Part shown: piece by piece, positions 1 through 64,000 of the stretch
Layout of the letters: every line of letters starts with the position of its first letter
Numbering within the stretch: the stretch's first letter is position 1
IMG/VR virus record: IMGVR_UViG_2875703104_000004
Source of the DNA: a virus
Lineage: Duplodnaviria > Heunggongvirae > Uroviricota > Caudoviricetes
Strand: one strand, 5' to 3'
Length of the DNA stretch: 64,000 bases
The notes under the pieces: model-generated
Told to the model about the DNA's origin: nothing
The model's database searches: none
What the model saw: only the letters and a program-made list of their open reading frames with translations
Translations under genes and position numbers: made by a program

Positions 1-1244
1 ACGGAAACCACGCAGTTATTCCGTACGCGTTTTAAAGCCGTGAGTCCGAAACGGGTGGACACGCCTGGACACGGTATGGGGAACCGTTTTCTGCGGGCCG
101 GTGTGGAGGTCGATCGATATGGCCGTGCCGTCGCGTACCATATCTGTGAGGATGATTTTCCGTTCTCTGGTAGTGGACGATGGGAACGGATCCCGCGTGA
201 ACTTCCCACCGGGCGTCCGGCCATGCTGCATATTTTCGAGCCGGTGGAGGACGGGCAGACCCGTGGGGCTAATCAGTTTTACAGCGTCATGGAACGGCTG
301 AAGATGCTCGATTCCCTGCAGGCAACACAGCTTCAGTCGGCCATAGTGAAGGCGATGTATGCAGCGACGATTGAAAGTGAACTTGATACCGAAAAGGCCT
401 TTGAATATATCGCCGGCGCGCCACAGGAGCAGAAGGATAATCCGCTTATTAATATTCTGGAGAAGTTCTCCAGCTGGTATGACACGAATAACGTGACACT
501 GGGCGGTGTCAAAATTCCGCACCTTTTCCCTGGTGATGATCTGAAACTACAGACTGCGCAGGATTCAGACAATGGATTTTCTGCGCTTGAACAGGCGCTG
601 CTGCGGTATATCGCCGCCGGTCTTGGCGTTTCCTACGAACAGTTGTCCCGTGATTACTCGAAGGTCAGTTACTCAAGTGCCCGCGCCTCCGCCAATGAGT
701 CGTGGAACAGGCGCTGCTGCGGTATATCGCCGCCGGTCTTGGCGTTTCCTACGAACAGTTGTCCCGTGATTACTCGAAGGTCAGTTACTCAAGTGCCCGC
801 GCCTCCGCCAATGAGTCGTGGCGCTATTTTATGGGGCGGCGAAAATTTATTGCGGCCCGGCTGGCCACGCAGATGTTTTCCTGCTGGCTGGAAGAGGCAC
901 TTCTTCGGGGGATTATTCGTCCGCCACGGGCACGTTTTGATTTTTATCAGGCGCGATCAGCCTGGTCACGGGCAGAGTGGATTGGTGCCGGAAGAATGGC
1001 CATTGACGGGCTCAAGGAAGTCCAGGAATCAGTGATGCGCATTGAGGCCGGACTGAGCACGTATGAGAAAGAGCTGGCGCTGATGGGCGAGGATTATCAG
1101 GACATTTTCCGCCAGCAGGTCAGGGAATCTGCTGAGCGGCAAAAAGCCGGACTCTCACGTCCGGTGTGGATAGAGCAGGCGTATCAGCAGCAGATAGCGG
1201 AGAGTCGTAGGCCGGAAGAGGAGACAACACCACGTGAGACGTAA
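1..1244 (+). pseudogene. B: portal protein (lambda gpB-like), 5' end outside window, frame broken by a 116-bp tandem duplication
   Basis: Translation matches lambda-type portal (..RFLRAGVEVDRYGRAVAYHICEDDF.., C-terminal ..RMAIDGLKEVQESVMRIEAGLSTYEKELA..); N- and C-terminal parts lie in different frames (ORFs 40..1035 and 702..1244). Confidence 0.8.
589..820. repeat. perfect tandem direct duplication, 2 x 116 bp, inside portal gene
   Basis: Unit starting gaacaggcgctgctgcggtatatcgcc occurs at 589-704 and again at 705-820; 116 is not a multiple of 3. Confidence 0.9.
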
Positions 1245-2739
1245 TCTTTCACACATTATTGCCGCAGCATTCAATGAACCGCTGCTTCTGGAGCCCGCCT
1301 ATGCGCGGGTTTTCTTTTGCGCGCTCGGGCGCGAGATGGGGGCAGCAAGTCTTTCGGTACCACAACAGCAGGTACAGTTTGATGCTCCCGGAATGCTGGC
1401 TGAAACGGACGAGTACATGGCCGGAGGTAAACGACCGGCCCGTGTTTACCGGGTGGTGAACGGTATTGCTGTACTGCCGGTGACCGGCACGCTGGTGCAC
1501 CGGCTGGGTGGTATGCGGCCATTTTCCGGAATGACAGGCTATGACGGCATTGTCGCCTGTCTTCAGCAGGCAATGGCGGATAGCCAGGTGCGGGGCGTAC
1601 TGCTGGACATTGACAGTCCGGGCGGGCAGGCCGCCGGCGCGTTTGACTGCGCTGACATGATTTACCGCCTCCGTCAGCAGAAGCCGGTCTGGGCACTGTG
1701 CAATGACACGGCCTGTTCTGCAGCCATGCTGCTGGCGTCGGCCTGCTCCCGACGGCTGGTTACCCAGACATCCCGTATCGGCTCCATTGGCGTGATGATG
1801 AGCCATGTCAGCTATGCCGGTCATCTGGCGCAGGCCGGTGTGGATATCACGCTGATTTACTCAGGGGCGCACAAGGTGGATGGCAATCAGTTTGAAGCGT
1901 TGCCGGCAGAGGTTCGCCAGGACATGCAGCAGCGGATTGATGCGGCGCGCCGGATGTTTGCCGAAAAAGTGGCGATGTATACCGGTCTGTCTGTTGATGC
2001 CGTCACGGGAACAGAGGCTGCCGTTTTTGAAGGTCAGTCCGGCATTGAGGCCGGGCTGGCGGATGAATTAATCAATGCGTCGGATGCCATCAGTGTGATG
2101 GCCACGGCGCTGAACAGTAATGTCAGAGGAGGCACTATGCCGCAATTAACTGCAACGGAAGCCGCCGCGCAGGAGAACCAGCGAGTGATGGGGATCCTGA
2201 CATGCCAGGAAGCGAAAGGACGTGAACAGCTTGCCACGATGCTGGCAGGACAACAGGGCATGAGCGTTGAACAGGCCCGGGCGATTCTGGCCGCGGCGGC
2301 ACCGCAGCAGCCGGTGGCATCCACGCAGAGTGAAGCCGATCGCATTATGGCGTGTGAAGAAGCGAACGGTCGTGAACAACTGGCGGCAACGCTGGCGGCG
2401 ATGCCGGAGATGACGGTGGAAAAAGCCCGCCCGATCCTGGCTGCTTCACCGCAGGCGGATGCCGGACCATCACTCCGTGATCAGATCATGGCACTGGATG
2501 AGGCAAAAGGGGCTGAGGCGCAGGCTGAACAGCTGGCTGCCTGCCCGGGAATGACAGTGGAGAGCGCCCGGGCTGTGCTGGCTGCGGGATCAGGTAAGGC
2601 AGAACCGGTCTCTGCATCCACAACCGCCATGTTTGAACATTTCATGGCGAACCATTCACCGGCAGCGGTACAGGGTGGCGTGGCACAGACGTCAGCAGAC
2701 GGTGATGCGGACGTGAAAATGCTCATGGCCATGCCATGA
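1234..2739 (+). CDS. C: prohead protease / scaffold protein (lambda gpC-Nu3-like, S49 peptidase family)
   Basis: 501-aa ORF from GTG overlapping the B stop; motifs FNEPLLLEPAYARVFFCAL and SRIGSIGVMM fit lambda C; C-terminal part has three ~40-aa repeats. Confidence 0.85.
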   Translation: MRRNLSHIIAAAFNEPLLLEPAYARVFFCALGREMGAASLSVPQQQVQFDAPGMLAETDEYMAGGKRPARVYRVVNGIAVLPVTGTLVHRLGGMRPFSGMTGYDGIVACLQQAMADSQVRGVLLDIDSPGGQAAGAFDCADMIYRLRQQKPVWALCNDTACSAAMLLASACSRRLVTQTSRIGSIGVMMSHVSYAGHLAQAGVDITLIYSGAHKVDGNQFEALPAEVRQDMQQRIDAARRMFAEKVAMYTGLSVDAVTGTEAAVFEGQSGIEAGLADELINASDAISVMATALNSNVRGGTMPQLTATEAAAQENQRVMGILTCQEAKGREQLATMLAGQQGMSVEQARAILAAAAPQQPVASTQSEADRIMACEEANGREQLAATLAAMPEMTVEKARPILAASPQADAGPSLRDQIMALDEAKGAEAQAEQLAACPGMTVESARAVLAAGSGKAEPVSASTTAMFEHFMANHSPAAVQGGVAQTSADGDADVKMLMAMP

Positions 2740-2775
2740 AGTCAGTGCTGACCATCAATAGGAGGTTTTTACAAT

Positions 2776-3123
2776 ATGGTGACGAAAACCATCACTGAAC
2801 AGCGTGCGGAAGTACGTATTTTTGCCGGTAATGATCCGGCTCATACCGCCACAGGCAGCAGCGGGATTTCCTCGCCAACACCGGCACTGACGCCCCTGAT
2901 GCTGGATGAAGCCACCGGGAAACTGGTGGTCTGGGACGGACAGAAAGCCGGTAGTGCGGTTGGCATACTGGTACTGCCGCTTGAAGGCACAGAGACGGCG
3001 CTGACGTATTACAAGTCGGGAACCTTTGCGACGGAGGCAATCCACTGGCCTGAAAGTGTGGATGAACACAAAAAGGCCAACGCCTTTGCTGGCAGTGCCC
3101 TGAGTCACGCGGCGCTGCCGTAA
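2776..3123 (+). CDS. D: head decoration protein (lambda gpD-like)
   Basis: 115-aa ORF with GGAGG RBS, at the position and size expected for D between C and E; Gly/Ser-rich N-terminal region. Confidence 0.8.
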   Translation: MVTKTITEQRAEVRIFAGNDPAHTATGSSGISSPTPALTPLMLDEATGKLVVWDGQKAGSAVGILVLPLEGTETALTYYKSGTFATEAIHWPESVDEHKKANAFAGSALSHAALP

Positions 3124-3130
3124 CACGTTA

Positions 3131-3152
3131 TCAGGCCACCGCGGTGGCCTGA
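3131..3152. promoter_or_regulatory. 22-bp perfect palindrome in the D-E intergenic region
   Basis: tcaggccaccgcggtggcctga is its own reverse complement; no T-run follows, so not a classical terminator. The second module has a one-mismatch copy at about 25083-25102. Confidence 0.4.
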
Positions 3153-3180
3153 CTGATTTCTGAATGAAAGGAACTGATTT

Positions 3181-4209
3181 ATGGGATTGTTTACGACCCG
3201 CCAGTTACTCGGTTATACCGAACAAAAAGTTAAATTTCGTGCGCTGTTTCTGGAGCTGTTTTTCCGCCGTACGGTGAATTTCCATACCGAAGAGGTGATG
3301 CTGGACAAAATTACCGGAAAAACGCCGGTGGCGGCCTATGTCTCCCCGGTTGTTGAAGGAAAAGTGCTGCGTCATCGTGGTGGTGAAACCCGCGTGTTGC
3401 GTCCGGGCTACGTCAAGCCGAAACACGAATTTAATTACCAGCAGGCGGTTGAGCGCCTTCCTGGTGAAGATCCATCTCAACTGAATGATCCGGCTTACCG
3501 CCGTCTGCGTATCATTACCGATAACCTCAAACAGGAAGAGCACGCGATTGTCCAGGTGGAAGAAATGCAGGCGGTAAATGCTGTGTTGTATGGCAAATAC
3601 ACCATGGAAGGAGACCAGTTCGAGAAAATTGAGGTCGATTTTGGCAGGTCGACGAAGAATAACATCACTCAGGGTAGTGGTAAGGAGTGGTCAAAACAGG
3701 ATCGTGACACGTTCGATCCTACACATGATATTGACCTCTACTGCGACCTGGCCAGCGGTCTTGTGAATATTGCCATTATGGACGGTACCGTCTGGCGTCT
3801 TCTGAATGGTTTTAAGCTGTTCCGCGAAAAACTGGATACCCGTCGCGGTTCAAATTCTCAACTCGAAACGGCAGTGAAAGATCTGGGCGCAGTGGTGTCC
3901 TTCAAGGGGTATTACGGCGATCTGGCCATTGTGGTGGCGAAAACGTCTTATATAGCAGAAGACGGTATCGAAAAACGTTATCTTCCAGATGGCATGCTGG
4001 TTCTGGGGAATACTGCTGCAGATGGGATCCGTTGTTACGGTGCCATTCAGGATGCTCAGGCGTTGTCCGAAGGTGTGGTGGCCTCTTCCCGTTATCCGAA
4101 ACACTGGCTGACGGTAGGGGATCCCGCCCGTGAATTTACCATGACGCAGTCCGCGCCGCTGATGGTGTTGCCGGACCCGGATGAGTTTGTGGTGGTACAG
4201 GTGAAATAA
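3181..4209 (+). CDS. E: major capsid protein (lambda gpE-like)
   Basis: 342-aa ORF; motifs PGYVKPKHE, QVEEMQAV, KLDTRRGSNS.LETAVKDLG and GDPAREFTM.QSAPLM fit lambda E. Confidence 0.9.
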   Translation: MGLFTTRQLLGYTEQKVKFRALFLELFFRRTVNFHTEEVMLDKITGKTPVAAYVSPVVEGKVLRHRGGETRVLRPGYVKPKHEFNYQQAVERLPGEDPSQLNDPAYRRLRIITDNLKQEEHAIVQVEEMQAVNAVLYGKYTMEGDQFEKIEVDFGRSTKNNITQGSGKEWSKQDRDTFDPTHDIDLYCDLASGLVNIAIMDGTVWRLLNGFKLFREKLDTRRGSNSQLETAVKDLGAVVSFKGYYGDLAIVVAKTSYIAEDGIEKRYLPDGMLVLGNTAADGIRCYGAIQDAQALSEGVVASSRYPKHWLTVGDPAREFTMTQSAPLMVLPDPDEFVVVQVK

Positions 4210-4215
4210 TCCGTG

Positions 4216-4246
4216 AGCGGGGGCGAAATGCCCCCGTGTCTTTTTT
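4216..4246 (+). terminator. rho-independent terminator-like hairpin downstream of E
   Basis: GC stem cggggg/cccccg with loop cgaaatg followed by TTTTTT, directly after the E stop. Confidence 0.55.
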
Positions 4247-4260
4247 CACAGGGGGCTGAT

Positions 4261-4635
4261 ATGGCAACGAAAGAGCAAAATCTGAAACGGCTTGATGAAC
4301 TGGCCCTGATTCTGGGGCGTGAGCCGGATATATCCGGGAGTGCCGCAGAGATAGCGCAGCGGGTGGCAGAATGGGAAGAGGAAATGCAGTCATCCGGCGA
4401 TGATGTACAGGTTATGAATATGGATATCCGGGAGCGGGAAACCGCGGCTCATGATGTTCGTGAGGAAACATCCGGCGCGTTAACGCGCATCAGAGTTCTG
4501 ACCTGCCTCCATCTCTGTGGCGTTGATGGTGAAACGGGGGAATCCGTTGAGCTTGCGGATGTTGGTCGGGTGATTCTGATTATGTCCTCAGATGCAAAAA
4601 CACACGTTGATGGTGGAATGGCTGTTTATGCGTGA
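4261..4635 (+). CDS. FI: DNA packaging / head assembly protein (lambda FI-like)
   Basis: Acidic ~124-aa ORF starting MATKEQNLKRL, between E and FII as in lambda. Confidence 0.7.
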   Translation: MATKEQNLKRLDELALILGREPDISGSAAEIAQRVAEWEEEMQSSGDDVQVMNMDIRERETAAHDVREETSGALTRIRVLTCLHLCGVDGETGESVELADVGRVILIMSSDAKTHVDGGMAVYA

Positions 4636-4981
4636 TTTTCAGAATGCCTTTGATGCCGCCCTTGCCGGGGTGGACAGTACGATTGTTGAAGTGATGGGCA
4701 TCAGTGCGCAGTTCACCTCCGGTGCACAGCGTGGCGGCGAGGTTCATGGCGTTTTTGACGATCCGGAGTCGCTGGGTTTTGCCAGTAGTGGGATCCGTAT
4801 TGAAGGAAGTAACCCGTCATTATTTGTGCTTACGGATACGGTTTGTGCTGTACGGCGTGGTGACACGCTGACCATTAACGGCGAGATGTTCTGGGTGGAC
4901 CGTGTTTCTCCGGATGACGGAGGGAGTTGTTATCTCTGGCTCAACCGGGGGCAACCACCTGCCGCCAGCCGTCGCCGCTGA
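4628..4981 (+). CDS. FII: head-tail joining protein (lambda FII-like)
   Basis: 117-aa ORF overlapping the FI stop; motifs GVFDDPE, GDTLTI and C-terminal FWVDRVSPDDGGSCYLWLNRGQPPA. Confidence 0.85.
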   Translation: MRDFQNAFDAALAGVDSTIVEVMGISAQFTSGAQRGGEVHGVFDDPESLGFASSGIRIEGSNPSLFVLTDTVCAVRRGDTLTINGEMFWVDRVSPDDGGSCYLWLNRGQPPAASRRR

Positions 4982-4992
4982 AAGGGGGATGT

Positions 4993-5571
4993 ATGGCCAT
5001 AAAAGGTCTTGAGCAGGCCGTTGAAAACCTCAGCCGTATCAGCAAAACGGCAGTGCCTGGTGCCGCCGCAATGGCCATTAACCGCGTTGCTTCATCCGCG
5101 ATATCGCAGTCGGCGTCACTGGTTGCCCGTGAGACAAAGGTACGCCGGAAACTGGTAAAGGAAAGGGCCAGGCTGAAAAGGGCCACGGTCAAAAATCCGC
5201 AGGCCAGAATCAAAGTTAACCGGGGGGATTTGCCCGTAATCAGGCTGGGTAATGCGCGGGTTGTCCTTTCGCGCCGCAGGCGTCGTAAAAAGGGGCAGCG
5301 TTCATCCCTGAAAGGTGGCGGCAGCGTGCTTGTGGTGGGTAACCGTCGTATTCCCGGCGCGTTTATTCAGCAACTGAAAAATGGCCGCTGGCATGTCATG
5401 CAGCGTGTGGCCGGGAAAAACCGTTACCCCATTGATGTGGTGAAAATTCCGATGGCGGTGCCGCTGACCACGGCGTTTAAACAGAATATTGAGCGGATAC
5501 GGCGTGAGCGTCTTCCGAAAGAGCTGGGCTATGCGCTGCAGCATCAACTGAGGATGGTAATAAAGCGATGA
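4993..5571 (+). CDS. Z: minor tail protein Z
   Basis: 192-aa ORF starting MAIKGLEQAVENLSR with conserved NGRWHVMQRVAGKNRYPIDVVKIPMA; position after FII. Confidence 0.85.
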   Translation: MAIKGLEQAVENLSRISKTAVPGAAAMAINRVASSAISQSASLVARETKVRRKLVKERARLKRATVKNPQARIKVNRGDLPVIRLGNARVVLSRRRRRKKGQRSSLKGGGSVLVVGNRRIPGAFIQQLKNGRWHVMQRVAGKNRYPIDVVKIPMAVPLTTAFKQNIERIRRERLPKELGYALQHQLRMVIKR

Positions 5572-5963
5572 AACATACTGAATTCCGTGCAGCCGTACTG
5601 GATGCACTGGAAAAACATGACACCGGGGCGACGCTTTTTGATGGTCGCCCCGCTGTTTTTGATGAGGCGGATTTTCCGGCAATTGCCGTTTATCTCACCG
5701 GCGCTGAATACACGGGCGAAGAGCTGGACAGCGATACCTGGCAGGCGGAGCTGCATATTGAAGTTTTCCTGCCTGCTCAGGTGCCGGATTCAGAGCTGGA
5801 TTCGTGGATGGAAAGCCGGATTTATCCGGCGATGAGCGATATCCCGGCACTGTCAGATTTGATCACCAGTATGGTGGCCAGTGGCTATGACTACCGGCGC
5901 GACGATGATGCGGGCCTGTGGAGTTCAGCCGATCTGACTTATGTCATTACCTATGAAATGTGA
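5568..5963 (+). CDS. U: minor tail protein U (tail terminator)
   Basis: 131-aa ORF overlapping the Z stop (ATGA); size and position of lambda U. Confidence 0.85.
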
Positions 5964-5970
5964 GGACGAT

Positions 5971-6711
5971 ATGCCAACACCAAATCCTCTGGCACCGGTG
6001 AAAGGGGCCGGAACCACACTGTGGGTTTATAACGGGAGCGGCGACCCTTATGCAAACCCGCTTTCAGACAATGACTGGTCGCGTCTGGCAAAAATTAAAG
6101 ACCTGACGCCCGGCGAACTGACCGCTGAGTCCTATGACGACAGTTATCTCGATGATGAAGATGCGGACTGGACCGCGACCGGGCAGGGGCAGAAATCCGC
6201 CGGAGATACCAGCTTCACGCTGGCGTGGATGCCCGGAGAGCAGGGGCAGCAGGCGCTGCTGGCGTGGTTTAATGAAGGTGATACCCGTGCCTATAAAATC
6301 CGCTTCCCGAACGGCACGGTCGATGTGTTCCGTGGCTGGGTCAGCAGTATCGGTAAGGCGGTGACGGCGAAGGAAGTGATCACCCGTACGGTGAAGGTCA
6401 CCAATGTGGGCCGTCCGTCAATGGCAGAAGATCGCAGTACGGTGACGGCGGCAACCGGTATGACCGTGACGCCTGCCAGCTCCTCGGTGGTGAAAGGGCA
6501 GAGCACCACGCTGACCGTGGCCTTCCAGCCGGAGGGCGCAACTGACAAGAGCTTCCGTGCGGTGTCAGCGGATAAAACAAAAGCCACCGTGTCGGTCAGT
6601 GGTATGACCATCACCGTGAACGGCGTTGCTGCAGGCAAGGTCAACATTCCGGTTGTATCCGGTAATGGTGAACTTGCTGCGGTTGCAGAAATCACTGTCA
6701 CCGACAGTTAA
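5971..6711 (+). CDS. V: major tail protein V with C-terminal Ig-like domain
   Basis: 246-aa ORF; N-terminal tube domain (..[40 protein letters not shown]..) and C-terminal Ig-like segment. Confidence 0.85.
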
Positions 6712-6726
6712 TCCGGAGAGTCAGCG

Positions 6727-7149
6727 ATGTTCCTGAAAACCGAATCATTTGAACATAACGGCGTGACCGTCACGCTTTCTGAACTGTCAGCCCTGCAGCG
6801 TATTGAGCATCTCGCCCTGATGAAACAGCAGGCAGAACAGGCGGAGTCAGACAGCAACCGGCAGGTTACTGTGGAAGACGCCATCAGAACCGGTGCTTTT
6901 GTGGTGGCGATGTCCCTGTGGCATAACCATCCGCAGAAGACAAAGCAGCCTTCCATGAATGAAGCCGTTAAACAGATTGAGCAGGAAGTGCTTACCACCT
7001 GGCCCGCGGAGGCAATTTCTCATGCTGAAAACGTGGTGTACCGGCTGTCCGGTATGTATGGGTTTGTGGTGAATGATGCCCCTGACCAGGCAGAGGACTC
7101 CGGGCCTGCAGAGCCTGTTTCTGCGGGAAAGTGTTCGACGGTGAGCTGA
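6727..7149 (+). CDS. G: tail assembly chaperone G
   Basis: 140-aa ORF after V; ends just past the GGGAAAG slippery heptamer. Confidence 0.8.
   Translation: MFLKTESFEHNGVTVTLSELSALQRIEHLALMKQQAEQAESDSNRQVTVEDAIRTGAFVVAMSLWHNHPQKTKQPSMNEAVKQIEQEVLTTWPAEAISHAENVVYRLSGMYGFVVNDAPDQAEDSGPAEPVSAGKCSTVS
7125..7131 (+). promoter_or_regulatory. programmed -1 ribosomal frameshift slippery site G_GGA_AAG (G to G-T)
   Basis: Heptamer GGGAAAG in the zero frame of G; the -1 frame continues into ORF 7131..7565. Confidence 0.75.
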
Positions 7150-7565
7150 GTTTTGCCCTGAAACTGGCGCGAGAGATGGGGCGACCTGACTGGCGCGCCA
7201 TGCTTGCCGGGATGTCATCCACGGAGTATGCCGACTGGCACCGCTTTTACAGTACCCATTATTTTCATGATGTTCTGCTGGATATGCACTTTTCCGGGCT
7301 GACGTACACTGTGCTCAGCCTGTTTTTCAGCGATCCGGATATGCATCCGCTGGATTTCAGTTTGCTGAACCGGCGTGAGGATGACGAAGAGCCTGAAGAT
7401 GATGTGCTGATGCAGAAAGCGGCAGGGCTTACCGGAGGCGTCCGCTTTGACCCGGACGGAAATGAAGTTATCCCCGCTTCCCCGGATATGGCGGGCATGA
7501 CGGAGGATGACGTAATGCTGATGACAGTATCAGAAGGGATCGCAGGAGGAGTCCGGTATGGCTGA
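7131..7565 (+). CDS. T: T segment of the tail assembly chaperone G-T fusion (made by -1 frameshift from G)
   Basis: ORF in the -1 frame relative to G with no independent start context; lies between G and H. Confidence 0.75.
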   Translation: MFDGELSFALKLAREMGRPDWRAMLAGMSSTEYADWHRFYSTHYFHDVLLDMHFSGLTYTVLSLFFSDPDMHPLDFSLLNRREDDEEPEDDVLMQKAAGLTGGVRFDPDGNEVIPASPDMAGMTEDDVMLMTVSEGIAGGVRYG

Positions 7566-10054
7566 ACCGGTAGGCGATCTGGTCGTTGATTTAAGTCTGG
7601 ATGCGGCCAGATTTGACGAGCAGATGGCCAGAGTCAGGCGTCATTTTTCCGGTACGGAAAGTGATGCGAAAAAAACAGCGGCAGTCGTTGAACAGTCGCT
7701 GAGCCGACAGGCGCTGGCTGCACAGAAAGCGGGGATTTCCGTCGGGCAGTATAAAGCCGCCATGCGTATGCTGCCTGCACAGTTCACCGACGTGGCCACG
7801 CAGCTTGCAGGCGGGCAAAGCCCGTGGCTGATCCTGCTGCAACAGGGTGGTCAGGTTAAGGACTCCTTCGGCGGGATGATCCCCATGTTCCGGGGGCTTG
7901 CCGGTGCGATCACCCTGCCGATGGTCGGGGCCACCTCGCTGGCGGTGGCGACCGGTGCGCTGGCGTATGCCTGGTATCAGGGTAACTCAACCCTGTCCGA
8001 TTTCAACAAAACGCTGGTCCTTTCCGGCAATCAGTCGGGTCTGACGGCAGATCGTATGCTGGTCCTGTCCAGAGCCGGGCAGGCGGCAGGGCTGACGTTT
8101 AACCAGACCAGCGAGTCACTCAGCGCACTGGTTAAGGCGGGAGTAAGCGGTGAGGCTCAGATTGCATCCATCAGCCAGAGTGTGGCGCGTTTCTCCTCTG
8201 CATCCGGCGTGGAGGTGGACAAGGTCGCTGAAGCCTTCGGGAAGCTGACCACTGACCCGACGTCGGGGCTGACGGCGATGGCGCGCCAGTTCCATAACGT
8301 AACGGCGGAGCAGATTGCGTATGTTGCTCAGTTGCAGCGTTCCGGCGATGAATCCGGGGCATTGCAGGCGGCGAACGAGGCCGCAACGAAAGGGTTTGAT
8401 GACCAGACCCGACGCCTGAAAGAGAACATGGGCACGCTGGAAACCTGGGCAGACAGGACAGCACGGGCATTCAAATCCATGTGGGATGCGGTGCTGGATA
8501 TTGGTCGTCCTGATACCGCTCAGGAGATGCTGATTAAGGCAGAGGCTGCGTTTAAGAAAGCGGACGACATCTGGAATCTGCGCAAGGATGATTATTTTGT
8601 TAACGATGAAGCGCGGGCGCGTTACTGGGATGATCGTGAAAAGGCCCGTCTTGCGCTTGAAGCCGCCCGAAAGAAGGCTGAACAGCAGAGTCAACAGGAC
8701 AAAAATGCGCAGCAGCAGAGCGATACCGAAGCATCACGGCTGAAATATACCGAAGAGGCGCAGAAGGCTTACGAACGGCTGCAGACACCGCTGGAGAAAT
8801 ATACCGCCCGTCAGGAAGAACTGAACAAGGCACTGAAAGACGGGAAAATCCTGCAGGCAGATTACAACACGCTGATGGCGGCGGCGAAAAAGGATTATGA
8901 AGCGACGCTGAAAAAGCCGAAACAGTCCGGCGTGAAGGTGTCTGCGGGCGATCGTCAGGAAGACAGTGCTCATGCTGCCCTGCTGACGCTTCAGGCTGAA
9001 CTCCGGACGCTGGAGAAGCATGCCGGAGCAAATGAGAAAATCAGCCAGCAGCGCCGGGATTTGTGGAAAATCCCTGCTGGCGCATAAAGATGAGACGCTG
9101 GAGTACAAACGCCAGCTGGCTGCACTTGGCGACAAGGTTACGTATCAGGAGCGCCTGAACGCGCTGGCGCAGCAGGCGGATAAATTCGCACAGCAGCAAC
9201 GGGCAAAACGGGCCGCTATTGATGCGAAAAGCCGGGGGCTGACTGACCGGCAGGCAGAACGGGAAGCCACGGAACAGCGCCTGAAGGAACAGTATGGCGA
9301 TAATCCTCTGGCGCTGAATAACGTCATGTCAGAGCAGAAAAAGACCTGGGCGGCTGAAGACCTGCTTCGCGGGAACTGGATGGCAGGCCTGAAGTCCGGC
9401 TGGAGTGAGTGGGAAGAGAGTGCCACGGACAGTATGTCGCAGGTTAAAAGTGCTGCCACGCAGACCTTTGATGGTATTGCGCAGAATATGGCGGCGATGC
9501 TGACCGGCAGTGAACAGAACTGGCGCAGCTTCACCCGTTCCGTGCTGTCCATGATGACAGAAATTCTGCTTAAGCAGGCAATGGTGGGGATTGTCGGGAG
9601 TATCGGCAGCGCTATTGGCGGGGCTGTTGGTGGCGGCGCATCCGCGTCAGGCGGTACAGCCATTCAGGCCGCTGCGGCGAAACTCCATTTTGCAACCGGA
9701 GGATTTACGGGAACCGGCGGCAAATATGAGCCAGCGGGGATTGTTCACCGTGGTGAATTTGTCTTCACGAAGGAGGCAACCAGCCGGATTGGCGTGGGAA
9801 ATCTCTACCGGCTGATGCGCGGCTATGCCACCGGCGGTTATGTCGGTGGCACCGGAAGTCCGGCGCAAATGCGGCGTTCAGAGGGTATCAGGTTTGAGCA
9901 GAACAACAACGTGGTGATTCAGAACGACGGTACGAATGGTCTGCCAGGTCCACAGATGATGAAGGCGGTGTATGACATGGCCCGCAAGGGTGCCCGTGAT
10001 GAAATCCAGGCACAGATGCGCGATGGTGGTCTGTTCTCCGGAGGTGGACGATGA
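7558..10054 (+). pseudogene. H: tail tape measure protein H, frame broken at about 9068
   Basis: N-terminal ORF 7558..9087 and C-terminal ORF 9020..10054 are both H-like; this copy lacks 64 bp that the second copy has at about 31017-31080. Confidence 0.8.
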
Positions 10055-10380
10055 AAACCTTCCGCTGGAAAGTGAAACCCGGGATGGATGTGACATCGGC
10101 TCCTTCCGTCAGGGAGGTGCGCTTTGGTGATGGCTATTCCCAGCGTGCGCCTGCCGGGCTGAACGCTGACCTGAAAACGTACAGCGTGACGCTGTCTGTC
10201 TCCCGTGAGGAGGCCACGGCGCTGGAGTCGTTTCTGGCTGAGCACGGGGGCTGGAAGGCCTTTCTGTGGACGCCGCCTTATGGTTACAGGCAGATAAAGG
10301 TGACCTGCGCAAAATGGTCGTCGCGGGTCAGTATGCTGCGTGTTGAGTTCAGCGCAGAGTTTGAACAGGTGGTGAACTGA
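10051..10380 (+). CDS. M: minor tail protein M
   Basis: 109-aa ORF starting MKTFRWKVKP; overlaps the H stop. Confidence 0.85.
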   Translation: MKTFRWKVKPGMDVTSAPSVREVRFGDGYSQRAPAGLNADLKTYSVTLSVSREEATALESFLAEHGGWKAFLWTPPYGYRQIKVTCAKWSSRVSMLRVEFSAEFEQVVN

Positions 10381-11078
10381 TGCAGGATATCCGGCAGGAA
10401 ACATTGAATGAATGCACCCGTGCGGAGCAGTCGGCCAGCGTGGTGCTCTGGGAAATCGATCTGACAGAGGTCGGTGGAGAACGTTATTTTTTCTGTAATG
10501 AGCAGAACGAAAAAGGTGAGCCGGTCACCTGGCAGGGGCGACAGTATCAGCCGTATCCCATTCAGGGGAGTAGTTTTGAACTGAATGGCAAAGGCACCAG
10601 TACGCGCCCCACGCTGACGGTTTCTAACCTGTACGGTATGGTCACCGGGATGGTGGAAGATCTGCAGAGTCTGGTCGGCGGAACGGTGGTCAGGCGTAAG
10701 GTTTACGCCCGTTTTCTGGATGCGGTGAACTTCGTCAACGGAAACAGCGACGCCGATCCGGAGCAGGAGGTGATCAGCCGCTGGCGCATCGAGCAGTGCA
10801 GCGAACTGAGTGCGGTCAGTGCCTCCTTTGTACTGTCCACACCGACGGAAACGGATGGTGCCGTTTTTCCGGGGCGCATCATGCTGGCTAATACCTGCAC
10901 CTGGACCTATCGCGGTGATGAGTGCGGTTATCACGGTCCGGCGGTCGCGGATGAATATGATCAGCCGACTTCCGATATCACGAAGGATAAATGCAGCAAA
11001 TGCCTGAGCGGCTGTAAGTTTCGCAATAACGTCGGCAACTTTGGCGGCTTCCTTTCCATTAACAAACTTTCGCAGTAA
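10380..11078 (+). CDS. L: minor tail protein L
   Basis: 232-aa ORF with Cys-rich C-terminus CSKCLSGC and GNFGGFLSINKLSQ. Confidence 0.85.
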   Translation: MQDIRQETLNECTRAEQSASVVLWEIDLTEVGGERYFFCNEQNEKGEPVTWQGRQYQPYPIQGSSFELNGKGTSTRPTLTVSNLYGMVTGMVEDLQSLVGGTVVRRKVYARFLDAVNFVNGNSDADPEQEVISRWRIEQCSELSAVSASFVLSTPTETDGAVFPGRIMLANTCTWTYRGDECGYHGPAVADEYDQPTSDITKDKCSKCLSGCKFRNNVGNFGGFLSINKLSQ

Positions 11079-11083
11079 ATCCC

Positions 11084-11827
11084 ATGACAGAGACAGAATC
11101 AGCGATTCTGGCGCATGCCCGGCGATGTGCGCCAGCGGAGTCGTGCGGCTTCGTGGTGAGAGCGCCGGAGGGGGAAAGATATTTTCCCTGCGTGAATATC
11201 TCCGGTGAGCCGGAGGCGTATTTCCGGATGGCTCCGGAGGACTGGCTGCAGGCAGAGATGCAGGGTGAGATTGTGGCGCTGGTCCACAGTCATCCCGGTG
11301 GTCTGCCCTGGCTGAGTGAGGCCGACCGGCGGCTGCAGGTGCAGAGTGATTTGCCGTGGTGGCTGGTCTGCCGGGGGGCGATTCATAAGTTCCGCTGTGT
11401 GCCGCATCTCACCGGGCGGCGCTTTGAGCACGGGGTGACGGACTGTTACACGCTGTTCCGGGACGCTTACCATCTGGCGGGGATTGAGATGCCGGACTTT
11501 CATCGTGAGGATGACTGGTGGCGTAACGGCCAGAATCTCTATCTTGATAATCTGGAGGCCACAGGGCTGTATCAGGTGCCGTTGTCAGCGGCGCAGCCGG
11601 GCGATGTGCTGCTGTGCTGCTTTGGTTCATCGGTGCCGAATCATGCCGCTATTTACTGTGGTGACGGCGAGCTGCTGCACCATATTCCTGAACAACTGAG
11701 TAAACGAGAGAGGTATACCGACAAATGGCAGCGACGCACACACTCCCTCTGGCGTCACCGGGCATGGCGCGCATCTGCCTTTACGGGGATTTACAACGAT
11801 TTGGCCGCCGCATCGACCTTCGTGTGA
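11084..11827 (+). CDS. K: tail assembly protein K (JAB/MPN plus NlpC/P60-like domains)
   Basis: 247-aa ORF with HSHPGG motif (JAB metalloprotease-like) and Cys/His residues. Confidence 0.85.
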   Translation: MTETESAILAHARRCAPAESCGFVVRAPEGERYFPCVNISGEPEAYFRMAPEDWLQAEMQGEIVALVHSHPGGLPWLSEADRRLQVQSDLPWWLVCRGAIHKFRCVPHLTGRRFEHGVTDCYTLFRDAYHLAGIEMPDFHREDDWWRNGQNLYLDNLEATGLYQVPLSAAQPGDVLLCCFGSSVPNHAAIYCGDGELLHHIPEQLSKRERYTDKWQRRTHSLWRHRAWRASAFTGIYNDLAAASTFV

Positions 11828-12396
11828 AAACGGGGGCTGAAGCCATCCGCGCACTGGCCACACAGCTCCCGGTGTTTCGTCAGAAACTGAGCGACGGCTG
11901 GTATCAGGTACGGATTGCCGGGCGGGACGTCAGCACGTCCGGGTTAACGGCGCAGTTACATGAGACTCTGCCTGATGGCGCTGTGATTCATATTGTTCCC
12001 AGAGTCGCCGGGGCCAAGTCAGGTGGCGTATTCCAGATTGTCCTGGGGGCTGCCGCCATTGCCGGATCATTCTTTACCGCCGGAGCCACCCTTGCAGCAT
12101 GGGGGGCAGCCATTGGGGCCGGTGGTATGACCGGCATCCTGTTTTCTCTCGGTGCCAGTATGGTGCTCGGTGGTGTGGCGCAGATGCTGGCACCGAAAGC
12201 CAGAACTCCCCGTACACAGACAACGGATAACGGCAAACAGAACACCTATTTCTCCTCACTGGATAACATGGTTGCCCAGGGCAATGTTCTGCCGGTTCTG
12301 TACGGTGAAATGCGCGTGGGGTCACGCGTGGTTTCTCAGGAGATCAGCACGGCAGACGAAGGGGATGGTGGTCAGGTTGTGGTGATTGGTCGCTGA
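11725..12396 (+). CDS. I: tail assembly protein I
   Basis: ORF overlapping the 3' end of K; hydrophobic Gly/Ala-rich central segment and C-terminal ..GEMRVGSRVVSQEIS..; the start may instead be the internal ATG near 11764. Confidence 0.75.
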   Translation: MAATHTLPLASPGMARICLYGDLQRFGRRIDLRVKTGAEAIRALATQLPVFRQKLSDGWYQVRIAGRDVSTSGLTAQLHETLPDGAVIHIVPRVAGAKSGGVFQIVLGAAAIAGSFFTAGATLAAWGAAIGAGGMTGILFSLGASMVLGGVAQMLAPKARTPRTQTTDNGKQNTYFSSLDNMVAQGNVLPVLYGEMRVGSRVVSQEISTADEGDGGQVVVIGR

Positions 12397-12456
12397 TGCA
12401 AAATGTTTTATGTGAAACCGCCTCCGGGCGGTTTTATCGTTTATGGAGCATGAGGA

Positions 12457-15400
12457 ATGGGTAAAGGCAGCAGTAAGGGGCATACCCCGCGCGAAGCGAA
12501 GGACAACCTGAAATCATCCCAGATGCTGAGCGTGATAGACGCCATCAGCGAAGGGCCGGTTGAAGGTCCGGTGGATGGATTAAAAAGCGTGCTGCTGAAC
12601 AGTACGCCGGTGCTGGACAGTGAGGGGAATACCAATATATTCGGCGTCACGGTGGTGTTCCGGGCCGGTGAGCAGGAGCAGACACCGCCGGAGGGATTTG
12701 AATCCTCCGGCTCCGAGACGGTGCTCGGTACAGAAGTGAAATATGACACGCCGATCACCCGGACCATCACGTCGGCAAACATTGACCGTCTGCGTTTTAC
12801 TTTCGGCGTGCAGGCACTGGTGGAAACCACCTCAAAGGGGGACAGGAATCCATCGGAAGTCCGCCTGCTGGTTCAGATTCAACGTAACGGTGGCTGGGTG
12901 ACGGAAAAAGACATCACCATTAAGGGCAAAACCACGTCGCAGTATCTGGCCTCGGTGGTGGTGGATAACCTGCCGCCGCGCCCGTTTAATATCCGGATGC
13001 GCAGGATGACGCCGGACAGCACCACAGACCAGTTGCAGAACAAAACGCTCTGGTCGTCATACACCGAAATCATCGATGTGAAACAGTGCTACCCGAACAC
13101 GGCACTGGTCGGCGTACAGGTGGACTCGGAGCAGTTCGGCAGCCAGCAGGTGAGCCGTAATTATCATCTTCGCGGGCGCATTCTGCAGGTGCCGTCGAAC
13201 TATAACCCGCAGACGCGGCAATACAGCGGTATCTGGGACGGAACGTTTAAGCCAGCATACAGCAACAACATGGCCTGGTGTCTGTGGGATATGCTGACCC
13301 ATCCGCGCTACGGCATGGGGAAACGTCTTGGTGCGGCAGATGTGGATAAATGGGCGCTGTATGTCATCGGCCAGAATTGCGACCAGTCAGTGCCGGACGG
13401 CTTTGGCGGCACGGAGCCGCGCATCACCTGTAATGCGTACCTGACCACACAGCGCAAGGCGTGGGATGTGCTCAGTGATTTTTGCTCGGCGATGCGCTGT
13501 ATGCCGGTATGGAACGGGCAGACGCTGACATTCGTGCAGGACCGACCGTCGGATAAGGTGTGGACCTATAACCGCAGTAATGTGGTGATGCCGGATGATG
13601 GCGCGCCGTTCCGCTACAGCTTCAGCGCCCTGAAAGACCGCCATAATGCCGTTGAGGTGAACTGGATTGACCCGGATAACGGCTGGGAGACGGCGACAGA
13701 GCTTGTGGAGGACACGCAGGCCATTGCCCGTTACGGTCGTAACGTCACGAAGATGGATGCCTTTGGCTGTACCAGCCGGGGGCAGGCACACCGCGCCGGG
13801 CTGTGGCTGATTAAAACGGAGCTGCTGGAAACGCAGACCGTGGACTTCAGCGTGGGTGCAGAAGGGCTTCGCCATGTACCGGGCGATGTCATTGAAATCT
13901 GTGATGATGACTATGCGGGGATCAGCATCGGCGGGCGCGTGCTGGCGGTGAACAACCAGACGCGGACACTGACGCTCGACCGTGAAATCACGCTGCCATC
14001 CTCCGGCACCACGCTGATAAGCCTGGCTGACGGACAGGGGAATCCGGTCAGCGTGGAGGTCCAGTCCGTCACCGACGGCGTGAAGGTAAAAGTGAGCCGT
14101 GTTCCTGACGGCGTTGCAGAATACAGCGTGTGGGGGCTGAAGTTGCCAACGTTGCGCCAGCGCCTGTTCCGCTGTGTGAGTATCCGTGAGAACGATGACG
14201 GCACGTATGCCATCACTGCCGTGCAGCATGTACCGGAAAAAGAGGCCATCGTGGATAACGGGGCGCACTTTGACGGCGACCAGAGCGGCACGGTGAATGG
14301 TGTCACGCCGCCAGCGGTGCAGCACCAGCGGGGAATATCAGGTGCTGGCGCGCTGGGACACGCCGAAGGTGGTGAAGGGGGTGAGCTTTATGCTTCGCCT
14401 GACCGTGGCAGCGGATGACGGCAGTGAGCGGCTGGTCAGCACGGCCCGGACGACGGAAACCACATACCGCTTCAGGCAACTGGCGCTGGGGAACTACAGG
14501 CTGACAGTCCGGGCGGTAAATGCGTGGGGGCAGCAGGGCGATCCGGCATCGGTATCGTTCCGGATTGCCGCACCGGCAGCGCCGTCGCAGATTGAGCTGA
14601 CACCGGGGTATTTTCAGATAACCGCCACGCCGCATCTTGCGGTTTATGATCCGACGGTACAGTTTGAGTTCTGGTTCTCGGAAAAGCGGATTGCGGATAT
14701 CAGGCAGGTTGAAACCACAGCACGCTATCTTGGCACGGCGCTGTACTGGATAGCCGCCAGTATCAATATCAAACCGGGCCATGATTATTATTTTTACATC
14801 CGCAGTGTGAACACCGTTGGCAAATCGGCATTTGTGGAGGCTGTTGGCCAGCCGAGTGATGATGCATCCGGCTATCTGAATTTTTTCAAAGGAGAGATAG
14901 GGAAAACCCATCTGGCTCAGGAGTTGTGGACGCAGATTGATAACGGTCAGCTTGCGCCTGACCTGGCTGAAATCAGGACGTCCATTACGGGTGTCAGCAA
15001 TGAAATCACGCAGACCGTCAATAAGAAACTGGAAGACCAGAGTGCAGCGATCCAGCAGATACAGAAGGTTCAGGTTGATACAAATAATAACCTGAACAGC
15101 ATGTGGGCTGTGAAGCTGCAGCAGATGCAGGACGGACGCCTTTATATCGCGGGTATTGGTGCCGGTGTTGAGAATACTCCTGACGGTATGCAGAGTCAGG
15201 TGCTGCTGGCGGCGGACAGGATTGCGATGATTAATCCTGCGAATGGCAACACAAAGCCGATGTTTGTTGGGCAGGGCGATCAGATATTCATGAACGAAGT
15301 GTTCCTGAAATATCTGACGGCTCCCACCATTACCAGCGGTGGCAATCCCCCAACGTTTTCACTGACACCTGATGGTCGACTTTCTGCGAAAAATGCGGAT

Positions 15401-15916
15401 ATCAGCGGTAACGTGAACGCGAACTCCGGGACGCTCAACAACGTCACGATTAATCAGAACTGTCGGATTCTGGGAAAACTGTCAGCTAACCAGATTGAAG
15501 GTGATATTGTCAAAACGGTGGGAAAAGCCTTTCCGAGAAATGGCAGTTATGCCAGCGGTACAATAACGGTCACTGTGTACGATGACCAGGCTTTTGACCG
15601 TCAGATAGTAGTCCCCCCCGTTCTGTTTCGTGGGGGTAAGCATGAAAACTTCAACAGCAACAACCAACAGTCATACTGGTATTCAACCTGTAAGCTGCAG
15701 GTACTGAAGAACGGACAGGAAATCTTTCAGCAACCCGCGACGGATGTCAGCAGGGTATTTTCATCAGTCATTGATATGCCTGCCGGACACGGCCATGTCA
15801 CCCTGACTTTCAATGTTTCTTCATATGGTGCTAATAACTGGACGCCAACGACCAGTATCAGCGACCTTCTTGTTGTTGTGATGAAGAAATCTACAGCCGG
15901 TATCAGTATCAGTTGA
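12457..15916 (+). pseudogene. J: tail tip / host specificity protein J, frame broken at about 14326-14333
   Basis: ORFs 12457..14418 and 14297..15916 both fit J; this copy has 7 nt where the intact third-module J has 30 nt. Confidence 0.8.
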
Positions 15917-15934
15917 ATTTTATAACCCAGATAC

Positions 15935-15960
15935 GGGCGCCAGAAATGGCGCCTTTTTTA
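15935..15960 (+). terminator. rho-independent terminator downstream of J
   Basis: gggcgcc-agaaat-ggcgcc hairpin followed by TTTTTT; identical element at 57963-57988. Confidence 0.6.
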
Positions 15961-15974
15961 TTTGTGGAGTGAAT

Positions 15975-16799
15975 ATGGCAGTACAGATTTCAGGCGTGCT
16001 GAAAGACGGTGCAGGAAAACCGATACAGAACTGCACCATTCAGCTCAAAGCAAAACGTAACAGCACCACGGTTGTGGTGAACACGGTGGCCTCAGAAAAT
16101 CCGGATGAAGCCGGACGTTACAGCATGGATGTCGAGTATGGCCAGTACAGCGTTATCCTGCTGGTTGAAGGTTTTCCGCCTTCACATGCCGGGGCCATCA
16201 CCGTGTATGAGGATTCTAAGCCGGGGACATTGAATGATTTTCTGGGCGCTGCAACAGAAGATGATGTTCGTCCGGAGGCACTGTATCGTTTTGAAAAGAT
16301 GGTGGAAGAGGTGGCACGCAACGCTGAAGCCGCCTCTCAGAGCGCAGCGGCAGCAAAGAAATCAGAAACAGCAGCGGCATCGTCCAGGAATGCGGCGAAA
16401 ACATCAGAGACGAATGCAGGTAACAGCGCGAAAGCGGCAGCTTCTTCAAAAACAGCCGCACAAAACGCAGCAACAGCGGCAGAACGTTCAGAGACAAATG
16501 CCCGTGCGTCAGAAGAAGCCTCCGCAGACAGTGAAGAGGCTTCCCGCCGTAATGCAGAGTCAGCCGCTGAAAATGCCGGAGTCGCCACCACAAAAGCGCG
16601 GGAGGCCGCAGCAGACGCAACAAAGGCCGGGCAGAAAAAGGATGAGGCTCTGTCGGCAGCGATAATTAAAAACGATGCACACCGGGTTTTTACCGCGTTA
16701 ATGATTCGCGGGTTTATCCCGGTGCGATGGTGGAAGAAACAGGAAGCTGTATTACAGAAAGTGCTACTACTGTATCCCGATGCGATGTATGTAATGTGA
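15975..16799 (+). pseudogene. stf: side tail fibre protein, N-terminal fragment only
   Basis: Starts MAVQISGVLKDGAGKPIQNCTIQLKAKRNSTTVVVNTVASENPDEAGRYSMDVEYGQYSV with Ala/Ser-rich repeats; ORF ends after ~275 codons in unrelated sequence. Confidence 0.7.
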
Positions 16800-16881
16800 G
16801 TCAGATAATGGCACAGGATGTGGTGATGTGGCAGTCTGGAACACAGGATATATTGTCAGAATAAGACCCGTAGGAATAAAA

Positions 16882-17208
16882 ATGAAAAGACGCCTTTTAC
16901 TACTTTTTCTGTTATCTGTCCTGGCAGTGGGATGCTCGCAGCAAAAAGCTGATGAGCCCCGGCAATTAGTGACGGTGTATCCACGATATCCGGAATATGC
17001 TGCAGCAAATTATATCAAGGGGCTGGTTGAGGTTAAGTTCGATATTGGTGCTGATGGGACTGTGACACGGATCGTTTTTCTCCGCTCAGAGCCTCATAAT
17101 TTGTTTCGTGATGAAGTGGTGAAGGCCATGGCGAAATGGCGATTTGAAAAGAATCGCCCCTGTCAGGGAGTGAAGAGACAATTTATCTTTACGCCGTCAC
17201 GTCCTTGA
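16882..17208 (+). CDS. small lipoprotein with TonB C-terminal-like domain
   Basis: MKRRLLLLFLLSVLAVGCSQ is a signal peptide with lipobox; the rest (YP.YP..A....G.VEVKF.I.ADG.V..I....S.......EV..A...WRF) fits the TonB_C pattern. Confidence 0.6.
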   Translation: MKRRLLLLFLLSVLAVGCSQQKADEPRQLVTVYPRYPEYAAANYIKGLVEVKFDIGADGTVTRIVFLRSEPHNLFRDEVVKAMAKWRFEKNRPCQGVKRQFIFTPSRP

Positions 17209-17300
17209 TGCTTCCAGGTAGAGAGGGGCTGGANGCAGGAGAAAAATGAAAGAGCCAGCGGTTATATTTTTGTCATGGCTGACGAGGAATGATGGAAGAA

Positions 17301-17323
17301 GGCGTTGTATGCCACACAACGCC
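17301..17323. terminator. hairpin between convergent genes (possible bidirectional terminator)
   Basis: ggcgttgt-atgccac-acaacgcc, a perfect 8-bp stem flanked by T-rich sequence on both strands. Confidence 0.45.
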
Positions 17324-17330
17324 TCACTGT

Positions 17331-17823
17331 TCATTTCTTCTTTTTCTCTGGTGGAACCCGATGAATAAGAGTTGCACTGGTTTCCGATGAGATGGCGATA
17401 TACTCGGGCAAAGTATGCTGGCAGTTTTCCAACTGGTCAAAAATACCTGCTCTCGTCTGTTGCAATGCCTGCAGCATGCGGCGGCAATGCGCCTTGCTTT
17501 TACTAACCATCTTTCCTTCCTCTATCAGTCGCTGCGTGAACTCATCATGNAATACCAGGTAAATGCGGATGTTATCGGTTTTGGCTACGCAGCATAGTAC
17601 AAAACGGACAGGTGCATCCCGGGACGGGGGAGGCGTCACATGTCCCTGTGATGGTTGTTCCGGGTAATGNACTGTGTGGGGCATAAAAATGTCCGATAAT
17701 TTTACTTTCTACCGCAGTTAGTTGATTCGTTGGTCCTGGTAGCACATTGGGCGAGGATTTAAATGCCAGGCAACTGAAGGATGATGTNGCAAGGGAGATA
17801 GCGAGAATATTTCTGATTTTCAT
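17331..17823 (-). CDS. candidate secreted protein gene(s); frame uncertain because of ambiguous bases
   Basis: Minus-strand ORF from ATG 17823 begins MKIRNILAISL.TSSFSCLA (signal-peptide-like) with several Cys; an overlapping ORF 17331..17684 continues in another frame; n bases at 17550, 17670 and 17788. Confidence 0.3.
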
Positions 17824-17838
17824 TTGATGATGCCTCTG

Positions 17839-18138
17839 TGTGAAATGACGGTAAACGACGCACTTGTGCCGGCACATAATAGCAAGCACCATAATAGATC
17901 AGATTCGATTCTTGCTGTAAGTGATAATTATTCTCGTTTTCGGGTCCTTTCCGTCGATCCAACAGGTTACGGGGCGGCGACCTCGCGGTGTGAAATGACG
18001 GTAAACGACGCACTTGTGCCGGCACATAATAGCAAGCACCATAATAGATCAGATTCGATTCTTGCTGTAAGTGATAATTATTCTCGTTTTCGGGTCCTTT
18101 CCGTCGATCCAACAGGTTACGGGGCGGCGACCTCGCGG
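17839..18138. repeat. tandem duplication (2 x 150 bp) of the phage right-end / cosQ-cosN segment
   Basis: tgtgaaatgacggtaaacgacgcac...ggttacggggcggcgacctcgcgg occurs at 17839-17988 and 17989-18138; each copy ends in a cosN-like GGGCGGCGACCT. Confidence 0.85.
18122..18133 (+). other. cosN-like cohesive-end sequence GGGCGGCGACCT (second copy at 17972-17983)
   Basis: Followed by CGCGGGTTTTCGCTATTTATGAAAATTTT and the Nu1 gene, the arrangement remembered for the lambda left end. Confidence 0.75.
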
Positions 18139-18302
18139 GTTTTCGCTATTTATGAAAATTTTTAGGGAAAAATCAGATCCGTTTTTCTTCTTTTTAACTG
18201 ATTGATTATCAATAGAATTTTAAAAATATAAAAGGATCTAACAAAGGCTGTTTTTGTTAGAAAACGCCATTTTCAGATCCTTTCTGGTTCCCGGGGGAGT
18301 GT

Positions 18303-18851
18303 ATGAACGTCAATAAGAAAAAACTGGCCGATATTTTTGGCGTTGATGTCAGGACCATCACCGCCTGGCAGAGTCAGGGGTTACCACTAGTTTCTGGTGG
18401 AGGGAAAGGGACTGAATCAGTTTTTGATACAACTGCTGCCATTCAGTGGTATGCGCAGAGGGAAGCTGATATTAAAAACGAAAAACTCCGTAAAGAGATC
18501 GAGGATTTGAGGGCTGCCAGCGAATCAGACCTTCAGCCCGGCACCATTGATTACGAACGTTACCGACTGACGAAGGCACAGGCCGATGCACAGGAGCTGA
18601 AAAATGCTCGTGAGGAAGGCCTTGTCCTCGAGACGGAGTTATTTACCTACATCTTTCAGCGAGTGGCACAGAATATATCAGGGATCCTTGTCCGTGTCCC
18701 TCAGACACTGCAGCGTAAATACCCTGATATATCACCCGTACATCTTGATGCTGTGAAAACTGAAATCGCGAAAGCATCCGATGTGGCTTCTGAAGCCGGT
18801 GAGAATGTGCGCAGGTGGATTGATGATTTCAGACGAACTGAGGGCGGCTAA
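18303..18851 (+). CDS. Nu1: terminase small subunit (lambda Nu1-like)
   Basis: 182-aa ORF with N-terminal winged-[27 protein letters not shown] and conserved [25 protein letters not shown]. Confidence 0.9.
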
Positions 18852-20751
18852 TTCTGCAGGAGCGATAGCAACCGGCCTCCTTGCGCTAAAAATTCCTGTC
18901 CCTCTGACGACAGTTCAGTGGGCAGATCGACATTATTACCTTCCGAAAGAGTCATCTTACACCCCGGGGCGGTGGGAAACACTGCCGTTTCAGGTTGCCA
19001 TCATGAACAGCATGGGGAATGACCGGATCCGCACTGTTAATCTGATTAAATCTGCCCGTGTTGGTTATACAAAGATGTTGCTGGGAGTGGAGGCTTATTT
19101 TATTGAGCATAAATCACGCAACAGCCTTCTTTTCCAGCCCACGGATTCTGCTGCTGAAGATTTTATGAAATCTCATGTGGAACCCACGATCAGGGATGTG
19201 CCGGTTTTACTCGATCTTGCACCGTGGTTTGGGCGTAAACATCGTGATAATACCCTCACGCTGAAACGTTTTTCATCGGGCGTGGGCTTCTGGTGCCTGG
19301 GCGGGGCTGCCGCTAAAAACTACCGTGAAAAATCCGTGGACGTGGTCTGCTATGACGAACTTTCCTCGTTCGAACCGGATGTCGAAAAAGAGGGTTCGCC
19401 AACCCTGCTTGGGGATAAACGTATTGAGGGCTCGGTATGGCCAAAATCCATTCGCGGCTCGACGCCTAAAATAAAAGGCTCCTGCCAGATCGAAAAAGCG
19501 GCCAACGAGTCGGCGCATTTCATGCGTTTTTATGTGCCCTGCCCACACTGTGGGGAGGAGCAGTATCTGAAATTTGGCGATGAATCCACGCCTTTTGGCC
19601 TTAAATGGGAGAAAGACAGCCCCGAAAGCGTTTTCTACCTCTGTGAACATCATGGCTGCGTGATCCATCAGTCTGAGCTTGACCAGAGCAACGGGCGGTG
19701 GATCTGTGAAAACACGGGGATGTGGACCCGTGACGGTCTGACGTTTTTCAGCGCCGCGGATAATGAAATTCCGCCGCCGCGCTCCATCACGTTCCATATC
19801 TGGACGGCGTACAGTCCGTTCACCACCTGGGTACAGATAGTCTATGACTGGCTGGATGCACTGAAAGATCCCAACGGCCTGAAAACCTTTGTGAACACCA
19901 CGCTGGGCGAGACCTGGGAAGAGGCCGTGGGCGAAAAACTCGATCACCAGGTACTGATGGATAAGGTCGTGCATTACACGGCGGCGGTGCCAGCCCGGGT
20001 GGTTTATCTGACGGCGGGCATTGACTCGCAGCGAAACCGTTTTGAGATGTATGTCTGGGGATGGGCACCGGGAGAGGAAGCTTTTCTGGTGGATAAAATC
20101 ATCATTATGGGCCGTCCCGATGAGGAAGAGACGCTGTTACGTGTGGATGCGGCGATCAACAAAAAATACTGCCATGCAGACGGAACCGAAATGACCATTT
20201 CCCGTGTCTGCTGGGACACCGGGGGGATCGATGGTGAAATTGTCTATCAGAGGTCAAAAAAACACGGTGTTTTCCGGGTGCTGCCGGTAAAAGGTGCATC
20301 TGTTTATGGCAAGCCGGTGATCACCATGCCAAAAACCCGCAATCAGCGGGGCGTGTATCTGTGCGAAGTGGGGACGGACACCGCAAAAGAAATTCTCTAT
20401 GCCCGTATGAAAGCCGATCCCACGCCTGCGGATGAAGCCACGTCGTATGCCATCCGTTTTCCTGATGATCCGGAGATTTTTTCGCAGACAGAGGCGCAGC
20501 AACTGGTGGCGGAAGAGCTTGTGGAGAAGTGGGAAAAAGGAAAGATGCGTCTGCTGTGGGATAACAAAAAGCGGCGTAACGAAGCGCTGGACTGCCTGGT
20601 GTATGCCTATGCGGCATTACGTGTGTCCGTGCAACGCTGGCAGCTTGATCTGGCTGTACTGGCAAAATCCCGGGAAGAAGAGACGACCCGGCCAACCCTT
20701 AAAGAACTGGCAGCGAAGCTGTCCGGAGGAGTGAATGGTTACAGTCGCTGA
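18823..20751 (+). CDS. A: terminase large subunit (lambda gpA-like)
   Basis: ORF overlapping the Nu1 stop; motifs [37 protein letters not shown] and WDTGGID fit lambda A. Confidence 0.9.
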
Positions 20752-20941
20752 ACTACAGGCGCTGCGTCAGGCGCGCCTTGATTTATTAACCGGTAAACGG
20801 GTGGTGTCTGTCCAGAAAGATGGTCGCAGAATTGAATATACGGCGGCCTCTCTGGATGAGCTTAACCGTGCGATCAATGATGCTGAGTTGGTACTGGGGA
20901 CAACCCGCCGTCGCCGTCGTCCGCTGGGAGTGAGGTTATGA
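20735..20941 (+). CDS. W: head-tail joining protein W
   Basis: 68-aa ORF with LTGKRVVSVQKDGRRIEYTAASL; overlaps the A stop and the B start. Confidence 0.8.
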   Translation: MVTVAELQALRQARLDLLTGKRVVSVQKDGRRIEYTAASLDELNRAINDAELVLGTTRRRRRPLGVRL

Positions 20942-22646
20942 AACGAACGCCTGTCCTGATTGATGTGAACGGCGTTCCGCTTCGGGAGAGCCTCAGCTAC
21001 AACGGGGGCGGCGCAGGATTTGGCGGGCAAATGGCGGAGTGGTTGCCACCGGCGCAGAGTGCCGATGCGGCCCTGCTGCCCGCGTTGCGTCTGGGGAATG
21101 CCCGGGCAGATGATCTGGTGCGCAATAACGGGATAGCGGCCAATGCGGTGGCCCTGCATAAGGATCACATTGTCGGGCATATGTTTCTTATCAGCTACCG
21201 CCCGAACTGGCGCTGGCTGGGGATGCGGGAGACCGCGACAAAAAGTTTTGTCGATGAGGTGGAGGCGGCCTGGTCAGAATACGCAGAAGGGATGTTTGGT
21301 GAGATCGACGTGGAAGGGAAACGCACGTTTACGGAATTTATCCGTGAAGGTGTGGGCGTTCATGCGTTTAACGGCGAAATCTTTGTGCAGCCGGTCTGGG
21401 ATACGGAGAGCACGCAACTGTTTCGTACGCGTTTTAAAGCCGTGAGTCCGAAACGGGTGGACACGCCAGGACACGGTATCGGGAACCGTTTTCTGCGGGC
21501 CGGTGTGGAGGTTGATCGATATGGCCGTGCCGTTGCGTACCATATCTGTGAGGATGATTTTCCTCGCTCCGGGAGTGGACGATGGGAACGGATCCCGCGT
21601 GAACTTCCCACCGGGCGTCCGGCCATGCTGCATATTTTCGAGCCGGTGGAGGACGGGCAGACCCGTGGGGCCAACCAGTTTTACAGCGTCATGGAACGGC
21701 TGAAGATGCTCGATTCCCTGCAGGCAACACAGCTTCAGTCGGCCATTGTCAAGGCGATGTATGCAGCGACAATTGAAAGTGAACTGGATACCGAAAAGGC
21801 CTTTGAATATATCGCCGGTGCGCCGCAGGGGCAGAAGGATAATCCGCTTATTAATATTCTGGAGAAGTTCTCCAGCTGGTATGACACGAATAACGTGACG
21901 CTGGGCGGTGTCAAAATTCCGCACCTTTTCCCTGGTGATGATCTGAAACTACAGACAGCGCAGGATTCAGACAATGGATTTTCTGCGCTTGAACAGGCGC
22001 TGCTGCGGTATATCGCCGCCGGTCTTGGCGTTTCCTACGAACAGTTGTCCCGTGATTACTCGAAGGTCAGTTACTCAAGTGCCCGCGCCTCCGCCAATGA
22101 GTCGTGGAACAGGCGCTGCTGCGGTATATCGCCGCCGGTCTTGGCGTTTCCTACGAACAGTTGTCCCGTGATTACTCGAAGGTCAGTTACTCAAGTGCCC
22201 GCGCCTCCGCCAATGAGTCGTGGCGCTATTTTATGGGGCGGCGAAAATTTATTGCGTCCCGGCTGGCCACGCAGATGTTTTCCTGCTGGCTGGAAGAGGC
22301 ACTTCTGCGGGGGATTATCCGTCCGCCACGGGCACGTTTTGATTTTTATCAGGCGCGTTCAGCCTGGTCACGGGCTGAGTGGATTGGTGCCGGAAGAATG
22401 GCCATTGACGGGCTCAAGGAGGTTCAGGAATCGGTGATGCGTATTGATTCCGGACTGAGCACGTATGAGAAAGAGCTGGCGCTGATGGGCGAGGATTATC
22501 AGGACATTTTCCGCCAGCAGGTCAGGGAATCTGCAGAGCGGGAAAAAGCCGGACTCTCACGTCCGGTGTGGATAGCGCAGGCGTATCAGCAGCAGATAGC
22601 GGAGAGTCGCAGGCCGGAAGAGGAGACAACACCACGTGAGACGTAA
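20938..22646 (+). pseudogene. B: portal protein (lambda gpB-like), frame broken by the same 116-bp tandem duplication
   Basis: ORF 20938..22437 plus C-terminal ORF 22104..22646 in another frame; paralogue of 1..1244. Confidence 0.8.
21991..22222. repeat. tandem direct duplication, 2 x 116 bp, same sequence as 589-820
   Basis: gaacaggcgctgctgcgg...gagtcgtg at 21991-22106 and 22107-22222. Confidence 0.9.
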
Positions 22647-24689
22647 TCTTTCACACATTATTGCAGCAGCATTCAATGAACCGCTGCTTCTGGAGCCCGC
22701 CTATGCGCGGGTTTTCTTTTGCGCGCTCGGGCGCGAGATGGGGGCAGCAAGTCTTTCGGTACCGCAACAGCAGGTACAGCTTGATGCTCCCGGGATGCTG
22801 GCTGAAACGGACGAGTACATGGCCGGAGGTAAACGACCGGCCCGTGTTTACCGGGTGGTGAACGGTATTGCGGTACTGCCGGTGACCGGCACGCTGGTGC
22901 ACCGGCTGGGGGGGATGCGGCCATTTTCCGGAATGACTGGCTATGACGGCATTGTCGCCTGTCTTCAGCAGGCAATGGCAGATAGCCAGGTGCGGGGCAT
23001 ACTGCTGGACATTGACAGTCCGGGCGGGCAGGCCGCCGGCGCGTTTGACTGCGTTGACATGATTTACCGCCTCCGGCAGCAGAAGCCGGTCTGGGCACTG
23101 TGCAATGACACGGCCTGTTCTGCAGCCATGCTGCTGGCGTCGGCCTGCTCCCGACGGCTGGTTACCCAGACATCCCGTATCGGCTCCATTGGCGTGATGA
23201 TGAGCCATGTCAGCTATGCCGGTCATCTGGCGCAGGCCGGTGTGGATATCACGCTGATTTACTCAGGGGCGCACAAGGTGGATGGCAATCAGNGGTGCAC
23301 CGGCTGGGTGGTATGCGGCCATTTTCCGGAATGACAGGCTATGACGGCATTGTCGCCTGTCTTCAGCAGGCAATGGCGGATAGCCAGGTGCGGGGCGTAC
23401 TGCTGGACATTGACAGTCCGGGCGGGCAGGCCGCCGGCGCGTTTGACTGCGCTGACATGATTTACCGCCTCCGTCAGCAGAAGCCGGTCTGGGCACTGTG
23501 CAATGACACGGCCTGTTCTGCAGCCATGCTGCTGGCGTCGGCCTGCTCCCGACGGCTGGTTACCCAGACATCCCGTATCGGCTCCATTGGCGTGATGATG
23601 AGCCATGTCAGCTATGCCGGTCATCTGGCGCAGGCCGGTGTGGATATCACGCTGATTTANNCNGGGGCGCACAAGGTGGATGGCAATCAGTTTGAAGCGT
23701 TGCCGGCAGAGGTTCGCCAGGACATGCAGCAGCGGATTGATGCGGCGCGCCGGATGTTTGCCGAAAAAGTGGCGATGTATACCGGTCTGTCTGTTGATGC
23801 CGTCACGGGAACAGAGGCTGCCGTTTTTGAAGGTCAGTCCGGCATTGAGGCCGGGCTGGCGGATGAATTAATCAATGCGTCGGATGCCATCAGTGTGATG
23901 GCCACGGCGCTGAACAGTAATGTCAGAGGAGGCACTATGCCGCAATTAACTGCAACGGAAGCCGCCGCTGCCGTTTTTGAAGGTCAGTCCGGCATTGAGG
24001 CCGGGCTGGCGGATGAATTAATCAATGCGTCGGATGCCATCAGTGTGATGGCCACGGCGCTGAACAGTAATGTCAGAGGAGGCACTATGCCGCAATTAAC
24101 TGCAACGGAAGCCGCCGTGCAGGAGAACCAGCGAGTGATGGGGATCCTGACATGCCAGGAAGCGAAAGGACGTGAACAGCTTGCCACGATGCTGGCAGGG
24201 CAACAGGGCATGAGCGTTGAACAGGCCCGGGCGATTCTGGCCGCGGCGGCACCGCAGCAGCCGGTGGCATCCGCACAGAGTGAAGCCGATCGCATTATGG
24301 CGTGTGAAGAAGCGAACGGTCGTGAACAACTGGCAGCAACGCTGGCGGCGATGCCGGAGAGGACGGTGGAAAAAGCCCGCCCGATCCTGGCTGCTTCACC
24401 GCAGGCGAATGCCGGGCCCTCACTTCGTGATCAGATCATGGCACTGGATGAGGCAAAAGGGGCTGAGGCGCAGGCTGAACAGCTGGCTGCCTGCCCGGGA
24501 ATGACTGTGGAGAGCGCCCGGGCTGTGCTGGCTGCGGGATCAGGTAAGGCAGAACCGGTCTCTGCATCCACAACCGCCCTGTTTGAACATTTCATGGCGA
24601 ACCATTCACCGGCTGCGGTCCAGGGGGGCGTGTCACAGGCGTCAGAAGACGGTGATGCGGACGTGAAAATGCTCATGGCCATGCCATGA
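22636..24689 (+). CDS. C: prohead protease / scaffold (gpC-like), second copy, with internal duplications
   Basis: Same motifs as 1234..2739; frame interrupted at n 23293 where 22896-23292 is repeated at 23294-23690; additional in-frame 150-bp tandem duplication at 23821-24120. Confidence 0.7.
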
Positions 24690-24725
24690 AGTCAGTGCTG
24701 AACATCAATACGAGGTTTTAACAAT

Positions 24726-25073
24726 ATGGTGACGAAAACCATCACTGAACAGCGTGCGGAAGTACGTATTTTTGCCGGTAATGATCCGGCTCACACCGCC
24801 ACAGGCAGCAGCGGGATTTCCTCGGCAACACCGGCACTGACACCCCTGATGCTGGATGGGGCCACCGGGAAACTGGTGGTCTGGGACGGACAGAAAGCCG
24901 GTAGTGCGGTTGGCATACTGGTACTGCCGCTTGAAGGCACAGAGGCGGTGCTGACGTATTACAAGTCGGGGACCTTTGCGACGGAGGCAATCCGCTGGCC
25001 TGAAAGTGTGGATGAACACAAAAAGGCCAACGCCTTTACCGGCAGTGCCCTGAGTCACGCGGCGCTGCCGTAA
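24726..25073 (+). CDS. D: head decoration protein (gpD-like)
   Basis: Paralogue of 2776..3123 with a few substitutions. Confidence 0.8.
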   Translation: MVTKTITEQRAEVRIFAGNDPAHTATGSSGISSATPALTPLMLDGATGKLVVWDGQKAGSAVGILVLPLEGTEAVLTYYKSGTFATEAIRWPESVDEHKKANAFTGSALSHAALP

Positions 25074-25130
25074 CACGTTATCAGGCCACCGCGTTGGCCT
25101 GACTGATTTCTTAATGAAAGGAACTGATTT

Positions 25131-26159
25131 ATGGGATTGTTTACGACCCGCCAGTTACTCGGTTATACCGAACAAAAAGTGAAATTCCGTGCGCTGTTTC
25201 TGGAGCTGTTTTTCCGCCGTACGGTGAATTTCCACACCGAAGAGGTGATGCTGGACAAAATTACCGGAAAAACGCCGGTGGCGGCCTATGTCTCCCCGAT
25301 CGTTGAAGGAAAAGTGCTTCGCCATCGCGGTGGTGAAACCCGCGTGTTACGTCCGGGCTACGTCAAGCCCAAACACGAATTTAATTACCAGCAGGCGGTT
25401 GAGCGCCTTCCTGGTGAAGATCCGGCTCAGCTGAACGACCCGGCCTACCGTCGTCTGCGTATCATTACCGATAACCTCAAACAGGAAGAGCACGCCATTG
25501 TCCAGGTGGAAGAAATGCAGGCGGTGAATGCCGTGCTGTATGGCAAATACACCATGGAAGGGGATCAGTTTGATACTGTCGAGGTGGATTTCGGGCGCTC
25601 TGAAGGAAATAACATTGAGCAGGCTGACGGTAAAAAATGGTCTGAGCAGGACCGTGATACGTTTGATCCGACGCATGATATTGACCTCTACTGCGATCAG
25701 GCCAGCGGCCTTGTGAATATCGCCATTATGGACGGTACGGTCTGGCGTCTGCTGAATGGCTTTAAGCTGTTCCGCGAAAAACTGGATACCCGTCGCGGCT
25801 CAAATTCACAACTCGAAACGGCAGTGAAAGACCTGGGGGCGGTGGTGTCCTTCAAGGGGTATTACGGCGATCTGGCCATTGTGGTGGCGAAAACGTCTTA
25901 TGTGGCAGAGGACGGTACCGAAAAACGTTATCTGCCGGAGGGCACACTGGTCCTGGGGAATACGGCAGCAGAGGGCATTCGTTGCTATGGTGCCATTCAG
26001 GATGCGCAGGCGTTGTCCGAAGGTGTGGTGGCCTCTTCCCGTTATCCGAAACACTGGCTGACCGTGGGCGATCCGGCCCGTGAATTCACCATGACGCAGT
26101 CCGCACCGCTGATGGTGCTGCCGGATCCGGATGAGTTTGTGGTGGTACAGGTGAAATAA
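25131..26159 (+). CDS. E: major capsid protein (gpE-like)
   Basis: 342-aa paralogue of 3181..4209. Confidence 0.9.
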   Translation: MGLFTTRQLLGYTEQKVKFRALFLELFFRRTVNFHTEEVMLDKITGKTPVAAYVSPIVEGKVLRHRGGETRVLRPGYVKPKHEFNYQQAVERLPGEDPAQLNDPAYRRLRIITDNLKQEEHAIVQVEEMQAVNAVLYGKYTMEGDQFDTVEVDFGRSEGNNIEQADGKKWSEQDRDTFDPTHDIDLYCDQASGLVNIAIMDGTVWRLLNGFKLFREKLDTRRGSNSQLETAVKDLGAVVSFKGYYGDLAIVVAKTSYVAEDGTEKRYLPEGTLVLGNTAAEGIRCYGAIQDAQALSEGVVASSRYPKHWLTVGDPAREFTMTQSAPLMVLPDPDEFVVVQVK

Positions 26160-26165
26160 TCCGTG

Positions 26166-26196
26166 AGCGGGGGCGAAATGCCCCCGTGTCTTTTTT
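26166..26196 (+). terminator. terminator-like hairpin downstream of E (second copy)
   Basis: Same gcggggg-cgaaatg-cccccg hairpin plus TTTTTT as at 4216-4246. Confidence 0.55.
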
Positions 26197-26210
26197 CACA
26201 GGAGGCTGAG

Positions 26211-26594
26211 ATGGCAACAAAAGAAGAAAATCTGAATCGTCTTCGTCAACTGGCTGGCCTGCTGGGGCGCGAGGCGGATATGTCGGGGAGTGCTGCGGAT
26301 ATTGCTCAACGTGTGTCTGAGTGGGAAGAGGAGCTTGCTGTTTCCCCGGAGGGCATTATGCACTCTGATGAGAGCGGGGCTGATCAAAATCACACAGACG
26401 ATGGTGAGCAGTTGCACAACACTGATGCTACGGATGATGTTAAAGCGGTCCGTGTGCGGAAATGCCTGCATGTGATGGGGTATTGCCCGGAGACAGGCCG
26501 TCCCGTTGAACTGACGTACCGGGGCATGCGTGTTATGGTGCCATCACCACTGGCGACAGCCATGATACAGCACGGAACGGCTGAGCATGCGTGA
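26211..26594 (+). CDS. FI: FI-like DNA packaging protein, diverged C-terminus
   Basis: Starts MATKEENLNRL; acidic; position between E and FII. Confidence 0.65.
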   Translation: MATKEENLNRLRQLAGLLGREADMSGSAADIAQRVSEWEEELAVSPEGIMHSDESGADQNHTDDGEQLHNTDATDDVKAVRVRKCLHVMGYCPETGRPVELTYRGMRVMVPSPLATAMIQHGTAEHA

Positions 26595-26940
26595 TTTTCA
26601 GAATGCCTTTGATGCTGCCCTTGCCGGGGTGGACAGCACGATTGTTGAAGTGATGGGGATCCGTGCGCAGTTCACCTCCGGAGCACAACGTGGCGGCGAA
26701 GTTCAGGGGGTTTTTGACGATCCGGAGTCGCTGGGTTTTGCCGGTGGCGGGGTCCGTATTGAAGGAAGCAGCCCGTCATTATTTGTGCGGACGGATACGG
26801 TGCGTGCCGTGCGGCGTGGTGACACGCTGACCATTAACGGCGAGATGTTCTGGGTGGATCGTGTTTCTCCGGATGACGGGGGAAGCTGTTATCTCTGGCT
26901 CAACCGTGGGCAACCACCCGCTGTTAACCGGCGACGATAA
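26587..26940 (+). CDS. FII: head-tail joining protein FII
   Basis: Paralogue of 4628..4981. Confidence 0.85.
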   Translation: MRDFQNAFDAALAGVDSTIVEVMGIRAQFTSGAQRGGEVQGVFDDPESLGFAGGGVRIEGSSPSLFVRTDTVRAVRRGDTLTINGEMFWVDRVSPDDGGSCYLWLNRGQPPAVNRRR

Positions 26941-26955
26941 ACGCAGGGTGAAATT

Positions 26956-27489
26956 ATGGCGATAAAAGGGCTTGATCAGGCGATTGATAATCTGAGCCGG
27001 GTTCGTAAAAACGCCATTCCGGCGGCTTCAGCAATGGCCATTAACCGCGTGGCCACAACGGCGATTAATCAGTCTTCATCACAGGTTGCCCGGGAGACAA
27101 AGGTACGCCGGAAACTGGTAAAGGAACGGTCCAGACTGAAACGGGCGACGGTCAGAAATCCGAACGCAAAAATTATCGTTAACCGCGGTGATCTTCCAGT
27201 GATTAAGCTGGGGATCAGGATGCTGGGCCGTCGTCCGAACAGCATACTTAAAGCCGGTCAGCATCGGTATCAGCGGGCATTCATTCAGCGATTAAAAAAC
27301 GGTCGCTGGCATGTCATGCAGCGTGTGGCCGGGAAAAACCGTTACCCTATTGATGTGGTGAAAATCCCGATGGCGGCCCCACTGAAACAGGCGTTTGATG
27401 AGAATGTTGACCGTATCCGGCGTGAACGCCTGCCCGGAGAACTGGCATCCGCGCTGAAACAACAACTGAGGATTGCGATAAAACGATGA
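26956..27489 (+). CDS. Z: minor tail protein Z
   Basis: Paralogue of 4993..5571. Confidence 0.85.
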   Translation: MAIKGLDQAIDNLSRVRKNAIPAASAMAINRVATTAINQSSSQVARETKVRRKLVKERSRLKRATVRNPNAKIIVNRGDLPVIKLGIRMLGRRPNSILKAGQHRYQRAFIQRLKNGRWHVMQRVAGKNRYPIDVVKIPMAAPLKQAFDENVDRIRRERLPGELASALKQQLRIAIKR

Positions 27490-27881
27490 AACACACTGAC
27501 ATTCGTGCCGCAGTGCTGGATGCACTCGAGCAGCATGAACACGGGGCGACGCTGTTTGATGGTCGCCCCGTTGTTTTTGACGAAGAGGATTTTCCTGCGA
27601 TCGCGGTTTATCTGACGGATGCAGAGTATACCGGTGAAGAGCTGGATGCAGATACCTGGCGGGCCACGCTGCATATTGAGGTGTTTTTACCGGCACAGGT
27701 ACCGGATTCAGAGCTTGATCAGTGGATGGAAAGCCGGATTTACCCGGCGATGACCGCGATCCCGGCACTGGCAGGACTGATTACCACGATGGTTACGCAG
27801 GGCTATGAGTATCGTCGTGATGACGATATGGCGTTATGGAGTTCTGCAGATCTGACTTATTCCATTACATACGAGATGTGA
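27486..27881 (+). CDS. U: minor tail protein U
   Basis: Paralogue of 5568..5963. Confidence 0.85.
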
Positions 27882-27888
27882 GGACGAT

Positions 27889-28635
27889 ATGGCAACACCA
27901 AATCCCCTTGAGCCGGTAAAAGGTGCCGGTACCACTCTGTGGGTTTACAACGGCAAGGCTGATGCTTATGCAAACCCGTTGTCAGACGATGGCTGGCAGC
28001 GACTGGCTAAGGTGAAGGATCTGACGCCGGGCGAGATGACGGCTGAACCCTACGATGATAACTACCTGGATGATGAAGACGCGGACTGGACCGCGACCGG
28101 GCAGGGACAGAAATCTGCAGGTGATACCAGTTTTACGCTGGCCTGGAAACCGGGAGAGGAAGGCCAGAAAGGGCTTATAGGCTGGTTTGAAAGCGGCGAT
28201 GTCCGGGCCTATAAAATCCGTTTTCCGAATGGCACGGTGGATGTGTTTCGTGGCTGGGTCAGCAGTATCGGTAAGGCCGTGACGGCGAAAGAAGTGATCA
28301 CCCGCACGGTGAAAGTCACTAACGTGGGTAAACCTTCTGTAGCGGAAGAACGCAGCAAAATTACGCCGGTCACTGCGATTAAGGTGACGCCGACAGGTAC
28401 GGTTGAAAAAGGGAAAACAACCACCCTGACCGTTACTGTGGAACCGGAAAATGCAACGGATAAGACATTCAGGGCGATTTCCGCCGATCCATCAAAAGCC
28501 ACCATTAGCGTGAAAGATATGACGATTACTGTGGCGGGGGTTAAGGATGGAAAAGTCAGCATCCCTGTGATTTCCGGTAATGGTCAGTTTGCTGCGGTGG
28601 CTGAAATTACCGTTAATAATGTGCCGGGTGGCTAA
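27889..28635 (+). CDS. V: major tail protein V with Ig-like C-terminal domain
   Basis: Paralogue of 5971..6711; the C-terminal Ig-like part is more diverged than the tube domain. Confidence 0.85.
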
Positions 28636-28653
28636 AGAGCTGAGAGATAAGCG

Positions 28654-29085
28654 ATGTTCCTGAAAACAGAACAATTTGAATATAACGGTGTATCCGTCAC
28701 GCTTTCTGAGCTGTCTGCGCTGCAGCGTATTGAGCATCTTGCCCTCCTGAAACGGCGGGCAGAAGAGGCTGAAGCCAGCGGCAACCTGCAGGTGAGTGTG
28801 GAAGATCTTGTCAGAACCGGCGCGTTTCTGGTGGCGATGTCCCTGTGGCATAACCATCCACAGAAAACGCAGTCACCGTCAATGAATGAGGCCGTGATGA
28901 AGATAGAGCAGGAAGTGCTCACCACCTGGCCTGCCGATGCCATTGCCCGGGCGGAAGACGTGGTGTTGTGCCTGTCCGGGATGATCGAAGCTGTTCGTCC
29001 GGATACTGATATTACTGAAGTGGCGAAAAATAACACGCTGACTGATGATGATTTTTCTGCGGGAAAGTCTTCGACGGCGAGCTGA
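28654..29085 (+). CDS. G: tail assembly chaperone G
   Basis: Paralogue of 6727..7149; GGGAAAG slippery heptamer at 29061-29067. Confidence 0.8.
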   Translation: MFLKTEQFEYNGVSVTLSELSALQRIEHLALLKRRAEEAEASGNLQVSVEDLVRTGAFLVAMSLWHNHPQKTQSPSMNEAVMKIEQEVLTTWPADAIARAEDVVLCLSGMIEAVRPDTDITEVAKNNTLTDDDFSAGKSSTAS

Positions 29086-29111
29086 ACTTTGCCCTCAGAC
29101 TGGCGCGTGAG

Positions 29112-29525
29112 ATGGGGAGACCCGACTGGCGCGCCATGCTTGCCGGGATGACATCCACCGAATATGCCGACTGGCACCGTTTTTACCGCACGCATTATTT
29201 TCAGGATACCCAGCTGGATATGCATTTTTCCGGGCTGACGTACGCTGTACTCAGCCTGTTTTTTTGCGATCCGGATATGCATCCCTCTGATTTCAGTCTG
29301 CTTGTCCCCCGGCATGAGGAAGAGCAGGTGGAGAGGCCGGATGAGGACAAAATGCTGATGCAGAAAGCGGCAGGACTTGCCGGAGGCGTCCGGTTCGGTG
29401 GGGACGGAGGGCGCGATATTTTATCGTCTGTGGATGTGGCGGATGTCATGGTGGATGATGCCGCATTAATGATGGCTTCAGCGGGGATTCCGGGAGGTGT
29501 GAGATATGTCCCAGCCGGTTGGTGA
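29112..29525 (+). CDS. T: T segment of the G-T frameshift fusion
   Basis: -1 frame relative to G, entered at the GGGAAAG at 29061-29067. Confidence 0.75.
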   Translation: MGRPDWRAMLAGMTSTEYADWHRFYRTHYFQDTQLDMHFSGLTYAVLSLFFCDPDMHPSDFSLLVPRHEEEQVERPDEDKMLMQKAAGLAGGVRFGGDGGRDILSSVDVADVMVDDAALMMASAGIPGGVRYVPAGW

Positions 29526-32217
29526 TCTTGTTATTGACCTGAGTCTGGATGCTGTCCGTTTCGATGAGCAGATGAGCCGGGTAAGGCGTCATTTTTCAGG
29601 TCTGGATACCGACGCCAGAAAAACCGCCAGTGCTGTTGAACAGGGCCTGAGCCGCCAGGCGCTGGCTGCACAAAAAGCCGGGATTTCCGTCGGGCAGTAT
29701 AAAGCGGCCATGCGAACCCTGCCCGCACAGTTTACGGATATCGCCACGCAGCTTGCCGGTGGTCAGAATCCCTGGCTGATCCTGCTGCAACAGGGCGGTC
29801 AGGTGAAGGACTCCTTCGGCGGGATGATCCCCATGTTCAGGGGGCTTGCCGGTGCGATCACCCTGCCGATGGTCGGGGTCACCTCGCTGGCGGTGGCGAC
29901 AGGTGCGCTGGTGTACGCCTGGTACCAGGGAGATTCCACGCTTTCAGCGTTTAATAAAACCCTGGTTCTTTCCGGTAATCAGTCCGGACTGACTGCCGAT
30001 CGCATGCTGACGCTCTCCAGAGCCGGACAGGCCGCAGGGCTGACGTTTAACCAGGCGAGTGAGTCACTGGCAGCCCTGGTGAATGCCGGTGTGCGTGGTG
30101 GTGAACAGTTTGATGCCATCAACCAGAGTGTCGCGCGTTTTGCTTCTGCATCCGGTGTGGAGGTGGACAAGGTTGCAGAGGCTTTCGGAAAACTGACCAC
30201 TGACCCGACGTCGGGGCTGATTGCGATGGCGAAGCAGTTCCATAACGTGACGGCGGAGCAGATTGCGTATGTTGCTCAGTTGCAGCGTTCCGGCGATGAA
30301 GCCGGGGCATTGCAGGCGGCGAACGAGGCCGCAACGAAAGGGTTTGATGACCAGACCCGACGCTTGAAAGAGAACATGGGCACGCTGGAAACCTGGGCAG
30401 ACAGGACAGCACGGGCATTCAAATCCATGTGGGATGCGGTGCTGGATATTGGTCGTCCTGATACCGCGCAGGAGATGCTGATTAAGGCAGAGGCCGCGTT
30501 TAAGAAAGCGGACGATATCTGGAATCTGCGCAAGGATGATTATTTTGTTAACGATGAAGCGCGGGCGCGTTACTGGGATGATCGTGAAAAGGCCCGTCTT
30601 GCGCTTGAAGCCGCCCGAAAGAAGGCTGAGCAGCAGAGTCAACAGGACAAAAATGCGCAGCAGCAGAGCGATACCGAAGCGTCACGGCTGAAATATACCG
30701 AAGAGGCGCAGAAGGCTTACGAACGGCTGCAGACGCCGCTGGAGAAATATACCGCCCGTCAGGAAGAACTGAACAAGGCACTGAAAGACGGGAAAATCCT
30801 GCAGGCGGATTACAACACGCTGATGGCGGCGGCGAAAAAGGATTATGAAGCGACGCTGAAAAAGCCGAAACAGTCCGGCGTGAAGGTGTCTGCGGGCGAT
30901 CGTCAGGAAGACAGTGCTCATGCTGCCCTGCTGACGCTTCAGGCNGAACTCCGGACGCTGGAGAAGCATGCCGGAGCAAATGAGAAAATCAGCCAGCAGC
31001 GCCGGGATTTGTGGAAGGCGGAGAGTCAGTTCGCGGTACTGGAGGAGGCGGCGCAACGTCGCCAGCTGTCTGCACAGGAGAAATCCCTGCTGGCGCATAA
31101 AGATGAGACGCTGGAGTACAAACGCCAGCTGGCTGCACTTGGCGACAAGGTTACGTATCAGGAGCGCCTGAACGCGCTGGCGCAGCAGGCGGATAAATTC
31201 GCACAGCAGCAACGGGCAANNNNNNNNNNNNNNNNNNNNNTGGCGCATAAAGATGAGACGCTGGAGTACAAACGCCAGCTGGCTGCACTTGGCGACAAGG
31301 TTACGTATCAGGAGCGCCTGAACGCGCTGGCGCAGCAGGCGGATAAATTCGCACAGCAGCAACGGGCAAAACGGGCCGCCATTGATGCGAAAAGCCGGGG
31401 GCTGACTGACCGGCAGGCAGAACGGGAAGCCACGGAACAGCGCCTGAAGGAACAGTATGGCGATAATCCGCTGGCGCTGAATAACGTCATGTCAGAGCAG
31501 AAAAAGACCTGGGCGGCTGAAGACCTGCTTCGCGGGAACTGGATGGCAGGCCTCAGGTCCGGCTGGAGTGAGTGGGAAGAGAGTGCCACGGACAGTATGT
31601 CGCAGGTAAAAAGTGCAGCCACGCAGACCTTTGACGGTATTGCACAGAATATGGCAGCGATGCTGACCGGCAGCGAACAGAACTGGCGTGGTTTCACCCG
31701 TTCTGTGCTGTCCATGCTGACAGAGATTTTTCTGAAGCAGGCGATGGTGGGGATTGTCGGGAGTATCGGCAGCGCTATTGGCGGGGCTGTTGGTGGCGGC
31801 GCATCCGCGTCAGGCGGTACAGCCATTCAGGCCGCTGCGGCGAAATTCCATTTTGCAACCGGAGGATTTACGGGAACCGGCGGCAAATATGAGCCAGCGG
31901 GGATTGTTCACCGTGGTGAATTTGTCTTCACGAAGGAGGCAACCAGCCGGATTGGTGTCGGCAACCTGTATCGTCTGATGCGCGGGTATGCGGAAGGTGG
32001 TTATGTCGGCGGTGCCGGAAGTCCGGCGCAGATGCGGCGGGCCGAAGGTATTAATTTTAATCAGAACAATCACGTGGTGATTCAGAACGACGGTATCAAC
32101 GGACAGGCGGGGTCGCAGCTGATGAAGGCGGTGTATGACATGGCCCGCAAGGGGGCACAGGATGAACTCCGGCTGCAGTTGCGTGATGGCGGTCTGTTAT
32201 CAGGGAGCGGTCGATGA
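29506..32217 (+). CDS. H: tail tape measure protein H (contains an N-run and a redundant block)
   Basis: 903-aa ORF paralogous to 7558..10054; N-run at 31220-31240 flanked by duplicated ~132-bp blocks. Confidence 0.8.
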   Translation: MSQPVGDLVIDLSLDAVRFDEQMSRVRRHFSGLDTDARKTASAVEQGLSRQALAAQKAGISVGQYKAAMRTLPAQFTDIATQLAGGQNPWLILLQQGGQVKDSFGGMIPMFRGLAGAITLPMVGVTSLAVATGALVYAWYQGDSTLSAFNKTLVLSGNQSGLTADRMLTLSRAGQAAGLTFNQASESLAALVNAGVRGGEQFDAINQSVARFASASGVEVDKVAEAFGKLTTDPTSGLIAMAKQFHNVTAEQIAYVAQLQRSGDEAGALQAANEAATKGFDDQTRRLKENMGTLETWADRTARAFKSMWDAVLDIGRPDTAQEMLIKAEAAFKKADDIWNLRKDDYFVNDEARARYWDDREKARLALEAARKKAEQQSQQDKNAQQQSDTEASRLKYTEEAQKAYERLQTPLEKYTARQEELNKALKDGKILQADYNTLMAAAKKDYEATLKKPKQSGVKVSAGDRQEDSAHAALLTLQXELRTLEKHAGANEKISQQRRDLWKAESQFAVLEEAAQRRQLSAQEKSLLAHKDETLEYKRQLAALGDKVTYQERLNALAQQADKFAQQQRAXXXXXXXXAHKDETLEYKRQLAALGDKVTYQERLNALAQQADKFAQQQRAKRAAIDAKSRGLTDRQAEREATEQRLKEQYGDNPLALNNVMSEQKKTWAAEDLLRGNWMAGLRSGWSEWEESATDSMSQVKSAATQTFDGIAQNMAAMLTGSEQNWRGFTRSVLSMLTEIFLKQAMVGIVGSIGSAIGGAVGGGASASGGTAIQAAAAKFHFATGGFTGTGGKYEPAGIVHRGEFVFTKEATSRIGVGNLYRLMRGYAEGGYVGGAGSPAQMRRAEGINFNQNNHVVIQNDGINGQAGSQLMKAVYDMARKGAQDELRLQLRDGGLLSGSGR

Positions 32218-32543
32218 AAACCTTTCGCTGGAAAGTGAAGCCGGATATGGAGGTGAACTCGCAGCCATCGGTGCGTGAAGTGCGTTTTGGTGACGGGTAC
32301 TCACAGCGTATGGCGGCAGGGCTGAATGCTGACCTGAAAACATACAGGGTGACGCTTTCCGTGACCCGGGAGGAGGCCCGGCATCTGGAAGCGTTCCTGG
32401 CAGAGCACGGTGGCTGGAAGGCATTTTTGTGGAAGCCACCCTATGCATACCGGCAGATAAAGGTGACCTGTGCCGGGTGGTCTGCGCGGGTCGGGATGTT
32501 GCGCGTTGAGTTCAGCGCGGAGTTTAAGCAGGTGGTGAACTGA
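32214..32543 (+). CDS. M: minor tail protein M
   Basis: Paralogue of 10051..10380. Confidence 0.85.
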   Translation: MKTFRWKVKPDMEVNSQPSVREVRFGDGYSQRMAAGLNADLKTYRVTLSVTREEARHLEAFLAEHGGWKAFLWKPPYAYRQIKVTCAGWSARVGMLRVEFSAEFKQVVN

Positions 32544-33178
32544 TGCAGGATATTCGCGAAGAAAGTCTGAACGAGTCGGTTAAGTCAGAGCAGTCACCGC
32601 GGGTGGTACTCTGGGAAATCGACCTGACGGTACAGGGTGGTGAGCGGTATTTTTTCTGTAATGAGCTGAATGAAAAAGGGGAGCCGGTCACCTGGCAGGG
32701 GCGTAAGTATGAGGCATACCCGATTGACGGCAGCGGCTTTGAGATGAACGGCCGGGGCAGCAGTGCCAGACCGTCGCTGACGGTGTCGGTCCGCCGCCGG
32801 GTGTATGCCCGTTTTCTGGATGCGGTGAATTTCGTTGCGGGCAATCCGGAGGCGGACCCGGAGCAGGAGCTGAGTGACCGCTGGGTGGTGGAGCAGATGT
32901 CGCAGCTGACAGCCATGACGGCCTCGTTTGTGCTGGCTACACCGACCGAGACGGACGGGGCGCTGTTTCCCGGTCGCATCATGCTGGCGAACACCTGTAT
33001 GTGGGATTACCGGGGAGATGAATGCGGGTATAACGGTCCTGCGGTGGCGGATGAGTTCGATAAACCCACCACGGATATCCGTAAGGACAGATGCAGCAAG
33101 TGCATGCGCGGGTGTGAACTGCGCAGGAATGTCGGCAATTTTGGCGGTTTCCTTTCCATTAATAAACTTTCGCAGTAA
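32543..33178 (+). CDS. L: minor tail protein L (21 codons shorter than the other copies)
   Basis: 211-aa ORF; lacks the segment NLFGLVTGMAEDLQSLVGATV present in the other L copies. Confidence 0.75.
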   Translation: MQDIREESLNESVKSEQSPRVVLWEIDLTVQGGERYFFCNELNEKGEPVTWQGRKYEAYPIDGSGFEMNGRGSSARPSLTVSVRRRVYARFLDAVNFVAGNPEADPEQELSDRWVVEQMSQLTAMTASFVLATPTETDGALFPGRIMLANTCMWDYRGDECGYNGPAVADEFDKPTTDIRKDRCSKCMRGCELRRNVGNFGGFLSINKLSQ

Positions 33179-33374
33179 ATCCCGGTTTATGAGGCAGTCT
33201 GTGTTATGTATCTTCTTTCGGGTGGGTACAGGGCAGTGCGCGATTTCTGGCGCAGGCAGATTGATAAAAGGGCCGCTGAGAGAATCAGCGCCAGTCAGTC
33301 AGCCGGAAGCAAACCCGAAGATCCGCTCATTCCGTAGTCACTTTCTTGACAACACCTTTCAACGAGAAAATCCC

Positions 33375-33620
33375 ATGTCAGAAATCACATCCCTGGTCAC
33401 TGCTGAGGCAGTGAAGGAAGTCCTGCGCTCTGAAGAAGTCCNGAGNGCACTGAAACAGAAACTCCGCCAGAACCTTGAGNCGCGTCTTGATGCAGAAGTG
33501 GATGCCATTCTGGATGAGCTGCTGGGCGTACCAGCGGTTCCGGAGCCGGAAGGTATCGCGGGTGACGGGAGTGCTTCAGATGGCGGTGAACCCACACCTG
33601 ACAGCGACATGATGATGTAA
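33375..33620 (+). CDS. hypothetical small acidic protein
   Basis: 82-codon ORF starting [17 protein letters not shown] with a strongly acidic C-terminus; contains ambiguous bases; no match recognised. Confidence 0.3.
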
Positions 33621-33696
33621 GCCTGCGCAAGGGACCATCGGTGTGTGCCGGTGGTCTTTATATTGTTGTGAGCTTCCGGATAACGGGAGACGGGGT

Positions 33697-34062
33697 ATGT
33701 ACCAGATGGAAAAAATCACAACAGGTGTGTCATACACCACGTCAGCGGTGGGAACGGGCTACTGGTTCCTGCAGTTGCTGGACAGGGTTTCCCCGTCTCA
33801 GTGGGCGGCAATAGGCGTGCTGGGGAGTCTGCTGTTTGNNNNNNNNNNNNNNNNNNNNNAAAAAATCACAACAGGTGTGTCATACACCACGTCAGCGGTG
33901 GGAACGGGCTACTGGTTCCTGCAGTTGCTGGACAGGGTTTCCCCGTCTCAGTGGGCGGCAATAGGCGTGCTGGGGAGTCTGCTGTTTGGGCTGCTGACAT
34001 ATCTGACTAACCTGTATTTCAAAATCAGAGAGGACCGGCGTAAGGCGGCGCGGGGAGAGTAA
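33697..34062 (+). CDS. S: class II holin / pinholin (phage 21 S-like); ORF inflated by a redundant block around an N-run
   Basis: [26 protein letters not shown]...[40 protein letters not shown]: two TM segments, charged C-terminus, dual-start M..M; 33711-33838 repeated after the N-run 33839-33859. Confidence 0.75.
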
Positions 34063-34066
34063 AGCG

Positions 34067-34417
34067 ATGAAGAAAAAATACGAACTGGTTGTTAAAGGGA
34101 TAAATAATTACCCGGATAAGATTACTGTTACTGTGGCACTGGAAGTTGGTGGGTATCCGTCACTGTTGTTGCCAGATGTGGCGATTAGTCTTGACCGTAC
34201 TGAAGGTGCCACGCTGGAGTTTTACGAAGCTGAGGCGAAAAAGCAGGCGAAGCAGTTTTTCATGGATGTTGCTGCCGGGTTATGTGAAGGGAACGAACCG
34301 TTGCCGGAAAAGCGCCCCGTGATTTTAGAGGCGCAGAATGTATGGATAACCTACAAAGGAAATCTACCGGGAAGAATTACTGGTTCTCTGAAGACTCCAC
34401 CGGAATCACAACCTTAA
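34067..34417 (+). CDS. hypothetical protein between holin and endolysin
   Basis: 116-aa ORF starting 5 bp after the holin stop; no signal peptide or TM segment; no family recognised. Confidence 0.5.
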   Translation: MKKKYELVVKGINNYPDKITVTVALEVGGYPSLLLPDVAISLDRTEGATLEFYEAEAKKQAKQFFMDVAAGLCEGNEPLPEKRPVILEAQNVWITYKGNLPGRITGSLKTPPESQP

Positions 34418-34480
34418 TTCACTGACCGGAACAGATAAACCTGTCCGTGGGCAGAAACCGATAAATCCTGATAAATATCC

Positions 34481-35014
34481 ATGAACGCAAAAATCAGATA
34501 CGGCCTGTCGGCTGCCGTTCTGGCGCTGATTGCCGCTGGTGCGCCTGCGCCTGACATTCTCGACCAGTTTCTGGATGAAAAGGAAGGTAACCACACCACG
34601 GCATACCGTGATGGTGCGGGGATCTGGACCATCTGCCGTGGTGCCATCATGGTGGATGGTAAACCTGTTGTTCCAGGCATGAAGTTGTCGAAGGCAAAAT
34701 GCGACCGGGTTAACGCCATTGAGCGTGATAAGGCGCTGGCATGGGTGGAGAAAAACATCAGAGTGCCACTGACCGAACCCCAGAAAGCGGGGATCGCGTC
34801 ATTCTGTCCGTACAACATTGGTCCCGGTAAGTGTTTCCCGTCGACGTTTTACAGACGAATTAATGCAGGTGATCGAAAAGGTGCCTGCGAAGCGATTCGC
34901 TGGTGGATTAAGGACGGTGGCAGAGACTGCCGTATTCGTTCAAACAACTGTTACGGTCAGGTATCCCGTCGCGACCAGGAGAGTGCGCTGGCGTGCTGGG
35001 GAATTGACAGATAA
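34481..35014 (+). CDS. R: SAR endolysin (T4-lysozyme-like, GH24)
   Basis: N-terminal weakly hydrophobic Ala/Gly-rich segment YGLSAAVLALIAAGAPAP; catalytic E-x8-D-x5-T in EGNHTTAYRDGAGIWT. Confidence 0.8.
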   Translation: MNAKIRYGLSAAVLALIAAGAPAPDILDQFLDEKEGNHTTAYRDGAGIWTICRGAIMVDGKPVVPGMKLSKAKCDRVNAIERDKALAWVEKNIRVPLTEPQKAGIASFCPYNIGPGKCFPSTFYRRINAGDRKGACEAIRWWIKDGGRDCRIRSNNCYGQVSRRDQESALACWGIDR

Positions 35015-35105
35015 GCAGAATATTTTGCTGAAAAATGCGGTTTGCTCACACGGACGGATAACACGAAATCCTGCGAACTGACAAAAACTAAGTGAATAAA
35101 AGTAA

Positions 35106-35140
35106 AAACCCCGTTTGTTGGCTGCAAGCGGGGTTTTGTG
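35106..35140 (+). terminator. terminator-like hairpin downstream of the endolysin
   Basis: aaccccg...cggggtt stem followed by TTTTGTGTTT. Confidence 0.4.
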
Positions 35141-35173
35141 TTTCCTGACTCTGGAAAAGTCAAAGGAGAAAGT

Positions 35174-35311
35174 GTGTTTGATTTTAGCAAACTGATTCGG
35201 GAGATTCGAGTGATGGCTGAAAAATTATCCACCTGGAAGTTCATTCTTATCTGGCTGGTGTTTGTGATTATGGCCTCCGGTTATTTCATCGGTCAGATAC
35301 GCTGGTGGTGA
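35174..35311 (+). CDS. hypothetical 45-aa single-pass membrane peptide
   Basis: GTG start 5 nt after [50 protein letters not shown]; stop 1 nt before the Rz ATG. Confidence 0.4.
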
Positions 35312-35312
35312 A

Positions 35313-35807
35313 ATGAACCGCGTACTGTGCGTGGTCATCATTGCCCTGCTGGTGGCCTGTGGTGCGCTTAGTCTGGGGCTGAATCATTACCGTGATAACG
35401 CCATAACCTACAAAGCCCAGCGCGACAAAAATGTCAGAGAACTGAAGCTGGCGAACGCGGCAATTACTGACATGCAGATGCGTCAGCGTGATGTTGCTGC
35501 GCTCGATGCAAAATACTCGAGGGAATTAGCCGATGCGAGAGCTGAAAATGAAACTCTTCGCGCTGACGTTGCCGCTGGTCGTAAGCGCCTGCGTATCAAC
35601 GCCACCTGTCCAGGTCCCGTGCGTGAAGCCACCGGTACCGCCCGCGTGGATAATGCAACCGGCCCCCAACTGGCAGACACCGCTGAACGGGATTATTTCA
35701 TCCTCAGAGAACGGCTGATGACAATGCAGAAGCAGCTGGAAGGGGCGCAGGAATATATCCGCACTCAGTGCACTAAGCTGGCTTTTTATTATCCGGAGGA
35801 TACATGA
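35313..35807 (+). CDS. Rz: i-spanin Rz
   Basis: N-terminal TM segment then [42 protein letters not shown], coiled-coil rich, as in lambda Rz. Confidence 0.85.
35533..35718 (+). CDS. Rz1: o-spanin Rz1, embedded in the +1 frame of Rz
   Basis: [15 protein letters not shown] lipobox, then Pro-rich [27 protein letters not shown]. Confidence 0.8.
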
Positions 35808-36028
35808 AGAAATTACGGGTAACCGTAGAACCTTTTCAGGGAACAATTCCGTTCCGTATTTTGCAGCGTGGTCGTGTTCTTGTTGAAGGTTCGTTCAGTG
35901 GTAAATGTACGCAATTACACTCCCGGACCTTTCAGGTGAATGCCACGAATGAAGAGCTAACCGTGGAGTGTACGATGAATGCCGCTAAATGCCGCATGGT
36001 ATCCGCTGCATTACAGCCAGTGTGTTGA
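35804..36028 (+). CDS. hypothetical protein overlapping the Rz stop
   Basis: 74-aa ORF whose ATG overlaps the Rz stop (ATGA); no signal peptide; no family recognised. Confidence 0.35.
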
Positions 36029-36226
36029 GCGACCTTATTATCCATGCGCGGTATTGTCGCCGTATTCCTGCATTAACAGAGACCGCAGCCCGACAGGGAG
36101 ACTCCTCTGCGCGAGTGTGCGGGGATAATCAAAAACGATACACACCGGGGTTTACCGCGTTAACGGAGCGCGGCGTTGTCCCCTCATAGTCGCCTGTCCG
36201 GTGCGATGGTGGAAGAAACCGAACGT

Positions 36227-36427
36227 TCATTTCTCGTTATTTGTCATGCTGGTCGGGCGCAGATGCGTTGCATCTGTTGCCAGCCTTCTCCTGCAGGCTT
36301 CAATAACCCACGCTGAAAAGTTACCGGACCCTTTATGCTCAAGGGCTATGTTGATTTGTTCAATTATGTGATTGGGGAAACGGATATTGCGGGTTGTGGT
36401 TCTGCGGGTCCGGTTTTTCGATGACAT
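36227..36427 (-). CDS. small basic protein, possible ribbon-helix-helix DNA-binding protein
   Basis: 66-aa ORF MSSKNRTRRTTTRNIRFPNHIIEQINIALEHKGSGNFSAWVIEACRRRL with AGGA RBS 7 nt upstream; divergent from the HNH gene. Confidence 0.35.
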   Translation of the reverse strand: MSSKNRTRRTTTRNIRFPNHIIEQINIALEHKGSGNFSAWVIEACRRRLATDATHLRPTSMTNNEK

Positions 36428-36468
36428 ATTTATTTCCTTTACTGATTGCCATATGACGGGGATTTTAC

Positions 36469-36834
36469 ATGGCTGAGCTTCGTACACTCCAGAGCAGAAT
36501 CAAAACACTGAATACCCGACGGGTGAATATTCTGAAGGGGGAACAGCGTCGTGTCAGTGGCAGTGCACGTGTTTCCCTCAAGCGTCATATCTGGCTGAGG
36601 GACGCCGGGCAGTGCTGTATCTGTGGTCGTGTGGTTGACCTCTGTGACAGTGAACTCGATCACCGAATTGCACTTCAGTTCGGTGGTGGTAATGAGGAGA
36701 CGAATCTCTGGACGCTCTGTACCGAATGCCATCGACAAAAGTCTGCTCGTGAAGCGGCGGGTGGTATGCCGGACCCGACGCTGCCGGAGGTGTCCGGAGG
36801 TAGTGACAGAGCGGACGACATCATCGGACTGTAA
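36469..36834 (+). CDS. HNH endonuclease, packaging-associated type
   Basis: CCICG..(n)..DHRIALQFGG..NLWTLCTECHRQK is an HNH zinc-finger nuclease motif; located immediately upstream of the terminase genes. Confidence 0.8.
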   Translation: MAELRTLQSRIKTLNTRRVNILKGEQRRVSGSARVSLKRHIWLRDAGQCCICGRVVDLCDSELDHRIALQFGGGNEETNLWTLCTECHRQKSAREAAGGMPDPTLPEVSGGSDRADDIIGL

Positions 36835-36926
36835 CCCGACCCGGGGGGGGTATCATCCGGCGTAAAAAACGATCGCTTTGGACACCGCGCCCCCTCTCAC
36901 GCAGAGAAAAAATTCCCGTTTCAGGG

Positions 36927-37052
36927 CAGTTAACATGTTAACTGGCTGCCCGGGCATTTTTGCGGTTTTTATCTTTATTATTCAGTTTGTTGTGCGGAAA
37001 AAATGTTAACAGGCTTTTTCAGCAAATGTTAACCAGGCAGCAGTTAACATTT
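36927..37052. promoter_or_regulatory. cluster of GTTAAC-containing repeats (candidate cos / terminase recognition region)
   Basis: 18-bp palindrome cagttaacatgttaactg at 36927-36944, aaatgttaac at about 37001 and 37024, inverted copy gttaacattt at about 37043. Confidence 0.45.
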
Positions 37053-37125
37053 GCGGCATGAGACGCCGGGGAAAAATGGGCTGAACCATACCCGGCTGAG
37101 TGCGTTCTGGACCCGGGAGGAGGCT

Positions 37126-37689
37126 GTGCTGACAACGCAAAAACGAAAATTTGCGCTGGCGCTCATGTCCGGGAAAAACAAAACAGCGTCAGCCATTGCC
37201 GCCGGTTATTCGGCGAAGACCGCCAGGGTTAAAGGCTCGCAGCTGGCAAAAGATCCGGAGGTGCTTGCGTTTATAGCCCGTAAACAATGCGAGACGGTGG
37301 AGGTGGATGAGGTTCCTGTTTACCGGCAGAAAAAATCAGAGCAGGAGGATAAACCCCGTCGCCGTGAGGCGGCTGCAATACCTCAGCCGGACGAAAATAA
37401 TCCGGAGATGCCACCGTCCGCGGTGATGTCTCCTGGTATTGAATATATGGAGGATGGTCTTCCCGATCCGGTGAAAGCCATGGGGCGGATCCTGGTGGAA
37501 AACCTCTGCATTGATCCGAAACTGGCACTGGATGCGGCCTGGCGTCTGGCGCAGTTCACGCACCATAAAAAAGGGGATACCGGGAAAAAATCGGCAAAAG
37601 GTGATGCCGCGAAAAAAGCGGCTAACCGTTTTGCGGTGCCACCGCCACCCCGACTGGTGGTGAATAACGATAATGAGGGCAACGGATGA
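37126..37689 (+). CDS. terminase small subunit
   Basis: GTG start after GGGAGGAGG; TTQKRKFALALMSGKNKTASAIAAGYSAKTARVKGSQLAKDPEV is the typical TerS HTH. Confidence 0.75.
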   Translation: MLTTQKRKFALALMSGKNKTASAIAAGYSAKTARVKGSQLAKDPEVLAFIARKQCETVEVDEVPVYRQKKSEQEDKPRRREAAAIPQPDENNPEMPPSAVMSPGIEYMEDGLPDPVKAMGRILVENLCIDPKLALDAAWRLAQFTHHKKGDTGKKSAKGDAAKKAANRFAVPPPPRLVVNNDNEGNG

Positions 37690-39347
37690 TACCTGTATGG
37701 AGCACAGCCTGCCCGGACTGGGCAGAGCGCCTGAAAAAGGGGCTGTCGATTATTCCGGATCCGATTTATCCGGACGAGGCCGCACATGCCCTGGCGATTT
37801 TTAAACAACTGCGGATTGTGGATGCACCTGGTAGCCCGACGTTCGGGGAGTCCTGTGCACCGTGGGTGTTTGACCTGGTGGCGGCCCTGTTTGGCTCCTA
37901 CGATGCGCAGACCGGTGTACGCCATATCAAGGAAGTTTTTATCCTTATCCCCAAGAAAAACTCGAAGTCCACGCTGGCCGCGGGGATCATGATGACTGCA
38001 CTGTTACTGAACTGGCGGCAGGCGGCGGGTTACACGATTCTGGCCCCGACTGTGGAGGTGGCGGCCAACGCCTTCAACCCTGCCCGGGATATGGTACGAC
38101 GTGACGATGATCTGGATGACCTCTGCCAGGTACAGACCCATATCCGGACCATCACCCACAGGGTGACAGACACCACCCTGAAGGTGGTGGCTGCCGATCC
38201 GAATACGGTGTCCGGTATCAAGTCCGTGGGTACGCTGATTGATGAGTTGTGGCTGTTTGGCAAGCAGTGCAAGGCGGAGGACATGTTACGTGAAGCCATA
38301 GGCGGCCTTGCCTCCCGCCCGGAAGGGTTTGTGGTGTATACGACCACCCAGTCGAATGAACCGCCTGCCGGGGTGTTCAGACAGAAACTGCAGTACGCCC
38401 GGGATGTGCGCGACGGCAAAATTCATGATCCGCACTTTCTGCCGGTGATATTTGAACACCCTCCTGAAATGGTGGAAAGCGGGGCTCACCTGCTGATGGA
38501 AAACCTCGCCATGGTCAATCCGAATCTCGGCTATTCAGTGGATGAGGCCTTTCTGTACCGGGAGTACCGTAAAGCCCGGGAAGCCGGTGAAGAGACATTC
38601 CGGGGGTTCATGTCAAAACACGCCAATGTGGAAATTGGTCTTGCCCTGCGCTCTGACCGCTGGGCGGGGGCTGATTTCTGGGAAGAGCAGGGCCGTTGTA
38701 TCAGCCTGGACGATATCCTGCGTCGTGCTGATGTGGTGACGGTGGGGATTGACGGCGGAGGGCTGGATGATCTGCTGGGGATGTATGTGATTGGGCGTGA
38801 CCGGGAGACCCGCGAATGGCTGGGCTGGGGCCATGCCTGGGCGCATGAAACCGCGGTGGTCCGACGGAAGAGCGAGGCGTCCCGGTTTCAGGATCTTGTT
38901 GCCTGTGGAGATATGACCATTGTCCGGCGTGTCGGGGATGACACGGCGGAAGTGGCGGAATATGTGCGTCGCATTCATGAGGCTGAGTTACTGGACCATA
39001 TCGGTATTGACCCGTCAGGGGTGGGGCAGATTCTGGATTCACTGGCGGAAGCCGGGATCCCCGACGGAATTGTGGTGGGGATAAGCCAGGGCTGGAAGCT
39101 GGGCGGGGCCATCAAAACCACCGAGCGCAAACTGGCTGAAGGGGTACTGGTGCATGGTGGCCAGCCCCTGATGGCCTGGTGTGTCGGCAATGCCCGGGTG
39201 GAGCCTAAAGGTAACGCCATCCTTATTACCAAACAGGCCAGCGGACGGGGAAAAATTGACCCGCTGATGGCGCTCTTCAATGCGGTGTCCCTGATGTCCC
39301 TGAATCCGGAACCGAAAAAGAAAGCGTATGAGGTTTTTTTCATATAA
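37686..39347 (+). CDS. terminase large subunit (HK97-type)
   Basis: 553-aa ORF with Walker-A-like LIPKKNSKSTLAAGIMMTALL and a C-terminal nuclease-like region; overlaps the TerS stop. Confidence 0.8.
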   Translation: MIPVWSTACPDWAERLKKGLSIIPDPIYPDEAAHALAIFKQLRIVDAPGSPTFGESCAPWVFDLVAALFGSYDAQTGVRHIKEVFILIPKKNSKSTLAAGIMMTALLLNWRQAAGYTILAPTVEVAANAFNPARDMVRRDDDLDDLCQVQTHIRTITHRVTDTTLKVVAADPNTVSGIKSVGTLIDELWLFGKQCKAEDMLREAIGGLASRPEGFVVYTTTQSNEPPAGVFRQKLQYARDVRDGKIHDPHFLPVIFEHPPEMVESGAHLLMENLAMVNPNLGYSVDEAFLYREYRKAREAGEETFRGFMSKHANVEIGLALRSDRWAGADFWEEQGRCISLDDILRRADVVTVGIDGGGLDDLLGMYVIGRDRETREWLGWGHAWAHETAVVRRKSEASRFQDLVACGDMTIVRRVGDDTAEVAEYVRRIHEAELLDHIGIDPSGVGQILDSLAEAGIPDGIVVGISQGWKLGGAIKTTERKLAEGVLVHGGQPLMAWCVGNARVEPKGNAILITKQASGRGKIDPLMALFNAVSLMSLNPEPKKKAYEVFFI

Positions 39348-39372
39348 CCCTGCTCACCCTGTAACCATCATG

Positions 39373-39396
39373 AACCGCTGCGGCGGTTTTTTTTAT
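39373..39396 (+). terminator. rho-independent terminator after TerL
   Basis: aaccgc-tgcg-gcggtt hairpin followed by a T8 run. Confidence 0.55.
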
Positions 39397-39411
39397 TTTC
39401 AGGAGGCTGAT

Positions 39412-46976: not shown

Positions 46977-49900
46977 ATGGCGACGTTACGTGAACTGATT
47001 ATCAAAATTTCGGCAAATTCGCAGTCATTCCAGTCGGAGATCCAGCGGGCTTCCCGCATGGGCAGTGAATATTATCGGACCCTGCAGAATGGCGGGCGTC
47101 AGGCTGCCGCAGTCGCCCGGGAGCAGCGACGCGCCCTGGCTGAGCTGAACAGCCAGTTGACGGAAATCCGCGCTTCAGCTGCCGGAACGGCGGGGGCATT
47201 TGCCGGTGCCTTTGCCACCGGGCACCTGATTTCTCTGGCCGATGAATGGAGTTCCGTGAATGCCCGACTGAAACAGGCGTCGCAGTCATCCGATGAATTT
47301 TCGTCATCACAGAAAGTGCTGATGGATATCAGCCAGCGGACGGGCACGGCATTTTCAGATAATGCGGCCCTGTTTGCCCGCTCGGCAGCCTCAATGCGTG
47401 AATATGGTTACAGTGCTGATGATGTGCTGAAGGTGACGGAGGCCATTTCGACAGGACTGAAACTGTCAGGGGCTGGAGTTGCGGAATCCGGTTCGGTGAT
47501 CACCCAGTTCAGCCAGGCACTGGCACAGGGTGTACTGCGTGGCGAAGAATTTAATGCTGTTAACGAAAATGGCGACCGGGTGATCCGCGCGCTTGCTGCG
47601 GGGATGGGTGTGGCCCGTAAAGATCTGAAGGCAATGGCGGATGACGGAAAACTGACAGCGGATAAAGTGGTCCCTGCGTTAATCAGCCAGCTGGGGATAT
47701 TACGTGATGAATATGCGGCCATGCCGGAAACGGTTTCCGGTAGTATCACGAAGGTGGAAAACGCCTTTATGGCCTGGGTGGGCGGTGTGAATGAAGCCAG
47801 CGGCTCGACGAAAACGCTCTCCGGCGTGCTGAATGGTGTGGCCGGACATATTGATGCAGTGGCAACAGCAGCGGGGGCGCTGGTTGCCGTCGGGGTTGCC
47901 CGGTACTTTGGCAATATGGCCTCCGGAGCGGTGTCTGCCACGGCAGGACTTGTGACGGCAGCACGTAATGAAGTGGCACTGGCGGAAGCACAGCTCAGGG
48001 GGACGCAGATTGCCACGGCGCGGGCAAGGGCAGCCGTGTACCGTGCACAGCAGGCTGTGGCGGCAGCCCGCGGGACGGAGATGCAGATTGCTGCAGAAGC
48101 CCGTCTGGCGGCCACACAGGAACGCCTGAACAGAAATATTGCTGCCAGAACCGCAGCCCAGAATGCGCTGAACAGTACAACGGCGGTGGGTTCACGTCTG
48201 ATGACTGGTGCGTTGGGACTGGTTGGTGGCGTACCCGGACTGGTGATGCTGGGGGCAGCAGCATGGTATACGCTGTACCAGAATCAGGAGCAGGCCAGGG
48301 AGTCAGCGCGCCAGTATGCACTGACGATAGATGAAATCGCGCATAAAACGCCGTCAATGTCTTTGCCTGAAGCCTCAGATAATGAAGGACGAACACGGGC
48401 GGCGCTGACAGAGCAGAACCGGCTGATTGATGAACAGGCCAGCCGGGTGAAATCCCTGCAGGAAAAAATCGCTGGATATCAGTATGTTCTGGCTAACCCT
48501 GGCTGGACAACCGGTGACGGATTCATGATAAACCATCTGACATCGGTGAAGACCGTAACGGAAGGGCTTTCTCAGGCAACAGAGCAGCTTGCCGTTGAGC
48601 AGTCCCGTCTGGCACAGATGCAGGAAAAAGCGCAGTCCATTCAGGATGTGCTTGCCGGGCTGGAAGACCGTCGTGTGGCGTTAATTCGTCAGCAGGCGGC
48701 AGAGCAGAATAAGGTGTACCAGTCCATGCTGGTTATGAACGGTCAGCATACGGAATTCAACCGTCTGCTGGGGCTGGGGAATGAACTGCTTCAGCAGCGG
48801 CAGGGACTGGTGAATGTGCCGTTACGGCTGCCACAGACCACTCTGGATAATAAACAGCAGAGCGCCCTGACAAAAACAGAGCGTGAGCTGGCCCTGTCCA
48901 GACTGAAAGGGGAAGAAAAAGAGCGTGCCCGGCTGGGGTATGCGGCCGATGACCTCGGTTTTGTGGGGGATTCGTATCAGGAGGCGAGACAGCGTTATAT
49001 CAGTAATGCTCTGGAAGCCTGGCGTAATAACGAGGCGAACAAACCTAAATCCCGGGGTGGAAAATCAGAGACGGAAAAAGCGGAAGACAGTTTTTCCCGG
49101 CTACTGAAACAGCAGAAAGAGCAACTGGCACTGGCGGGTCAGAATACAGAACTGGCGAAGCTGAAGTACCAGACTGCGCAGGGAGAACTGAAAACCCTGA
49201 CGGAGATGCAGAAGCAGGAACTGCTGCGTAACGCGGCCCTGATTGACCAGCAAAAAATCCGGGAACAGTTGCGATCCCGGGAAGAGACCCTGAAGAATGA
49301 TAATGTGGCTGCGCGTGCATCAAATGAAGCCGAACTGCTGGGGTACGGGCAGGGAGAACGAGCCAGGGAACGCATGCGGGAGTTGCAGCAGATCCGCGAC
49401 AGCTTCCGCCAGAAGGATGCGGACCTTCAGTCTCAGTATCAGACCGGGGATATCAGTGAGGATTTTTACAGACAGGCACGGGCACAGAACGCGCAGTATC
49501 TGAGCGAACGCCTTAAGGACCAGGCAGCCTTTTATGCCGAATCGGATGCGCAGCGTGCGGACTGGCAGAAAGGCTTGCAGGAGGGGCTCAGTAACTGGGT
49601 GGACAATGCATCCGATTACGCCTCTCAGGCAGCACAGCTGGCAACGGAGGGGATTTCAGGACTGGTGAATAACATCACGGAGATGCTGAACGGAAACAAA
49701 GTGGAATGGCGCAACTGGGCCTCATCCGTACTGCAGGAAATCTCAAAAGTTCTTATGAATGCCGCGATTGTCAACGGAATTAAGACGGCGGCAAACGGTA
49801 TGTCCGGTGCGGGAGGATTTATTGGCAGCATTGGTGACTGGCTGGGCGGTGCGGTGGCCAATGCAAAAGGCGGCGTGTATACCTCGGCAAACCTGAGTGC

Positions 49901-50219
49901 GTACAGCAACAGCATTGTGGACACGCCCACGTACTTTGCGTTTGCAAAAGGGGCCGGGCTGATGGGGGAAGCCGGACCTGAAGCCATTATGCCCCTGACC
50001 CGGGCGGCGGATGGCTCGCTGGGCGTACGCGCGGTGGGCAGTATGAACGGCAGTGCCGGTCTGGTGTATTCCCCGGTCTACCACATCGCCATTCAGAATG
50101 ACGGGGCTAACGGACAGATAGGGCCGGAGGCGGCAGGCAGTCTTGTGCAGCTGATTGACCAGCGGGTGCAGGCGGTGATGCTGTCCATGCGACGTGACGG
50201 AGGAATGCTGAGTGGCTGA
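46977..50219 (+). CDS. tail tape measure protein
   Basis: 1080-aa ORF, Ala/Gln-rich and coiled-coil-like; located between chaperone genes and M. Confidence 0.85.
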   Translation: MATLRELIIKISANSQSFQSEIQRASRMGSEYYRTLQNGGRQAAAVAREQRRALAELNSQLTEIRASAAGTAGAFAGAFATGHLISLADEWSSVNARLKQASQSSDEFSSSQKVLMDISQRTGTAFSDNAALFARSAASMREYGYSADDVLKVTEAISTGLKLSGAGVAESGSVITQFSQALAQGVLRGEEFNAVNENGDRVIRALAAGMGVARKDLKAMADDGKLTADKVVPALISQLGILRDEYAAMPETVSGSITKVENAFMAWVGGVNEASGSTKTLSGVLNGVAGHIDAVATAAGALVAVGVARYFGNMASGAVSATAGLVTAARNEVALAEAQLRGTQIATARARAAVYRAQQAVAAARGTEMQIAAEARLAATQERLNRNIAARTAAQNALNSTTAVGSRLMTGALGLVGGVPGLVMLGAAAWYTLYQNQEQARESARQYALTIDEIAHKTPSMSLPEASDNEGRTRAALTEQNRLIDEQASRVKSLQEKIAGYQYVLANPGWTTGDGFMINHLTSVKTVTEGLSQATEQLAVEQSRLAQMQEKAQSIQDVLAGLEDRRVALIRQQAAEQNKVYQSMLVMNGQHTEFNRLLGLGNELLQQRQGLVNVPLRLPQTTLDNKQQSALTKTERELALSRLKGEEKERARLGYAADDLGFVGDSYQEARQRYISNALEAWRNNEANKPKSRGGKSETEKAEDSFSRLLKQQKEQLALAGQNTELAKLKYQTAQGELKTLTEMQKQELLRNAALIDQQKIREQLRSREETLKNDNVAARASNEAELLGYGQGERARERMRELQQIRDSFRQKDADLQSQYQTGDISEDFYRQARAQNAQYLSERLKDQAAFYAESDAQRADWQKGLQEGLSNWVDNASDYASQAAQLATEGISGLVNNITEMLNGNKVEWRNWASSVLQEISKVLMNAAIVNGIKTAANGMSGAGGFIGSIGDWLGGAVANAKGGVYTSANLSAYSNSIVDTPTYFAFAKGAGLMGEAGPEAIMPLTRAADGSLGVRAVGSMNGSAGLVYSPVYHIAIQNDGANGQIGPEAAGSLVQLIDQRVQAVMLSMRRDGGMLSG

Positions 50220-50553
50220 GATAAAAACGCTGCATCTGGTCCCGCGTGAAGGGATGCAGGTGAGTGAGAAACCGTCGGTGGTGAGGGTTCGGTTTGGTGA
50301 CGGTTATGAACAGCGCCGACCGACGGGACTTAATGCCAGACTGAAGACGTTTCAGGCGGTGTTCCGGGTGACGGATGAACCAACCCGGCGCTGGCTGGAT
50401 GAATTTTTATCCTGGCATGGTGGTTACCGTGCCTTTTTGTGGCGACCGCCGAAACATAACCGGACGGTGAGGGTGGTATGCCGGGAGTGGAGCGTCACAG
50501 ATAACGCCAGGTACAGTGATTTCAGTTGTACGATTGAGCAGGTGGTGAACTGA
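50212..50553 (+). CDS. M: minor tail protein M
   Basis: 113-aa ORF with FGDGYEQR, LNA.LKT and GGY.AFLW as in the other M copies. Confidence 0.8.
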   Translation: MAEIKTLHLVPREGMQVSEKPSVVRVRFGDGYEQRRPTGLNARLKTFQAVFRVTDEPTRRWLDEFLSWHGGYRAFLWRPPKHNRTVRVVCREWSVTDNARYSDFSCTIEQVVN

Positions 50554-51408
50554 TGCAGGATATTCACGAAGAAAGTCTGAACGAGTCGGTTAAATCAGAG
50601 CAGTCACCGCGGGTGGTACTCTGGGAAATCGACCTGACGGTACAGGGCGGTGAGCGGTATTTTTTCTGTAATGAGCTGAATGAAAAAGGGGAGCCGGTCA
50701 CCTGGCAGGGGCGTAAGTATGAGGCATACCCGATTGACGGCAGCGGCTTTGAGATGAACGGCCGGGGCAGCAGTGCCAGACCGTCGCTGACGGTGTCCAA
50801 TCNGTGGTGAGCGGTATTTTTTCTGTAATGAGCTGAATGAAAAAGGGGAGCCGGTCACCTGGCAGGGGCGTAAGTATGAGGCATACCCGATTGACGGCAG
50901 CGGCTTTGAGATGAACGGCCGGGGCAGCAGTGCCAGACCGTCGCTGACGGTGTCCAATCTGTTCGGTCTGGTCACCGGGATGGCGGAAGACCTGCAGAGT
51001 CTGGTGGGGGCCACGGTGGTCCGCCGCCGGGTGTATGCCCGTTTTCTGGATGCGGTGAATTTCGTTGCGGGCAATCCGGAGGCGGACCCGGAGCAGGAGC
51101 TGAGTGACCGCTGGGTGGTGGAGCAGATGTCGCAGCTGACAGCCATGACGGCCTCGTTTGTGCTGGCTACACCGACCGAGACGGACGGGGCGCTGTTTCC
51201 CGGTCGCATCATGCTGGCGAACACCTGTATGTGGGATTACCGGGGAGATGAATGCGGGTATAACGGTCCTGCGGTGGCGGATGAGTTCGATAAACCCACC
51301 ACGGATATCCGTAAGGACAGATGCAGCAAGTGCATGCGCGGGTGTGAACTGCGCAGGAATGTCGGCAATTTTGGCGGTTTCCTTTCCATTAATAAACTTT
51401 CGCAGTAA
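50553..51408 (+). CDS. L: minor tail protein L (contains a redundant block around n 50803)
   Basis: L N-terminus to about codon 84, n at 50803, then L restarts from about codon 33 and runs to the LSINKLSQ stop at 51408. Confidence 0.7.
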
Positions 51409-52576
51409 ATCCCGGTTTATGACACAGACTGAATCAGCGATTCTGGCGCATGCCCGGCGGTGTGTGCCTGCGGAGTCGTGCGGCTTAGTGGTGAGAACGC
51501 CGGAGGGGGAGCGGTATATCCCTTGTGTGAATATCTNCCAATCTGTTCGGTCTGGTCACCGGGATGGCGGAAGACCTGCAGAGTCTGGTGGGGGCCACGG
51601 TGGTCCGCCGCCGGGTGTATGCCCGTTTTCTGGATGCGGTGAATTTCGTTGCGGGCAATCCGGAGGCGGACCCGGAGCAGGAGCTGAGTGACCGCTGGGT
51701 GGTGGAGCAGATGTCGCAGCTGACAGCCATGACGGCCTCGTTTGTGCTGGCCACACCGACCGAGACGGACGGGGCGCTGTTTCCCGGTCGTATCATGCTG
51801 GCGAACACCTGTATGTGGACCTACCGCTCTGATGAGTGTGGTTACACGGGCGGGGCAGTGGCGGATGAGTTCGATAAACCCACCACGGATATCCGTAAGG
51901 ACAGATGCAGCAAGTGCATGCGCGGGTGTGAACTGCGCAGGAATGTCGGCAATTTTGGCGGTTTCCTTTCCATTAATAAACTTTCGCAGTAAATCCCGGT
52001 TTATGACACAGACTGAATCAGCGATTCTGGCGCATGCCCGGCGGTGTGTGCCTGCGGAGTCGTGCGGCTTNCTTTGAGATGAACGGCCGGGGCAGCAGTG
52101 CCAGACCGTCGCTGACGGTGTCCAATCTGTTCGGTCTGGTCACCGGGATGGCGGAAGACCTGCAGAGTCTGGTGGGGGCCACGGTGGTCCGCCGCCGGGT
52201 GTATGCCCGTTTTCTGGATGCGGTGAATTTCGTTGCGGGCAATCCGGAGGCGGACCCGGAGCAGGAGCTGAGTGACCGCTGGGTGGTGGAGCAGATGTCG
52301 CAGCTGACAGCCATGACGGCCTCGTTTGTGCTGGCTACACCGACCGAGACGGACGGGGCGCTGTTTCCCGGTCGCATCATGCTGGCGAACACCTGTATGT
52401 GGGATTACCGGGGAGATGAATGCGGGTATAACGGTCCTGCGGTGGCGGATGAGTTCGATAAACCCACCACGGATATCCGTAAGGACAGATGCAGCAAGTG
52501 CATGCGCGGGTGTGAACTGCGCAGGAATGTCGGCAATTTTGGCGGTTTCCTTTCCATTAATAAACTTTCGCAGTAA
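51409..52576. repeat. two redundant 584-bp blocks, each K 5' end + n + L 3' part
   Basis: L stop codons at 51408, 51992 and 52576 (period 584 bp); n at 51539 and 52071 marks the jump from K sequence back into L. Confidence 0.8.
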
Positions 52577-52586
52577 ATCCCGGTTT

Positions 52587-53330
52587 ATGACACAGACTGA
52601 ATCAGCGATTCTGGCGCATGCCCGGCGGTGTGTGCCTGCGGAGTCGTGCGGCTTAGTGGTGAGAACGCCGGAGGGGGAGCGGTATATCCCTTGTGTGAAT
52701 ATCTCTGCAGAGCCGGAGGCGTATTTTCGTATTGCACCGGAAGACTGGCTGCGGGCAGAGATGCAGGGGGAGATTGTGGCACTGGTCCACAGTCATCCCG
52801 GTGGGCTGCCCTGGCTGAGCGAGGCTGACCGGCGGCTGCAGATAAAAAGCGCACTGCCCTGGTGGCTGGTCTGCCGGGGTGACATTCACAAATTCCGCTG
52901 CGTGCCGCACCTGACGGGACGGCGCTTTGAGCACGGGGTGACGGACTGTTACACCCTGTTCCGGGATGCATACCATCTGGCGGGGACTGAAATGCCGGAT
53001 TTTCATCGCGAGGATGACTGGTGGCGCAACGGTCAGAACCTTTACCTGGACAATATGGCGGTCACCGGCTTTTACCGGGTGCCCCTGTCCTCTGCACAGG
53101 CGGGCGATATTCTGCTGTGCTGCTTTGGTGCTTCGGTACCGAACCATGCCGCCATTTACTGCGGCAACGGTGAGCTGCTTCACCATCTGCCTGAACAACT
53201 GAGTAAACGGGAGAGGTATTCCGAAAAATGGCAACGACGAACGCATTCTGTCTGGCGTCACCGCCACTGGCACGCATCTGCCTTCACGGGGATTTGCAAC
53301 GATTTGGCCGCCGCCTCAGCCTGTATGTGA
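52587..53330 (+). CDS. K: tail assembly protein K
   Basis: Starts MTQTESAILAHARRC..; HSHPGG motif; paralogue of 11084..11827. Confidence 0.85.
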   Translation: MTQTESAILAHARRCVPAESCGLVVRTPEGERYIPCVNISAEPEAYFRIAPEDWLRAEMQGEIVALVHSHPGGLPWLSEADRRLQIKSALPWWLVCRGDIHKFRCVPHLTGRRFEHGVTDCYTLFRDAYHLAGTEMPDFHREDDWWRNGQNLYLDNMAVTGFYRVPLSSAQAGDILLCCFGASVPNHAAIYCGNGELLHHLPEQLSKRERYSEKWQRRTHSVWRHRHWHASAFTGICNDLAAASACM

Positions 53331-53908
53331 ACACGGCAGCGGAAGCCATTCGCGCCCTGTCGATGCAGATGCCGGGCTTTCGCCGTCAGATGAACGAAGG
53401 CTGGTACCAGATACGTATTGCCGGTGATGACACGGCACCGGAGGCGGTGTATGCCCGTCTTCACGAACAGCTGGGTGAGGGAACGGTCATCCACATTGTG
53501 CCGCGACTGGCCGGGGCCGGAAAGGGTGGACTGCAGATTGTGCTGGGGGCGGCAGCCATCGTGGGCTCTTTCTTCACGGCCGGAGGCTCGATGGCGTTAT
53601 GGGGTACAGCCCTGAGTGCCGGTGGTTTTTCTGCCACCACGATGCTGTTTTCACTGGGTGCCAGCATGATACTGGGCGGAGTGGCCCAGATGCTGGCCCC
53701 GAAGGCAAAAACACCGGATTACCGCGCAACGGATAACGGCAGACAGAACACGTACTTTTCCTCGCTGGATAACATGATTGCCCAGGGGAACCCGATGCCG
53801 GTGCCTTACGGGGAAATGCTGGTTGGCTCCCGCCGTATATCCCAGGACATCAGTACCCGTGATGAAGGCGGGGGCGGAAAGGTCGTGGTTATCGGGCGGC
53901 AGGGGTAA
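53228..53908 (+). CDS. I: tail assembly protein I
   Basis: 226-aa ORF overlapping the 3' end of K; paralogue of 11725..12396. Confidence 0.75.
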   Translation: MATTNAFCLASPPLARICLHGDLQRFGRRLSLYVNTAAEAIRALSMQMPGFRRQMNEGWYQIRIAGDDTAPEAVYARLHEQLGEGTVIHIVPRLAGAGKGGLQIVLGAAAIVGSFFTAGGSMALWGTALSAGGFSATTMLFSLGASMILGGVAQMLAPKAKTPDYRATDNGRQNTYFSSLDNMIAQGNPMPVPYGEMLVGSRRISQDISTRDEGGGGKVVVIGRQG

Positions 53909-54251
53909 AAAGAATAAAAAAATCCCGCAGTGATCGCGGACAGGAACTGCGGGAGAGTTACGAAGATTAAGTGTAAGGAATTATTCTTATATCACGACAA
54001 AAAAATTAACGCAGAGAAATTATACGCGCCACAGTCAGTTTGTGAAAATGTGAAGATATTCAGAATTTTTATGCCATTACCGGTTTTAACCAACAGGATT
54101 ATCGGTGGGCATGAAAGAAAACCCCGGTATCTGCTGATACCGGGGTTTCTCTTTAGCATGGCAGAAATGTGTTTCATGCTTTTCGGGCGAAGGATATCCG
54201 ACTTCTGTACGGAATGGCAAGTGGCGGTTAATTTATTCAGGGGAAGGCTGT

Positions 54252-57200
54252 ATGGGAAAAGGTGGCGGTAAGGCACACACGCCTCGTGAGGCGAAGGATA
54301 ATCTCAAATCCACGCAGATGATGAGTGTGATTGATGCGATTGGTGAGGGACCGATAGAAGGTCCGGTGAAGGGACTGCAGAGTATTCTGGTGAACAAAAC
54401 CCCACTGACGGACACGGACGGCAATCCCGTGATACACGGTGTGACGGCGGTCTGGCGTGCCGGGGAGCAGGAGCAGACACCACCGGAAGGCTTTGAGTCC
54501 TCCGGAGCTGAAACCGGACTGGGTGTGGAAGTGACGAAGGCAAAGCCGGTGACGCGCACCATTACGTCCGCGAACATTGACCGCCTGCGGGTTACCTTCG
54601 GGGTGCAGTCACTGGTGCAGACCACGTCAAAGGGCGACCGTAACCCGGCATCCGTCCGCCTGCTGATTCAGTTACAGCGTAATGGCCGCTGGGTGACGGA
54701 AAAGGATGTCACCATTAACGGCAAGACCACCTCGCAGTTCCTGGCCTCGGTGATTCTGGATAATCTGCCGCCCCGGCCCTTTAACATCCGGATGGTCCGG
54801 GAGACGGCGGACAGCACCACGGACCAGTTGCAGAACAGAACGCTCTGGTCATCGTACACTGAAATCATCGATGTGAAACAGTGCTACCCGAACACGGCCA
54901 TTGTGGGGCTGCAGGTGGATGCGGAGCAGTTCGGCGGCCAGCAGATGACGGTGAACTACCATATCCGCGGTCGCATCATTCAGGTGCCGTCAAACTATGA
55001 CCCGGAAAAACGCACGTACAGTGGTATCTGGGACGGCAGTCTGAAACCGGCATACAGCAACAATCCGGCCTGGTGTCTGTGGGACATGCTGACTCACCCG
55101 CGCTACGGCATGGGAAAACGTCTGGGGGCGGCGGATGTGGACAAGTGGGCGCTGTATGCCATCGGGCAGTACTGCGACCAGACGGTCCCGGATGGTTTCG
55201 GGGGGACCGAGCCGCGGATGACCTTTAATGCGTACCTGGCACAACAGCGTAAGGCGTGGGACGTTCTCAGTGATTTCTGCTCTGCGATGCGCTGTATGCC
55301 GGTATGGAACGGTCAGACGCTGACGTTCGTTCAGGACCGCCCGTCGGATGTGGTGTGGCCGTACACCAACAGCGATGTGGTGGTGGATGATAACGGCGTG
55401 GGATTCCGCTACAGCTTCAGTGCCCTGAAGGACCGGCACACGGCGGTGGAGGTGAATTACACCGACCCGCAGAACGGCTGGCAGACATCCACGGAACTGG
55501 TGGAAGACCCGGAAGCCATACTGCGCTACGGACGCAACCTGCTGAAGATGGACGCGTTCGGCTGTACCAGCCGCGGTCAGGCCCACCGTGCCGGGCTGTG
55601 GGTGATAAAGACCGAACTGCTGGAAACGCAGACGGTGGATTTCACGCTCGGGTCTCAGGGGCTGCGGCACACACCCGGTGACATCATTGAAATCTGTGAT
55701 AACGACTATGCCGGGACCCTGACCGGCGGACGTGTCCTGTCCATTGATGCTGCCACCCGCACCCTGACGCTGGACCGTGAAGTGACACTGCCGGAGACCG
55801 GTGCCGCCACGGTGAACCTGATTAACGGCAGTGGTAAGCCGGTGAGTGTGGACATCACCGAACACCCCGCGCCGGACCGGATACAGGTCAGTACCCTGCC
55901 TGATGGTGTGGAGACATACGGGGTGTGGGGACTCTCCCTGCCGTCACTGCGCCGTCGCCTGTTCCGCTGTGTCTCCGTCCGGGAAAACACGGACGGCACC
56001 TTTGCCATCACGGCGGTGCAGCACGTACCGGAAAAAGAAGCCATCGTGGATAACGGTGCCCGCTTTGAGCCGCAGTCAGGTTCCCTGAACAGCGTCATCC
56101 CACCGGCAGTGCAGCACCTGACGGTGGAGGTGAGCGCAGCTGACGGCCAGTATCTGGCGCAGGCGAAATGGGACACGCCGCGGGTGGTGAAGGGTGTGCG
56201 CTTCAGTCTGCGCCTGACCAGTGGTAAGGGAGCGGATGCCAGACTGGTGACCACCGCCATCACTGCCGATACGGAGCACCGTTTCAGTGGCCTGCCACTG
56301 GGGGAATACACCCTGACGGTCAGGGCGATTAACAGTTATGGCCAGCAGGGCGAACCGGCCACCACCACCTTCCGGATTAACGCGCCAGCAAAACCCGCCA
56401 CCATTGAACTGACGCCGGGGTATTTTCAGATAACGGCGGTCCCGCGTCTTGCGGTGTATGACCCGACGGTACAGTTTGAATTCTGGTTCTCAGAAAAACG
56501 CATCACGAACACAGCACAGGTGGNAAAATCTGCCCGTTATCTGGGGACCGGCAGTCAGTGGACTGTCCAGGGGAGCCGGATTAAGCCGGGGACGGATTTC
56601 TGGTTTTACGTGCGAAGCGTCAACCTGGTGGGAAAATCTGCTTTTGTGGAAGCCAGCGGGCAGCCCAGCAATGATGGTGAAGGGTATCTGGAAATTTTCC
56701 GGGGGCTGATAGATGAGACGCTTCTGGGCCAGGCACTGAAAGAGCGCATTGATGCTTCAGCGCTGCGTACGGAGGTCACGCAACTGGAAGAAGATATCCG
56801 TCAGCGGATGGACACGGATATCGCAGAAGTGACCCGGAAAATCGGGAAGGCGGAAAACAGCCTCACGCAGCTGGTTGCGAAAAAGAATGAGGACCAGACA
56901 CTGGCCATCGCGCAGGTGAGCCAGAAAGTGGACCGGGTGAGCAGTGAAATCTCACAGACTGTCAGCCAGGGGCAGTCAGAAAACGCCCGACAGATAGCAC
57001 AGGTCCGCCAGTACGTGGATAAAAAAGGGAGTGAAATTACCTCGACCACGGATAAAAAGCTGGGTGACCAGGCCGTGACCATACAGCAAATCCAGCGGGT
57101 TCAGTCAGACACGCGCAATGAGCTGAATGCCATGTATATGCTGAAGGTGCAGAAAACAAAAAACGGTATTCCCTATGTGGCCGGGATTGGCGCGGGGATT

Positions 57201-57944
57201 GAGGATGTTGATGGTCAGACCCTGAGTAACATTCTGCTGCAGGCCGATCGCATTGCGATGATTACCCCGGAGAACGGCAACACCACGCCGCTGTTTGTGG
57301 CGCAGGGGAATCAGCTGTTCATGAACGACGTGTTCCTGAAGCGACTGTTTGCGGTGAGCATCACGTCATCCGGCAATCCTCCGACGTTTTCCCTGACGCC
57401 GGATGGCAGGCTGACAGCCCGCAATGCGGATATCAGTGGAGCCATCACGGCGAATACCGGCACGCTCAATAATGTCACCATTAACGAGAACTGTGTCATC
57501 AGAGGGAAACTGTCTGCAAACCAGATTGAAGGCGATCTCGTTAAAACAGTGGGTAAGGCTTTCCCCCGTGACTCCCGTGCACCGAAGCGTTGGCCATCAG
57601 GAACCATTACCGTCAGGGTTTATGACGATCAGCCGTTTAACCGGCAGATTGTTATTCCGGCGGTGGCTTTCAGCGGTGCCAGACATGAGCGGGAGAACAG
57701 CGATACTTATTCGTCATGCCGCCTGATAGTGAAGAAAAACGGTGCTGAAATTTATAACCGTACCGCGATGGATAATACGCTGGTTTACAGTGGTGTTATT
57801 GATATGCCTGCTGGTCGCGGCCACATGACGCTGGAGTTTTCTGTATCAGCATGGTGGGTAAATGGCTGGTATCCCACAGCAAGTATCAGCGATTTGCTGG
57901 TTGTTGTGATGAAGAAAGCCACTGCAGGCATCACGATTAGCTGA
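54252..57944 (+). CDS. J: tail tip / host specificity protein J (intact)
   Basis: 1230-aa ORF; N-terminal two-thirds collinear with 12457..15916, with a different central/C-terminal region. Confidence 0.9.
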
Positions 57945-57962
57945 ATTTTATAACCCCAATAC

Positions 57963-57988
57963 GGGCGCCAGAAATGGCGCCTTTTTTA
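57963..57988 (+). terminator. rho-independent terminator downstream of J
   Basis: gggcgcc-agaaat-ggcgcc plus TTTTTT, identical to 15935-15960. Confidence 0.6.
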
Positions 57989-58011
57989 TTGCAGAAAAGC
58001 GAGAGGTAATT

Positions 58012-58483
58012 ATGCGTAAAGTTTGTGCAGCCATTTTGTCCGCAGCCATCTGTCTGTCCGTATCCGGTGCGCCTGCATGGGCGTCTGAACATCAGTCCAC
58101 ACTGAGCACAGGGTATCTTCATGCCCGTACGAACGCTCCCGGCAGCGATAATCTGAACGGGATTAACGTGAAATACCGTTATGAGTTTACGGACACGCTG
58201 GGGCTGGTGACGTCATTCAGTTATGCCAATGCCAAAGATGAGCAAAAAACGCATTACAGCGATACCCGCTGGCATGAAGATTCCGTGCGTAACCGCTGGT
58301 TCAGCGTCACGATGTGCTGACCGGAAGTGATGACGGTCGCCACAGCAATACGTCTCTGGCGTGGGGGGCTGGCGTGCAGTTTAACCCGACCGAATCCGTG
58401 GCCATTGATATTGCTTATGAAGGCTCCGGCAGTGGTGACTGGCGCACTGACGGTTTCATCGTGGGGGTCGGTTATAAATTCTG
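58012..58483 (+). pseudogene. lom: Ail/Lom-family outer membrane protein gene with internal deletion and frameshift
   Basis: MRKVCAAILSAAICLSVSGAPAWASEHQSTLSTGYLHARTN..; after ..RNRWFSV the frame jumps to the C-terminal ..LTGSDDGRHSNTSLAWGAGVQFNPTESVAIDIAYEGSGSGDWRTDGFIVGVGYKF. Confidence 0.75.
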
Positions 58484-58510
58484 ATTAGCCAGGTAACACA
58501 GTGTTATGAC

Positions 58511-58538
58511 AGCCCGCCGGTTCAGGCGGGCTTTTTTG
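58511..58538 (+). terminator. rho-independent terminator after lom
   Basis: agcccgcc-ggttca-ggcgggct plus TTTTTT. Confidence 0.6.
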
Positions 58539-58548
58539 TGGAGTGGAT

Positions 58549-58968
58549 ATGGCAGCAGTAAAAATCTCAGGTGTGCTGAAAGATGGTGCGGGAAAACCAA
58601 TACAGAACTGCACTATTCAGCTGAAGGCAAAGCGTAACAGCACCACGGTACTGGTGAACACGGTGGCCTCTGAAAATCCGGATGAAGCCGGGCGTTACAG
58701 CATGGATGTTGAGCATGGCCAGTACAGCGTCACCCTGCTGGTTGAAGGTTTTCCGCCTTCACATGCCGGGACCATTACCGTCTATGAAGGTTCCAGACCA
58801 GGTACGCTGAATGATTTTCTTGGCGCCATGACGGAAGATGATGTCATGCCGGAGGCACTGCGCCGTTTTGAGCTGATGGTGAATGAAGTGGCACGTCATG
58901 CCGGAGCATCATCACAGAGCGCAGCGGCAGCAAAGAAATCCGAAACTGCTGCGGCATCATCGAAGAAC
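58549..58968 (+). pseudogene. stf: side tail fibre N-terminal fragment, joined in frame to a lom fragment
   Basis: MAAVKISGVLKDGAGKPIQNCTIQLKAKRNSTT.. runs to ..AAASSKNA, then lom sequence GINVKYRYEF. Confidence 0.6.

Positions 58969-64000: not shown

Follow-up and report, generated by a model that had tools for sequence, protein, structure and literature searches.

Type I toxin–antitoxin loci with a 5′-overlapping antisense RNA include hok/sok, ldr/rdl, symE/symR and ibs/sib. In classical systems of this type, the toxin is transcribed from its own promoter. Among the small proteins that regulate phage lysis, antiholins included, are lambda S107, phage 21 S71, T4 RI and P1 LydB; another is the releasin gp25 of phage Mu (PMC9239132). 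Morons of lambdoid phages are exemplified by lambda bor and lom and by HK97 gp15 (Juhala et al. 2000, cited in PMC4104026).

The window, that is, the whole stretch of 64,000 nt of Caudoviricetes DNA that was analysed, carries an insert of 298 nt between the lysis genes R and Rz, with a GC content of 42.6% versus 54.3% and 54.5% in its neighbours. A 45-codon open reading frame (ORF) lies within this insert. The genes concerned are:

34481–35014, plus strand: R, SAR-type phage lysozyme (PF00959, E 5e-24; hydrophobic N-terminus MNAKIRYGLSAAVLALIAAGA)
35174–35311, plus strand: 45-aa peptide gene (PHROG 6632), with GTG start (profile match, selection, AlphaFold2)
35313–35807, plus strand: Rz i-spanin (PF03245, E 2e-49)
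35533–35718, plus strand: Rz1 o-spanin, embedded in Rz (ORF with lipoprotein-like N-terminus)

The sequence was re-read, and the gene structure given in a preliminary description of this DNA was confirmed. The GTG at 35174–35176 opens a frame of 45 sense codons; the ribosome-binding site AGGAG lies at 35164–35168, with a 5-nt spacer to the GTG; and the stop codon TGA (35309–35311) is separated from the ATG of Rz (35313) by a single nucleotide, A35312. GTG 35174 is the first possible start, because an in-frame stop is found a few codons upstream at several loci. The Shine–Dalgarno (SD)-like element GGTGGTGA of Rz falls inside the last peptide codons and the stop. Upstream, the ORF is separated from the stop of R by a non-coding stretch of 159 nt that holds a strong hairpin (35105–35137).

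The one hydrophobic helix that had been proposed was found both in the hydropathy profile (maximum 19-residue Kyte–Doolittle mean of 2.13, residues 24–42) and in the AlphaFold2 model, which is a single continuous helix (residues 4–44, mean pLDDT 88). The first 22 residues have a net charge of +2 and a hydrophobic moment of 0.56. From the N-terminus, the layout comprises an amphipathic, cytoplasmic-looking helix, a WKF interface, the transmembrane helix and a C-terminal RWW. On the basis of this layout and of the structural model, the product is best read as a tail-anchored, single-pass peptide of the inner membrane with RWW alone outside. With 45 aa and one transmembrane helix, it lies within the range of type I toxins (hydrophobic membrane peptides of less than 60 aa). 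The charged hydrophilic C-terminal cytoplasmic tail of a holin is lacking: only RWW follows the transmembrane helix, the charged part is N-terminal, and no holin Pfam family is matched by the peptide. Spanin features are lacking as well, the peptide having neither a periplasmic segment nor a lipobox, and intact Rz and Rz1 genes are present downstream.

Conservation of the reading frame in related prophages, which the preliminary description had named as a check on the ORF, was found in 55 distinct DNA variants, all of which keep the frame; the start codon, at the same codon position throughout, is GTG in 54 of them and TTG in one. Pairwise Nei–Gojobori dN/dS values between diverged homologues amounted to 0.04–0.29, with synonymous sites near saturation (the value of 0.85 for a near-identical pair is uninformative, with only 4 differences), and summed pN/pS was 0.35 in the ORF frame versus 0.57–1.66 in the other five frames. 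Protein and locus searches detected homologues down to about 47% identity. They come from Escherichia albertii, E. fergusonii, Salmonella, Citrobacter, Yersinia, Brenneria, Symbiopectobacterium, Providencia and Dryocola, and a homologue is also present in Pseudomonas phage YMC11/02/R656. The distant homologues are characterised by the signature S-K-h-h-(R/K)-E-h-R-x-M-x-x-(K/R)-L-x-x-W-(K/R)-F, followed by the transmembrane segment, within which substitutions are conservative, and often by a C-terminal (R/K)WW. Judged by these comparisons, the ORF is a genuine, selectively maintained gene for a tiny membrane peptide.

The peptide matches PHROG 6632 with an E value of 6.4e-30 (residues 1–45 to profile positions 1–45 of 45), and no Pfam, NCBIfam or PADLOC family matches it. 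The family is narrow, since only 41 clusters were matched in an HMM search of 1.84 billion representative proteins; K-12 YmfR (e14) was considered as a relative and rejected as unrelated. In the phage collection, the insert was matched in 65 records by megablast and in 53 by protein-level search, the carriers including H-19B, TL-2011c, CP-1639, Rac-SA53 and Salmonella and Pseudomonas phages, and 871 of 5,426 complete E. coli genomes carry no less than 80% of the insert. An identical copy (100%) is found in E. coli O157:H7 (Z1766). The ORF is left unannotated in most phage records listed. Where annotation exists, it reads 'putative bacteriophage protein' (CP-1639, CAH23245.1) or hypothetical protein (PGAP, WP_000459346.1), and variants were found that give the 32-aa form, an ORF on the opposite strand (CP-1639) or a longer, upstream-extended ORF. 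The earlier remark that no annotated gene is known between R and Rz of lambda or phage 21 agrees with the lambda-type Qin prophage of K-12, in which rrrQ (R) and rzpQ (Rz) overlap with nothing between them, but in Stx-phage records the ORF is annotated. A literature search found no published paper on the 45-codon ORF.

The 32-aa form corresponds to the following element:

35199–35215, plus strand: candidate internal start, GGGAG followed by ATG (Met14), giving a 32-aa form (conservation)

GGGAG at 35199–35203 precedes the in-frame ATG at 35213. Met14 is encoded by ATG in all 55 DNA variants and is nearly invariant in distant homologues. The third base of codon 9 is likewise G in 55 of 55 variants (CGG, AGG, ATG, AAG or CAG), codon 10 is GAG or GGG and never GAA, and the SD-like, G-rich element persists through the amino acid changes RE, ME, KE and QG. 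A lineage in which codon 12 has changed from CGA to TGA (31 blocks of the contig collection) keeps the 32-aa form only. Speculatively, these sequence patterns could mean that two isoforms are made, or mere decay in the TGA lineage.

Two features that do not appear in the preliminary description are the terminator hairpin about 35 nt upstream of the ORF and an antisense promoter-like motif inside it. The region ahead of the start codon is made up as follows:

35015–35103, plus strand: AT-rich non-coding spacer from the R stop to the hairpin, 39% GC (conserved with the hairpin)
35105–35137, strand unassigned: intrinsic-terminator hairpin between an A-tract and a T-tract (scan and covariation)
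35138–35173, plus strand: leader with T-tract, small stem-loop (35141–35149 with 35159–35171) and SD AGGAG (sequence)

The hairpin scan of the plus strand gave 14 pairs, 6 of them GC. Terminators were called on the plus strand in the window and on the minus strand for the homologous hairpin of the 86-24 prophage (locus L003); the terminator looks bidirectional, since both flanks are T-rich on their own strand. Spacer and hairpin are conserved in 2,027 of 5,426 complete E. coli genomes irrespective of the downstream gene. In every homologue examined, including that of the Pseudomonas phage, the hairpin lies about 35–45 nt upstream of the start, and the order of elements is A-tract, GC-rich hairpin, T-tract, spacer, SD and start codon. 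Four loci of metagenomic or genomic origin, at about 40% identity, show the same architecture. Ahead of the hairpin, no sequence conservation was seen between contexts. Covariation of the stem was evaluated with 18 diverse loci: 91.9% of the cells are paired, with compensatory changes in 6 of 11 pairs, values reached by none of 500 shuffles, and sliding one arm by a single column reduced pairing to about 65%. RNAalifold reported compensatory changes in 5 of 10 pairs of the hairpin.

In the inner leader stem of the homologues (CCUUG/CAAGG), pairing amounts to 84.7%, and double changes affect 4 of the 5 pairs. An SD-occluding leader hairpin serving as a translational switch was considered and rejected, as folds of single sequences were about as stable as those of shuffles (z −0.7 to +0.8) and covariation was modest. 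A DNA pattern restricted to the leader retrieved 120 loci from IMG/VR. A few of these are chance or degraded matches; in all others, the leader is followed by the 45-aa gene or by an unrelated 60-aa one-transmembrane gene. No plus-strand promoter-like site was found by the promoter scan of positions 33500–36500, no promoter like that of a type I toxin was seen for the peptide gene, and only 36 nt lie between terminator and start. Taken together, terminator hairpin, leader and peptide gene are best read from the alignments as a portable cassette carried by many temperate phages of Enterobacterales and Pseudomonas.

On the opposite strand, the following elements are predicted:

35181–35209, minus strand: predicted antisense promoter, with extended −10 TGcTAAAAT (35189 to 35181) and −35 TCGAAT (35209 to 35204)
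35098–35175, minus strand: predicted cis-antisense RNA of about 74 nt, start about 35174, end about 35101 (fold)

The extended −10 element is the minus-strand reading of about codons 3–6. In all 47 distinct leader variants, TG and one of the hexamers TAAAAT, TAATAT or TAAGAT are found, with the last base at ORF position +7, and in all 22 variants of the unrelated 60-aa gene that shares the leader, TATACT or TACACT occurs at the same +7 offset. A −10 hexamer of such quality at one given position is expected, by our own calculation, in roughly 0.3–1.6% of cases. The −35 element TCGAAT is poor (3 of 6 positions). A strict promoter scan of five regions (the window and the loci L003, L008, L230 and L232) called the antisense site in only two; it gave TAGTCA-18-TATACT together with a minus-strand terminator for the 86-24 locus (L003) and TTCGCA-18-TAAAAT with TG for the Pseudomonas phage (L230), and made no call for the window's own antisense −10 site. 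In the distant homologues L234, L235 and L237, the best −10-like hexamer lies off the shared offset. A further minus-strand promoter-like site (35296 to 35267, CTGACC-18-CATAAT) was rejected, being not conserved in Salmonella and E. fergusonii.

Synonymous divergence (pS) is 0.34 in codons 2–13 versus 0.81 in the transmembrane part. Individual synonymous positions are frozen among the 55 variants: AGC is the only one of the six serine codons used at Ser5, CGA the only codon at Arg12 and GAT (never GAC) that at Asp3, and the third base of codon 4 is always T while the codon encodes F, I or L. The codons neighbouring these positions vary freely. A constraint from translation initiation or recent recombination of the shared leader could also account for the low 5′ synonymous divergence.

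The predicted antisense RNA would cover both the start codon and the SD. Its single-stranded 5′ tail, complementary to these two elements, is followed in the predicted fold by a stem-loop, then by a linker rich in A and finally by the U-tailed terminator. The fold was computed at −21.9 kcal mol−1 (z −4.1) for this locus, and the same two-hairpin shape was obtained for four loci, including that of the Pseudomonas phage, with z values of −3.6 to −6.4. Assignment of the helices to a strand from G–U versus A–C mismatches gave no bias. An Rfam scan of positions 33000–37000 on both strands (E≤1) returned only sub-threshold noise (a terminator-like rimP leader match). The Hfq-CRAC table for O157 Sakai contains no peak in the R–Rz intervals checked, and the Sp12 and Sp15 loci are without the ORF. 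Two listed small RNAs were rejected as candidates: HnrS (EcOnc10-12), absent from the window, maps in Sakai Sp12 to the end of a YlcI/YnfO-type gene on the downstream side of Rz, and EcOnc33 (about 71 nt) is located inside nanS-p.

The reading that we favour, and to which we give an even chance of being correct, is that of a membrane peptide transcribed late from a type I toxin–antitoxin-like cassette, held behind an antisense gate, acting on the host membrane and altering the timing of lysis. According to this proposal, the low-GC cassette (43% versus 54%) would have entered a late operon dependent on Q, at the junction of R and Rz. The peptide mRNA would arise only from terminator-resistant (Q-modified) late transcription, along with the lysis genes, because the gene is preceded by a terminator and no sense promoter was detected. 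Translation of Rz would initiate at the SD within the last peptide codons. From the extended −10 in the first codons, an RNA of about 74 nt would run from the start codon over the SD to the hairpin; made constitutively, as predicted, it would prevent peptide synthesis in lysogens and impose a threshold on it late in infection. The target would most likely belong to the host (its inner membrane or one of its membrane proteins) and not be a particular holin or spanin of the phage. The weakest step is the last, in which the peptide would shift lysis timing in the R–Rz context.

A point against a model of one toxin and one antitoxin is that a single hairpin may head an array of several peptide ORFs, which the model does not explain: arrays of two to four small transmembrane ORFs behind one hairpin were observed. 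A broader interpretation takes this in, and we regard it as a tentative possibility, well short of an even chance. It would place the locus in an undescribed class of promoterless type I-like cassettes, each with a bidirectional terminator, an antisense RNA of about 74 nt and at least one transmembrane peptide, colonising late-operon junctions from E. coli to Pseudomonas and serving as a lysis timer or trigger or in late exclusion. The antisense threshold would then allow the membrane peptide to appear only once late transcription is fully on.

A dedicated lysis regulator, as suggested by the preliminary description, was weighed against the favoured reading. Here, the peptide would bind the helix of the pinholin or of Rz as an antiholin or spanin regulator and be cotranslated with Rz, with no antisense RNA, and the hairpin would be a plus-strand terminator or mRNA-stability element only. 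A single-pass membrane peptide is indeed found next to the i-spanin. Most sampled copies have an endolysin gene on one side and the i-spanin gene on the other, and four genera share the 1-nt junction. TGAnATG to the i-spanin is kept in about 120 of 135 loci, and all lysis cassettes examined from E. coli, E. fergusonii, Salmonella and Citrobacter show the 1-nt spacing. The gene, lacking its own promoter, would be expressed alongside the lysis genes, and small membrane proteins that tune lysis are known (antiholins and Mu releasin gp25, PMC9239132). If its role were a dedicated one, however, the gene would be expected to accompany one particular holin or spanin, and such linkage was not observed, which weakens this part of the earlier suggestion. 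The gene is paired with four holin Pfam families (Phage_holin_2_1, 2_3, 8 and 3_1), whereas an antiholin would be tied to one holin family or originate from a holin gene. Its partners in the endolysin position are two PF00959 lysozymes, a GH19 enzyme, a 138-aa protein without Pfam match and, in Providencia, a CHAP-domain protein; the i-spanins belong to two families (PF03245 and DUF2514).

Homologues also occur where no lysis genes are nearby, among baseplate, tail or head genes or ahead of the terminase, and their junction with the following gene is there unlike that in lysis cassettes. The baseplate slot, flanked by the spike gene (GpV Apex motif) and by the module gene that comes next, which has no Pfam match, is occupied in Yersinia, Dryocola, Salmonella phage SEN34 and several IMG/VR contigs. 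It follows the LPD38 polyvalent-protein gene in Brenneria and Symbiopectobacterium, lies in a small-ORF island between tail genes in the Pseudomonas phage, and was further found in a toxin–antitoxin-rich region before the terminase and in a head module. Similarity to Pfam or NCBIfam lysis families is lacking, and the conserved antisense −10 and the frozen synonymous sites would be left unexplained by a lysis regulator, which we consider unlikely. In view of the varied partners and contexts and of the low GC content of the insert, the gene is mobile cargo and no fixed part of one lysis system.

Quite unlikely, in our estimate, is a late accessory ('moron-like') membrane protein unrelated to lysis, which would, for example, block superinfection or re-injection late in infection or counter a membrane-bound host defence, with the hairpin as an insulator against transcription that is not antiterminated. 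As with a moron, the cassette is inserted between genes that are adjacent in relatives and deviates from its neighbours in base composition. The many accessory late slots, often shared in arrays with other small one-transmembrane genes, agree with such a role, as does the antirepressor gene that holds the slot in other prophages: in E. coli prophages, the same R–Rz position is taken by that gene and/or by other small one-transmembrane ORFs, namely one of 60 aa (PHROG 1115), one of 43 aa (PHROG 4906, probably of one family with Sakai ECs_5732 and ECs_5741), one of 28 aa ending in AIRWW and one of 50 aa ending in KWW. Classical morons, in contrast, have a promoter upstream and a terminator downstream, whereas here no promoter was found, the terminator lies upstream and nothing parts the ORF from Rz. 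With no promoter found, expression in lysogens, where exclusion genes usually act, is not expected, and the PADLOC search gave no match.

The ORF might, alternatively, be a functionless peptide gene whose short frame, ending in TGA-A-ATG, delivers ribosomes and keeps the translation of Rz and Rz1 coupled once the insert had parted R from Rz. Its stop lies 1 nt from the start of Rz, and the SD-like element of Rz is encoded by its last codons, as such a device would have it. Strong purifying selection on the amino acids, including the conservative substitutions in the transmembrane segment, and homologues outside lysis cassettes, where the next gene has its own SD 8–14 nt away or no gene is adjacent, make this very improbable. 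A chance ORF in a non-coding spacer, as its shortness, its non-ATG start and the missing annotation in most phage records listed might suggest, is already refuted by dN/dS, by the conserved length and start and by the homologues in other genera down to about 40–50% identity.

The cassette is common in Stx1 and Stx2 phages, including H-19B and TL-2011c, and its position is in the operon that times lysis and therefore the release of Shiga toxin. Should the favoured reading be true, late gene expression in phages would have a new control element in this conserved membrane peptide, gated by an antisense RNA encoded with it, and an uncharacterised family would join the short list of phage small membrane proteins. 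If the peptide proved to be without phenotype, consistent annotation of the ORF would still be useful, given the disagreeing records. What appears to be new is the cassette architecture, its spread over late junctions and the predicted antisense RNA, which are undescribed in the literature searched; the ORF itself is already a database hypothetical.

With type I toxin–antitoxin systems, to which it would come closest in its working, as a module set within an operon, the locus has in common a small hydrophobic single-pass peptide of less than 60 aa, carriage on mobile DNA, sometimes in several copies, and a predicted antisense RNA that would extend from the start codon over the SD to an intrinsic terminator. 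It differs in that no Pfam toxin or Rfam antitoxin RNA is matched, in that the cassette has no promoter for the peptide and relies on the phage late operon, and in the occurrence of multi-peptide arrays. With the morons it shares its nature as extra DNA between late genes that abut in relatives, the deviant composition, the membrane protein and the intrinsic terminator; the terminator of the cassette is upstream, however, no own promoter was found, expression in lysogens is not expected and the cargo is much smaller. Like the antiholins, this small membrane protein is encoded within or beside a lysis cassette and would be made late, and the possible dual start (GTG1/ATG14) loosely recalls the dual-start motifs of holins and antiholins, although the candidate starts are 13 codons apart rather than 2–3. 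Unlike them, it has no homology to antiholins, lies outside the holin gene, is not tied to one family of holin, endolysin or spanin and occurs in non-lysis contexts as well. The other small ORFs of the R–Rz slot differ in sequence from the 45-aa gene but share its position and the hairpin-headed island; the 60-aa PHROG 1115 gene further has the leader, the SD and the antisense −10 offset in common with it, and the C-terminal R/K-W-W recurs in the ORFs of 28 and 50 aa.

Cassettes composed of a terminator hairpin, a leader, a Shine–Dalgarno sequence and a small peptide gene were compared across loci carrying homologues of the gene for the 45-aa membrane peptide (PHROG 6632). The features concerned, in locus coordinates, are:

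L012 (E. fergusonii), 2685-2907: second hairpin-headed cassette, encoding a 50-aa peptide (...VKWW), upstream of the peptide gene
L005 (E. coli EcPF18), about 2159-2290: unannotated peptide homologue with a TTG start
L226 (E. coli draft genomes), 1462-1599: peptide gene with a nonsense change, CGA to TGA, at codon 12
L230 (Pseudomonas phage YMC11/02/R656), 2300-5000: small-ORF island of about 2.7 kb, on both strands, between two tail genes

In E. fergusonii the second cassette is followed by an apparent remnant of the start of the i-spanin gene Rz (ATGTCCCGGG...), an arrangement that points to repeated insertion of cassettes at one junction. In EcPF18 the TTG-start homologue is the first member of a four-member array of small one-transmembrane ORFs between the endolysin gene R and Rz; its C-terminus differs from that of the 45-aa peptide, and chimeras were also found in which its N-terminus is joined to a C-terminus resembling that of the 60-aa family (PHROG 1115). 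The island of the Pseudomonas phage contains a peptide homologue followed directly by a 38-aa one-transmembrane ORF. Altered copies were encountered as well: only the 32-aa form beginning at Met14, a possible internal start, is intact in the nonsense lineage, for which the contig collection lists 31 blocks, and P0026, P0027 and P0036 carry frameshifts.

The following elements were located in the window:

54118-54148: second A-tract/GC-hairpin/T-tract element (AAAACCCCGGTATCTGCTGATACCGGGGTTT), in an AT-rich gap of 340 nt
35804-36028: 74-aa ORF just downstream of Rz/Rz1, overlapping the Rz stop (ATGA)
33839-33859: run of 21 Ns inside the holin ORF (33643-34062)
31220-31240: further run of 21 Ns
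34067-34417: DUF1327/YdfR-family gene (PHROG 406 and 2091), function unknown, between holin and endolysin

The second hairpin, a possible terminator or small RNA, is not followed by a small transmembrane ORF. Its gap separates a 226-aa ORF (53228-53908) from a 1230-aa ORF (54252-57944), both apparently tail-region genes. The 74-aa ORF matches PHROG 2571 only over the C-terminal part of that family (positions 100-172 of 291) and may be a truncated gene.

About 150 nt of holin coding sequence are directly duplicated on both sides of the N run at 33839-33859, KITTGVSY...GSLLF being found twice in the ORF; the repeat appears to have arisen in scaffolding or assembly rather than to be a genuine duplication. 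Isolated single Ns are scattered across the window (for example at 17234, 23293 and 59120-59291). Two paralogous structural-gene segments of about 10 kb each (1-10621 and 21403-32784) share 82-99% identity, and a 405-nt segment is present in three copies of 100% identity (32788-33192, 51018-51422 and 52186-52590). Several related prophages may have been collapsed into one in the window, or it may be a draft assembly of them, and its long-range gene order is therefore not to be trusted.

The DUF1327/YdfR-family gene occupies the same holin–endolysin position in many Stx prophages and in Qin of K-12.

Follow-up and report, generated by a model that had tools for sequence, protein, structure and literature searches.

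A widespread 74-codon gene in the spanin–cos interval of lambdoid prophages, read as probable late-operon cargo

Lambdoid phages carry accessory genes at recognised places in their late regions. The interval between Rz and cos is one of them, and in lambda it holds bor. The Bor protein is a lipoprotein; its gene lies on the opposite strand, has its own promoter and is transcribed in lysogens. The other such classic site is found between Q and the holin. Small proteins encoded with lysis genes are also known. RIII of phage T4 is a small soluble cytoplasmic lysis regulator that acts on its holin, and the DUF1327/YdfR proteins are small, uncharacterised and inserted in lambdoid lysis cassettes.

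The open reading frame (ORF) described here lies in a stretch of viral DNA of 64,000 nucleotides (the window). Like bor, the genes of Qin and the cargo of Stx phages (Rha, TonB_C), it occupies the Rz–cos slot, shows presence/absence polymorphism and has a lower GC content than its neighbours. Unlike bor, it runs in the direction of the late genes and overlaps the stop codon of Rz; it has no detectable promoter or terminator and specifies a product predicted to be soluble. By analogy its product may be likened to T4 RIII: both would be small, soluble proteins of the cytoplasm, encoded alongside lysis genes and produced late. It differs from RIII in the absence of sequence or fold similarity, in having no constant holin partner and in being dispensable, on present comparisons, with the same lysis cassette. 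The closest match in position is gp60 of phage mEp237, which also stands directly after an Rz-like spanin gene, near the right genome end. The ORF belongs to PHROG 2571, a small protein family of lambdoid prophages in the Enterobacterales, which contains, besides the short stand-alone form found in the window, a 280-aa form with extra N- and C-terminal regions. No structural feature sets the window copy apart within this family, and membership says nothing on mechanism. The resemblance to DUF1327/YdfR is one of size and setting, with a C-terminal module in common between the latter and one relative of the ORF (P0052). Homology was rejected, as an hhalign comparison of the N-terminal domains gave a probability of 0.3% and the two are unrelated.

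The features on which the argument depends are the following.

34067..34417: DUF1327/YdfR gene, between holin and endolysin
34481..35014: phage lysozyme (endolysin)
35105..35137, plus strand: terminator-like hairpin, a 14-pair stem followed by a T-run, between endolysin and Rz
35313..35807, plus strand: Rz i-spanin gene, 164 aa (PF03245, E 2.3e-49; PHROG 13, E 3.6e-75)
35533..35718, plus strand: Rz1 o-spanin frame inside Rz, lipobox LVVSAC read from the translation
35795–35800, plus strand: Shine-Dalgarno sequence GGAGGA of the ORF, within the final Rz codons, read from the sequence
35804..36028, plus strand: the 74-aa ORF, a PHROG 2571 member identical to RefSeq WP_000736383.1
36029..36226, no strand assigned: spacer from the ORF to a convergent DUF3950/YnfO-like gene, with no terminator-like site

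A preliminary description of the locus had noted a start codon overlapping the Rz stop, a length of 74 residues with four cysteines, the lack of a signal peptide and a site downstream of the lysis cassette. All four hold. The ATG at 35804-35806 has TG in common with the TGA at 35805-35807 (ATGA), and translation of 35804..36028 gives both the length and the cysteines. The protein contains neither an N-terminal hydrophobic segment nor a lipobox. The S21-type holin, the DUF1327 gene, the lysozyme and Rz/Rz1 all lie upstream. Downstream follow the convergent DUF3950/YnfO-like gene, an HNH endonuclease and the small and large subunits of an HK97-type terminase. Since the lysis genes lie on one side and the HNH and HK97-type terminase genes on the other, the region is the right end of a lambdoid late region.

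Some details of the surroundings are recorded here for their own sake. A 32-aa hydrophobic ORF (35213-35311) that matches 6632 (E 5.5e-20) stops a single base short of the Rz ATG; E2348/69 has it annotated as a "hypothetical protein", and it may encode a small membrane protein belonging to the lysis cassette. At 36227-36834 the DUF3950/YnfO-like gene (minus strand) is convergent with the late operon and adjoins the HNH gene, and late transcription must cross the DUF3950 gene antisense. The HNH gene just upstream of terS/terL is the HK97-type HNH-terminase arrangement. The window itself seems to have been put together, as a scaffold or composite, from several pieces of lambdoid prophage. Its two lambda-like head-tail modules (1-10621 and 21403-32784) are 82-99% identical, near-identical tandem blocks of ~584 bp with a single N between them occupy 50649-52704, and gaps of 21 N stand at 31220-31240 and 33839-33859. 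Holin sequence is duplicated on either side of the second of these gaps, which makes an assembly artefact of the 139-aa 'holin' ORF at 33643-34062. The segment 34000-50000, which holds the ORF, is free of N.

Short ORFs arise readily by chance. Within 6 kb there are 81 ORFs of at least 30 aa, and the length of this one is no better than chance. One alternative to a gene is a chance ORF, or the remnant of a longer gene of the 280-aa PhiR46_1 type, which would persist only because of the youth of the prophage DNA around it; in keeping with a remnant, residues 1-73 cover only positions 100-172 of the 291-position PHROG 2571 profile (unknown function; E 2.7e-28). Conservation is the reason to count the ORF as real, length alone being uninformative. 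The preliminary description would have given it up for lack of conservation, and the homology search found the opposite. The 225-bp sequence is present in 1180 of the 5426 complete E. coli genomes, in up to six copies per genome, and is annotated "hypothetical protein" every time. The exact window protein is recorded on at least 1000 contigs, and an identical protein is carried by E2348/69 (WP_000736383.1, E2348C_RS07535). The ORF is thus already known, as a RefSeq-annotated "hypothetical protein" grouped in PHROG 2571.

A profile search of 1.84 billion cluster representatives returned 47 proteins at E <= 1e-3, from which four long repeat proteins with apparently spurious multi-repeat matches (P0060, P0080, P0082, P0087) were left out. 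The convincing relatives are mostly stand-alone proteins of 72-84 aa, 25-40% identical to the window protein, and the same PHROG is matched by 31 of 31 diverse relatives. Those whose source is named come from Salmonella, Citrobacter, Yokenella and Xenorhabdus prophages; one Klebsiella locus was found separately, with a narrower alignment against one-genome-per-species contigs. Against a remnant, the stand-alone form of 72-82 aa, beginning with MK at the same alignment column, is the commonest and spans six genera. The family conserves M1, K2, V6, F17, Q21, G33, K34, Y43 and V45. Its signature (MK.L.VT ... F.V.Q.G..L ... SGK ... Y.V) is recovered in the window protein at M1, K2, V6, F17, Q21, G33, K34 and V45, with Y43 replaced by F. 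Among isolated phages, members occur in mEp237 (gp60, YP_007111433.1), in Stx2c and Stx2a converting phages and in H-19B. Pfam and NCBIfam hold no match for the protein or for longer relatives; the PADLOC defence HMMs likewise gave none, at E <= 0.01, and no mention of the protein was found in the literature.

The pattern of substitution bears on the same question. Across 19 distinct 225-nt alleles the variable sites at the three codon positions number 27, 23 and 36, third positions being the most variable. Divergent pairs of alleles give dN/dS values of 0.23-0.5 (Nei-Gojobori). Against the Salmonella allele there is a significant excess of synonymous and shortfall of non-synonymous change (binomial p = 7e-4). 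By these sequence comparisons the divergent alleles are under purifying selection. Between the window type and the O55:H7/Stx2c type, which are the two alleles common in E. coli, there are 16-18 non-synonymous and 2-5 synonymous changes. The resulting dN/dS of ~1.2-2.6, at or above one as would be seen in a non-gene, is indistinguishable from neutrality (p = 0.39); because of it, constraint may be weak in part of the PHROG 2571 family. Every homologue inspected keeps a Shine-Dalgarno sequence ahead of it, the remaining frames of the 225-bp window sequence are all interrupted by stops, and the confident compact fold described below likewise speaks for a protein. The reading as a chance frame or remnant is already largely refuted and keeps next to no probability; the 74 codons are almost certainly a real protein-coding gene.

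The protein is small, with a GRAVY of -0.06 and a pI of 9.5. Among 10-residue segments starting within the first 16 residues its highest Kyte-Doolittle mean is 0.77; over 15 residues the highest mean is 0.8. Spanin features were sought as well, and the protein has no N-terminal transmembrane domain and no lipoprotein signal. The structure prediction proposed in the preliminary description was carried out with AlphaFold2 on a 21-sequence alignment. It returned, with good confidence (mean pLDDT 89.6, pTM 0.75), a compact all-beta domain that has six strands and a single short helix and in which residues 2-8 are predicted as a beta strand. The best reading of the model is a soluble cytoplasmic all-beta domain of ~75 residues, soluble because it lacks a hydrophobic segment. 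A Foldseek search with the model gave nothing significant (best E 0.24 in the PDB and 0.054 in BFVD), and a PDB profile search stayed at chance level (best E 0.13). The lectin, CBM, FlgD and C1q sandwiches among the Foldseek matches were set aside as generic beta-sandwich similarity (E >= 0.05, TM ~0.4-0.6), which is non-significant.

The four cysteines, at positions 35, 56, 63 and 74 (the last in the C-terminal LQPVC), raise the question of a small protein that depends on them, by binding metal or by forming disulfides. Many close relatives also have C35 and C38 as a CxxC motif (CTEC). Among the sequences of the E. coli/Salmonella clade all keep C35 and 20 of 21 keep C56, whereas C63 and C74 are often replaced. 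C38, and with it the CxxC of some relatives, is absent from the window protein. Conserved cysteine pairs like those of zinc-ribbon/CxxC small proteins were sought and not found: the wider family alignment has no conserved cysteine column, and most members have T, A, S or V at position 35. The four cysteines carry no family-wide signal in these alignments, and a cysteine-dependent function is highly improbable.

The domain does not always stand alone. In the 280-aa PhiR46_1 form a helical N-terminal region and a C-terminal region are added to it, and other relatives carry a PHROG 11851 N-terminus or a PHROG 13555 C-terminus. In P0052 the PHROG 2571 domain is joined to the C-terminal module of the long DUF1327/YdfR proteins. 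The single-sequence AlphaFold model of the 280-aa relative P0063 (pLDDT 42.9) was not used.

The position of family members is constant and their neighbours are not. Of 11 distinct contexts, 10 place the member downstream of the spanin genes and upstream of terS/cos, and in eight of the 11 it is the first gene after the spanin. The single exception stands between the Q region and the holin. The adjoining spanin genes are PF03245 Rz, DUF2514 or a gene without Pfam match, the holins are S21-type, HP1-type or holin_8/holin_3_7, and the endolysins are lysozymes or GH19 enzymes. The packaging modules nearby are equally varied (HK97-type TerS/TerL with HNH, lambda Nu1/A, DUF1441 with GpA, Terminase_4). 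The distance from spanin to member is -4 to +28 nt in several independent lineages; gaps in other lineages measure 27, 28, 107 and 443 nt.

The preliminary description had pointed to this part of the right arm as a place for accessory cargo. Presence and absence among related phages and the other genes found in the slot bear this out. Among phage records, 26 encode the protein and 430 match a 1.2-kb query running from Rz to the start of HNH. Phage Lys8385Vzw, whose Rz is homologous and whose DUF3950 and HNH genes are the same, has Rha and TonB_C genes between Rz and the other two, and in the Qin prophage of K-12 the slot is filled by cspI, ynfQ/R/N, gnsB and ydfO. In two loci (L085, L088) ~60 nt from the 3' end of a remnant Rz accompany the ORF, putting a recombination boundary within Rz. 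Since close relatives lack it, the gene would be dispensable for lysis and packaging on this comparative evidence.

An ORF of ~68 aa that matches PHROG 4280 lies directly 3' of the member in four loci (L083 4265-4471, L092 5305-5511, L096 5308-5511, L085 4182-4397). It bears the motif GWV.GW.VVR..PWHL.GVYAT...RYGSH.LGSDDFIS, and its hosts are Salmonella, Yokenella, Citrobacter and E. coli prophages with GpA-type large terminases (Nu1 or DUF1441 small subunit). As an obligate partner of the family it was rejected, being absent from the window.

The same arrangement can be read in another way, and this is the main rival to cargo. The protein would then be an accessory to lysis, acting in the cytoplasm as a regulator or helper, produced along with the spanins and tuning the timing of lysis or the final disruption of the envelope. 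A tight and repeated adjacency to unrelated spanin families would be the signature of such a factor too, and it is seen beside three kinds of spanin gene, in first place after the spanin in most contexts and with gaps down to -4, 24, 27 and 28 nt. In the window the gene is moreover co-oriented with Rz and probably translationally coupled to it. On the other hand, any gene in the spanin–cos slot is expected to be 'first after the spanin'. Spanins work in the periplasm, yet this protein carries no signal that would target it there or to the membrane. It co-occurs with unrelated holins, endolysins and spanins, which leaves no constant partner, and phages with near-identical Rz do without it. The member upstream of the holin lies away from the spanins altogether. 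A role in lysis is accordingly held to be unlikely, and cargo remains the preferred reading of the position.

How the overlap with Rz came about can be followed by comparison. In the Salmonella homologue Rz ends at a TAG, and the ORF begins 24 nt later behind its own GGGGGA box. The ancestral TAG has become CTG in the window (codon 156, 35778-35780) and CCG in the O55:H7/Stx2c allele. Rz thereby gains nine C-terminal codons (LAFYYPEDT) past its conserved C-terminal cysteine and reaches the TGA at the ATG of the ORF. Because the ancestral Rz stop was lost in the E. coli lineage, the sequences indicate that the ATGA overlap is derived and specific to that lineage. Homologues in other lineages are preceded by purine-rich boxes of their own (GGGGGA, GGAGAA, GGAGGA, GGAGGAG); as the ORF always has its own Shine-Dalgarno sequence, the overlap would add coupling and not form the basis of expression. 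Translation most probably starts from that sequence, and in this E. coli lineage it may also be coupled to the termination of Rz.

The position of the ORF also suits co-expression with the spanins, as the preliminary description had claimed. It has the same orientation as Rz and its own strong Shine-Dalgarno sequence in the Rz 3' end. The plus strand shows no sigma-70-like promoter from the endolysin to terS, and relatives keep the spacing of -4 to +28 nt. The promoter scan (34900-37100) was a simple consensus match that could miss a promoter active in lysogens; the same scan found no terminator-like site after the ORF. The strong terminator-like hairpin at 35105-35137 lies inside the lysis cassette and would separate R from Rz unless transcription is antiterminated. 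Judged from the sequence, it may confine the expression of Rz and the ORF to antiterminated late transcription. With no promoter-like site on the plus strand between R and terS and this hairpin upstream of Rz, transcription of the ORF is most likely limited to the Q-antiterminated late transcript, which it would share with the spanins.

These features bear directly on whether the gene is a classical moron, that is, expressed from the repressed prophage and conferring a fitness trait on the lysogen in the manner of lambda bor. The slot is a known cargo site, from the established case of bor and from the Qin genes observed in K-12, and the presence/absence pattern among closely related phages fits. 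The base composition also fits, at 47.1% GC for the ORF against 54.5-57.9% for its neighbours (Rz 54.5%, HNH 55.5%, TerL 57.9%). An own promoter and terminator were sought by the consensus scan of 34900-37100 and not found. The spacer 36029..36226 has no notable structure, with no Rfam match and a folding no better than that of shuffled sequence (z = 0.17). The start that overlaps the Rz stop builds the gene into the late operon, transcription lacking antitermination would end at the terminator-like hairpin ahead of Rz, and the predicted product is cytoplasmic, unlike the surface proteins Bor and Lom. Expression as a lysogenic moron is therefore regarded as very unlikely.

Late-operon cargo of another kind accounts better for these observations. 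The ORF would ride behind the lysis genes, at the operon's 3' end, where variable cargo lies between the spanin genes and cos/terminase. Its product is probably a free-standing binding module whose target lies outside the phage's own lysis and packaging proteins. The constant slot with inconstant neighbours, the dispensability, the low GC content, the modular fusions and the fast turnover of the surface all argue for this reading. Because the gene appears dispensable for lysis and packaging, the module would most likely bind a protein of the host or of a competitor and have no part in envelope disruption or packaging. A further reading is a conflict factor expressed late and built on a small beta fold not described before. 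Such a factor would explain why close alleles diverge quickly in amino-acid sequence, why the gene behaves as cargo, why its domain is fused to varying extensions and why it has no structural neighbour. It could be a counter-defence protein against systems triggered by terminase, portal or capsid, or an inter-phage exclusion factor; either form is considered distinctly unlikely.

As it stands the gene matters little, being already a "hypothetical protein" in about one fifth of complete E. coli genomes. Its value is that of a well-defined target, a compact and confidently predicted beta domain with neither a structural nor a functional neighbour. Prophages of pathogenic E. coli, among them Stx2c and Stx2a phages and those of EPEC E2348/69 and O55:H7, carry it at high frequency. 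Modularity is also seen in the DUF1327/YdfR proteins of the lysis cassettes compared here: in nine loci (L011, L018, L038, L042, L046, L047, L066, L072, L084) the same N-terminal domain of ~113 aa is followed by C-terminal extensions that bring the proteins to 162-329 aa.

What the first reader, a model, noticed from the sequence alone, without database searches (positions are those of the whole stretch)
36227..36427. Small basic DNA-binding-like protein encoded divergently 41 bp from the HNH gene
The 66-aa minus-strand ORF has a basic N-terminus followed by a pattern compatible with a ribbon-helix-helix fold (NIRFPNHIIEQINIALEHKG..FSAWVIEACRRRL). Its start is only 41 bp from the HNH start on the other strand, so two promoters would have to overlap; it could regulate packaging-gene or late-gene expression.
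Basis: inference. Interest (0 to 1): 0.4.

Follow-up and report, generated by a model that had tools for sequence, protein, structure and literature searches.

The report
Known YlcI/YnfO prophage protein, Arc-like fold
The 66-residue minus-strand ORF is a real, strongly conserved gene of the already catalogued YlcI/YnfO (DUF3950) family of E. coli prophages, probably a small Arc-like ribbon-helix-helix DNA-binding protein, but nothing shows that it controls the neighbouring HNH and packaging genes.

Summary
ORF 36227..36427 (-) encodes a 66-aa basic protein (pI 11.5). It has its own Shine-Dalgarno sequence and starts 41 bp from the HNH start.

It is not new. The region is 100% identical to E. 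coli ABU 83972, where RefSeq names it "YlcI/YnfO family protein". It matches Pfam DUF3950 (E=3e-19), NCBIfam NF041551 and PHROG 949.

It is a real gene: dN/dS over codons 1-50 is 0.03-0.05 against K-12 ylcI and ynfO.

The ribbon-helix-helix reading is supported but not proven:
- AF2 gives an extended segment followed by two helices.
- Nearly all named Foldseek hits are RHH proteins, but none is significant.
- hhalign aligns NIRFP with Arc's NLRWP (P=0.0016).
- Eleven of 20 family members weakly hit a HicB-like PHROG, and one hits an Arc-like repressor PHROG.

The proposed regulation of HNH or packaging genes is not supported. The same 50-aa core sits beside unrelated terminase types, including in phage lambda itself (an unannotated ORF 199 bp from cos), and the upstream DNA there is unrelated. 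No conserved promoter or operator was found. HNH most likely rides the late operon.

In P4-like/PICI-like satellites, homologues sit divergent from the primase operon, next to operator-like repeats. That position favours a repressor role. The function remains untested.

The parts
36227..36427 (-). ylcI/ynfO-family (DUF3950) CDS, 66 aa plus stop codon
   Evidence: ORF. Pfam, NCBIfam and PHROG matches. RefSeq annotation WP_001304598.1. dN/dS 0.03-0.05.
36278..36427 (-). Conserved core, codons 1-50 (basic arm plus predicted ribbon-helix-helix). DNA similarity to lambda, DLP12 and Qin copies starts exactly at the ATG and ends near codon 48-50.
   Evidence: blastn 36282-36427 at 82-84% identity. 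Alignments A1 and A2 have invariant I15, R16, I25, F37, W40 and V41.
36374..36391 (-). Residues 13-18 (RNIRFP), the predicted beta-strand. By alignment to Arc, N14 and R16 correspond to N11 and R13, and I15 and F17 would be core residues.
   Evidence: Extended segment in the AF2 model. hhalign register against Arc and the Arc family. Which Arc residues contact DNA is from my own knowledge.
36332..36373 (-). Residues 19-32, predicted helix A
   Evidence: AF2 with DSSP.
36263..36319 (-). Residues 37-55, predicted helix B, preceded by the G-S-G-N turn (residues 33-36)
   Evidence: AF2 with DSSP. N36, S38, A39, A44 and C45 are nearly invariant.
36230..36277 (-). Residues 51-66, a hypervariable tail. 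Many different tails are joined to near-identical cores in E. coli homologues. The part beyond about residue 55 is modelled with low confidence.
   Evidence: Sequences. Mean pLDDT is 65 for residues 51-60 and 47 for 61-66. Similarity to Stx-phage copies starts near 36273.
36435..36439 (-). Shine-Dalgarno sequence AAGGA of ylcI
   Evidence: Sequence. The other spacer allele keeps GAGGAAAG.
36428..36468 (.). 41-bp spacer between the two start codons. The ylcI-proximal half is variable. The HNH-proximal half (GGATTTTAC, then ATG) is conserved and carries the HNH ribosome-binding site.
   Evidence: Alignment of 7 phage and prophage copies.
36469..36834 (+). HNH endonuclease gene, the neighbour, of the type found beside terminase genes
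   Evidence: Pfam HNH E=3.8e-7 and PHROG 589. RefSeq annotation.

Best explanation
The ORF is a bona fide member of the YlcI/YnfO (DUF3950) family. This family is carried by lambdoid prophages, including lambda itself, at the right end of the genome just before the cos and terminase region, and it is read against the late operon. The protein most likely folds as an Arc-like ribbon-helix-helix dimer. In that model the basic N-terminal arm (KNRTRRTTTR) and the strand RNIRF would contact DNA, the two helices would form the dimer core, and the C-terminal tail would be a poorly constrained appendage exchanged by recombination. I infer that it acts as a small sequence-specific repressor made from its own leftward transcript in the lysogen, as an accessory (moron-type) regulator, rather than as a dedicated controller of the adjacent HNH gene. 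HNH and the terminase genes are most likely read as part of the late operon. Shown here: the gene is real and under strong purifying selection, it belongs to the family, its position is conserved, the predicted topology is RHH-like, and the K-12 homologue is transcribed. Inferred: dimerisation, DNA binding, repressor activity and the target.
For: Family membership is shown. Purifying selection on the core (dN/dS 0.03-0.05) is shown. The Arc register is, with the Arc sequence confirmed. The position is conserved and opposite to all neighbours in ABU 83972, DLP12, Qin, lambda and Stx phages. In P4-like/PICI-like satellites (L002, L053, L063) the homologue is the lone gene divergent from the small-ORF-to-primase operon. 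The 200-400 bp spacers there are full of operator-like repeats directly upstream of the gene, which is the classic layout of an autoregulated repressor. K-12 ylcI is transcribed: a ybcW-ylcI convergent excludon was found in at least 50% of RNA-seq samples (PMC12288877). The 13-kb late region is otherwise co-oriented.
Against: No statistically significant structural or sequence match to any solved RHH protein was found (Foldseek E at least 0.6-1.2; PDB phmmer and hmmsearch found nothing). Pfam RHH models are not hit even at E up to 10. The hhalign probability is only 16%. The AF2 model is a monomer, so the defining intermolecular ribbon cannot be seen. No conserved promoter or operator was found near the gene in this prophage or in lambda. 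No functional study of the family was found. The satellite repeats could belong to another regulator.
Confidence: 0.55

Rival explanations
1. One reading: YlcI is a local regulator of the HNH, terminase or late genes. It would act at overlapping divergent promoters in or around the 41-bp spacer.
For: The genes are divergent and the 41-bp spacing is conserved. Any ylcI promoter must lie inside the 5' end of HNH. The fold is RHH-like. The HNH-proximal half of the spacer is conserved.
Against: The same core, with an identical RNIRF strand, lies next to unrelated lambda-type terminases with unrelated upstream DNA. There are no repeats or palindromes in 36428-36620. The predicted minus-strand promoter and the TGAATA repeat are not conserved. 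The conserved half of the spacer is explained by the HNH ribosome-binding site and start codon. HNH is co-oriented with the whole late operon.
Confidence: 0.15
2. YlcI is an antitoxin-like or partner-binding RHH protein. The core would bind DNA and the variable tail would neutralise or recruit a partner, for example the DUF1398 protein (YbcV, YdfO or lambdap78) that follows it in lambda-type phages.
For: Eleven of 20 members hit the HicB-like antitoxin PHROG. ParD, TacA, AtaR, MazE9 and CopA_SO antitoxins appear among the Foldseek hits. The tail is hypervariable and partly low-confidence, as in antitoxins. ynfO is followed by ydfO on the same strand, 57 bp apart, and the ylcI-then-DUF1398 order recurs.
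Against: In this window no DUF1398 gene or any conserved ORF follows. The two downstream minus-strand ORFs of 33-35 aa have no family. Tails differ even among copies followed by a DUF1398 gene. DUF1398 is not a known toxin. There are no PADLOC hits.
Confidence: 0.1
3. YlcI is a packaging- or cos-associated DNA-binding factor. It would bind near cos or interact with TerS to modulate or exclude packaging.
For: In prophages the gene is always the last or second-to-last gene before cos and the terminase genes, and it is 199 bp from the lambda right end. A satellite protein, P0188, fuses a DUF3950 domain to a copy of the N-terminal region of exactly this TerS type (62% identity to window TerS residues 27-76).
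Against: The region is reported as dispensable for lambda lytic growth (PMC10695390 table; the ORF itself was not tested there). The same core sits beside two unrelated terminase types. Distant homologues sit far from any terminase, next to cytochrome bd, fimbrial and restriction-modification genes, or in ICE-like islands. The gene is read against the late operon.
Confidence: 0.1
4. The protein is irrelevant. The locus would act only through antisense transcription against the late operon, or it is a spurious or decaying ORF.
For: The gene is fully antisense to the presumed late transcript. K-12 ylcI takes part in an excludon.
Against: dN/dS is 0.03-0.05 while synonymous sites are nearly saturated (pS 0.63-0.67). 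This means the amino-acid sequence is what is conserved, not the DNA. There is a good Shine-Dalgarno sequence. The family is conserved down to 37-45% identity in other genera.
Confidence: 0.04

Closest known systems
YlcI (DLP12) and YnfO (Qin) of E. coli K-12: Pfam PF13132 DUF3950, NCBIfam NF041551, PHROG 949
   Same: The first 49 residues differ at only 4 positions. The position just before the cos and terminase region is the same, and so is the orientation against the late genes. This is the family the ORF belongs to.
   Different: The C-terminal tail differs (ATDATHLRPTSMTNNEK). The neighbour is HNH plus a Terminase_2-type TerS rather than the lambda Nu1/Noh type. No DUF1398 gene follows. 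The family has no experimentally known function.
Arc and Mnt repressors of Salmonella phage P22 (Pfam PF03869), the archetypal small phage RHH repressors
   Same: The size is similar (about 50-residue core). The strand motif N-[IL]-R-[FW]-P is followed by helix, G-x-x-N/S turn and helix. hhalign places them in register. Arc chains are among the Foldseek hits, with TM up to 0.59 normalised by target length.
   Different: There is no significant sequence match (hhalign probability 16%; the Pfam Arc model is not hit). The genomic setting differs: the right end near cos rather than an immI-type antirepressor region. No operator is known. YlcI has a much more basic N-terminal arm.
RHH DNA-binding domains of type II antitoxins (HicB-like PHROG 497, ParD, CopA_SO, AtaR, MazE9)
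   Same: The family gives weak but recurrent HMM hits to PHROG 497. These antitoxins appear in the Foldseek hit list. Both have a short structured core plus a variable tail.
   Different: No adjacent toxin gene exists in this prophage. The matches are limited to the DNA-binding module.
Rpp of E. coli PICIs, a mimic of the TerS DNA-binding domain that redirects packaging (PMC6739421)
   Same: The satellite homologue P0188 carries a copy of the N-terminal region of a helper-type TerS. This recalls the Rpp logic.
   Different: Rpp is a winged-HTH protein with a coiled-coil dimeriser and no DUF3950 domain. The window protein has no TerS-like part at all.

Membership tests
DUF3950 / YlcI-YnfO family (PF13132, NF041551, PHROG 949) | Score above the curated cutoffs of the family models | tested here: met
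   Pfam 69 bits against a cutoff of 25, E=3e-19. NCBIfam 35.2 bits against 30. PHROG 949 E=1e-32 over residues 1-58.
DUF3950 / YlcI-YnfO family (PF13132, NF041551, PHROG 949) | Conserved motif (K/R)-x-IRFP ... NFSAWV(I/L)(E/D)AC | tested here: met
   Alignments A1 and A2: I15, R16, I25, F37, W40 and V41 are invariant. F17, N36, S38, A39, A44 and C45 are conserved in at least 90% of sequences.
DUF3950 / YlcI-YnfO family (PF13132, NF041551, PHROG 949) | Annotated as such in reference genomes | tested here: met
   100% identical locus in ABU 83972, product 'YlcI/YnfO family protein', WP_001304598.1.
Ribbon-helix-helix (Arc/MetJ/CopG) superfamily | Strand, helix, turn, helix topology in about 45 residues | tested here: met
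   AF2 model with mean pLDDT 75.6 (81-88 over residues 11-50): extended 14-18, helix 19-32, helix 37-55.
Ribbon-helix-helix (Arc/MetJ/CopG) superfamily | Alternating core and exposed residues in the strand, and a G-x-(S/T/N) turn before helix B (features as I recall them for this superfamily) | tested here: met
   N14-I15-R16-F17 with I15 and F17 invariant or nearly so. G33-S-G-N36 turn, with N36 and S38 nearly invariant.
Ribbon-helix-helix (Arc/MetJ/CopG) superfamily | Statistically significant similarity to a solved or curated RHH protein | tested here: inconclusive
   The top Foldseek hits are RHH proteins, but E is at least 1.2 in PDB and 0.6 in BFVD. hhalign against the Arc family gives P=0.0016 and probability 16%. 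PHROG HicB-like best E=8e-5 and Arc-like 7e-4 were obtained with the homologue P0188. Pfam RHH models and PDB sequence searches gave nothing.
Ribbon-helix-helix (Arc/MetJ/CopG) superfamily | Obligate dimer with an intermolecular two-stranded beta-ribbon that binds the DNA major groove | not testable with these tools
   Only single-chain prediction is offered. 
Arc family proper (Pfam PF03869) | Match to the Arc model | tested here: not met
   hmmscan of 20 family members at E up to 10 gave no PF03869 hit. True Arc homologues all carry PF03869.
Type II toxin-antitoxin antitoxin | Co-oriented adjacent toxin gene in one operon | tested here: not met
   Downstream on the minus strand there are only 33- and 35-aa ORFs without any PADLOC or PHROG family. 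The next annotated gene is on the other strand.
Known anti-phage defence systems (PADLOC) | Match to a defence-system protein model | tested here: not met
   No hit at E up to 1 for the window protein, P0188 or P0201.

The most novel reading that the evidence does not exclude
DUF3950 may be an unrecognised Arc-like repressor module shared by lambdoid helper phages and by P4-like/PICI-like satellites. Lambda itself carries it as an unannotated ORF 199 bp from cos. In the satellites it sits in the master-repressor slot, divergent from the primase operon, and it is once fused to a copy of the helper-type TerS N-terminal region. RHH proteins are intertwined dimers and the cores are similar, so phage and satellite copies could cross-talk. 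They could form mixed dimers or share operators. That would make the phage ylcI gene a determinant of satellite induction, interference or packaging choice.
Probability: 0.1. Interest if true: 0.65.

Novelty: already known. Interest (0 to 1): 0.2.

Why it matters
The gene itself is ordinary. It is an annotated member of a widespread E. coli prophage family: 1944 of 5426 complete genomes match this locus. What this work adds is modest. It gives a reasoned fold assignment (Arc-like RHH) to a "domain of unknown function" found in K-12 (ylcI, ynfO), in Stx phages and, unannotated, in phage lambda. It also shows that homologues sit in a repressor-like position in phage satellites. If YlcI proves to be a repressor, it would fill a small gap in the y-ome and in the lambda gene map. 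It might also bear on how helper phages and satellites regulate each other.

Tried and rejected
Searches and predictions that gave nothing:
- PDB sequence searches with the protein and with the family profile found nothing useful. The only hit was ribosomal uL16 at E=1.4.
- Pfam scans of 20 family members at E up to 10 hit no RHH model.
- PADLOC gave no hits.
- The search for related loci with the family alignment failed because no conserved stretch was long enough.
- Literature searches for ylcI, ynfO and DUF3950 found no functional study. Two lambda ribosome-profiling searches did not surface a description of this ORF.

Leads that were followed and rejected:
- Promoter scan: the only minus-strand sigma-70-like site is CTGACA-17-CAGAAT at 36557-36529. 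It is no better than chance (2 sites found against 1.0 +/- 0.9 expected). Its -10 element is not conserved in related phages. No minus-strand site was found upstream of lambda or DLP12 ylcI.
- The 11-mer ACACTGAATAC is shared, in opposite orientation, between the window upstream region (36505-36515) and the lambda/DLP12 upstream region. The flanking TGAATA...TGAATA repeat looked like an operator. Both are mutated in Stx-phage and BP-4795 copies (TGAACA, TGAATG), so I treat them as chance.
- Operator search in 36400-36620 found only two short direct repeats inside the HNH coding sequence and no inverted repeats.
- Downstream toxin search: the 33-aa and 35-aa minus-strand ORFs have no family.
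- Rpp as a relative: it is a winged-HTH protein and is unrelated.
- TerI, a Listeria packaging-inhibition system, was looked at only as an analogy. No link was found.

Full report

Yes. The minus strand carries an ORF from ATG 36427 to the stop codon at 36227-36229. It encodes 66 aa: MSSKNRTRRTTTRNIRFPNHIIEQINIALEHKGSGNFSAWVIEACRRRLATDATHLRPTSMTNNEK. A Shine-Dalgarno sequence AAGGA lies 7 nt upstream, at 36435-36439. The HNH ORF begins at 36469, so the two start codons are 41 bp apart.

The protein is strongly basic. It has 12 K+R against 5 D+E, a pI of 11.5, and 6 K/R in the first 16 residues.

ORFs of this size are frequent by chance, but this one is a gene:
- It matches Pfam DUF3950 at E=3e-19 (69 bits, cutoff 25), NCBIfam NF041551 YlcI_YnfO_N (35.2 bits, cutoff 30) and PHROG 949 at E=1e-32.
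- Codons 1-50 differ from K-12 ylcI by 23 synonymous and 6 non-synonymous changes. This gives dN/dS 0.03 against ylcI and 0.05 against ynfO, with synonymous sites close to saturation.

**2. What is it?**

The 1.3-kb stretch 35800-37100 is 100% identical to the chromosome of E. coli ABU 83972 and several other urinary and commensal strains. In all, 1944 of 5426 complete E. coli genomes match it. RefSeq annotates the ORF as "YlcI/YnfO family protein", WP_001304598.1.

It is the only minus-strand CDS in a 13-kb run of co-oriented genes: esterase, holin, lysozyme, Rz, HNH, TerS, TerL, capsid and portal.

The family is small, with 99 clusters at 50% identity. Many of those are frameshifted copies from noisy assemblies.

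Real homologues share a near-identical 50-residue core: (K/R)-x-IRFP-(H/N)-x-LIExI...NFSAWV(I/L)(E/D)AC. Residues I15, R16, I25, F37, W40 and V41 are invariant. To this core many unrelated C-terminal tails are joined.

**3. Position in other phages**

In K-12 the family members ylcI (DLP12) and ynfO (Qin) lie 388 bp upstream of, and divergent from, the lambda-type small terminase genes nohD and nohA.

Phage lambda itself carries an unannotated 64-aa copy, identical to YlcI, at complement 48109..48303. Its start codon is 199 bp from the right cohesive end. It follows bor, lambdap78 (DUF1398) and lambdap79.

BP-4795, YYZ-2008 and many Stx phages have the window's arrangement (ylcI, then 41 bp, then HNH, then TerS).

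DNA similarity between the window and the lambda-type copies starts exactly at the ATG and stops near codon 48-50. The conserved core is therefore a mosaic module bounded by recombination joints. Its upstream DNA is unrelated in the two settings.

**4. Fold**

AF2 with a 20-sequence alignment gives mean pLDDT 75.6, and 81-88 over residues 11-50. The model has an extended segment at 14-18, helix 19-32, a G-S-G-N turn, helix 37-55, and a low-confidence end. This is the RHH topology as seen in a monomer.

Foldseek gives no significant hit (best E 1.2 in PDB, 0.6 in BFVD). The hit lists, however, consist almost entirely of RHH proteins:
- PDB: ParD2, the NikR N-domain, Arc, TacA, CopA_SO, MazE9, AtaR, pCXC100 ParB and YiiF.
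- BFVD: mycobacteriophage "RHH DNA binding domain" proteins.

TM scores reach 0.5-0.59 on the short targets.

hhalign of the family core against P22 Arc, whose sequence was confirmed, and against an 18-member Arc alignment places NIRFP on NLRWP. The P-values are 0.0037 and 0.0016, but the probability is only 9-16%. Mnt and CopG align in the same register more weakly.

Eleven of 20 family members hit PHROG 497 (HicB-like antitoxin) at E up to 0.1, with a best value of 8e-5. One member hits the "Arc-like repressor" PHROGs 228 and 582.

Pfam RHH models and PDB sequence searches give nothing.

I conclude that an Arc-like RHH fold is likely, at about 0.8, but not demonstrated. Membership of the Arc family proper (PF03869) is not met.

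In the Arc register, T12, N14 and R16 would face the DNA, I15 and F17 would face the core, and the basic arm KNRTRRTTTR would lie along the backbone. This last point rests on my own knowledge of the Arc-operator structure and is inference.

**5. How does it work?**

No functional study exists. The only expression evidence is for the K-12 homologue: a ybcW-ylcI convergent excludon seen in at least 50% of RNA-seq samples (PMC12288877).

I could not support this, for four reasons:
- The gap holds both ribosome-binding sites. Its ylcI-proximal half is variable, and its conserved half is the HNH ribosome-binding site and start codon.
- The only sigma-70-like site on the minus strand (36557-36529) is at chance level and is not conserved.
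- No inverted repeats or operator-like arrays occur in 36400-36620.
- An 11-mer shared with lambda's upstream region is not conserved either.

HNH needs no promoter of its own if, as in lambda, the late transcript runs through the lysis genes into the packaging genes. This follows from established knowledge of lambdoid late transcription and from the gene orientation. It was not shown here.

The identical predicted DNA-reading strand next to two unrelated terminase systems argues against a terminase-specific local operator.

**6. Evidence from distant homologues**

Outside E. coli prophages the domain is always in mobile elements. In P4-like/PICI-like satellites it takes one consistent position. 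This is seen in L002 (an uncultured enterobacterial contig), Xenorhabdus L053-55 and the Pasteurella "phage" Pmp7 (L063). Where the whole locus was examined (L002, L053 and L063), the homologue is the lone gene that converges on the alpA-like/excisionase gene and diverges from the small-ORF-to-primase operon.

The 200-400 bp divergent spacers carry arrays of operator-like repeats directly upstream of the gene:
- L002: GTGCACAAACAC, five to six copies.
- Pmp7: GGTG(T/G)GCG/GTGCAC-type repeats, four copies.
- Xenorhabdus: ATTGGTACGTACC / GGTACATACCAAT.

This is the layout of an autoregulated repressor, and it is the best indirect support for a repressor function. The repeats could still belong to another protein.

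Other homologues sit beside cytochrome bd genes, between fimbrial and restriction-modification genes, or in ICE-like islands. This argues against an obligatory packaging role.

One satellite protein, P0188, fuses DUF3950 to a copy of the N-terminal region of exactly the window's TerS type (62% identity). That keeps a link to packaging or helper exploitation alive as a minority reading. PICI Rpp proteins work by mimicking the TerS DNA-binding domain, but they are winged-HTH proteins unrelated to DUF3950.

**7. Verdict**

The gene is already known and annotated as a member of the YlcI/YnfO (DUF3950) family. The RHH guess is probably right. The proposed regulation of HNH or packaging genes has no support.

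My best mechanism is a small Arc-like dimeric repressor. It would be expressed against the late operon as an accessory regulator, and its target is unknown (confidence 0.55).

Interest is low (0.2). The most novel reading not excluded is cross-talk between phage and satellite DUF3950 repressors (probability about 0.1).

Noticed in passing
L056 2710-2904 (-), which is lambda J02459 complement 48109..48303: Phage lambda carries a 64-aa DUF3950 ORF identical to K-12 YlcI, starting 199 bp from the right cohesive end. It is not annotated in J02459, and no lambdap gene after lambdap79 appears in the CRISPRi gene table of PMC10695390.
   Followed up: partly
L010, L013-L050; ENA proteins on contigs of about 3.5 kb: Many DUF3950 'homologues' in unrelated genomes (Cohnella, Pedobacter, an Arcanobacterium 'plasmid' of 3566 bp, Pseudomonas contigs of 48.4 kb, and others) are lambda DNA. 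They carry the bor, DUF1398, ybcW and ylcI order at 96-100% identity. They look like control-DNA contamination: contigs of about 3.5 kb from the lambda right end, and whole 48.5-kb genomes. They inflate the apparent host range of the family.
   Followed up: partly
L002 4714-5103 (+), protein P0188: A satellite-like element (integrase, AlpA-like gene, small ORFs, primase) encodes a 129-aa fusion. The N-terminal part is a DUF3950 domain. The C-terminal part is 62% identical to residues 27-76 of the window's TerS. It could be an Rpp-like device against helpers with HK97/Stx-type terminases.
   Followed up: partly
L063 4853-5032 (+), Pasteurella 'phage' Pmp7 OR544138: A 59-aa DUF3950 ORF is unannotated here. 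It lies antisense inside a 224-aa CDS labelled 'transcriptional repressor' (4435-5109, minus strand), which looks like a spurious call. The 10.7-kb record has a satellite gene set (integrase, primase, HNH, TerS, TerL).
   Followed up: partly
L002 4518-4692; L063 4736-4838; L053 4945-4993: Arrays of operator-like repeats lie immediately upstream of satellite DUF3950 genes, in the spacer shared with the divergent primase operon. The two satellites with a (T/K)KGIRFPH strand share GTGCAC-type motifs. The one with KKNIRFED has GGTAC(G/A)TACC.
   Followed up: partly
window 36926-37054: There is a dense cluster of GTTAACAT / ATGTTAAC motifs between the HNH stop (36834) and the TerS start. It includes the perfect palindrome CAGTTAACATGTTAACTG (36927-36944) and 12-nt arms GCAAATGTTAAC/GTTAACATTTGC (37022-37054). 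These are probably cos or TerS recognition repeats.
   Followed up: no
window 37051-37689: The longest TerS ORF starts at TTG 37051, but RefSeq starts the gene at the position equivalent to 37126. The Pfam Terminase_2 match begins at residue 27 of the long form, which supports the shorter gene.
   Followed up: no
window 35804-36028 (+): This 74-aa ORF after Rz matches only positions 100-172 of the 291-position PHROG 2571 and overlaps a feature labelled 'putative Dnase' in related phage records. It appears to be a gene fragment.
   Followed up: no
window 1-33200 and 50800-60000: The window is a composite. Two lambda-like head-tail modules repeat (1-10600 against 21400-32800, 82-99% identity). 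There are local 100% duplications (50904-51536 equals 52072-52704; 32788-33192 occurs three times). There are 28 runs of N, mostly single bases and two of 21 nt. This suggests stitched or mis-assembled prophage sequence. The finding's own region is intact (100% match to ABU 83972).
   Followed up: partly
L004 3757-4458; L010-L012, L041, L042, L044: In several lambda-type contexts the DUF3950 gene is followed on the same strand by a DUF1398 gene (ydfO or ybcV type). The gap is 57 bp in Qin and roughly 100-140 bp elsewhere by tblastn coordinates. They may form an operon. That gene is absent from this window.
   Followed up: no

Follow-up and report, generated by a model that had tools for sequence, protein, structure and literature searches.

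The locus examined here raises the question of what the short interval between an HNH endonuclease gene and the terminase genes does, and how it is built to do so. The window refers to the whole 64,000-nucleotide stretch of DNA that was analysed. Its HNH gene (36469-36834, + strand) encodes a 121-residue protein with a Pfam HNH match (E=3.8e-7), is labelled HNH endonuclease in RefSeq relatives, and has counterparts at the equivalent position in FSL SP-016 and Bcep176. It is followed by terS (37126-37689, + strand), encoding 187 residues that match Pfam Terminase_2 above the cut-off (E=1.3e-8), and by terL (37686-39347, + strand), encoding an HK97-like large terminase of 553 residues with Pfam TerL_ATPase and TerL_nuclease matches and 23% identity to HK97 gp2 (E=2e-11). 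The terS start is most likely the GTG at 37126, which agrees with how RefSeq models the BP-4795 gene (187 aa) and is preceded by the Shine-Dalgarno sequence GGAGGAGG (37116-37123, + strand). With this start, the interval between the HNH gene and terS spans 36835-37125, and the HNH gene adjoins the terminase genes across a gap of 291 nt. The initial annotation had placed an HNH gene ahead of TerS and TerL, and the three genes do lie in series with Pfam matches for each. The head module also matches Phage_portal (E=1e-81), Peptidase_S78, and Phage_capsid, so that the locus holds the HK97-type set of large terminase, portal, S78 prohead protease, and HK97-fold capsid protein. It is quite probable that the 291-nt interval is the cos of an HNH-dependent, HK97-like module, serving both packaging initiation and termination and comprising a cutting site, a recognition array, and the means of positioning.

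The position of the cut can be read from the ends of relatives. Lys8385Vzw is a cos phage with 3' ends assigned by PhageTerm and the cohesive end CGCCCCCCCT, a result from one paper (PMC7946995). This sequence forms the last 10 nt of the Lys8385Vzw record (MT225100) and aligns with one mismatch to window positions 36886-36895 (CGCGCCCCCT), and the TerS of this phage is 95.7% identical to that of the window. Bcep176, a Burkholderia phage whose ends are known from the deposited record alone, was deposited independently of Lys8385Vzw. Its linear record carries the homologous 10-mer CGCACGTTCC at both ends, with CTCACGCGCAGAAAA leading to terS at one and HNH at the other. Other records were discarded as sources of ends: phi330 (PV189401) merely stops at the terS/terL junction and is uninformative, and Burkholderia vB_E264-type records start at inconsistent offsets from terS, leaving only Bcep176 with its 10-nt repeat at both ends. 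By homology with the published Lys8385Vzw end and the Bcep176 terminal repeat, cleavage in the window would fall at 36886-36895, a putative cosN giving the 10-nt 3' cohesive end CGCGCCCCCT. The initial annotation had judged the cleavage site to be indeterminable from sequence, a view that homology with the ends of relatives corrects. Its proposal of a cos or packaging initiation region fares better, as the Lys8385Vzw 3' end lies inside the interval, Bcep176 has terminal 10-mers, the gene order is HNH-TerS-TerL, and TerL is HK97-like. Together these support assigning the interval as a cos region, and the locus as the packaging start of a Shiga-toxin-phage-like prophage, apparently a lambdoid siphovirus with Stx-phage-like traits.

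The sequence around the putative cut is conserved well beyond close relatives. The cos core (36880-36917), consisting of GGACAC, CGCGCCCCCT, and CTCACGCAGAGAAAAAATTCCC in series, is near-invariant across 73 distinct loci, in which TerS is only 33-99% identical and which range from Enterobacterales to Burkholderia-type phages. A conserved G8 run (36843-36850) lies 29 nt 5' of the core, and in 67 of the 73 distinct loci five or more consecutive G residues occur 27-29 nt before it. Comparison with FSL SP-016 by blastn gives similarity from the G-run to ATGTTAAC, where it stops. At 92-99% nucleotide identity across the region, Lys8385Vzw and the BP-4795, 2851, and Stx1a-Stx2c siphophages have the repeats and cos core as in the window, apart from the one base by which the Lys8385Vzw overhang (CGCCCCCCCT) differs from CGCGCCCCCT. 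The searchable literature yielded no description of repeats or TerS sites for this group.

HNH-dependent, HK97-like cos packaging modules reportedly have their reference type in the work of Kala et al. 2014, and several features of the window fit HK97 itself. The order HNH-cos-terS-terL is common to both, the TerL proteins are homologous, and the 10-nt 3' overhang, taken here from relatives, is of the same type. HK97 has G9 followed by ATCA ~42 nt before the cut at its right end and a similar GAC/CGC context at the left nick (the slash marking the nick). In both, a TerS site, putative in the window, lies just past the cut, and an A-tract is found downstream. In HK97, the bound TerS site spans 15-29 bp beyond the cut, and the overhang is 10 nt 3' (PMC11331095). 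The differences concern TerS above all. HK97 gp1 matches no Pfam family and makes its base contacts through an N-terminal arm and a C-terminal helix, with no helix-turn-helix, at one 15-bp site spanning +15 to +29 (PMC11331095), whereas the window TerS is a Terminase_2 protein with an SF6-like helix-turn-helix and has five half-sites over +32 to +159. Head gene order also differs, as a protease-capsid fusion precedes the portal gene in the window. Hence, of the HK97-like arrangement that was first proposed, gene order and TerL stand but TerS is of the SF6/Terminase_2 type; the suggested comparison of cos organisation likewise agrees in gene order, overhang type, and G-run and departs in TerS family and site number. 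As the TerS family differs from that of gp1, the HK97 mechanism transfers by analogy only. The same analogy extends to the HNH protein. HK97 gp74 stimulates cos cleavage (PMC9410871), and HNH-TerL binding has also been shown for gp74, which suggests that the HNH protein of the window may aid cos cleavage via TerL. The two proteins both match Pfam HNH, although the BLASTP comparison between them was not significant (E=0.1) and orthology is therefore not claimed.

Downstream of the putative cut lies a cluster of repeats. The motif ATGTTAAC has five matches in the 64-kb window, all inside 36929-37050. Shuffling gives an expectation of 1.28 per whole window, with none of 100 shuffles reaching five, and the Poisson estimate for at least five in 291 nt is ~5e-14. 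The cluster is thus far above chance. The first two half-sites form an 18-bp perfect palindrome, CAGTTAACATGTTAACTG (36927-36944), 32-49 nt after the cut, which is the proposed first TerS site. Three further AAATGTTAAC half-sites follow: site 3 of five (37001-37010, + strand), site 4 (37024-37033, + strand), and site 5 (37043-37052, - strand). Sites 4 and 5 belong to a 12-nt perfect inverted repeat (37022-37033 and 37043-37054), written GCAAATGTTAAC-N9-GTTAACATTTGC over 37022-37054, in which the arms are 100% complementary across a 9-nt gap. The palindrome and three additional copies in direct and inverted orientation were already recognised in the initial annotation, and all are present.

These motifs are conserved as motifs. 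Among 15 close relatives, variable positions number 0/38 in the motifs against 17/192 elsewhere (p=0.04), and site 3 is invariant in all 15 distinct sequences. In comparison with L080, a locus whose TerS is 65% identical, all 38 motif positions are identical against 105/170 elsewhere (p=1e-7). The inverted pair is kept in L080, while in L083 and L165 its arms are jointly altered to ATGTTTAC/GTAAACAT, and site 3 in L083 is altered to ATGTTTAT. The five-site layout is common to three lineages in which the TerS proteins are 65-78% identical to one another.

Between the palindrome and site 3 lies a T-tract-rich spacer (36953-36990) with T runs at 36957, 36966, 36974, and 36986. Their roughly helical phasing suggests a candidate intrinsic bend, and T-rich spacers of different sequence occur in the diverged L080 and L083. 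No match of at least 12/13 to the IHF consensus WATCAANNNNTTR was found within 36835-37128; on this ground an IHF site in the spacer was dropped and a possible intrinsic bend preferred. The palindrome and T runs could also be read as an intrinsic terminator of HNH-gene transcripts, since the hairpin GGGCAGUUA...UGGCUGCCC has a predicted energy of about -11 to -16 kcal/mol with U5 a few nt on, and L080 has a cleaner hairpin and U-run (-13.6 kcal/mol, z=-3.0). However, the window hairpin is no better than shuffled sequence (z=-1.4), the equivalent hairpin in L083 has very little stability (-5.6 kcal/mol, z=-0.7), and a terminator scan of the + strand found none. The late operon must moreover be read through into terS and terL, and a terminator leaves unexplained the three further motif copies and their co-variation with TerS described below, making this reading very unlikely. 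An Rfam search of 36200-37400 gave no match at E <= 1.

The origin of the palindrome is indicated by the relatives, as it sits where they have the terS start codon (ATG TTA ACA). ATG 36935 follows the core end (36899) at a distance of exactly 35 nt, and every short-architecture relative, FSL SP-016 among them, has its terS ATG at this offset. In most relatives an imperfect palindrome, TGTAAACATGTTAACA, overlaps the region from the terS Shine-Dalgarno sequence to the ATG, and the Stx-type lineage has ~190 additional nt bearing three more sites. Codon usage follows the overlap. In loci with the site covering the start of terS, TTA encodes Leu2 in 43/45 and ACA encodes Thr3 in 44/45, with later synonymous positions variable; among loci with a displaced start, CTG encodes Leu2 in 18/18. 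By this alignment the palindrome is the family's former terS ribosome-binding site and start codon and no free-standing novelty.

Such an origin might mean that duplications of the terS 5' end, whose sequence in relatives opens with ATG TTA AC, left the repeats behind as inert relics. The palindrome corresponds in position to the ancestral terS start, and sites 2 and 3 have a few extra bases in common with it (ATGTTAACAG). Inert copies are nonetheless hard to reconcile with conservation confined to the 8-10-nt cores while the flanks drift, as in the variable and identical position counts above, with the alteration of all five cores in concert in L083, or with the retention of the five-site layout in three lineages. 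We consider a relic origin without function quite unlikely, and a recognition array the better account of the repeats.

The putative reader of this array is TerS. In this protein an N-terminal helix-turn-helix DNA-binding domain (residues 1-56) is joined by a disordered linker (~57-110) to a helical C-terminal part. The AlphaFold2 model has pLDDT >92 for residues 1-50, and Foldseek ranks the SF6 G1P DNA-binding domain 4zc3 first (TM 0.84, rmsd 1.6 A, 30% identity), with 4zc3 and 2cmp both matched at probability 1.00 and TM 0.82-0.84. TerS is therefore an SF6/Terminase_2-type helix-turn-helix protein and not HK97-type. It has the N-terminal four-helix DNA-binding domain of SF6/SPP1 G1P (Pfam Terminase_2) but a much longer linker of ~50 disordered residues, and its C-terminal part gave no match to the SF6 oligomerisation core.

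SF6 and SPP1 are headful (pac) phages, whereas in this family the same domain is found in a cos/HNH system whose relatives have cohesive ends. SPP1-type pac sites likewise hold repeated TerS boxes. The domain type and the repeats could accordingly be taken to indicate headful packaging with the repeats as a pac site. This is extremely unlikely given the defined 3' cohesive ends in Lys8385Vzw, whose TerS is 95.7% identical, the 10-nt terminal repeats of Bcep176, the HK97-like TerL, and an adjacent HNH gene typical of cos phages.

Site sequence and TerS sequence go together. The predicted recognition helix spans residues 33-41 and is capped in the model by residue 32. Thr32 is paired with TGTTAAC in 20 long-architecture loci (111 half-sites), and Ser32 with TGTTTAy at all five sites in L083 and L084. 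The Ser32 rule was predicted for the partial locus L165 and then confirmed on its three visible half-sites. The pairing of residue 32 with site type is also seen in short-architecture relatives except at the right half-site, which in Ser32 phages stays TGTTAAC because coding constrains it, so that the residue-to-base rule is not clean. The co-variation represents few independent switches, about one for each of the long and short architectures, and a single recombination module may carry both the site type and the DNA-binding-domain type.

A satellite island of E. coli points in the same direction. It keeps the cos core and encodes its own TerS DNA-binding domain, without HNH or TerL, and its two AAGTTACAC repeats lie at the phage offset, 27 nt after the core. 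As this island has private repeats and a TerS but neither of the other proteins, HNH and TerL were rejected as the primary reader. A DUF3950/YlcI protein was also rejected as repeat binder, since L083 has the five-site array yet no gene is called in the space from its 74-aa ORF to HNH, which DUF3950 occupies in the window. Motif conservation, the co-variation with residue 32, and the satellite with its private TerS and repeats thus support the early suggestion that the repeats are plausible TerS sites. On sequence evidence, the five-motif array most likely docks the small terminase, and TerS binding at the repeats is a well-supported proposal.

Binding by TerS or another helix-turn-helix protein could instead serve gene regulation, with the repeats as operators repressing terS transcription or translation. 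In most relatives a protein bound at TGTAAACATGTTAACA would occlude translation or transcription from the overlapped terS start, and a weak promoter-like match covers the sites on the minus strand. However, this match consists of the motif itself, and in the window the overlap is gone, with the sites 70-200 nt 5' of the terS start. The site offset from the cut is also fixed in phages and satellite, at the spacing from the core given above, which fits packaging. A purely regulatory function is unlikely, though the two roles are not mutually exclusive and can coexist.

A working scheme for the cos site can be proposed on this basis. TerL, helped by the HNH protein, would nick at 36885/36886 on the top strand and 36895/36896 on the bottom, leaving the 10-nt 3' overhang CGCGCCCCCT. 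The five ATGTTAAC half-sites would form an array downstream of the cut, on the first-packaged side and laid out as in lambda cosB, in the order palindrome, ~56-nt T-tract spacer, single site, and inverted pair. An oligomeric TerS of the SF6 type would read the half-sites through its N-terminal helix-turn-helix domains, and as these are carried on long flexible linkers, either site orientation could be reached. At initiation, bound TerS would position both TerL and HNH at the place of cutting, and at termination it may stall the motor at cos, by analogy with HK97.

The comparison with lambda cos (cosQ-cosN-cosB, with R3, R2, R1, and the IHF site I1) concerns layout. In both, the cut is followed by mixed-orientation small-terminase sites before the small-terminase gene, with several putative TerS-site repeats occupying that position in the window, and the sites are split by a bendable segment, here a candidate bend. 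Satellites, EcCICFT073 for example, likewise retain cosN and alter cosB. The components are different, as lambda combines a 12-nt 5' overhang with the winged-helix gpNu1 and an IHF site and lacks an HNH protein, while the window has a 10-nt 3' overhang as found in relatives, an SF6-type TerS, no IHF consensus, and an HNH gene. TerS and TerL belong to families other than those of lambda.

Three linked proposals follow, which as a set are tentative. The first is that HNH-dependent cos phages from Enterobacterales to Burkholderia, and distantly HK97, share one ancestral cos core consisting of a G-run, ~35 nt, and AC/CGC-N7/CTCAcGC.AGAAAA. The second is that the TerS site ancestrally overlaps the terS start codon, an overlap that dictates the rare TTA-ACA codons and would link packaging recognition to terS self-regulation; the Stx-type lineage would have uncoupled the two via the ~190-nt insertion, with the array growing to five half-sites. 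The third is that satellites exploit this modularity by keeping the helper's cut site while carrying a private TerS DNA-binding domain and repeats.

The element is a standard, ordinary kind of cos site that relatives permit to be mapped to near-base level, and the advance is incremental. Its interest lies in the phages that use it, as Stx1- and Stx2c-converting siphophages of the BP-4795 type spread Shiga toxin genes, and packaging signals decide which DNA is mobilised, a choice that extends to satellites and to any other DNA with a cos. The analysis provides a base-level prediction of the cut, a candidate TerS code (Thr32-GTTAAC, Ser32-GTTTAC), and natural specificity variants. To our knowledge, structural data for cos/HNH machines exist only for the unrelated HK97 TerS. 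For work on DNA recognition by helix-turn-helix small terminases within cos/HNH machines, this family is a convenient choice.

The prophage in the window is lambdoid and belongs to the BP-4795/2851/JLK-2012/Stx1a-Stx2c siphophage group, with 94 deposited phage records matching the 1.5 kb around its cos region at 92–99% identity. Lysis genes come first in the local order, upstream of a DUF3950/YlcI gene on the minus strand (36227-36487), followed by the HNH gene (36469-36834; Pfam HNH, E=3.8e-7), a 291-nt gap, terS (Pfam Terminase_2), terL (37686-39347), a protease-capsid fusion gene and the portal gene. For terS, the best start is GTG 37126 with the Shine-Dalgarno sequence GGAGGAGG upstream, consistent with the 187-aa RefSeq terS model of BP-4795. 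The DUF3950 gene (YlcI/YnfO family) runs antisense to the late operon, and 19 nt of it overlap the start of the HNH gene. Further upstream, 21-N runs occupy 31220-31240 and 33839-33859, and there are also scattered single N. The same holin-like coding stretch occurs on both sides of the second run, pointing to a scaffold-gap artefact and not a real duplication.

The initial annotation considered the cleavage site not determinable from sequence, but homology places the predicted site at 36886-36895. Phage Lys8385Vzw (MT225100), with a TerS 95.7% identical to that of the window, has a record that ends ...GGACACCGCCCCCCCT and restarts CTCACGCAGAG..., and its 10-mer aligns to 36886-36895 (CGCGCCCCCT) with one mismatch. 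In the linear record of Burkholderia phage Bcep176 (TerS 37% identical), the 10-mer at the homologous position, CGCACGTTCC, is present at each end; one copy runs into CTCACGCGCAGAAAATTTTCCC...terS and the other is preceded by a G-rich run and an HNH gene. The two records delimit the same 10 nt as the putative cohesive end, which varies at two positions among close relatives, 36889 and 36894. Headful packaging is contradicted by these defined ends in relatives. A cos position had previously been published for a near-identical phage. For this prophage, which may not be inducible, we infer cutting and binding from homology, conservation and co-variation.

TerS relatives gathered from genomes, viral contigs and assemblies share a core, GGACAC-N10-CTCAyGCAsAGAAAAAATTCCC, at 73 distinct loci. 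The core is nearly constant despite TerS proteins just 33–49% identical to the window's and drifted neighbouring HNH coding sequence. Of the 73 loci, 67 have a run of at least five G starting the same motif pattern 27–29 nt before this core. The corresponding G8 run of the window (36843-36850) lies 29 nt before the core, and G-rich runs occur in Bcep176 and HK97 at a similar distance from their cuts. The run may act as a cosQ-like signal or be contacted by HNH or TerL.

The module works like that of HK97 in the order of its genes, the type of TerL, the presence of an HNH partner and the type of end. The likeness does not extend to TerS, which is a Terminase_2 protein and not a relative of HK97 gp1, for which there is no Pfam match, and BLASTP found no detectable similarity between the HNH protein and that of HK97. 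The head genes (39328-42925) also run TerL, prohead-protease::major-capsid fusion (673 aa), portal, whereas the HK97 order is portal, protease, capsid. At the end of the HK97 record stands ...ATGAC CGCCGCCAAA, and a G9+ATCA run lies 42 nt upstream; this resembles the G8+TATCA run and ...ACAC/CGCGCCCCCT context of the window. The HK97 overhang is given as a 10-nt 3' extension (PMC11331095) or as 12 nt (PMC9410871). In HK97, the site bound by TerS spans +15 to +29 relative to the cut, and cleavage is stimulated by gp74 (PMC11331095, PMC9410871).

The repeats, which lie between the cut and terS, are as initially described. An 18-bp perfect palindrome (36927-36944) is followed by AAATGTTAAC at 37001-37010 and a 12-nt perfect inverted pair (37022-37033/37043-37054). 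All five matches to ATGTTAAC in the 64-kb window fall within 36929-37050. Shuffles give an expectation of 1.28 per whole window, with 0/100 reaching five, and the Poisson estimate for at least five within 291 nt is ~5e-14. Among 15 distinct close relatives, motif positions are variable at 0/38 compared with 17/192 of the other cut-to-terS positions (p=0.04). Against L080, a relative locus with a 65% identical TerS, 38/38 motif positions are identical vs 105/170 of the rest (p=1e-7). A terminator reading of the palindrome is not consistently supported: a plus-strand terminator scan found nothing, the window hairpin does not outperform shuffles and that of the relative locus L083 is very weak, and three sites are left without explanation. 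There was also no match to Rfam families.

The palindrome appears to be the former ribosome-binding site and start region of terS. Almost every relative that is not of the Stx type has a short architecture, in which the terS start lies exactly 35 nt past the core in the context ...CCCCTCTGGAGGGTGTAAAC ATG TTA ACA GCG CAG.... An ATG within the window palindrome (36935) is likewise exactly 35 nt past the core end (36899), and the similarity that blastn finds with Salmonella phage FSL SP-016 spans the G-run to ATGTTAAC and ends there; the former-start reading is drawn from this shared offset and boundary. The Stx-type lineage (long architecture) carries ~190 additional nt (36945-37125) and three further copies of the motif, and its terS has a new start, GTG CTG ACA. 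In short-architecture relatives, Leu2 is TTA in 43/45 and Thr3 is ACA in 44/45, while synonymous positions of codons 4, 5 and 7–10 vary freely; Leu2 is CTG in 18/18 long-architecture genes, where the site places no constraint on Thr3. The codon usage of short-architecture relatives thus points to a coding-independent, DNA-level constraint on GTTAAC. Two loci, L022 (1495-1510) and L062, have TTT (Phe) as codon 2 instead of TTA (Leu), making the start-codon half-site GTTTAC, and so carry the motif variant into the TerS N-terminus. A purely regulatory role could apply to short-architecture relatives, whose site overlaps the terS start codon, but the window sites no longer do so. No account of the family-wide core or of the palindrome's origin as an old start codon turned up in the searchable literature.

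A 24-codon hydrophobic ORF (MLTGCPGIFAVFIFIIQFVVRKKC, 36935-37009) begins at the former ATG and stops at the TAA of the next ATGTTAAC. Its counterpart has 24 codons in L080 and just 14 in L083. It probably arises incidentally from the T-rich spacer of ~56 nt (T runs at 36957, 36966, 36974 and 36986), with a small membrane peptide a less probable alternative. A search of the spacer for the IHF consensus found none.

Co-variation argues for TerS as the protein that reads the repeats. L083 and L084, two loci with 78% identical TerS, have the same layout, yet all five half-sites are ATGTTTAT or ATGTTTAC, not ATGTTAAC, and the predicted recognition helix is KSARC vs KTARV in the window. The prediction that P0033, another KSARC TerS with a very different middle region, has GTTTAy sites held for 3/3 half-sites visible in the last 92 nt before terS of an incomplete contig. 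In long-architecture loci, Thr32 accompanies TGTTAAC (20 loci, 111 half-sites) and Ser32 accompanies TGTTTAy (10 half-sites), both with no exceptions, although independent specificity switches are few. The unconstrained left half in the short architecture follows suit, being gTAAAC with Ser32 and GTTAAC with Thr32 (L022-L024). This concerted change of half-sites, together with core-only conservation, does not fit repeats that are inert duplication relics. Searches of the accessible literature likewise turned up no account of the repeats as TerS sites or of their co-variation with TerS.

An AlphaFold2 model of TerS predicts an N-terminal domain (pLDDT >92; helices 4-14, 19-25, 33-41 and 44-56) in which residue 32 caps the third helix, followed by a disordered linker of ~50 residues. 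The N-terminal domain can be superposed on the DNA-binding domain of SF6 G1P (4zc3; TM 0.84, rmsd 1.6 Å), and with so long a linker the domains of a TerS ring could reach sites in both orientations. We infer a TerS–DNA contact in which TerS would bind the array and recruit and position TerL, with HNH possibly aiding staggered 3' nicking at 36886-36895. Packaging would then run rightwards, and at the next cos bound TerS would stall the motor to allow cutting in register, as proposed for HK97. The ~56-nt spacer may form an intrinsic bend joining the palindrome with the distal three sites in the manner of lambda cosB, which resembles the array in logic alone.

The DUF3950 gene was rejected as a partner of the repeats: L083 has the same cos array and no called gene at the equivalent position. 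A ~9-kb island in E. coli GCA_012987925.1 (L172:3446-11944; also L081, L082, L101 and L102) encodes an integrase, an AAA_25 primase, a Terminase_2 TerS (P0061) and a 307-aa Phage_capsid-family protein, with no HNH or TerL seen. Its core is the same, and several Stx-type phages share its exact overhang, CGCCCCCCGT; two direct AAGTTACAC repeats begin 27 nt past the core, the offset of the window palindrome. P0061 resembles the TerS of Stx-type phages in its C-terminal half but has a different DNA-binding domain at the N-terminus. Because the island has its own TerS and repeats, the repeats go with the TerS DNA-binding domain and not with the HNH, TerL or DUF3950 gene. The island itself resembles a phage satellite that retains the cut site of its helper but has private recognition.

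What the first reader, a model, noticed from the sequence alone, without database searches (positions are those of the whole stretch)
50553..52576. L-K boundary is represented three times, with 584-bp spacing and shifting breakpoints
L stop codons occur at 51408, 51992 and 52576. Each 584-bp block begins with the K start and jumps back into L at an n, but at different L positions (about codon 84 versus codon 66), which is inconsistent with a simple tandem repeat. The blocks look like rotated overlapping fragments. The minor substitutions between copies (for example MWDYRGDECGYNGP versus MWTYRSDECGYTGG) indicate reads from more than one prophage were mixed.
Basis: seen in the sequence. Interest (0 to 1): 0.4.

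Follow-up and report, generated by a model that had tools for sequence, protein, structure and literature searches.

The report
Assembly artefact: prophage L–K junction triplicated
The three copies of the boundary between phage tail genes L and K are not a real tandem repeat: overlapping fragments from two near-identical E. coli prophages were laid end to end in a draft assembly, so the feature is ordinary.

Summary
L stop codons end at 51408, 51992 and 52576. K start codons lie at 51419, 52003 and 52587. The period is 584 bp, and a single n sits at each jump-back (50803, 51537, 52071).

It is a mis-assembly, not biology. The n's divide the region into four overlapping fragments, A to D:
- A/B overlap 156 nt.
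- C equals B[50954-51486] with 20 substitutions.
- D repeats B[50904-51536] exactly.

Removing the 1,325 redundant bases (157+584+584) gives a 2,372-bp M-L-K-I block. This block is the same length as in complete E. coli genomes. Path A+C+D has 0 mismatches to strain SCU-204. Path A+B+D has 2 substitutions against strain AREA_486. The collapsed L is 232 aa and aligns end to end with phage lambda tail tip protein L.

No junction occurs in 5,426 complete E. coli genomes. SCU-204 carries two prophages that differ at 35 sites in L but at only 1 of the next 5,721 nt (K to J). The L-K boundary is therefore the entry to a two-copy repeat. The exit of that repeat (58308-59993) shows the same serial layout, and all 11 n's there fall on sites where the two prophages differ.

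The window holds about ten further jump-back duplications and two chimeric joins. Interest is very low.

The parts
50212..50553 (+). Tail gene M (113 aa), intact, upstream of the artefact
   Evidence: Pfam Phage_min_tail, E=2.5e-28. Annotated 'phage tail protein' in AREA_486 and SCU-204.
50553..50802 (+). End of fragment A: L codons 1-84 on the backbone of the window's third prophage (the fragment itself continues upstream). In the text as written, this reading frame terminates just after the n.
   Evidence: ORF 50553..50810 is 85 aa and ends 'SNXW*'. Window 43147-50805 matches SCU-204 L013 at 99.99%.
50803..50803 (.). Junction n number 1. The sequence restarts 157 nt upstream, at L nt 95.
   Evidence: The true base is t in the complete genomes.
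50649..50962 (+). Exact 157-bp tandem duplication (2 copies), produced because the A/B overlap was not merged
   Evidence: Tandem Repeats Finder: period 157, 2.0 copies, 100%. Repeat family D3. Absent from complete genomes.
50804..51536 (+). Fragment B: L codon 32 to the stop at 51408, then K nt 1-118. It carries the 'DYRGDECGYNGP' allele. Its first 151 nt are 100% identical to the window's second prophage copy (32637-32787).
   Evidence: 99.7% identical to AREA_486.
51537..51537 (.). Junction n number 2. K nt 118 is followed by L nt 245 (codon 82), out of frame.
   Evidence: This junction is absent from complete E. coli genomes and from the viral and genome contig collections searched.
51538..52070 (+). 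Fragment C: L codon 82 to the stop at 51992, then K nt 1-68. It carries the alternative allele ('TYRSDECGYTGG').
   Evidence: 100% identical to SCU-204 L013 29771-30303 and to many other complete genomes as a single copy. It differs from B at 20 sites.
51752..51857 (+). Allele-specific core of fragment C. It corresponds to 51168-51273 in B and 52336-52441 in D. It is flanked by 214 and 213 identical nt within C, and by 264 and 263 nt within the B/D overlap.
   Evidence: The symmetry of these flanks accounts for the two equal 584-bp periods.
52071..52071 (.). Junction n number 3. K nt 68 is followed by L nt 195 (codon 65).
   Evidence: Absent from complete E. coli genomes.
52072..52704 (+). Start of fragment D: 633 nt that repeat B[50904-51536] at 100%, including the third L stop at 52576 and the K start at 52587
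52587..53330 (+). The only intact K gene (247 aa; JAB/MPN plus NlpC/P60 domains)
   Evidence: Pfam Prok-JAB E=9e-16 and NLPC_P60 E=7e-13. Annotated C40 family peptidase in the complete genomes.
53327..53908 (+). Tail assembly gene I (193 aa)
   Evidence: Pfam Lambda_tail_I. Annotation in L001.
52072..58307 (+). Body of the two-copy prophage repeat (3' end of L, then K, I and J), represented once in the window (collapsed)
   Evidence: Matches both SCU-204 prophages at about 99.7%. In SCU-204 the two copies differ at 1 of 5,721 nt from the K ATG onward.
58308..59993 (+). Exit of the repeat, with the two prophage-specific continuations again written one after the other. 58308-58972 is the L012 allele. 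At 58970 the text jumps back 812 nt and runs 58970-59993 on the L013 allele, with 11 n's.
   Evidence: All 11 n's lie on sites where L012 and L013 differ.
32543..33192 (+). Fourth copy of L and the L-K boundary, in the window's second prophage. It carries the B allele, has a 63-nt gap at 32787/32788, and ends in a chimeric join after K nt 4.

Best explanation
This is a mis-assembly (a false duplication) in a draft E. coli genome.

The source strain, a close relative of strain SCU-204, carries at least two lambda-like prophages. Their sequences are distinct up to the 3' part of tail gene L and become practically identical from the L-K boundary through K, I and J, about 6 kb. The assembler could not separate the two copies. 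Allele-specific fragments reach only about 210-265 nt beyond the outermost distinguishing SNPs into the shared sequence. This produced short overlapping pieces:
- A: upstream, specific to the third prophage.
- B: one L allele plus the K start.
- C: the other L allele plus the K start.
- D: the shared repeat.

Instead of being merged (A with B, B with D) or kept as alternatives (B versus C), the pieces were written in series, with a single ambiguous base at each join. That yields a 157-bp duplication and two 584-bp duplications, and three L stop / K start pairs.

The true locus has one L (232 aa) and one K (247 aa).

Shown here: the overlaps, the collapse to the natural length, the natural origin of both alleles, the absence of the junctions from complete genomes, and the same pattern at the other end of the repeat and elsewhere in the window.

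Inferred: which software step produced the joins, and which allele belongs to which prophage. A+C+D is most likely the third prophage, because it is 100% identical to SCU-204.
For: 1. An n lies exactly at each of the three jump-backs. At each n the two competing natural bases differ: t/g, c/t and a/g.
2. Fragments overlap as follows. A/B: 156 nt with 1 mismatch. B/C: 533 nt with 20 mismatches. B/D: 633 nt with 0 mismatches.
3. The 3,697-nt query maps in 4 pieces onto only 2,372 nt in each of the 25 best complete genomes. 3,697 - 2,372 = 1,325 = 157 + 584 + 584.
4. Collapsed A+B+D equals AREA_486 in length, with 2 substitutions. A+C+D equals SCU-204 L013 with 0 mismatches over 2,372 nt.
5. The collapsed L is 232 aa and aligns 1-232 with lambda tail tip protein L (8iyk_L, E=6e-126). 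L, K, M and I match the Pfam families Phage_tail_L, Prok-JAB and NLPC_P60, Phage_min_tail and Lambda_tail_I.
6. As written, no copy of L is intact, and two of the three K starts run out of frame into L.
7. Fifteen junction variants (24 nt + {none, A, C, G, T} + 24 nt) were searched against 5,426 complete E. coli genomes. The longest hit is a 28-nt natural stretch, and none spans a junction.
8. The two SCU-204 prophages share identical K, I and J proteins but have different L proteins. They differ at 35 sites in L and at 1 site in the following 5,721 nt.
9. The differences in C are confined to a 106-nt core with symmetric identical flanks: 214/213 nt in C and 264/263 nt in the B/D overlap. This explains the equal periods despite shifted breakpoints.
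10. The exit of the same repeat shows the same serial layout, and 11 of 11 n's there lie on sites where the two prophages differ.
11. The window contains about ten more jump-back duplications of 116, 150 and 398 nt, including 129-nt copies on either side of 21-n runs. It also has chimeric joins to loci about 190 kb and 1.9 Mb away in SCU-204.
12. Independent short-read assemblies have contigs that break within a few bases of this same point in L. That look-up is biased towards such contigs.
13. [quoted passage not shown] SOAPdenovo2 is reported to insert gaps between overlapping contigs (PMC5368935).
Against: No reads, coverage or assembly graph are available, so the artefact is inferred from sequence and comparison only. 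The source record was not found in any searchable collection, so the assembler is unknown. The B allele is not present in SCU-204 itself. It is 97.7% identical to SCU-204's first prophage and 99.7% to AREA_486, so the assignment of B to a particular prophage of the source strain is uncertain. Several other duplications in the window have no n at the join, so more than one kind of error is involved.
Confidence: 0.96

Rival explanations
1. The source genome carries a real tandem triplication of the L 3' end / K 5' end, for example from unequal recombination between co-resident prophages in a defective prophage. The n's would be incidental low-quality bases.
For: Lambdoid prophages do recombine, and the middle copy carries a different natural allele. 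The two periods are equal at 584 bp.
Against: - All three junctions coincide with an n; the chance of this is about 8e-11.
- The breakpoints differ between copies.
- Copies 1 and 3 are 100% identical while copy 2 differs.
- No junction is found in 5,426 complete genomes.
- The locus collapses to exactly the natural length.
- The same contig has about ten comparable duplications and chimeric joins.
Confidence: 0.015
2. It is still an artefact, but the second allele comes from a second strain in a mixed culture or metagenome sample, not from a second prophage in the same genome.
For: Both alleles occur in different E. coli strains: AREA_486 type and SCU-204 type. The B allele is not found in SCU-204.
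Against: Two prophages within one genome are enough to explain it. SCU-204 has exactly this architecture. The n's at 59120-59291 match differences between two prophages of one genome 11 out of 11 times. The window's own second prophage copy carries the B allele. The rest of the window is 99.7-100% identical to a single strain background.
Confidence: 0.03
3. The record is a deliberate concatenation of separate contigs, a pseudomolecule with single-n separators, rather than the output of an assembler or scaffolder. B and C would then simply be small repeat contigs placed next to each other.
For: Single n's bound short fragments of 733 and 533 nt, sizes typical of repeat contigs. The window strings together repeat-derived loci that lie far apart in complete genomes.
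Against: Many joins and jump-backs in the window have no n: 17988, 22107, 23967, 33192/33193 and 59993/59994. Many n's are not joins but ambiguous consensus calls at polymorphic sites. Fragment order follows gene order rather than size.
Confidence: 0.05

Closest known systems
False duplications in draft assemblies, heterotype and homotype (Ko et al. 2022, Genome Biol 23:205, PMC9516828)
   Same: Two near-identical sequence versions are written one after the other on the same scaffold, with a gap character between the copies. One pair differs by allele-specific sites (B versus C, heterotype-like). One pair is identical (B versus D, homotype-like). Genes are falsely gained or fragmented.
   Different: The two 'haplotypes' here are paralogous prophage copies in a haploid bacterial genome, not parental alleles of a diploid. 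The read-depth and read-pair criteria could not be tested.
[quoted passage not shown] This is reported for SOAPdenovo2 in PMC5368935. A single-'n' convention in SSPACE, ABySS and LINKS is recalled from their documentation, not verified here.
   Same: A single n is flanked by sequences that overlap by 156-633 nt but were not merged.
   Different: The assembler of this record is unknown. Other n's in the contig are consensus ambiguities at polymorphic sites, and some duplications have no n. A single mechanism is therefore not established.
Phage lambda tail tip module M-L-K-I-J
   Same: After collapse the locus is a standard module. L is 232 aa and aligns full-length with lambda gpL (PDB 8iyk chain L). 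K has JAB and NlpC/P60 domains. M and I match their Pfam families. Order and spacing are identical to annotated E. coli prophages.
   Different: Nothing differs biologically. Only allelic substitutions are seen, in a four-residue patch at L residues 176-187.

Membership tests
False assembly duplication (criteria of PMC9516828) | Gap character between the duplicated copies on the same scaffold | tested here: met
   An n lies at 50803, 51537 and 52071, exactly at the three jump-backs.
False assembly duplication (criteria of PMC9516828) | Copies carry allele-specific sequence (heterotype) or are identical (homotype) | tested here: met
   C differs from B at 20 sites and equals a natural allele at 100%. 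B and D are identical over 633 nt.
False assembly duplication (criteria of PMC9516828) | The duplication is absent from an independent high-quality assembly of the same or a closely related genome | tested here: met
   The locus is 2,372 nt with a single L-K boundary in the 25 best complete genomes. There are 0 mismatches to SCU-204 after collapse. No junction is found in 5,426 complete genomes.
False assembly duplication (criteria of PMC9516828) | Reduced read depth per copy and discordant read pairs across the join | not testable with these tools
   No reads are available for the source assembly.
Genuine tandem duplication | Copies in register with identical junctions, and junction sequence continuous and recoverable in independent assemblies | tested here: not met
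   Breakpoints differ: L nt 245 versus 195, and K nt 118 versus 68. Junctions are interrupted by n and absent from all collections searched.
Lambda gpL (Pfam PF05100 Phage_tail_L) | Full-length match to the family profile and to lambda gpL | tested here: met
   The collapsed L scores 309 bits against a cut-off of 25. It aligns 1-232 of 232 with 8iyk_L. As written in the window, no L copy is intact.
Lambda gpK-like tail protein (Prok-JAB plus NlpC/P60) | Both domains present in one ORF | tested here: met
   The K gene at 52587-53330 has PF14464 at residues 3-105 and PF00877 at residues 111-224.

The most novel reading that the evidence does not exclude
The source strain really carries a tandem array of three partial L'-K' units in a decaying prophage. 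It would have arisen by repeated unequal exchange between two co-resident lambdoid prophages, and the n's would be coincidental basecalling failures at recombination joints.
Probability: 0.015. Interest if true: 0.25.

Novelty: not a real feature. Interest (0 to 1): 0.04.

Why it matters
It has no biological significance. Its practical value is as a warning. This contig would give false gene counts, with three L fragments and two truncated K fragments. It would suggest false tandem repeats and false prophage adjacency, with three prophage late regions and an IS region chained within 64 kb. Any annotation, prophage typing or repeat analysis based on this record should mask 50804-52654, or equivalently collapse 1,325 nt. 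The rest of the window should be treated as a chain of collapsed repeats. The boundary inside L where co-resident E. coli prophages converge is a recurrent break point for short-read assemblies.

Tried and rejected
- I looked for the source record or any other carrier of junction 2 (K nt 118 / n / L nt 245). I did the same for the chimeric join at 33192/33193. I searched viral contigs, GTDB representative genomes and JGI metagenome contigs and found no hits. The assembler and accession therefore remain unknown.
- I looked up the truncated 142-aa L product by exact sequence, hoping to find the source contig. It was not there. The look-up instead returned short draft contigs (<5 kb) that begin at this point in L. 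This is useful but biased evidence.
- I tried to confirm from the literature that SSPACE and ABySS write a single lower-case n for unresolved negative gaps. The SSPACE-LongRead paper says only that overlapping contigs are merged if an overlap is found. The convention is therefore cited from memory only.
- I considered that the flank lengths reveal a de Bruijn k (k-1 = 214). I rejected this as not established, because the flanks are 154, 214 and 264 nt at different fragment ends. That fits read-anchored extension no worse than a fixed k.
- I considered reading the n at 50803 as lying 3 nt before the break, because 'n gt' fits the natural 'tgt'. Fragment B starts at 50804 with the second prophage's allele 'gt' (32637), so the n is most simply the join itself.

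Full report
**1. What is in the sequence**

The region lies in a lambda-like tail module: tape measure gene (46977-50219), M (50212-50553), L (from 50553), K, I (to 53908) and J (54252-57944).

- ORFs in the L frame end at 51408, 51992 and 52576.
- The K start 'atgacacag' follows each stop, at 51419, 52003 and 52587.
- Repeat finding and a self-BLAST give three copies with start-to-start spacings of 584 and 584 nt.
- There is also an exact 157-nt tandem duplication at 50649-50805 / 50806-50962.
- The window has 69 n's in 28 runs. Three single n's lie at 50803, 51537 and 52071, exactly where the text jumps back.

The restart points are L nt 245 (codon 82) and L nt 195 (codon 65/66). The K parts retained are 118 and 68 nt.

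**2. Anatomy**

The n's cut the region into four fragments:

| Fragment | Window coordinates | Relation to the others |
|---|---|---|
| A | up to 50802 | its last 156 nt overlap the start of B (1 mismatch) |
| B | 50804-51536 | reference for C and D |
| C | 51538-52070 | equals B[50954-51486] with 20 substitutions |
| D | from 52072 | its first 633 nt equal B[50904-51536] at 100% |

- All 20 differences between B and C lie in a 106-nt core (51752-51857 in C). They change four residues of L: D176T, G179S, N185T and P187G.
- The core is flanked by 214 and 213 identical nt in C, and by 264 and 263 nt in the B/D overlap.
- This symmetry explains why both periods are 584 although the breakpoints are shifted by 50 nt. 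The fragments extend a fixed distance beyond the outermost allele-specific sites into shared sequence. That is how allele-specific contigs end inside a repeat.
- At each n, the natural continuation base differs from the base that naturally precedes the next fragment: t/g, c/t and a/g.
- As written, no L copy is intact, and two K starts run out of frame into L.

**3. Comparison with complete genomes**

- The 3,697-nt stretch 50212-53908 is covered 100% in the 25 best complete E. coli chromosomes. It maps as 4 pieces onto only 2,372 nt. The surplus is 1,325 = 157 + 584 + 584.
- In AREA_486 the annotated genes there are tape measure, tail protein, minor tail protein L, C40 peptidase and tail assembly protein, each once.
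- Collapsing A+B+D gives 2,372 nt, the same length as AREA_486, with 2 substitutions and n = t.
- Collapsing A+C+D gives 0 mismatches over 2,372 nt to the trp/ompW-side prophage of strain SCU-204.
- Fragment C alone is 100% identical, as a single copy, to many complete genomes.
- The collapsed L is 232 aa and aligns 1-232 with phage lambda tail tip protein L (8iyk_L, E=6e-126).
- L, K, M and I match Phage_tail_L, Prok-JAB plus NLPC_P60, Phage_min_tail and Lambda_tail_I.

**4. Do the junctions exist anywhere?**

I concatenated 15 junction variants: 24 nt left, then nothing or A, C, G or T, then 24 nt right, for each of the three junctions. I searched them with megablast (28-nt word) against 5,426 complete E. 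coli genomes.

- The only hits are a 28-nt stretch that is natural L sequence. Nothing spans a junction.
- Junction 2 is also absent from the viral and GTDB genome collections.

**5. Why here**

SCU-204 has two lambdoid prophages about 190 kb apart.

- Their K, I and J proteins have the same accessions, but their L proteins differ.
- At the nucleotide level they differ at 35 sites in L, including the same patch at nt 526-564. They differ at only 1 of the next 5,721 nt.
- The L-K boundary is thus the entry to a roughly 6-kb two-copy repeat.
- An exact-product look-up shows that many independent short-read assemblies have short contigs (<5 kb) starting within 0-5 nt of the same point in L. These include NCBI drafts, Logan assemblies and an ENA metagenome scaffold. 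The look-up is biased towards such contigs, but it shows that the break recurs.

**6. The other end of the repeat, and the rest of the window**

The window maps onto SCU-204 as follows:

| Window | Match |
|---|---|
| 1-16660 | a third lambdoid prophage (94-96% to L012 over its first ~4.4 kb, lower beyond) |
| 16661-33192 | the potB/pepT-side prophage (L012) |
| 33193-59993 | the trp-side prophage (L013) |
| 59994-64000 | an IS3/IS30/lactate permease locus, 100% identical, about 1.9 Mb away in SCU-204 |

- The joins at 33192/33193 and 59993/59994 are chimeric.
- At the exit of the K-J repeat the two prophage-specific continuations are again written in series. 58308-58972 is the L012 allele at 100%. 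The text then jumps back 812 nt, and 58970-59993 follows the L013 allele.
- All 11 single n's at 59120-59291 lie exactly on sites where the two SCU-204 prophages differ. This shows directly that sequence from two prophage copies was piled together and that conflicting columns were written as n.
- Further jump-back duplications absent from SCU-204:
  - 589-821 and 21991-22223 (116 nt; the 21991-22223 copy interrupts the portal gene)
  - 17838-18138 (150 nt)
  - 22896-23690 (398 nt, with an n at 23293)
  - 23817-24120 (150 nt)
  - 129-nt copies on either side of the 21-n runs at 31220-31240 and 33839-33859
- The window's second prophage copy of L (32543-33192) carries the B allele at 100%. It has a 63-nt gap starting at the same coordinate where fragment C begins.

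**7. Explanation**

This is a false duplication. Overlapping fragments from a collapsed two-copy prophage repeat were concatenated instead of being merged or kept as alternatives.

- B/D is a homotype-like false duplication, and B/C a heterotype-like one, in the sense of Ko et al. 2022. Those authors list gaps between duplicated pairs on one scaffold as a hallmark (PMC9516828).
- SOAPdenovo2 is reported to insert gaps between overlapping contigs (PMC5368935).
- From memory only, SSPACE, ABySS and LINKS write a single n for an unresolved negative gap. I could not verify this in the library.
- Which program made this record is unknown, and the record was not found.
- The likeliest true sequence of this prophage is A+C+D, because the surrounding window is nearly identical to SCU-204. 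B would then belong to the second prophage, or to another one. A+B+D is also a natural haplotype (AREA_486), so the assignment needs reads.

**8. Rivals**

- A genuine tandem triplication is very unlikely, at about 1.5%. All junctions coincide with an n (chance about 8e-11). The breakpoints are unequal. Copies 1 and 3 are identical while copy 2 differs. The junctions are absent from complete genomes. The locus collapses to the natural length, and the contig is full of comparable errors.
- A second strain as the source of the second allele is possible but unnecessary (about 3%).
- A hand-made concatenation of contigs does not fit the many joins without an n, nor the n's that are consensus ambiguities (about 5%).

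**9. Verdict**

The feature is not biological. Interest is very low, and its only use is as a flag on the quality of this record.

Noticed in passing
window 1-64000: The whole window chains repeat-derived loci of an E. coli genome very close to SCU-204. It holds three lambdoid prophage late regions (1-16660, 16661-33192, 33193-59993) and then an IS3/IS30/lactate permease locus (59994-64000). That last locus lies about 1.9 Mb from the prophage in SCU-204. The joins at 33192/33193 (K nt 4 to the lysis module of another prophage) and 59993/59994 are chimeric and carry no n.
   Followed up: partly
window 589-821 and 21991-22223: An exact 116-nt tandem duplication (117-nt copies sharing one base) occurs in both the first and the second prophage. 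All four copies are 100% identical although the flanks are only about 97% alike. It is absent from SCU-204, and the 21991-22223 copy interrupts the portal gene, so it is probably another assembly artefact.
   Followed up: partly
window 17838-18138; 23817-24120; 31091-31369; 33710-33988; 22896-23690: Further jump-back duplications are absent from SCU-204. Their periods are 150 nt (two of them as 129-nt copies on either side of 21-n runs) and 398 nt (with an n at 23293). The recurring 150-nt period suggests read-length units.
   Followed up: partly
window 32787/32788: The second prophage's copy of L lacks 63 nt in frame (equivalent to 50955-51017). The gap starts at the same coordinate where fragment C begins. 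It is probably an overlap removed twice, but a real deletion is not excluded.
   Followed up: no
window 58307/58308 and 59120-59291: 127 nt of the lom region are skipped at 58307/58308 and reappear at 59120-59246 after a jump back of 812 nt. All 11 single n's in 59120-59291 coincide with sites where the two SCU-204 prophages differ.
   Followed up: yes
window 43147-43517: An imperfect (about 86%) 162-nt tandem repeat lies in a head-morphogenesis gene, with one more unit than in SCU-204 (where the gene is annotated as a frameshifted portal protein). It has no n and diverged copies, so it looks like natural copy-number variation.
   Followed up: no
L003, L004, L007 (draft contigs): In some E. 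coli prophages a roughly 1.5-kb insert lies between L and K. It encodes a ClpP-like protease, Arc-family repressors and a Bro-N/P22 antirepressor-like protein. It is a natural moron-like insertion at the L-K boundary.
   Followed up: no
window 17234, 17550, 17670, 17788, 23660-23663, 30945, 33442-33480, 56524: These are other isolated n's that are not at jump-backs. They are presumably ambiguous consensus calls at sites that differ between prophage copies, like those at 59120-59291. This was not checked site by site.
   Followed up: no
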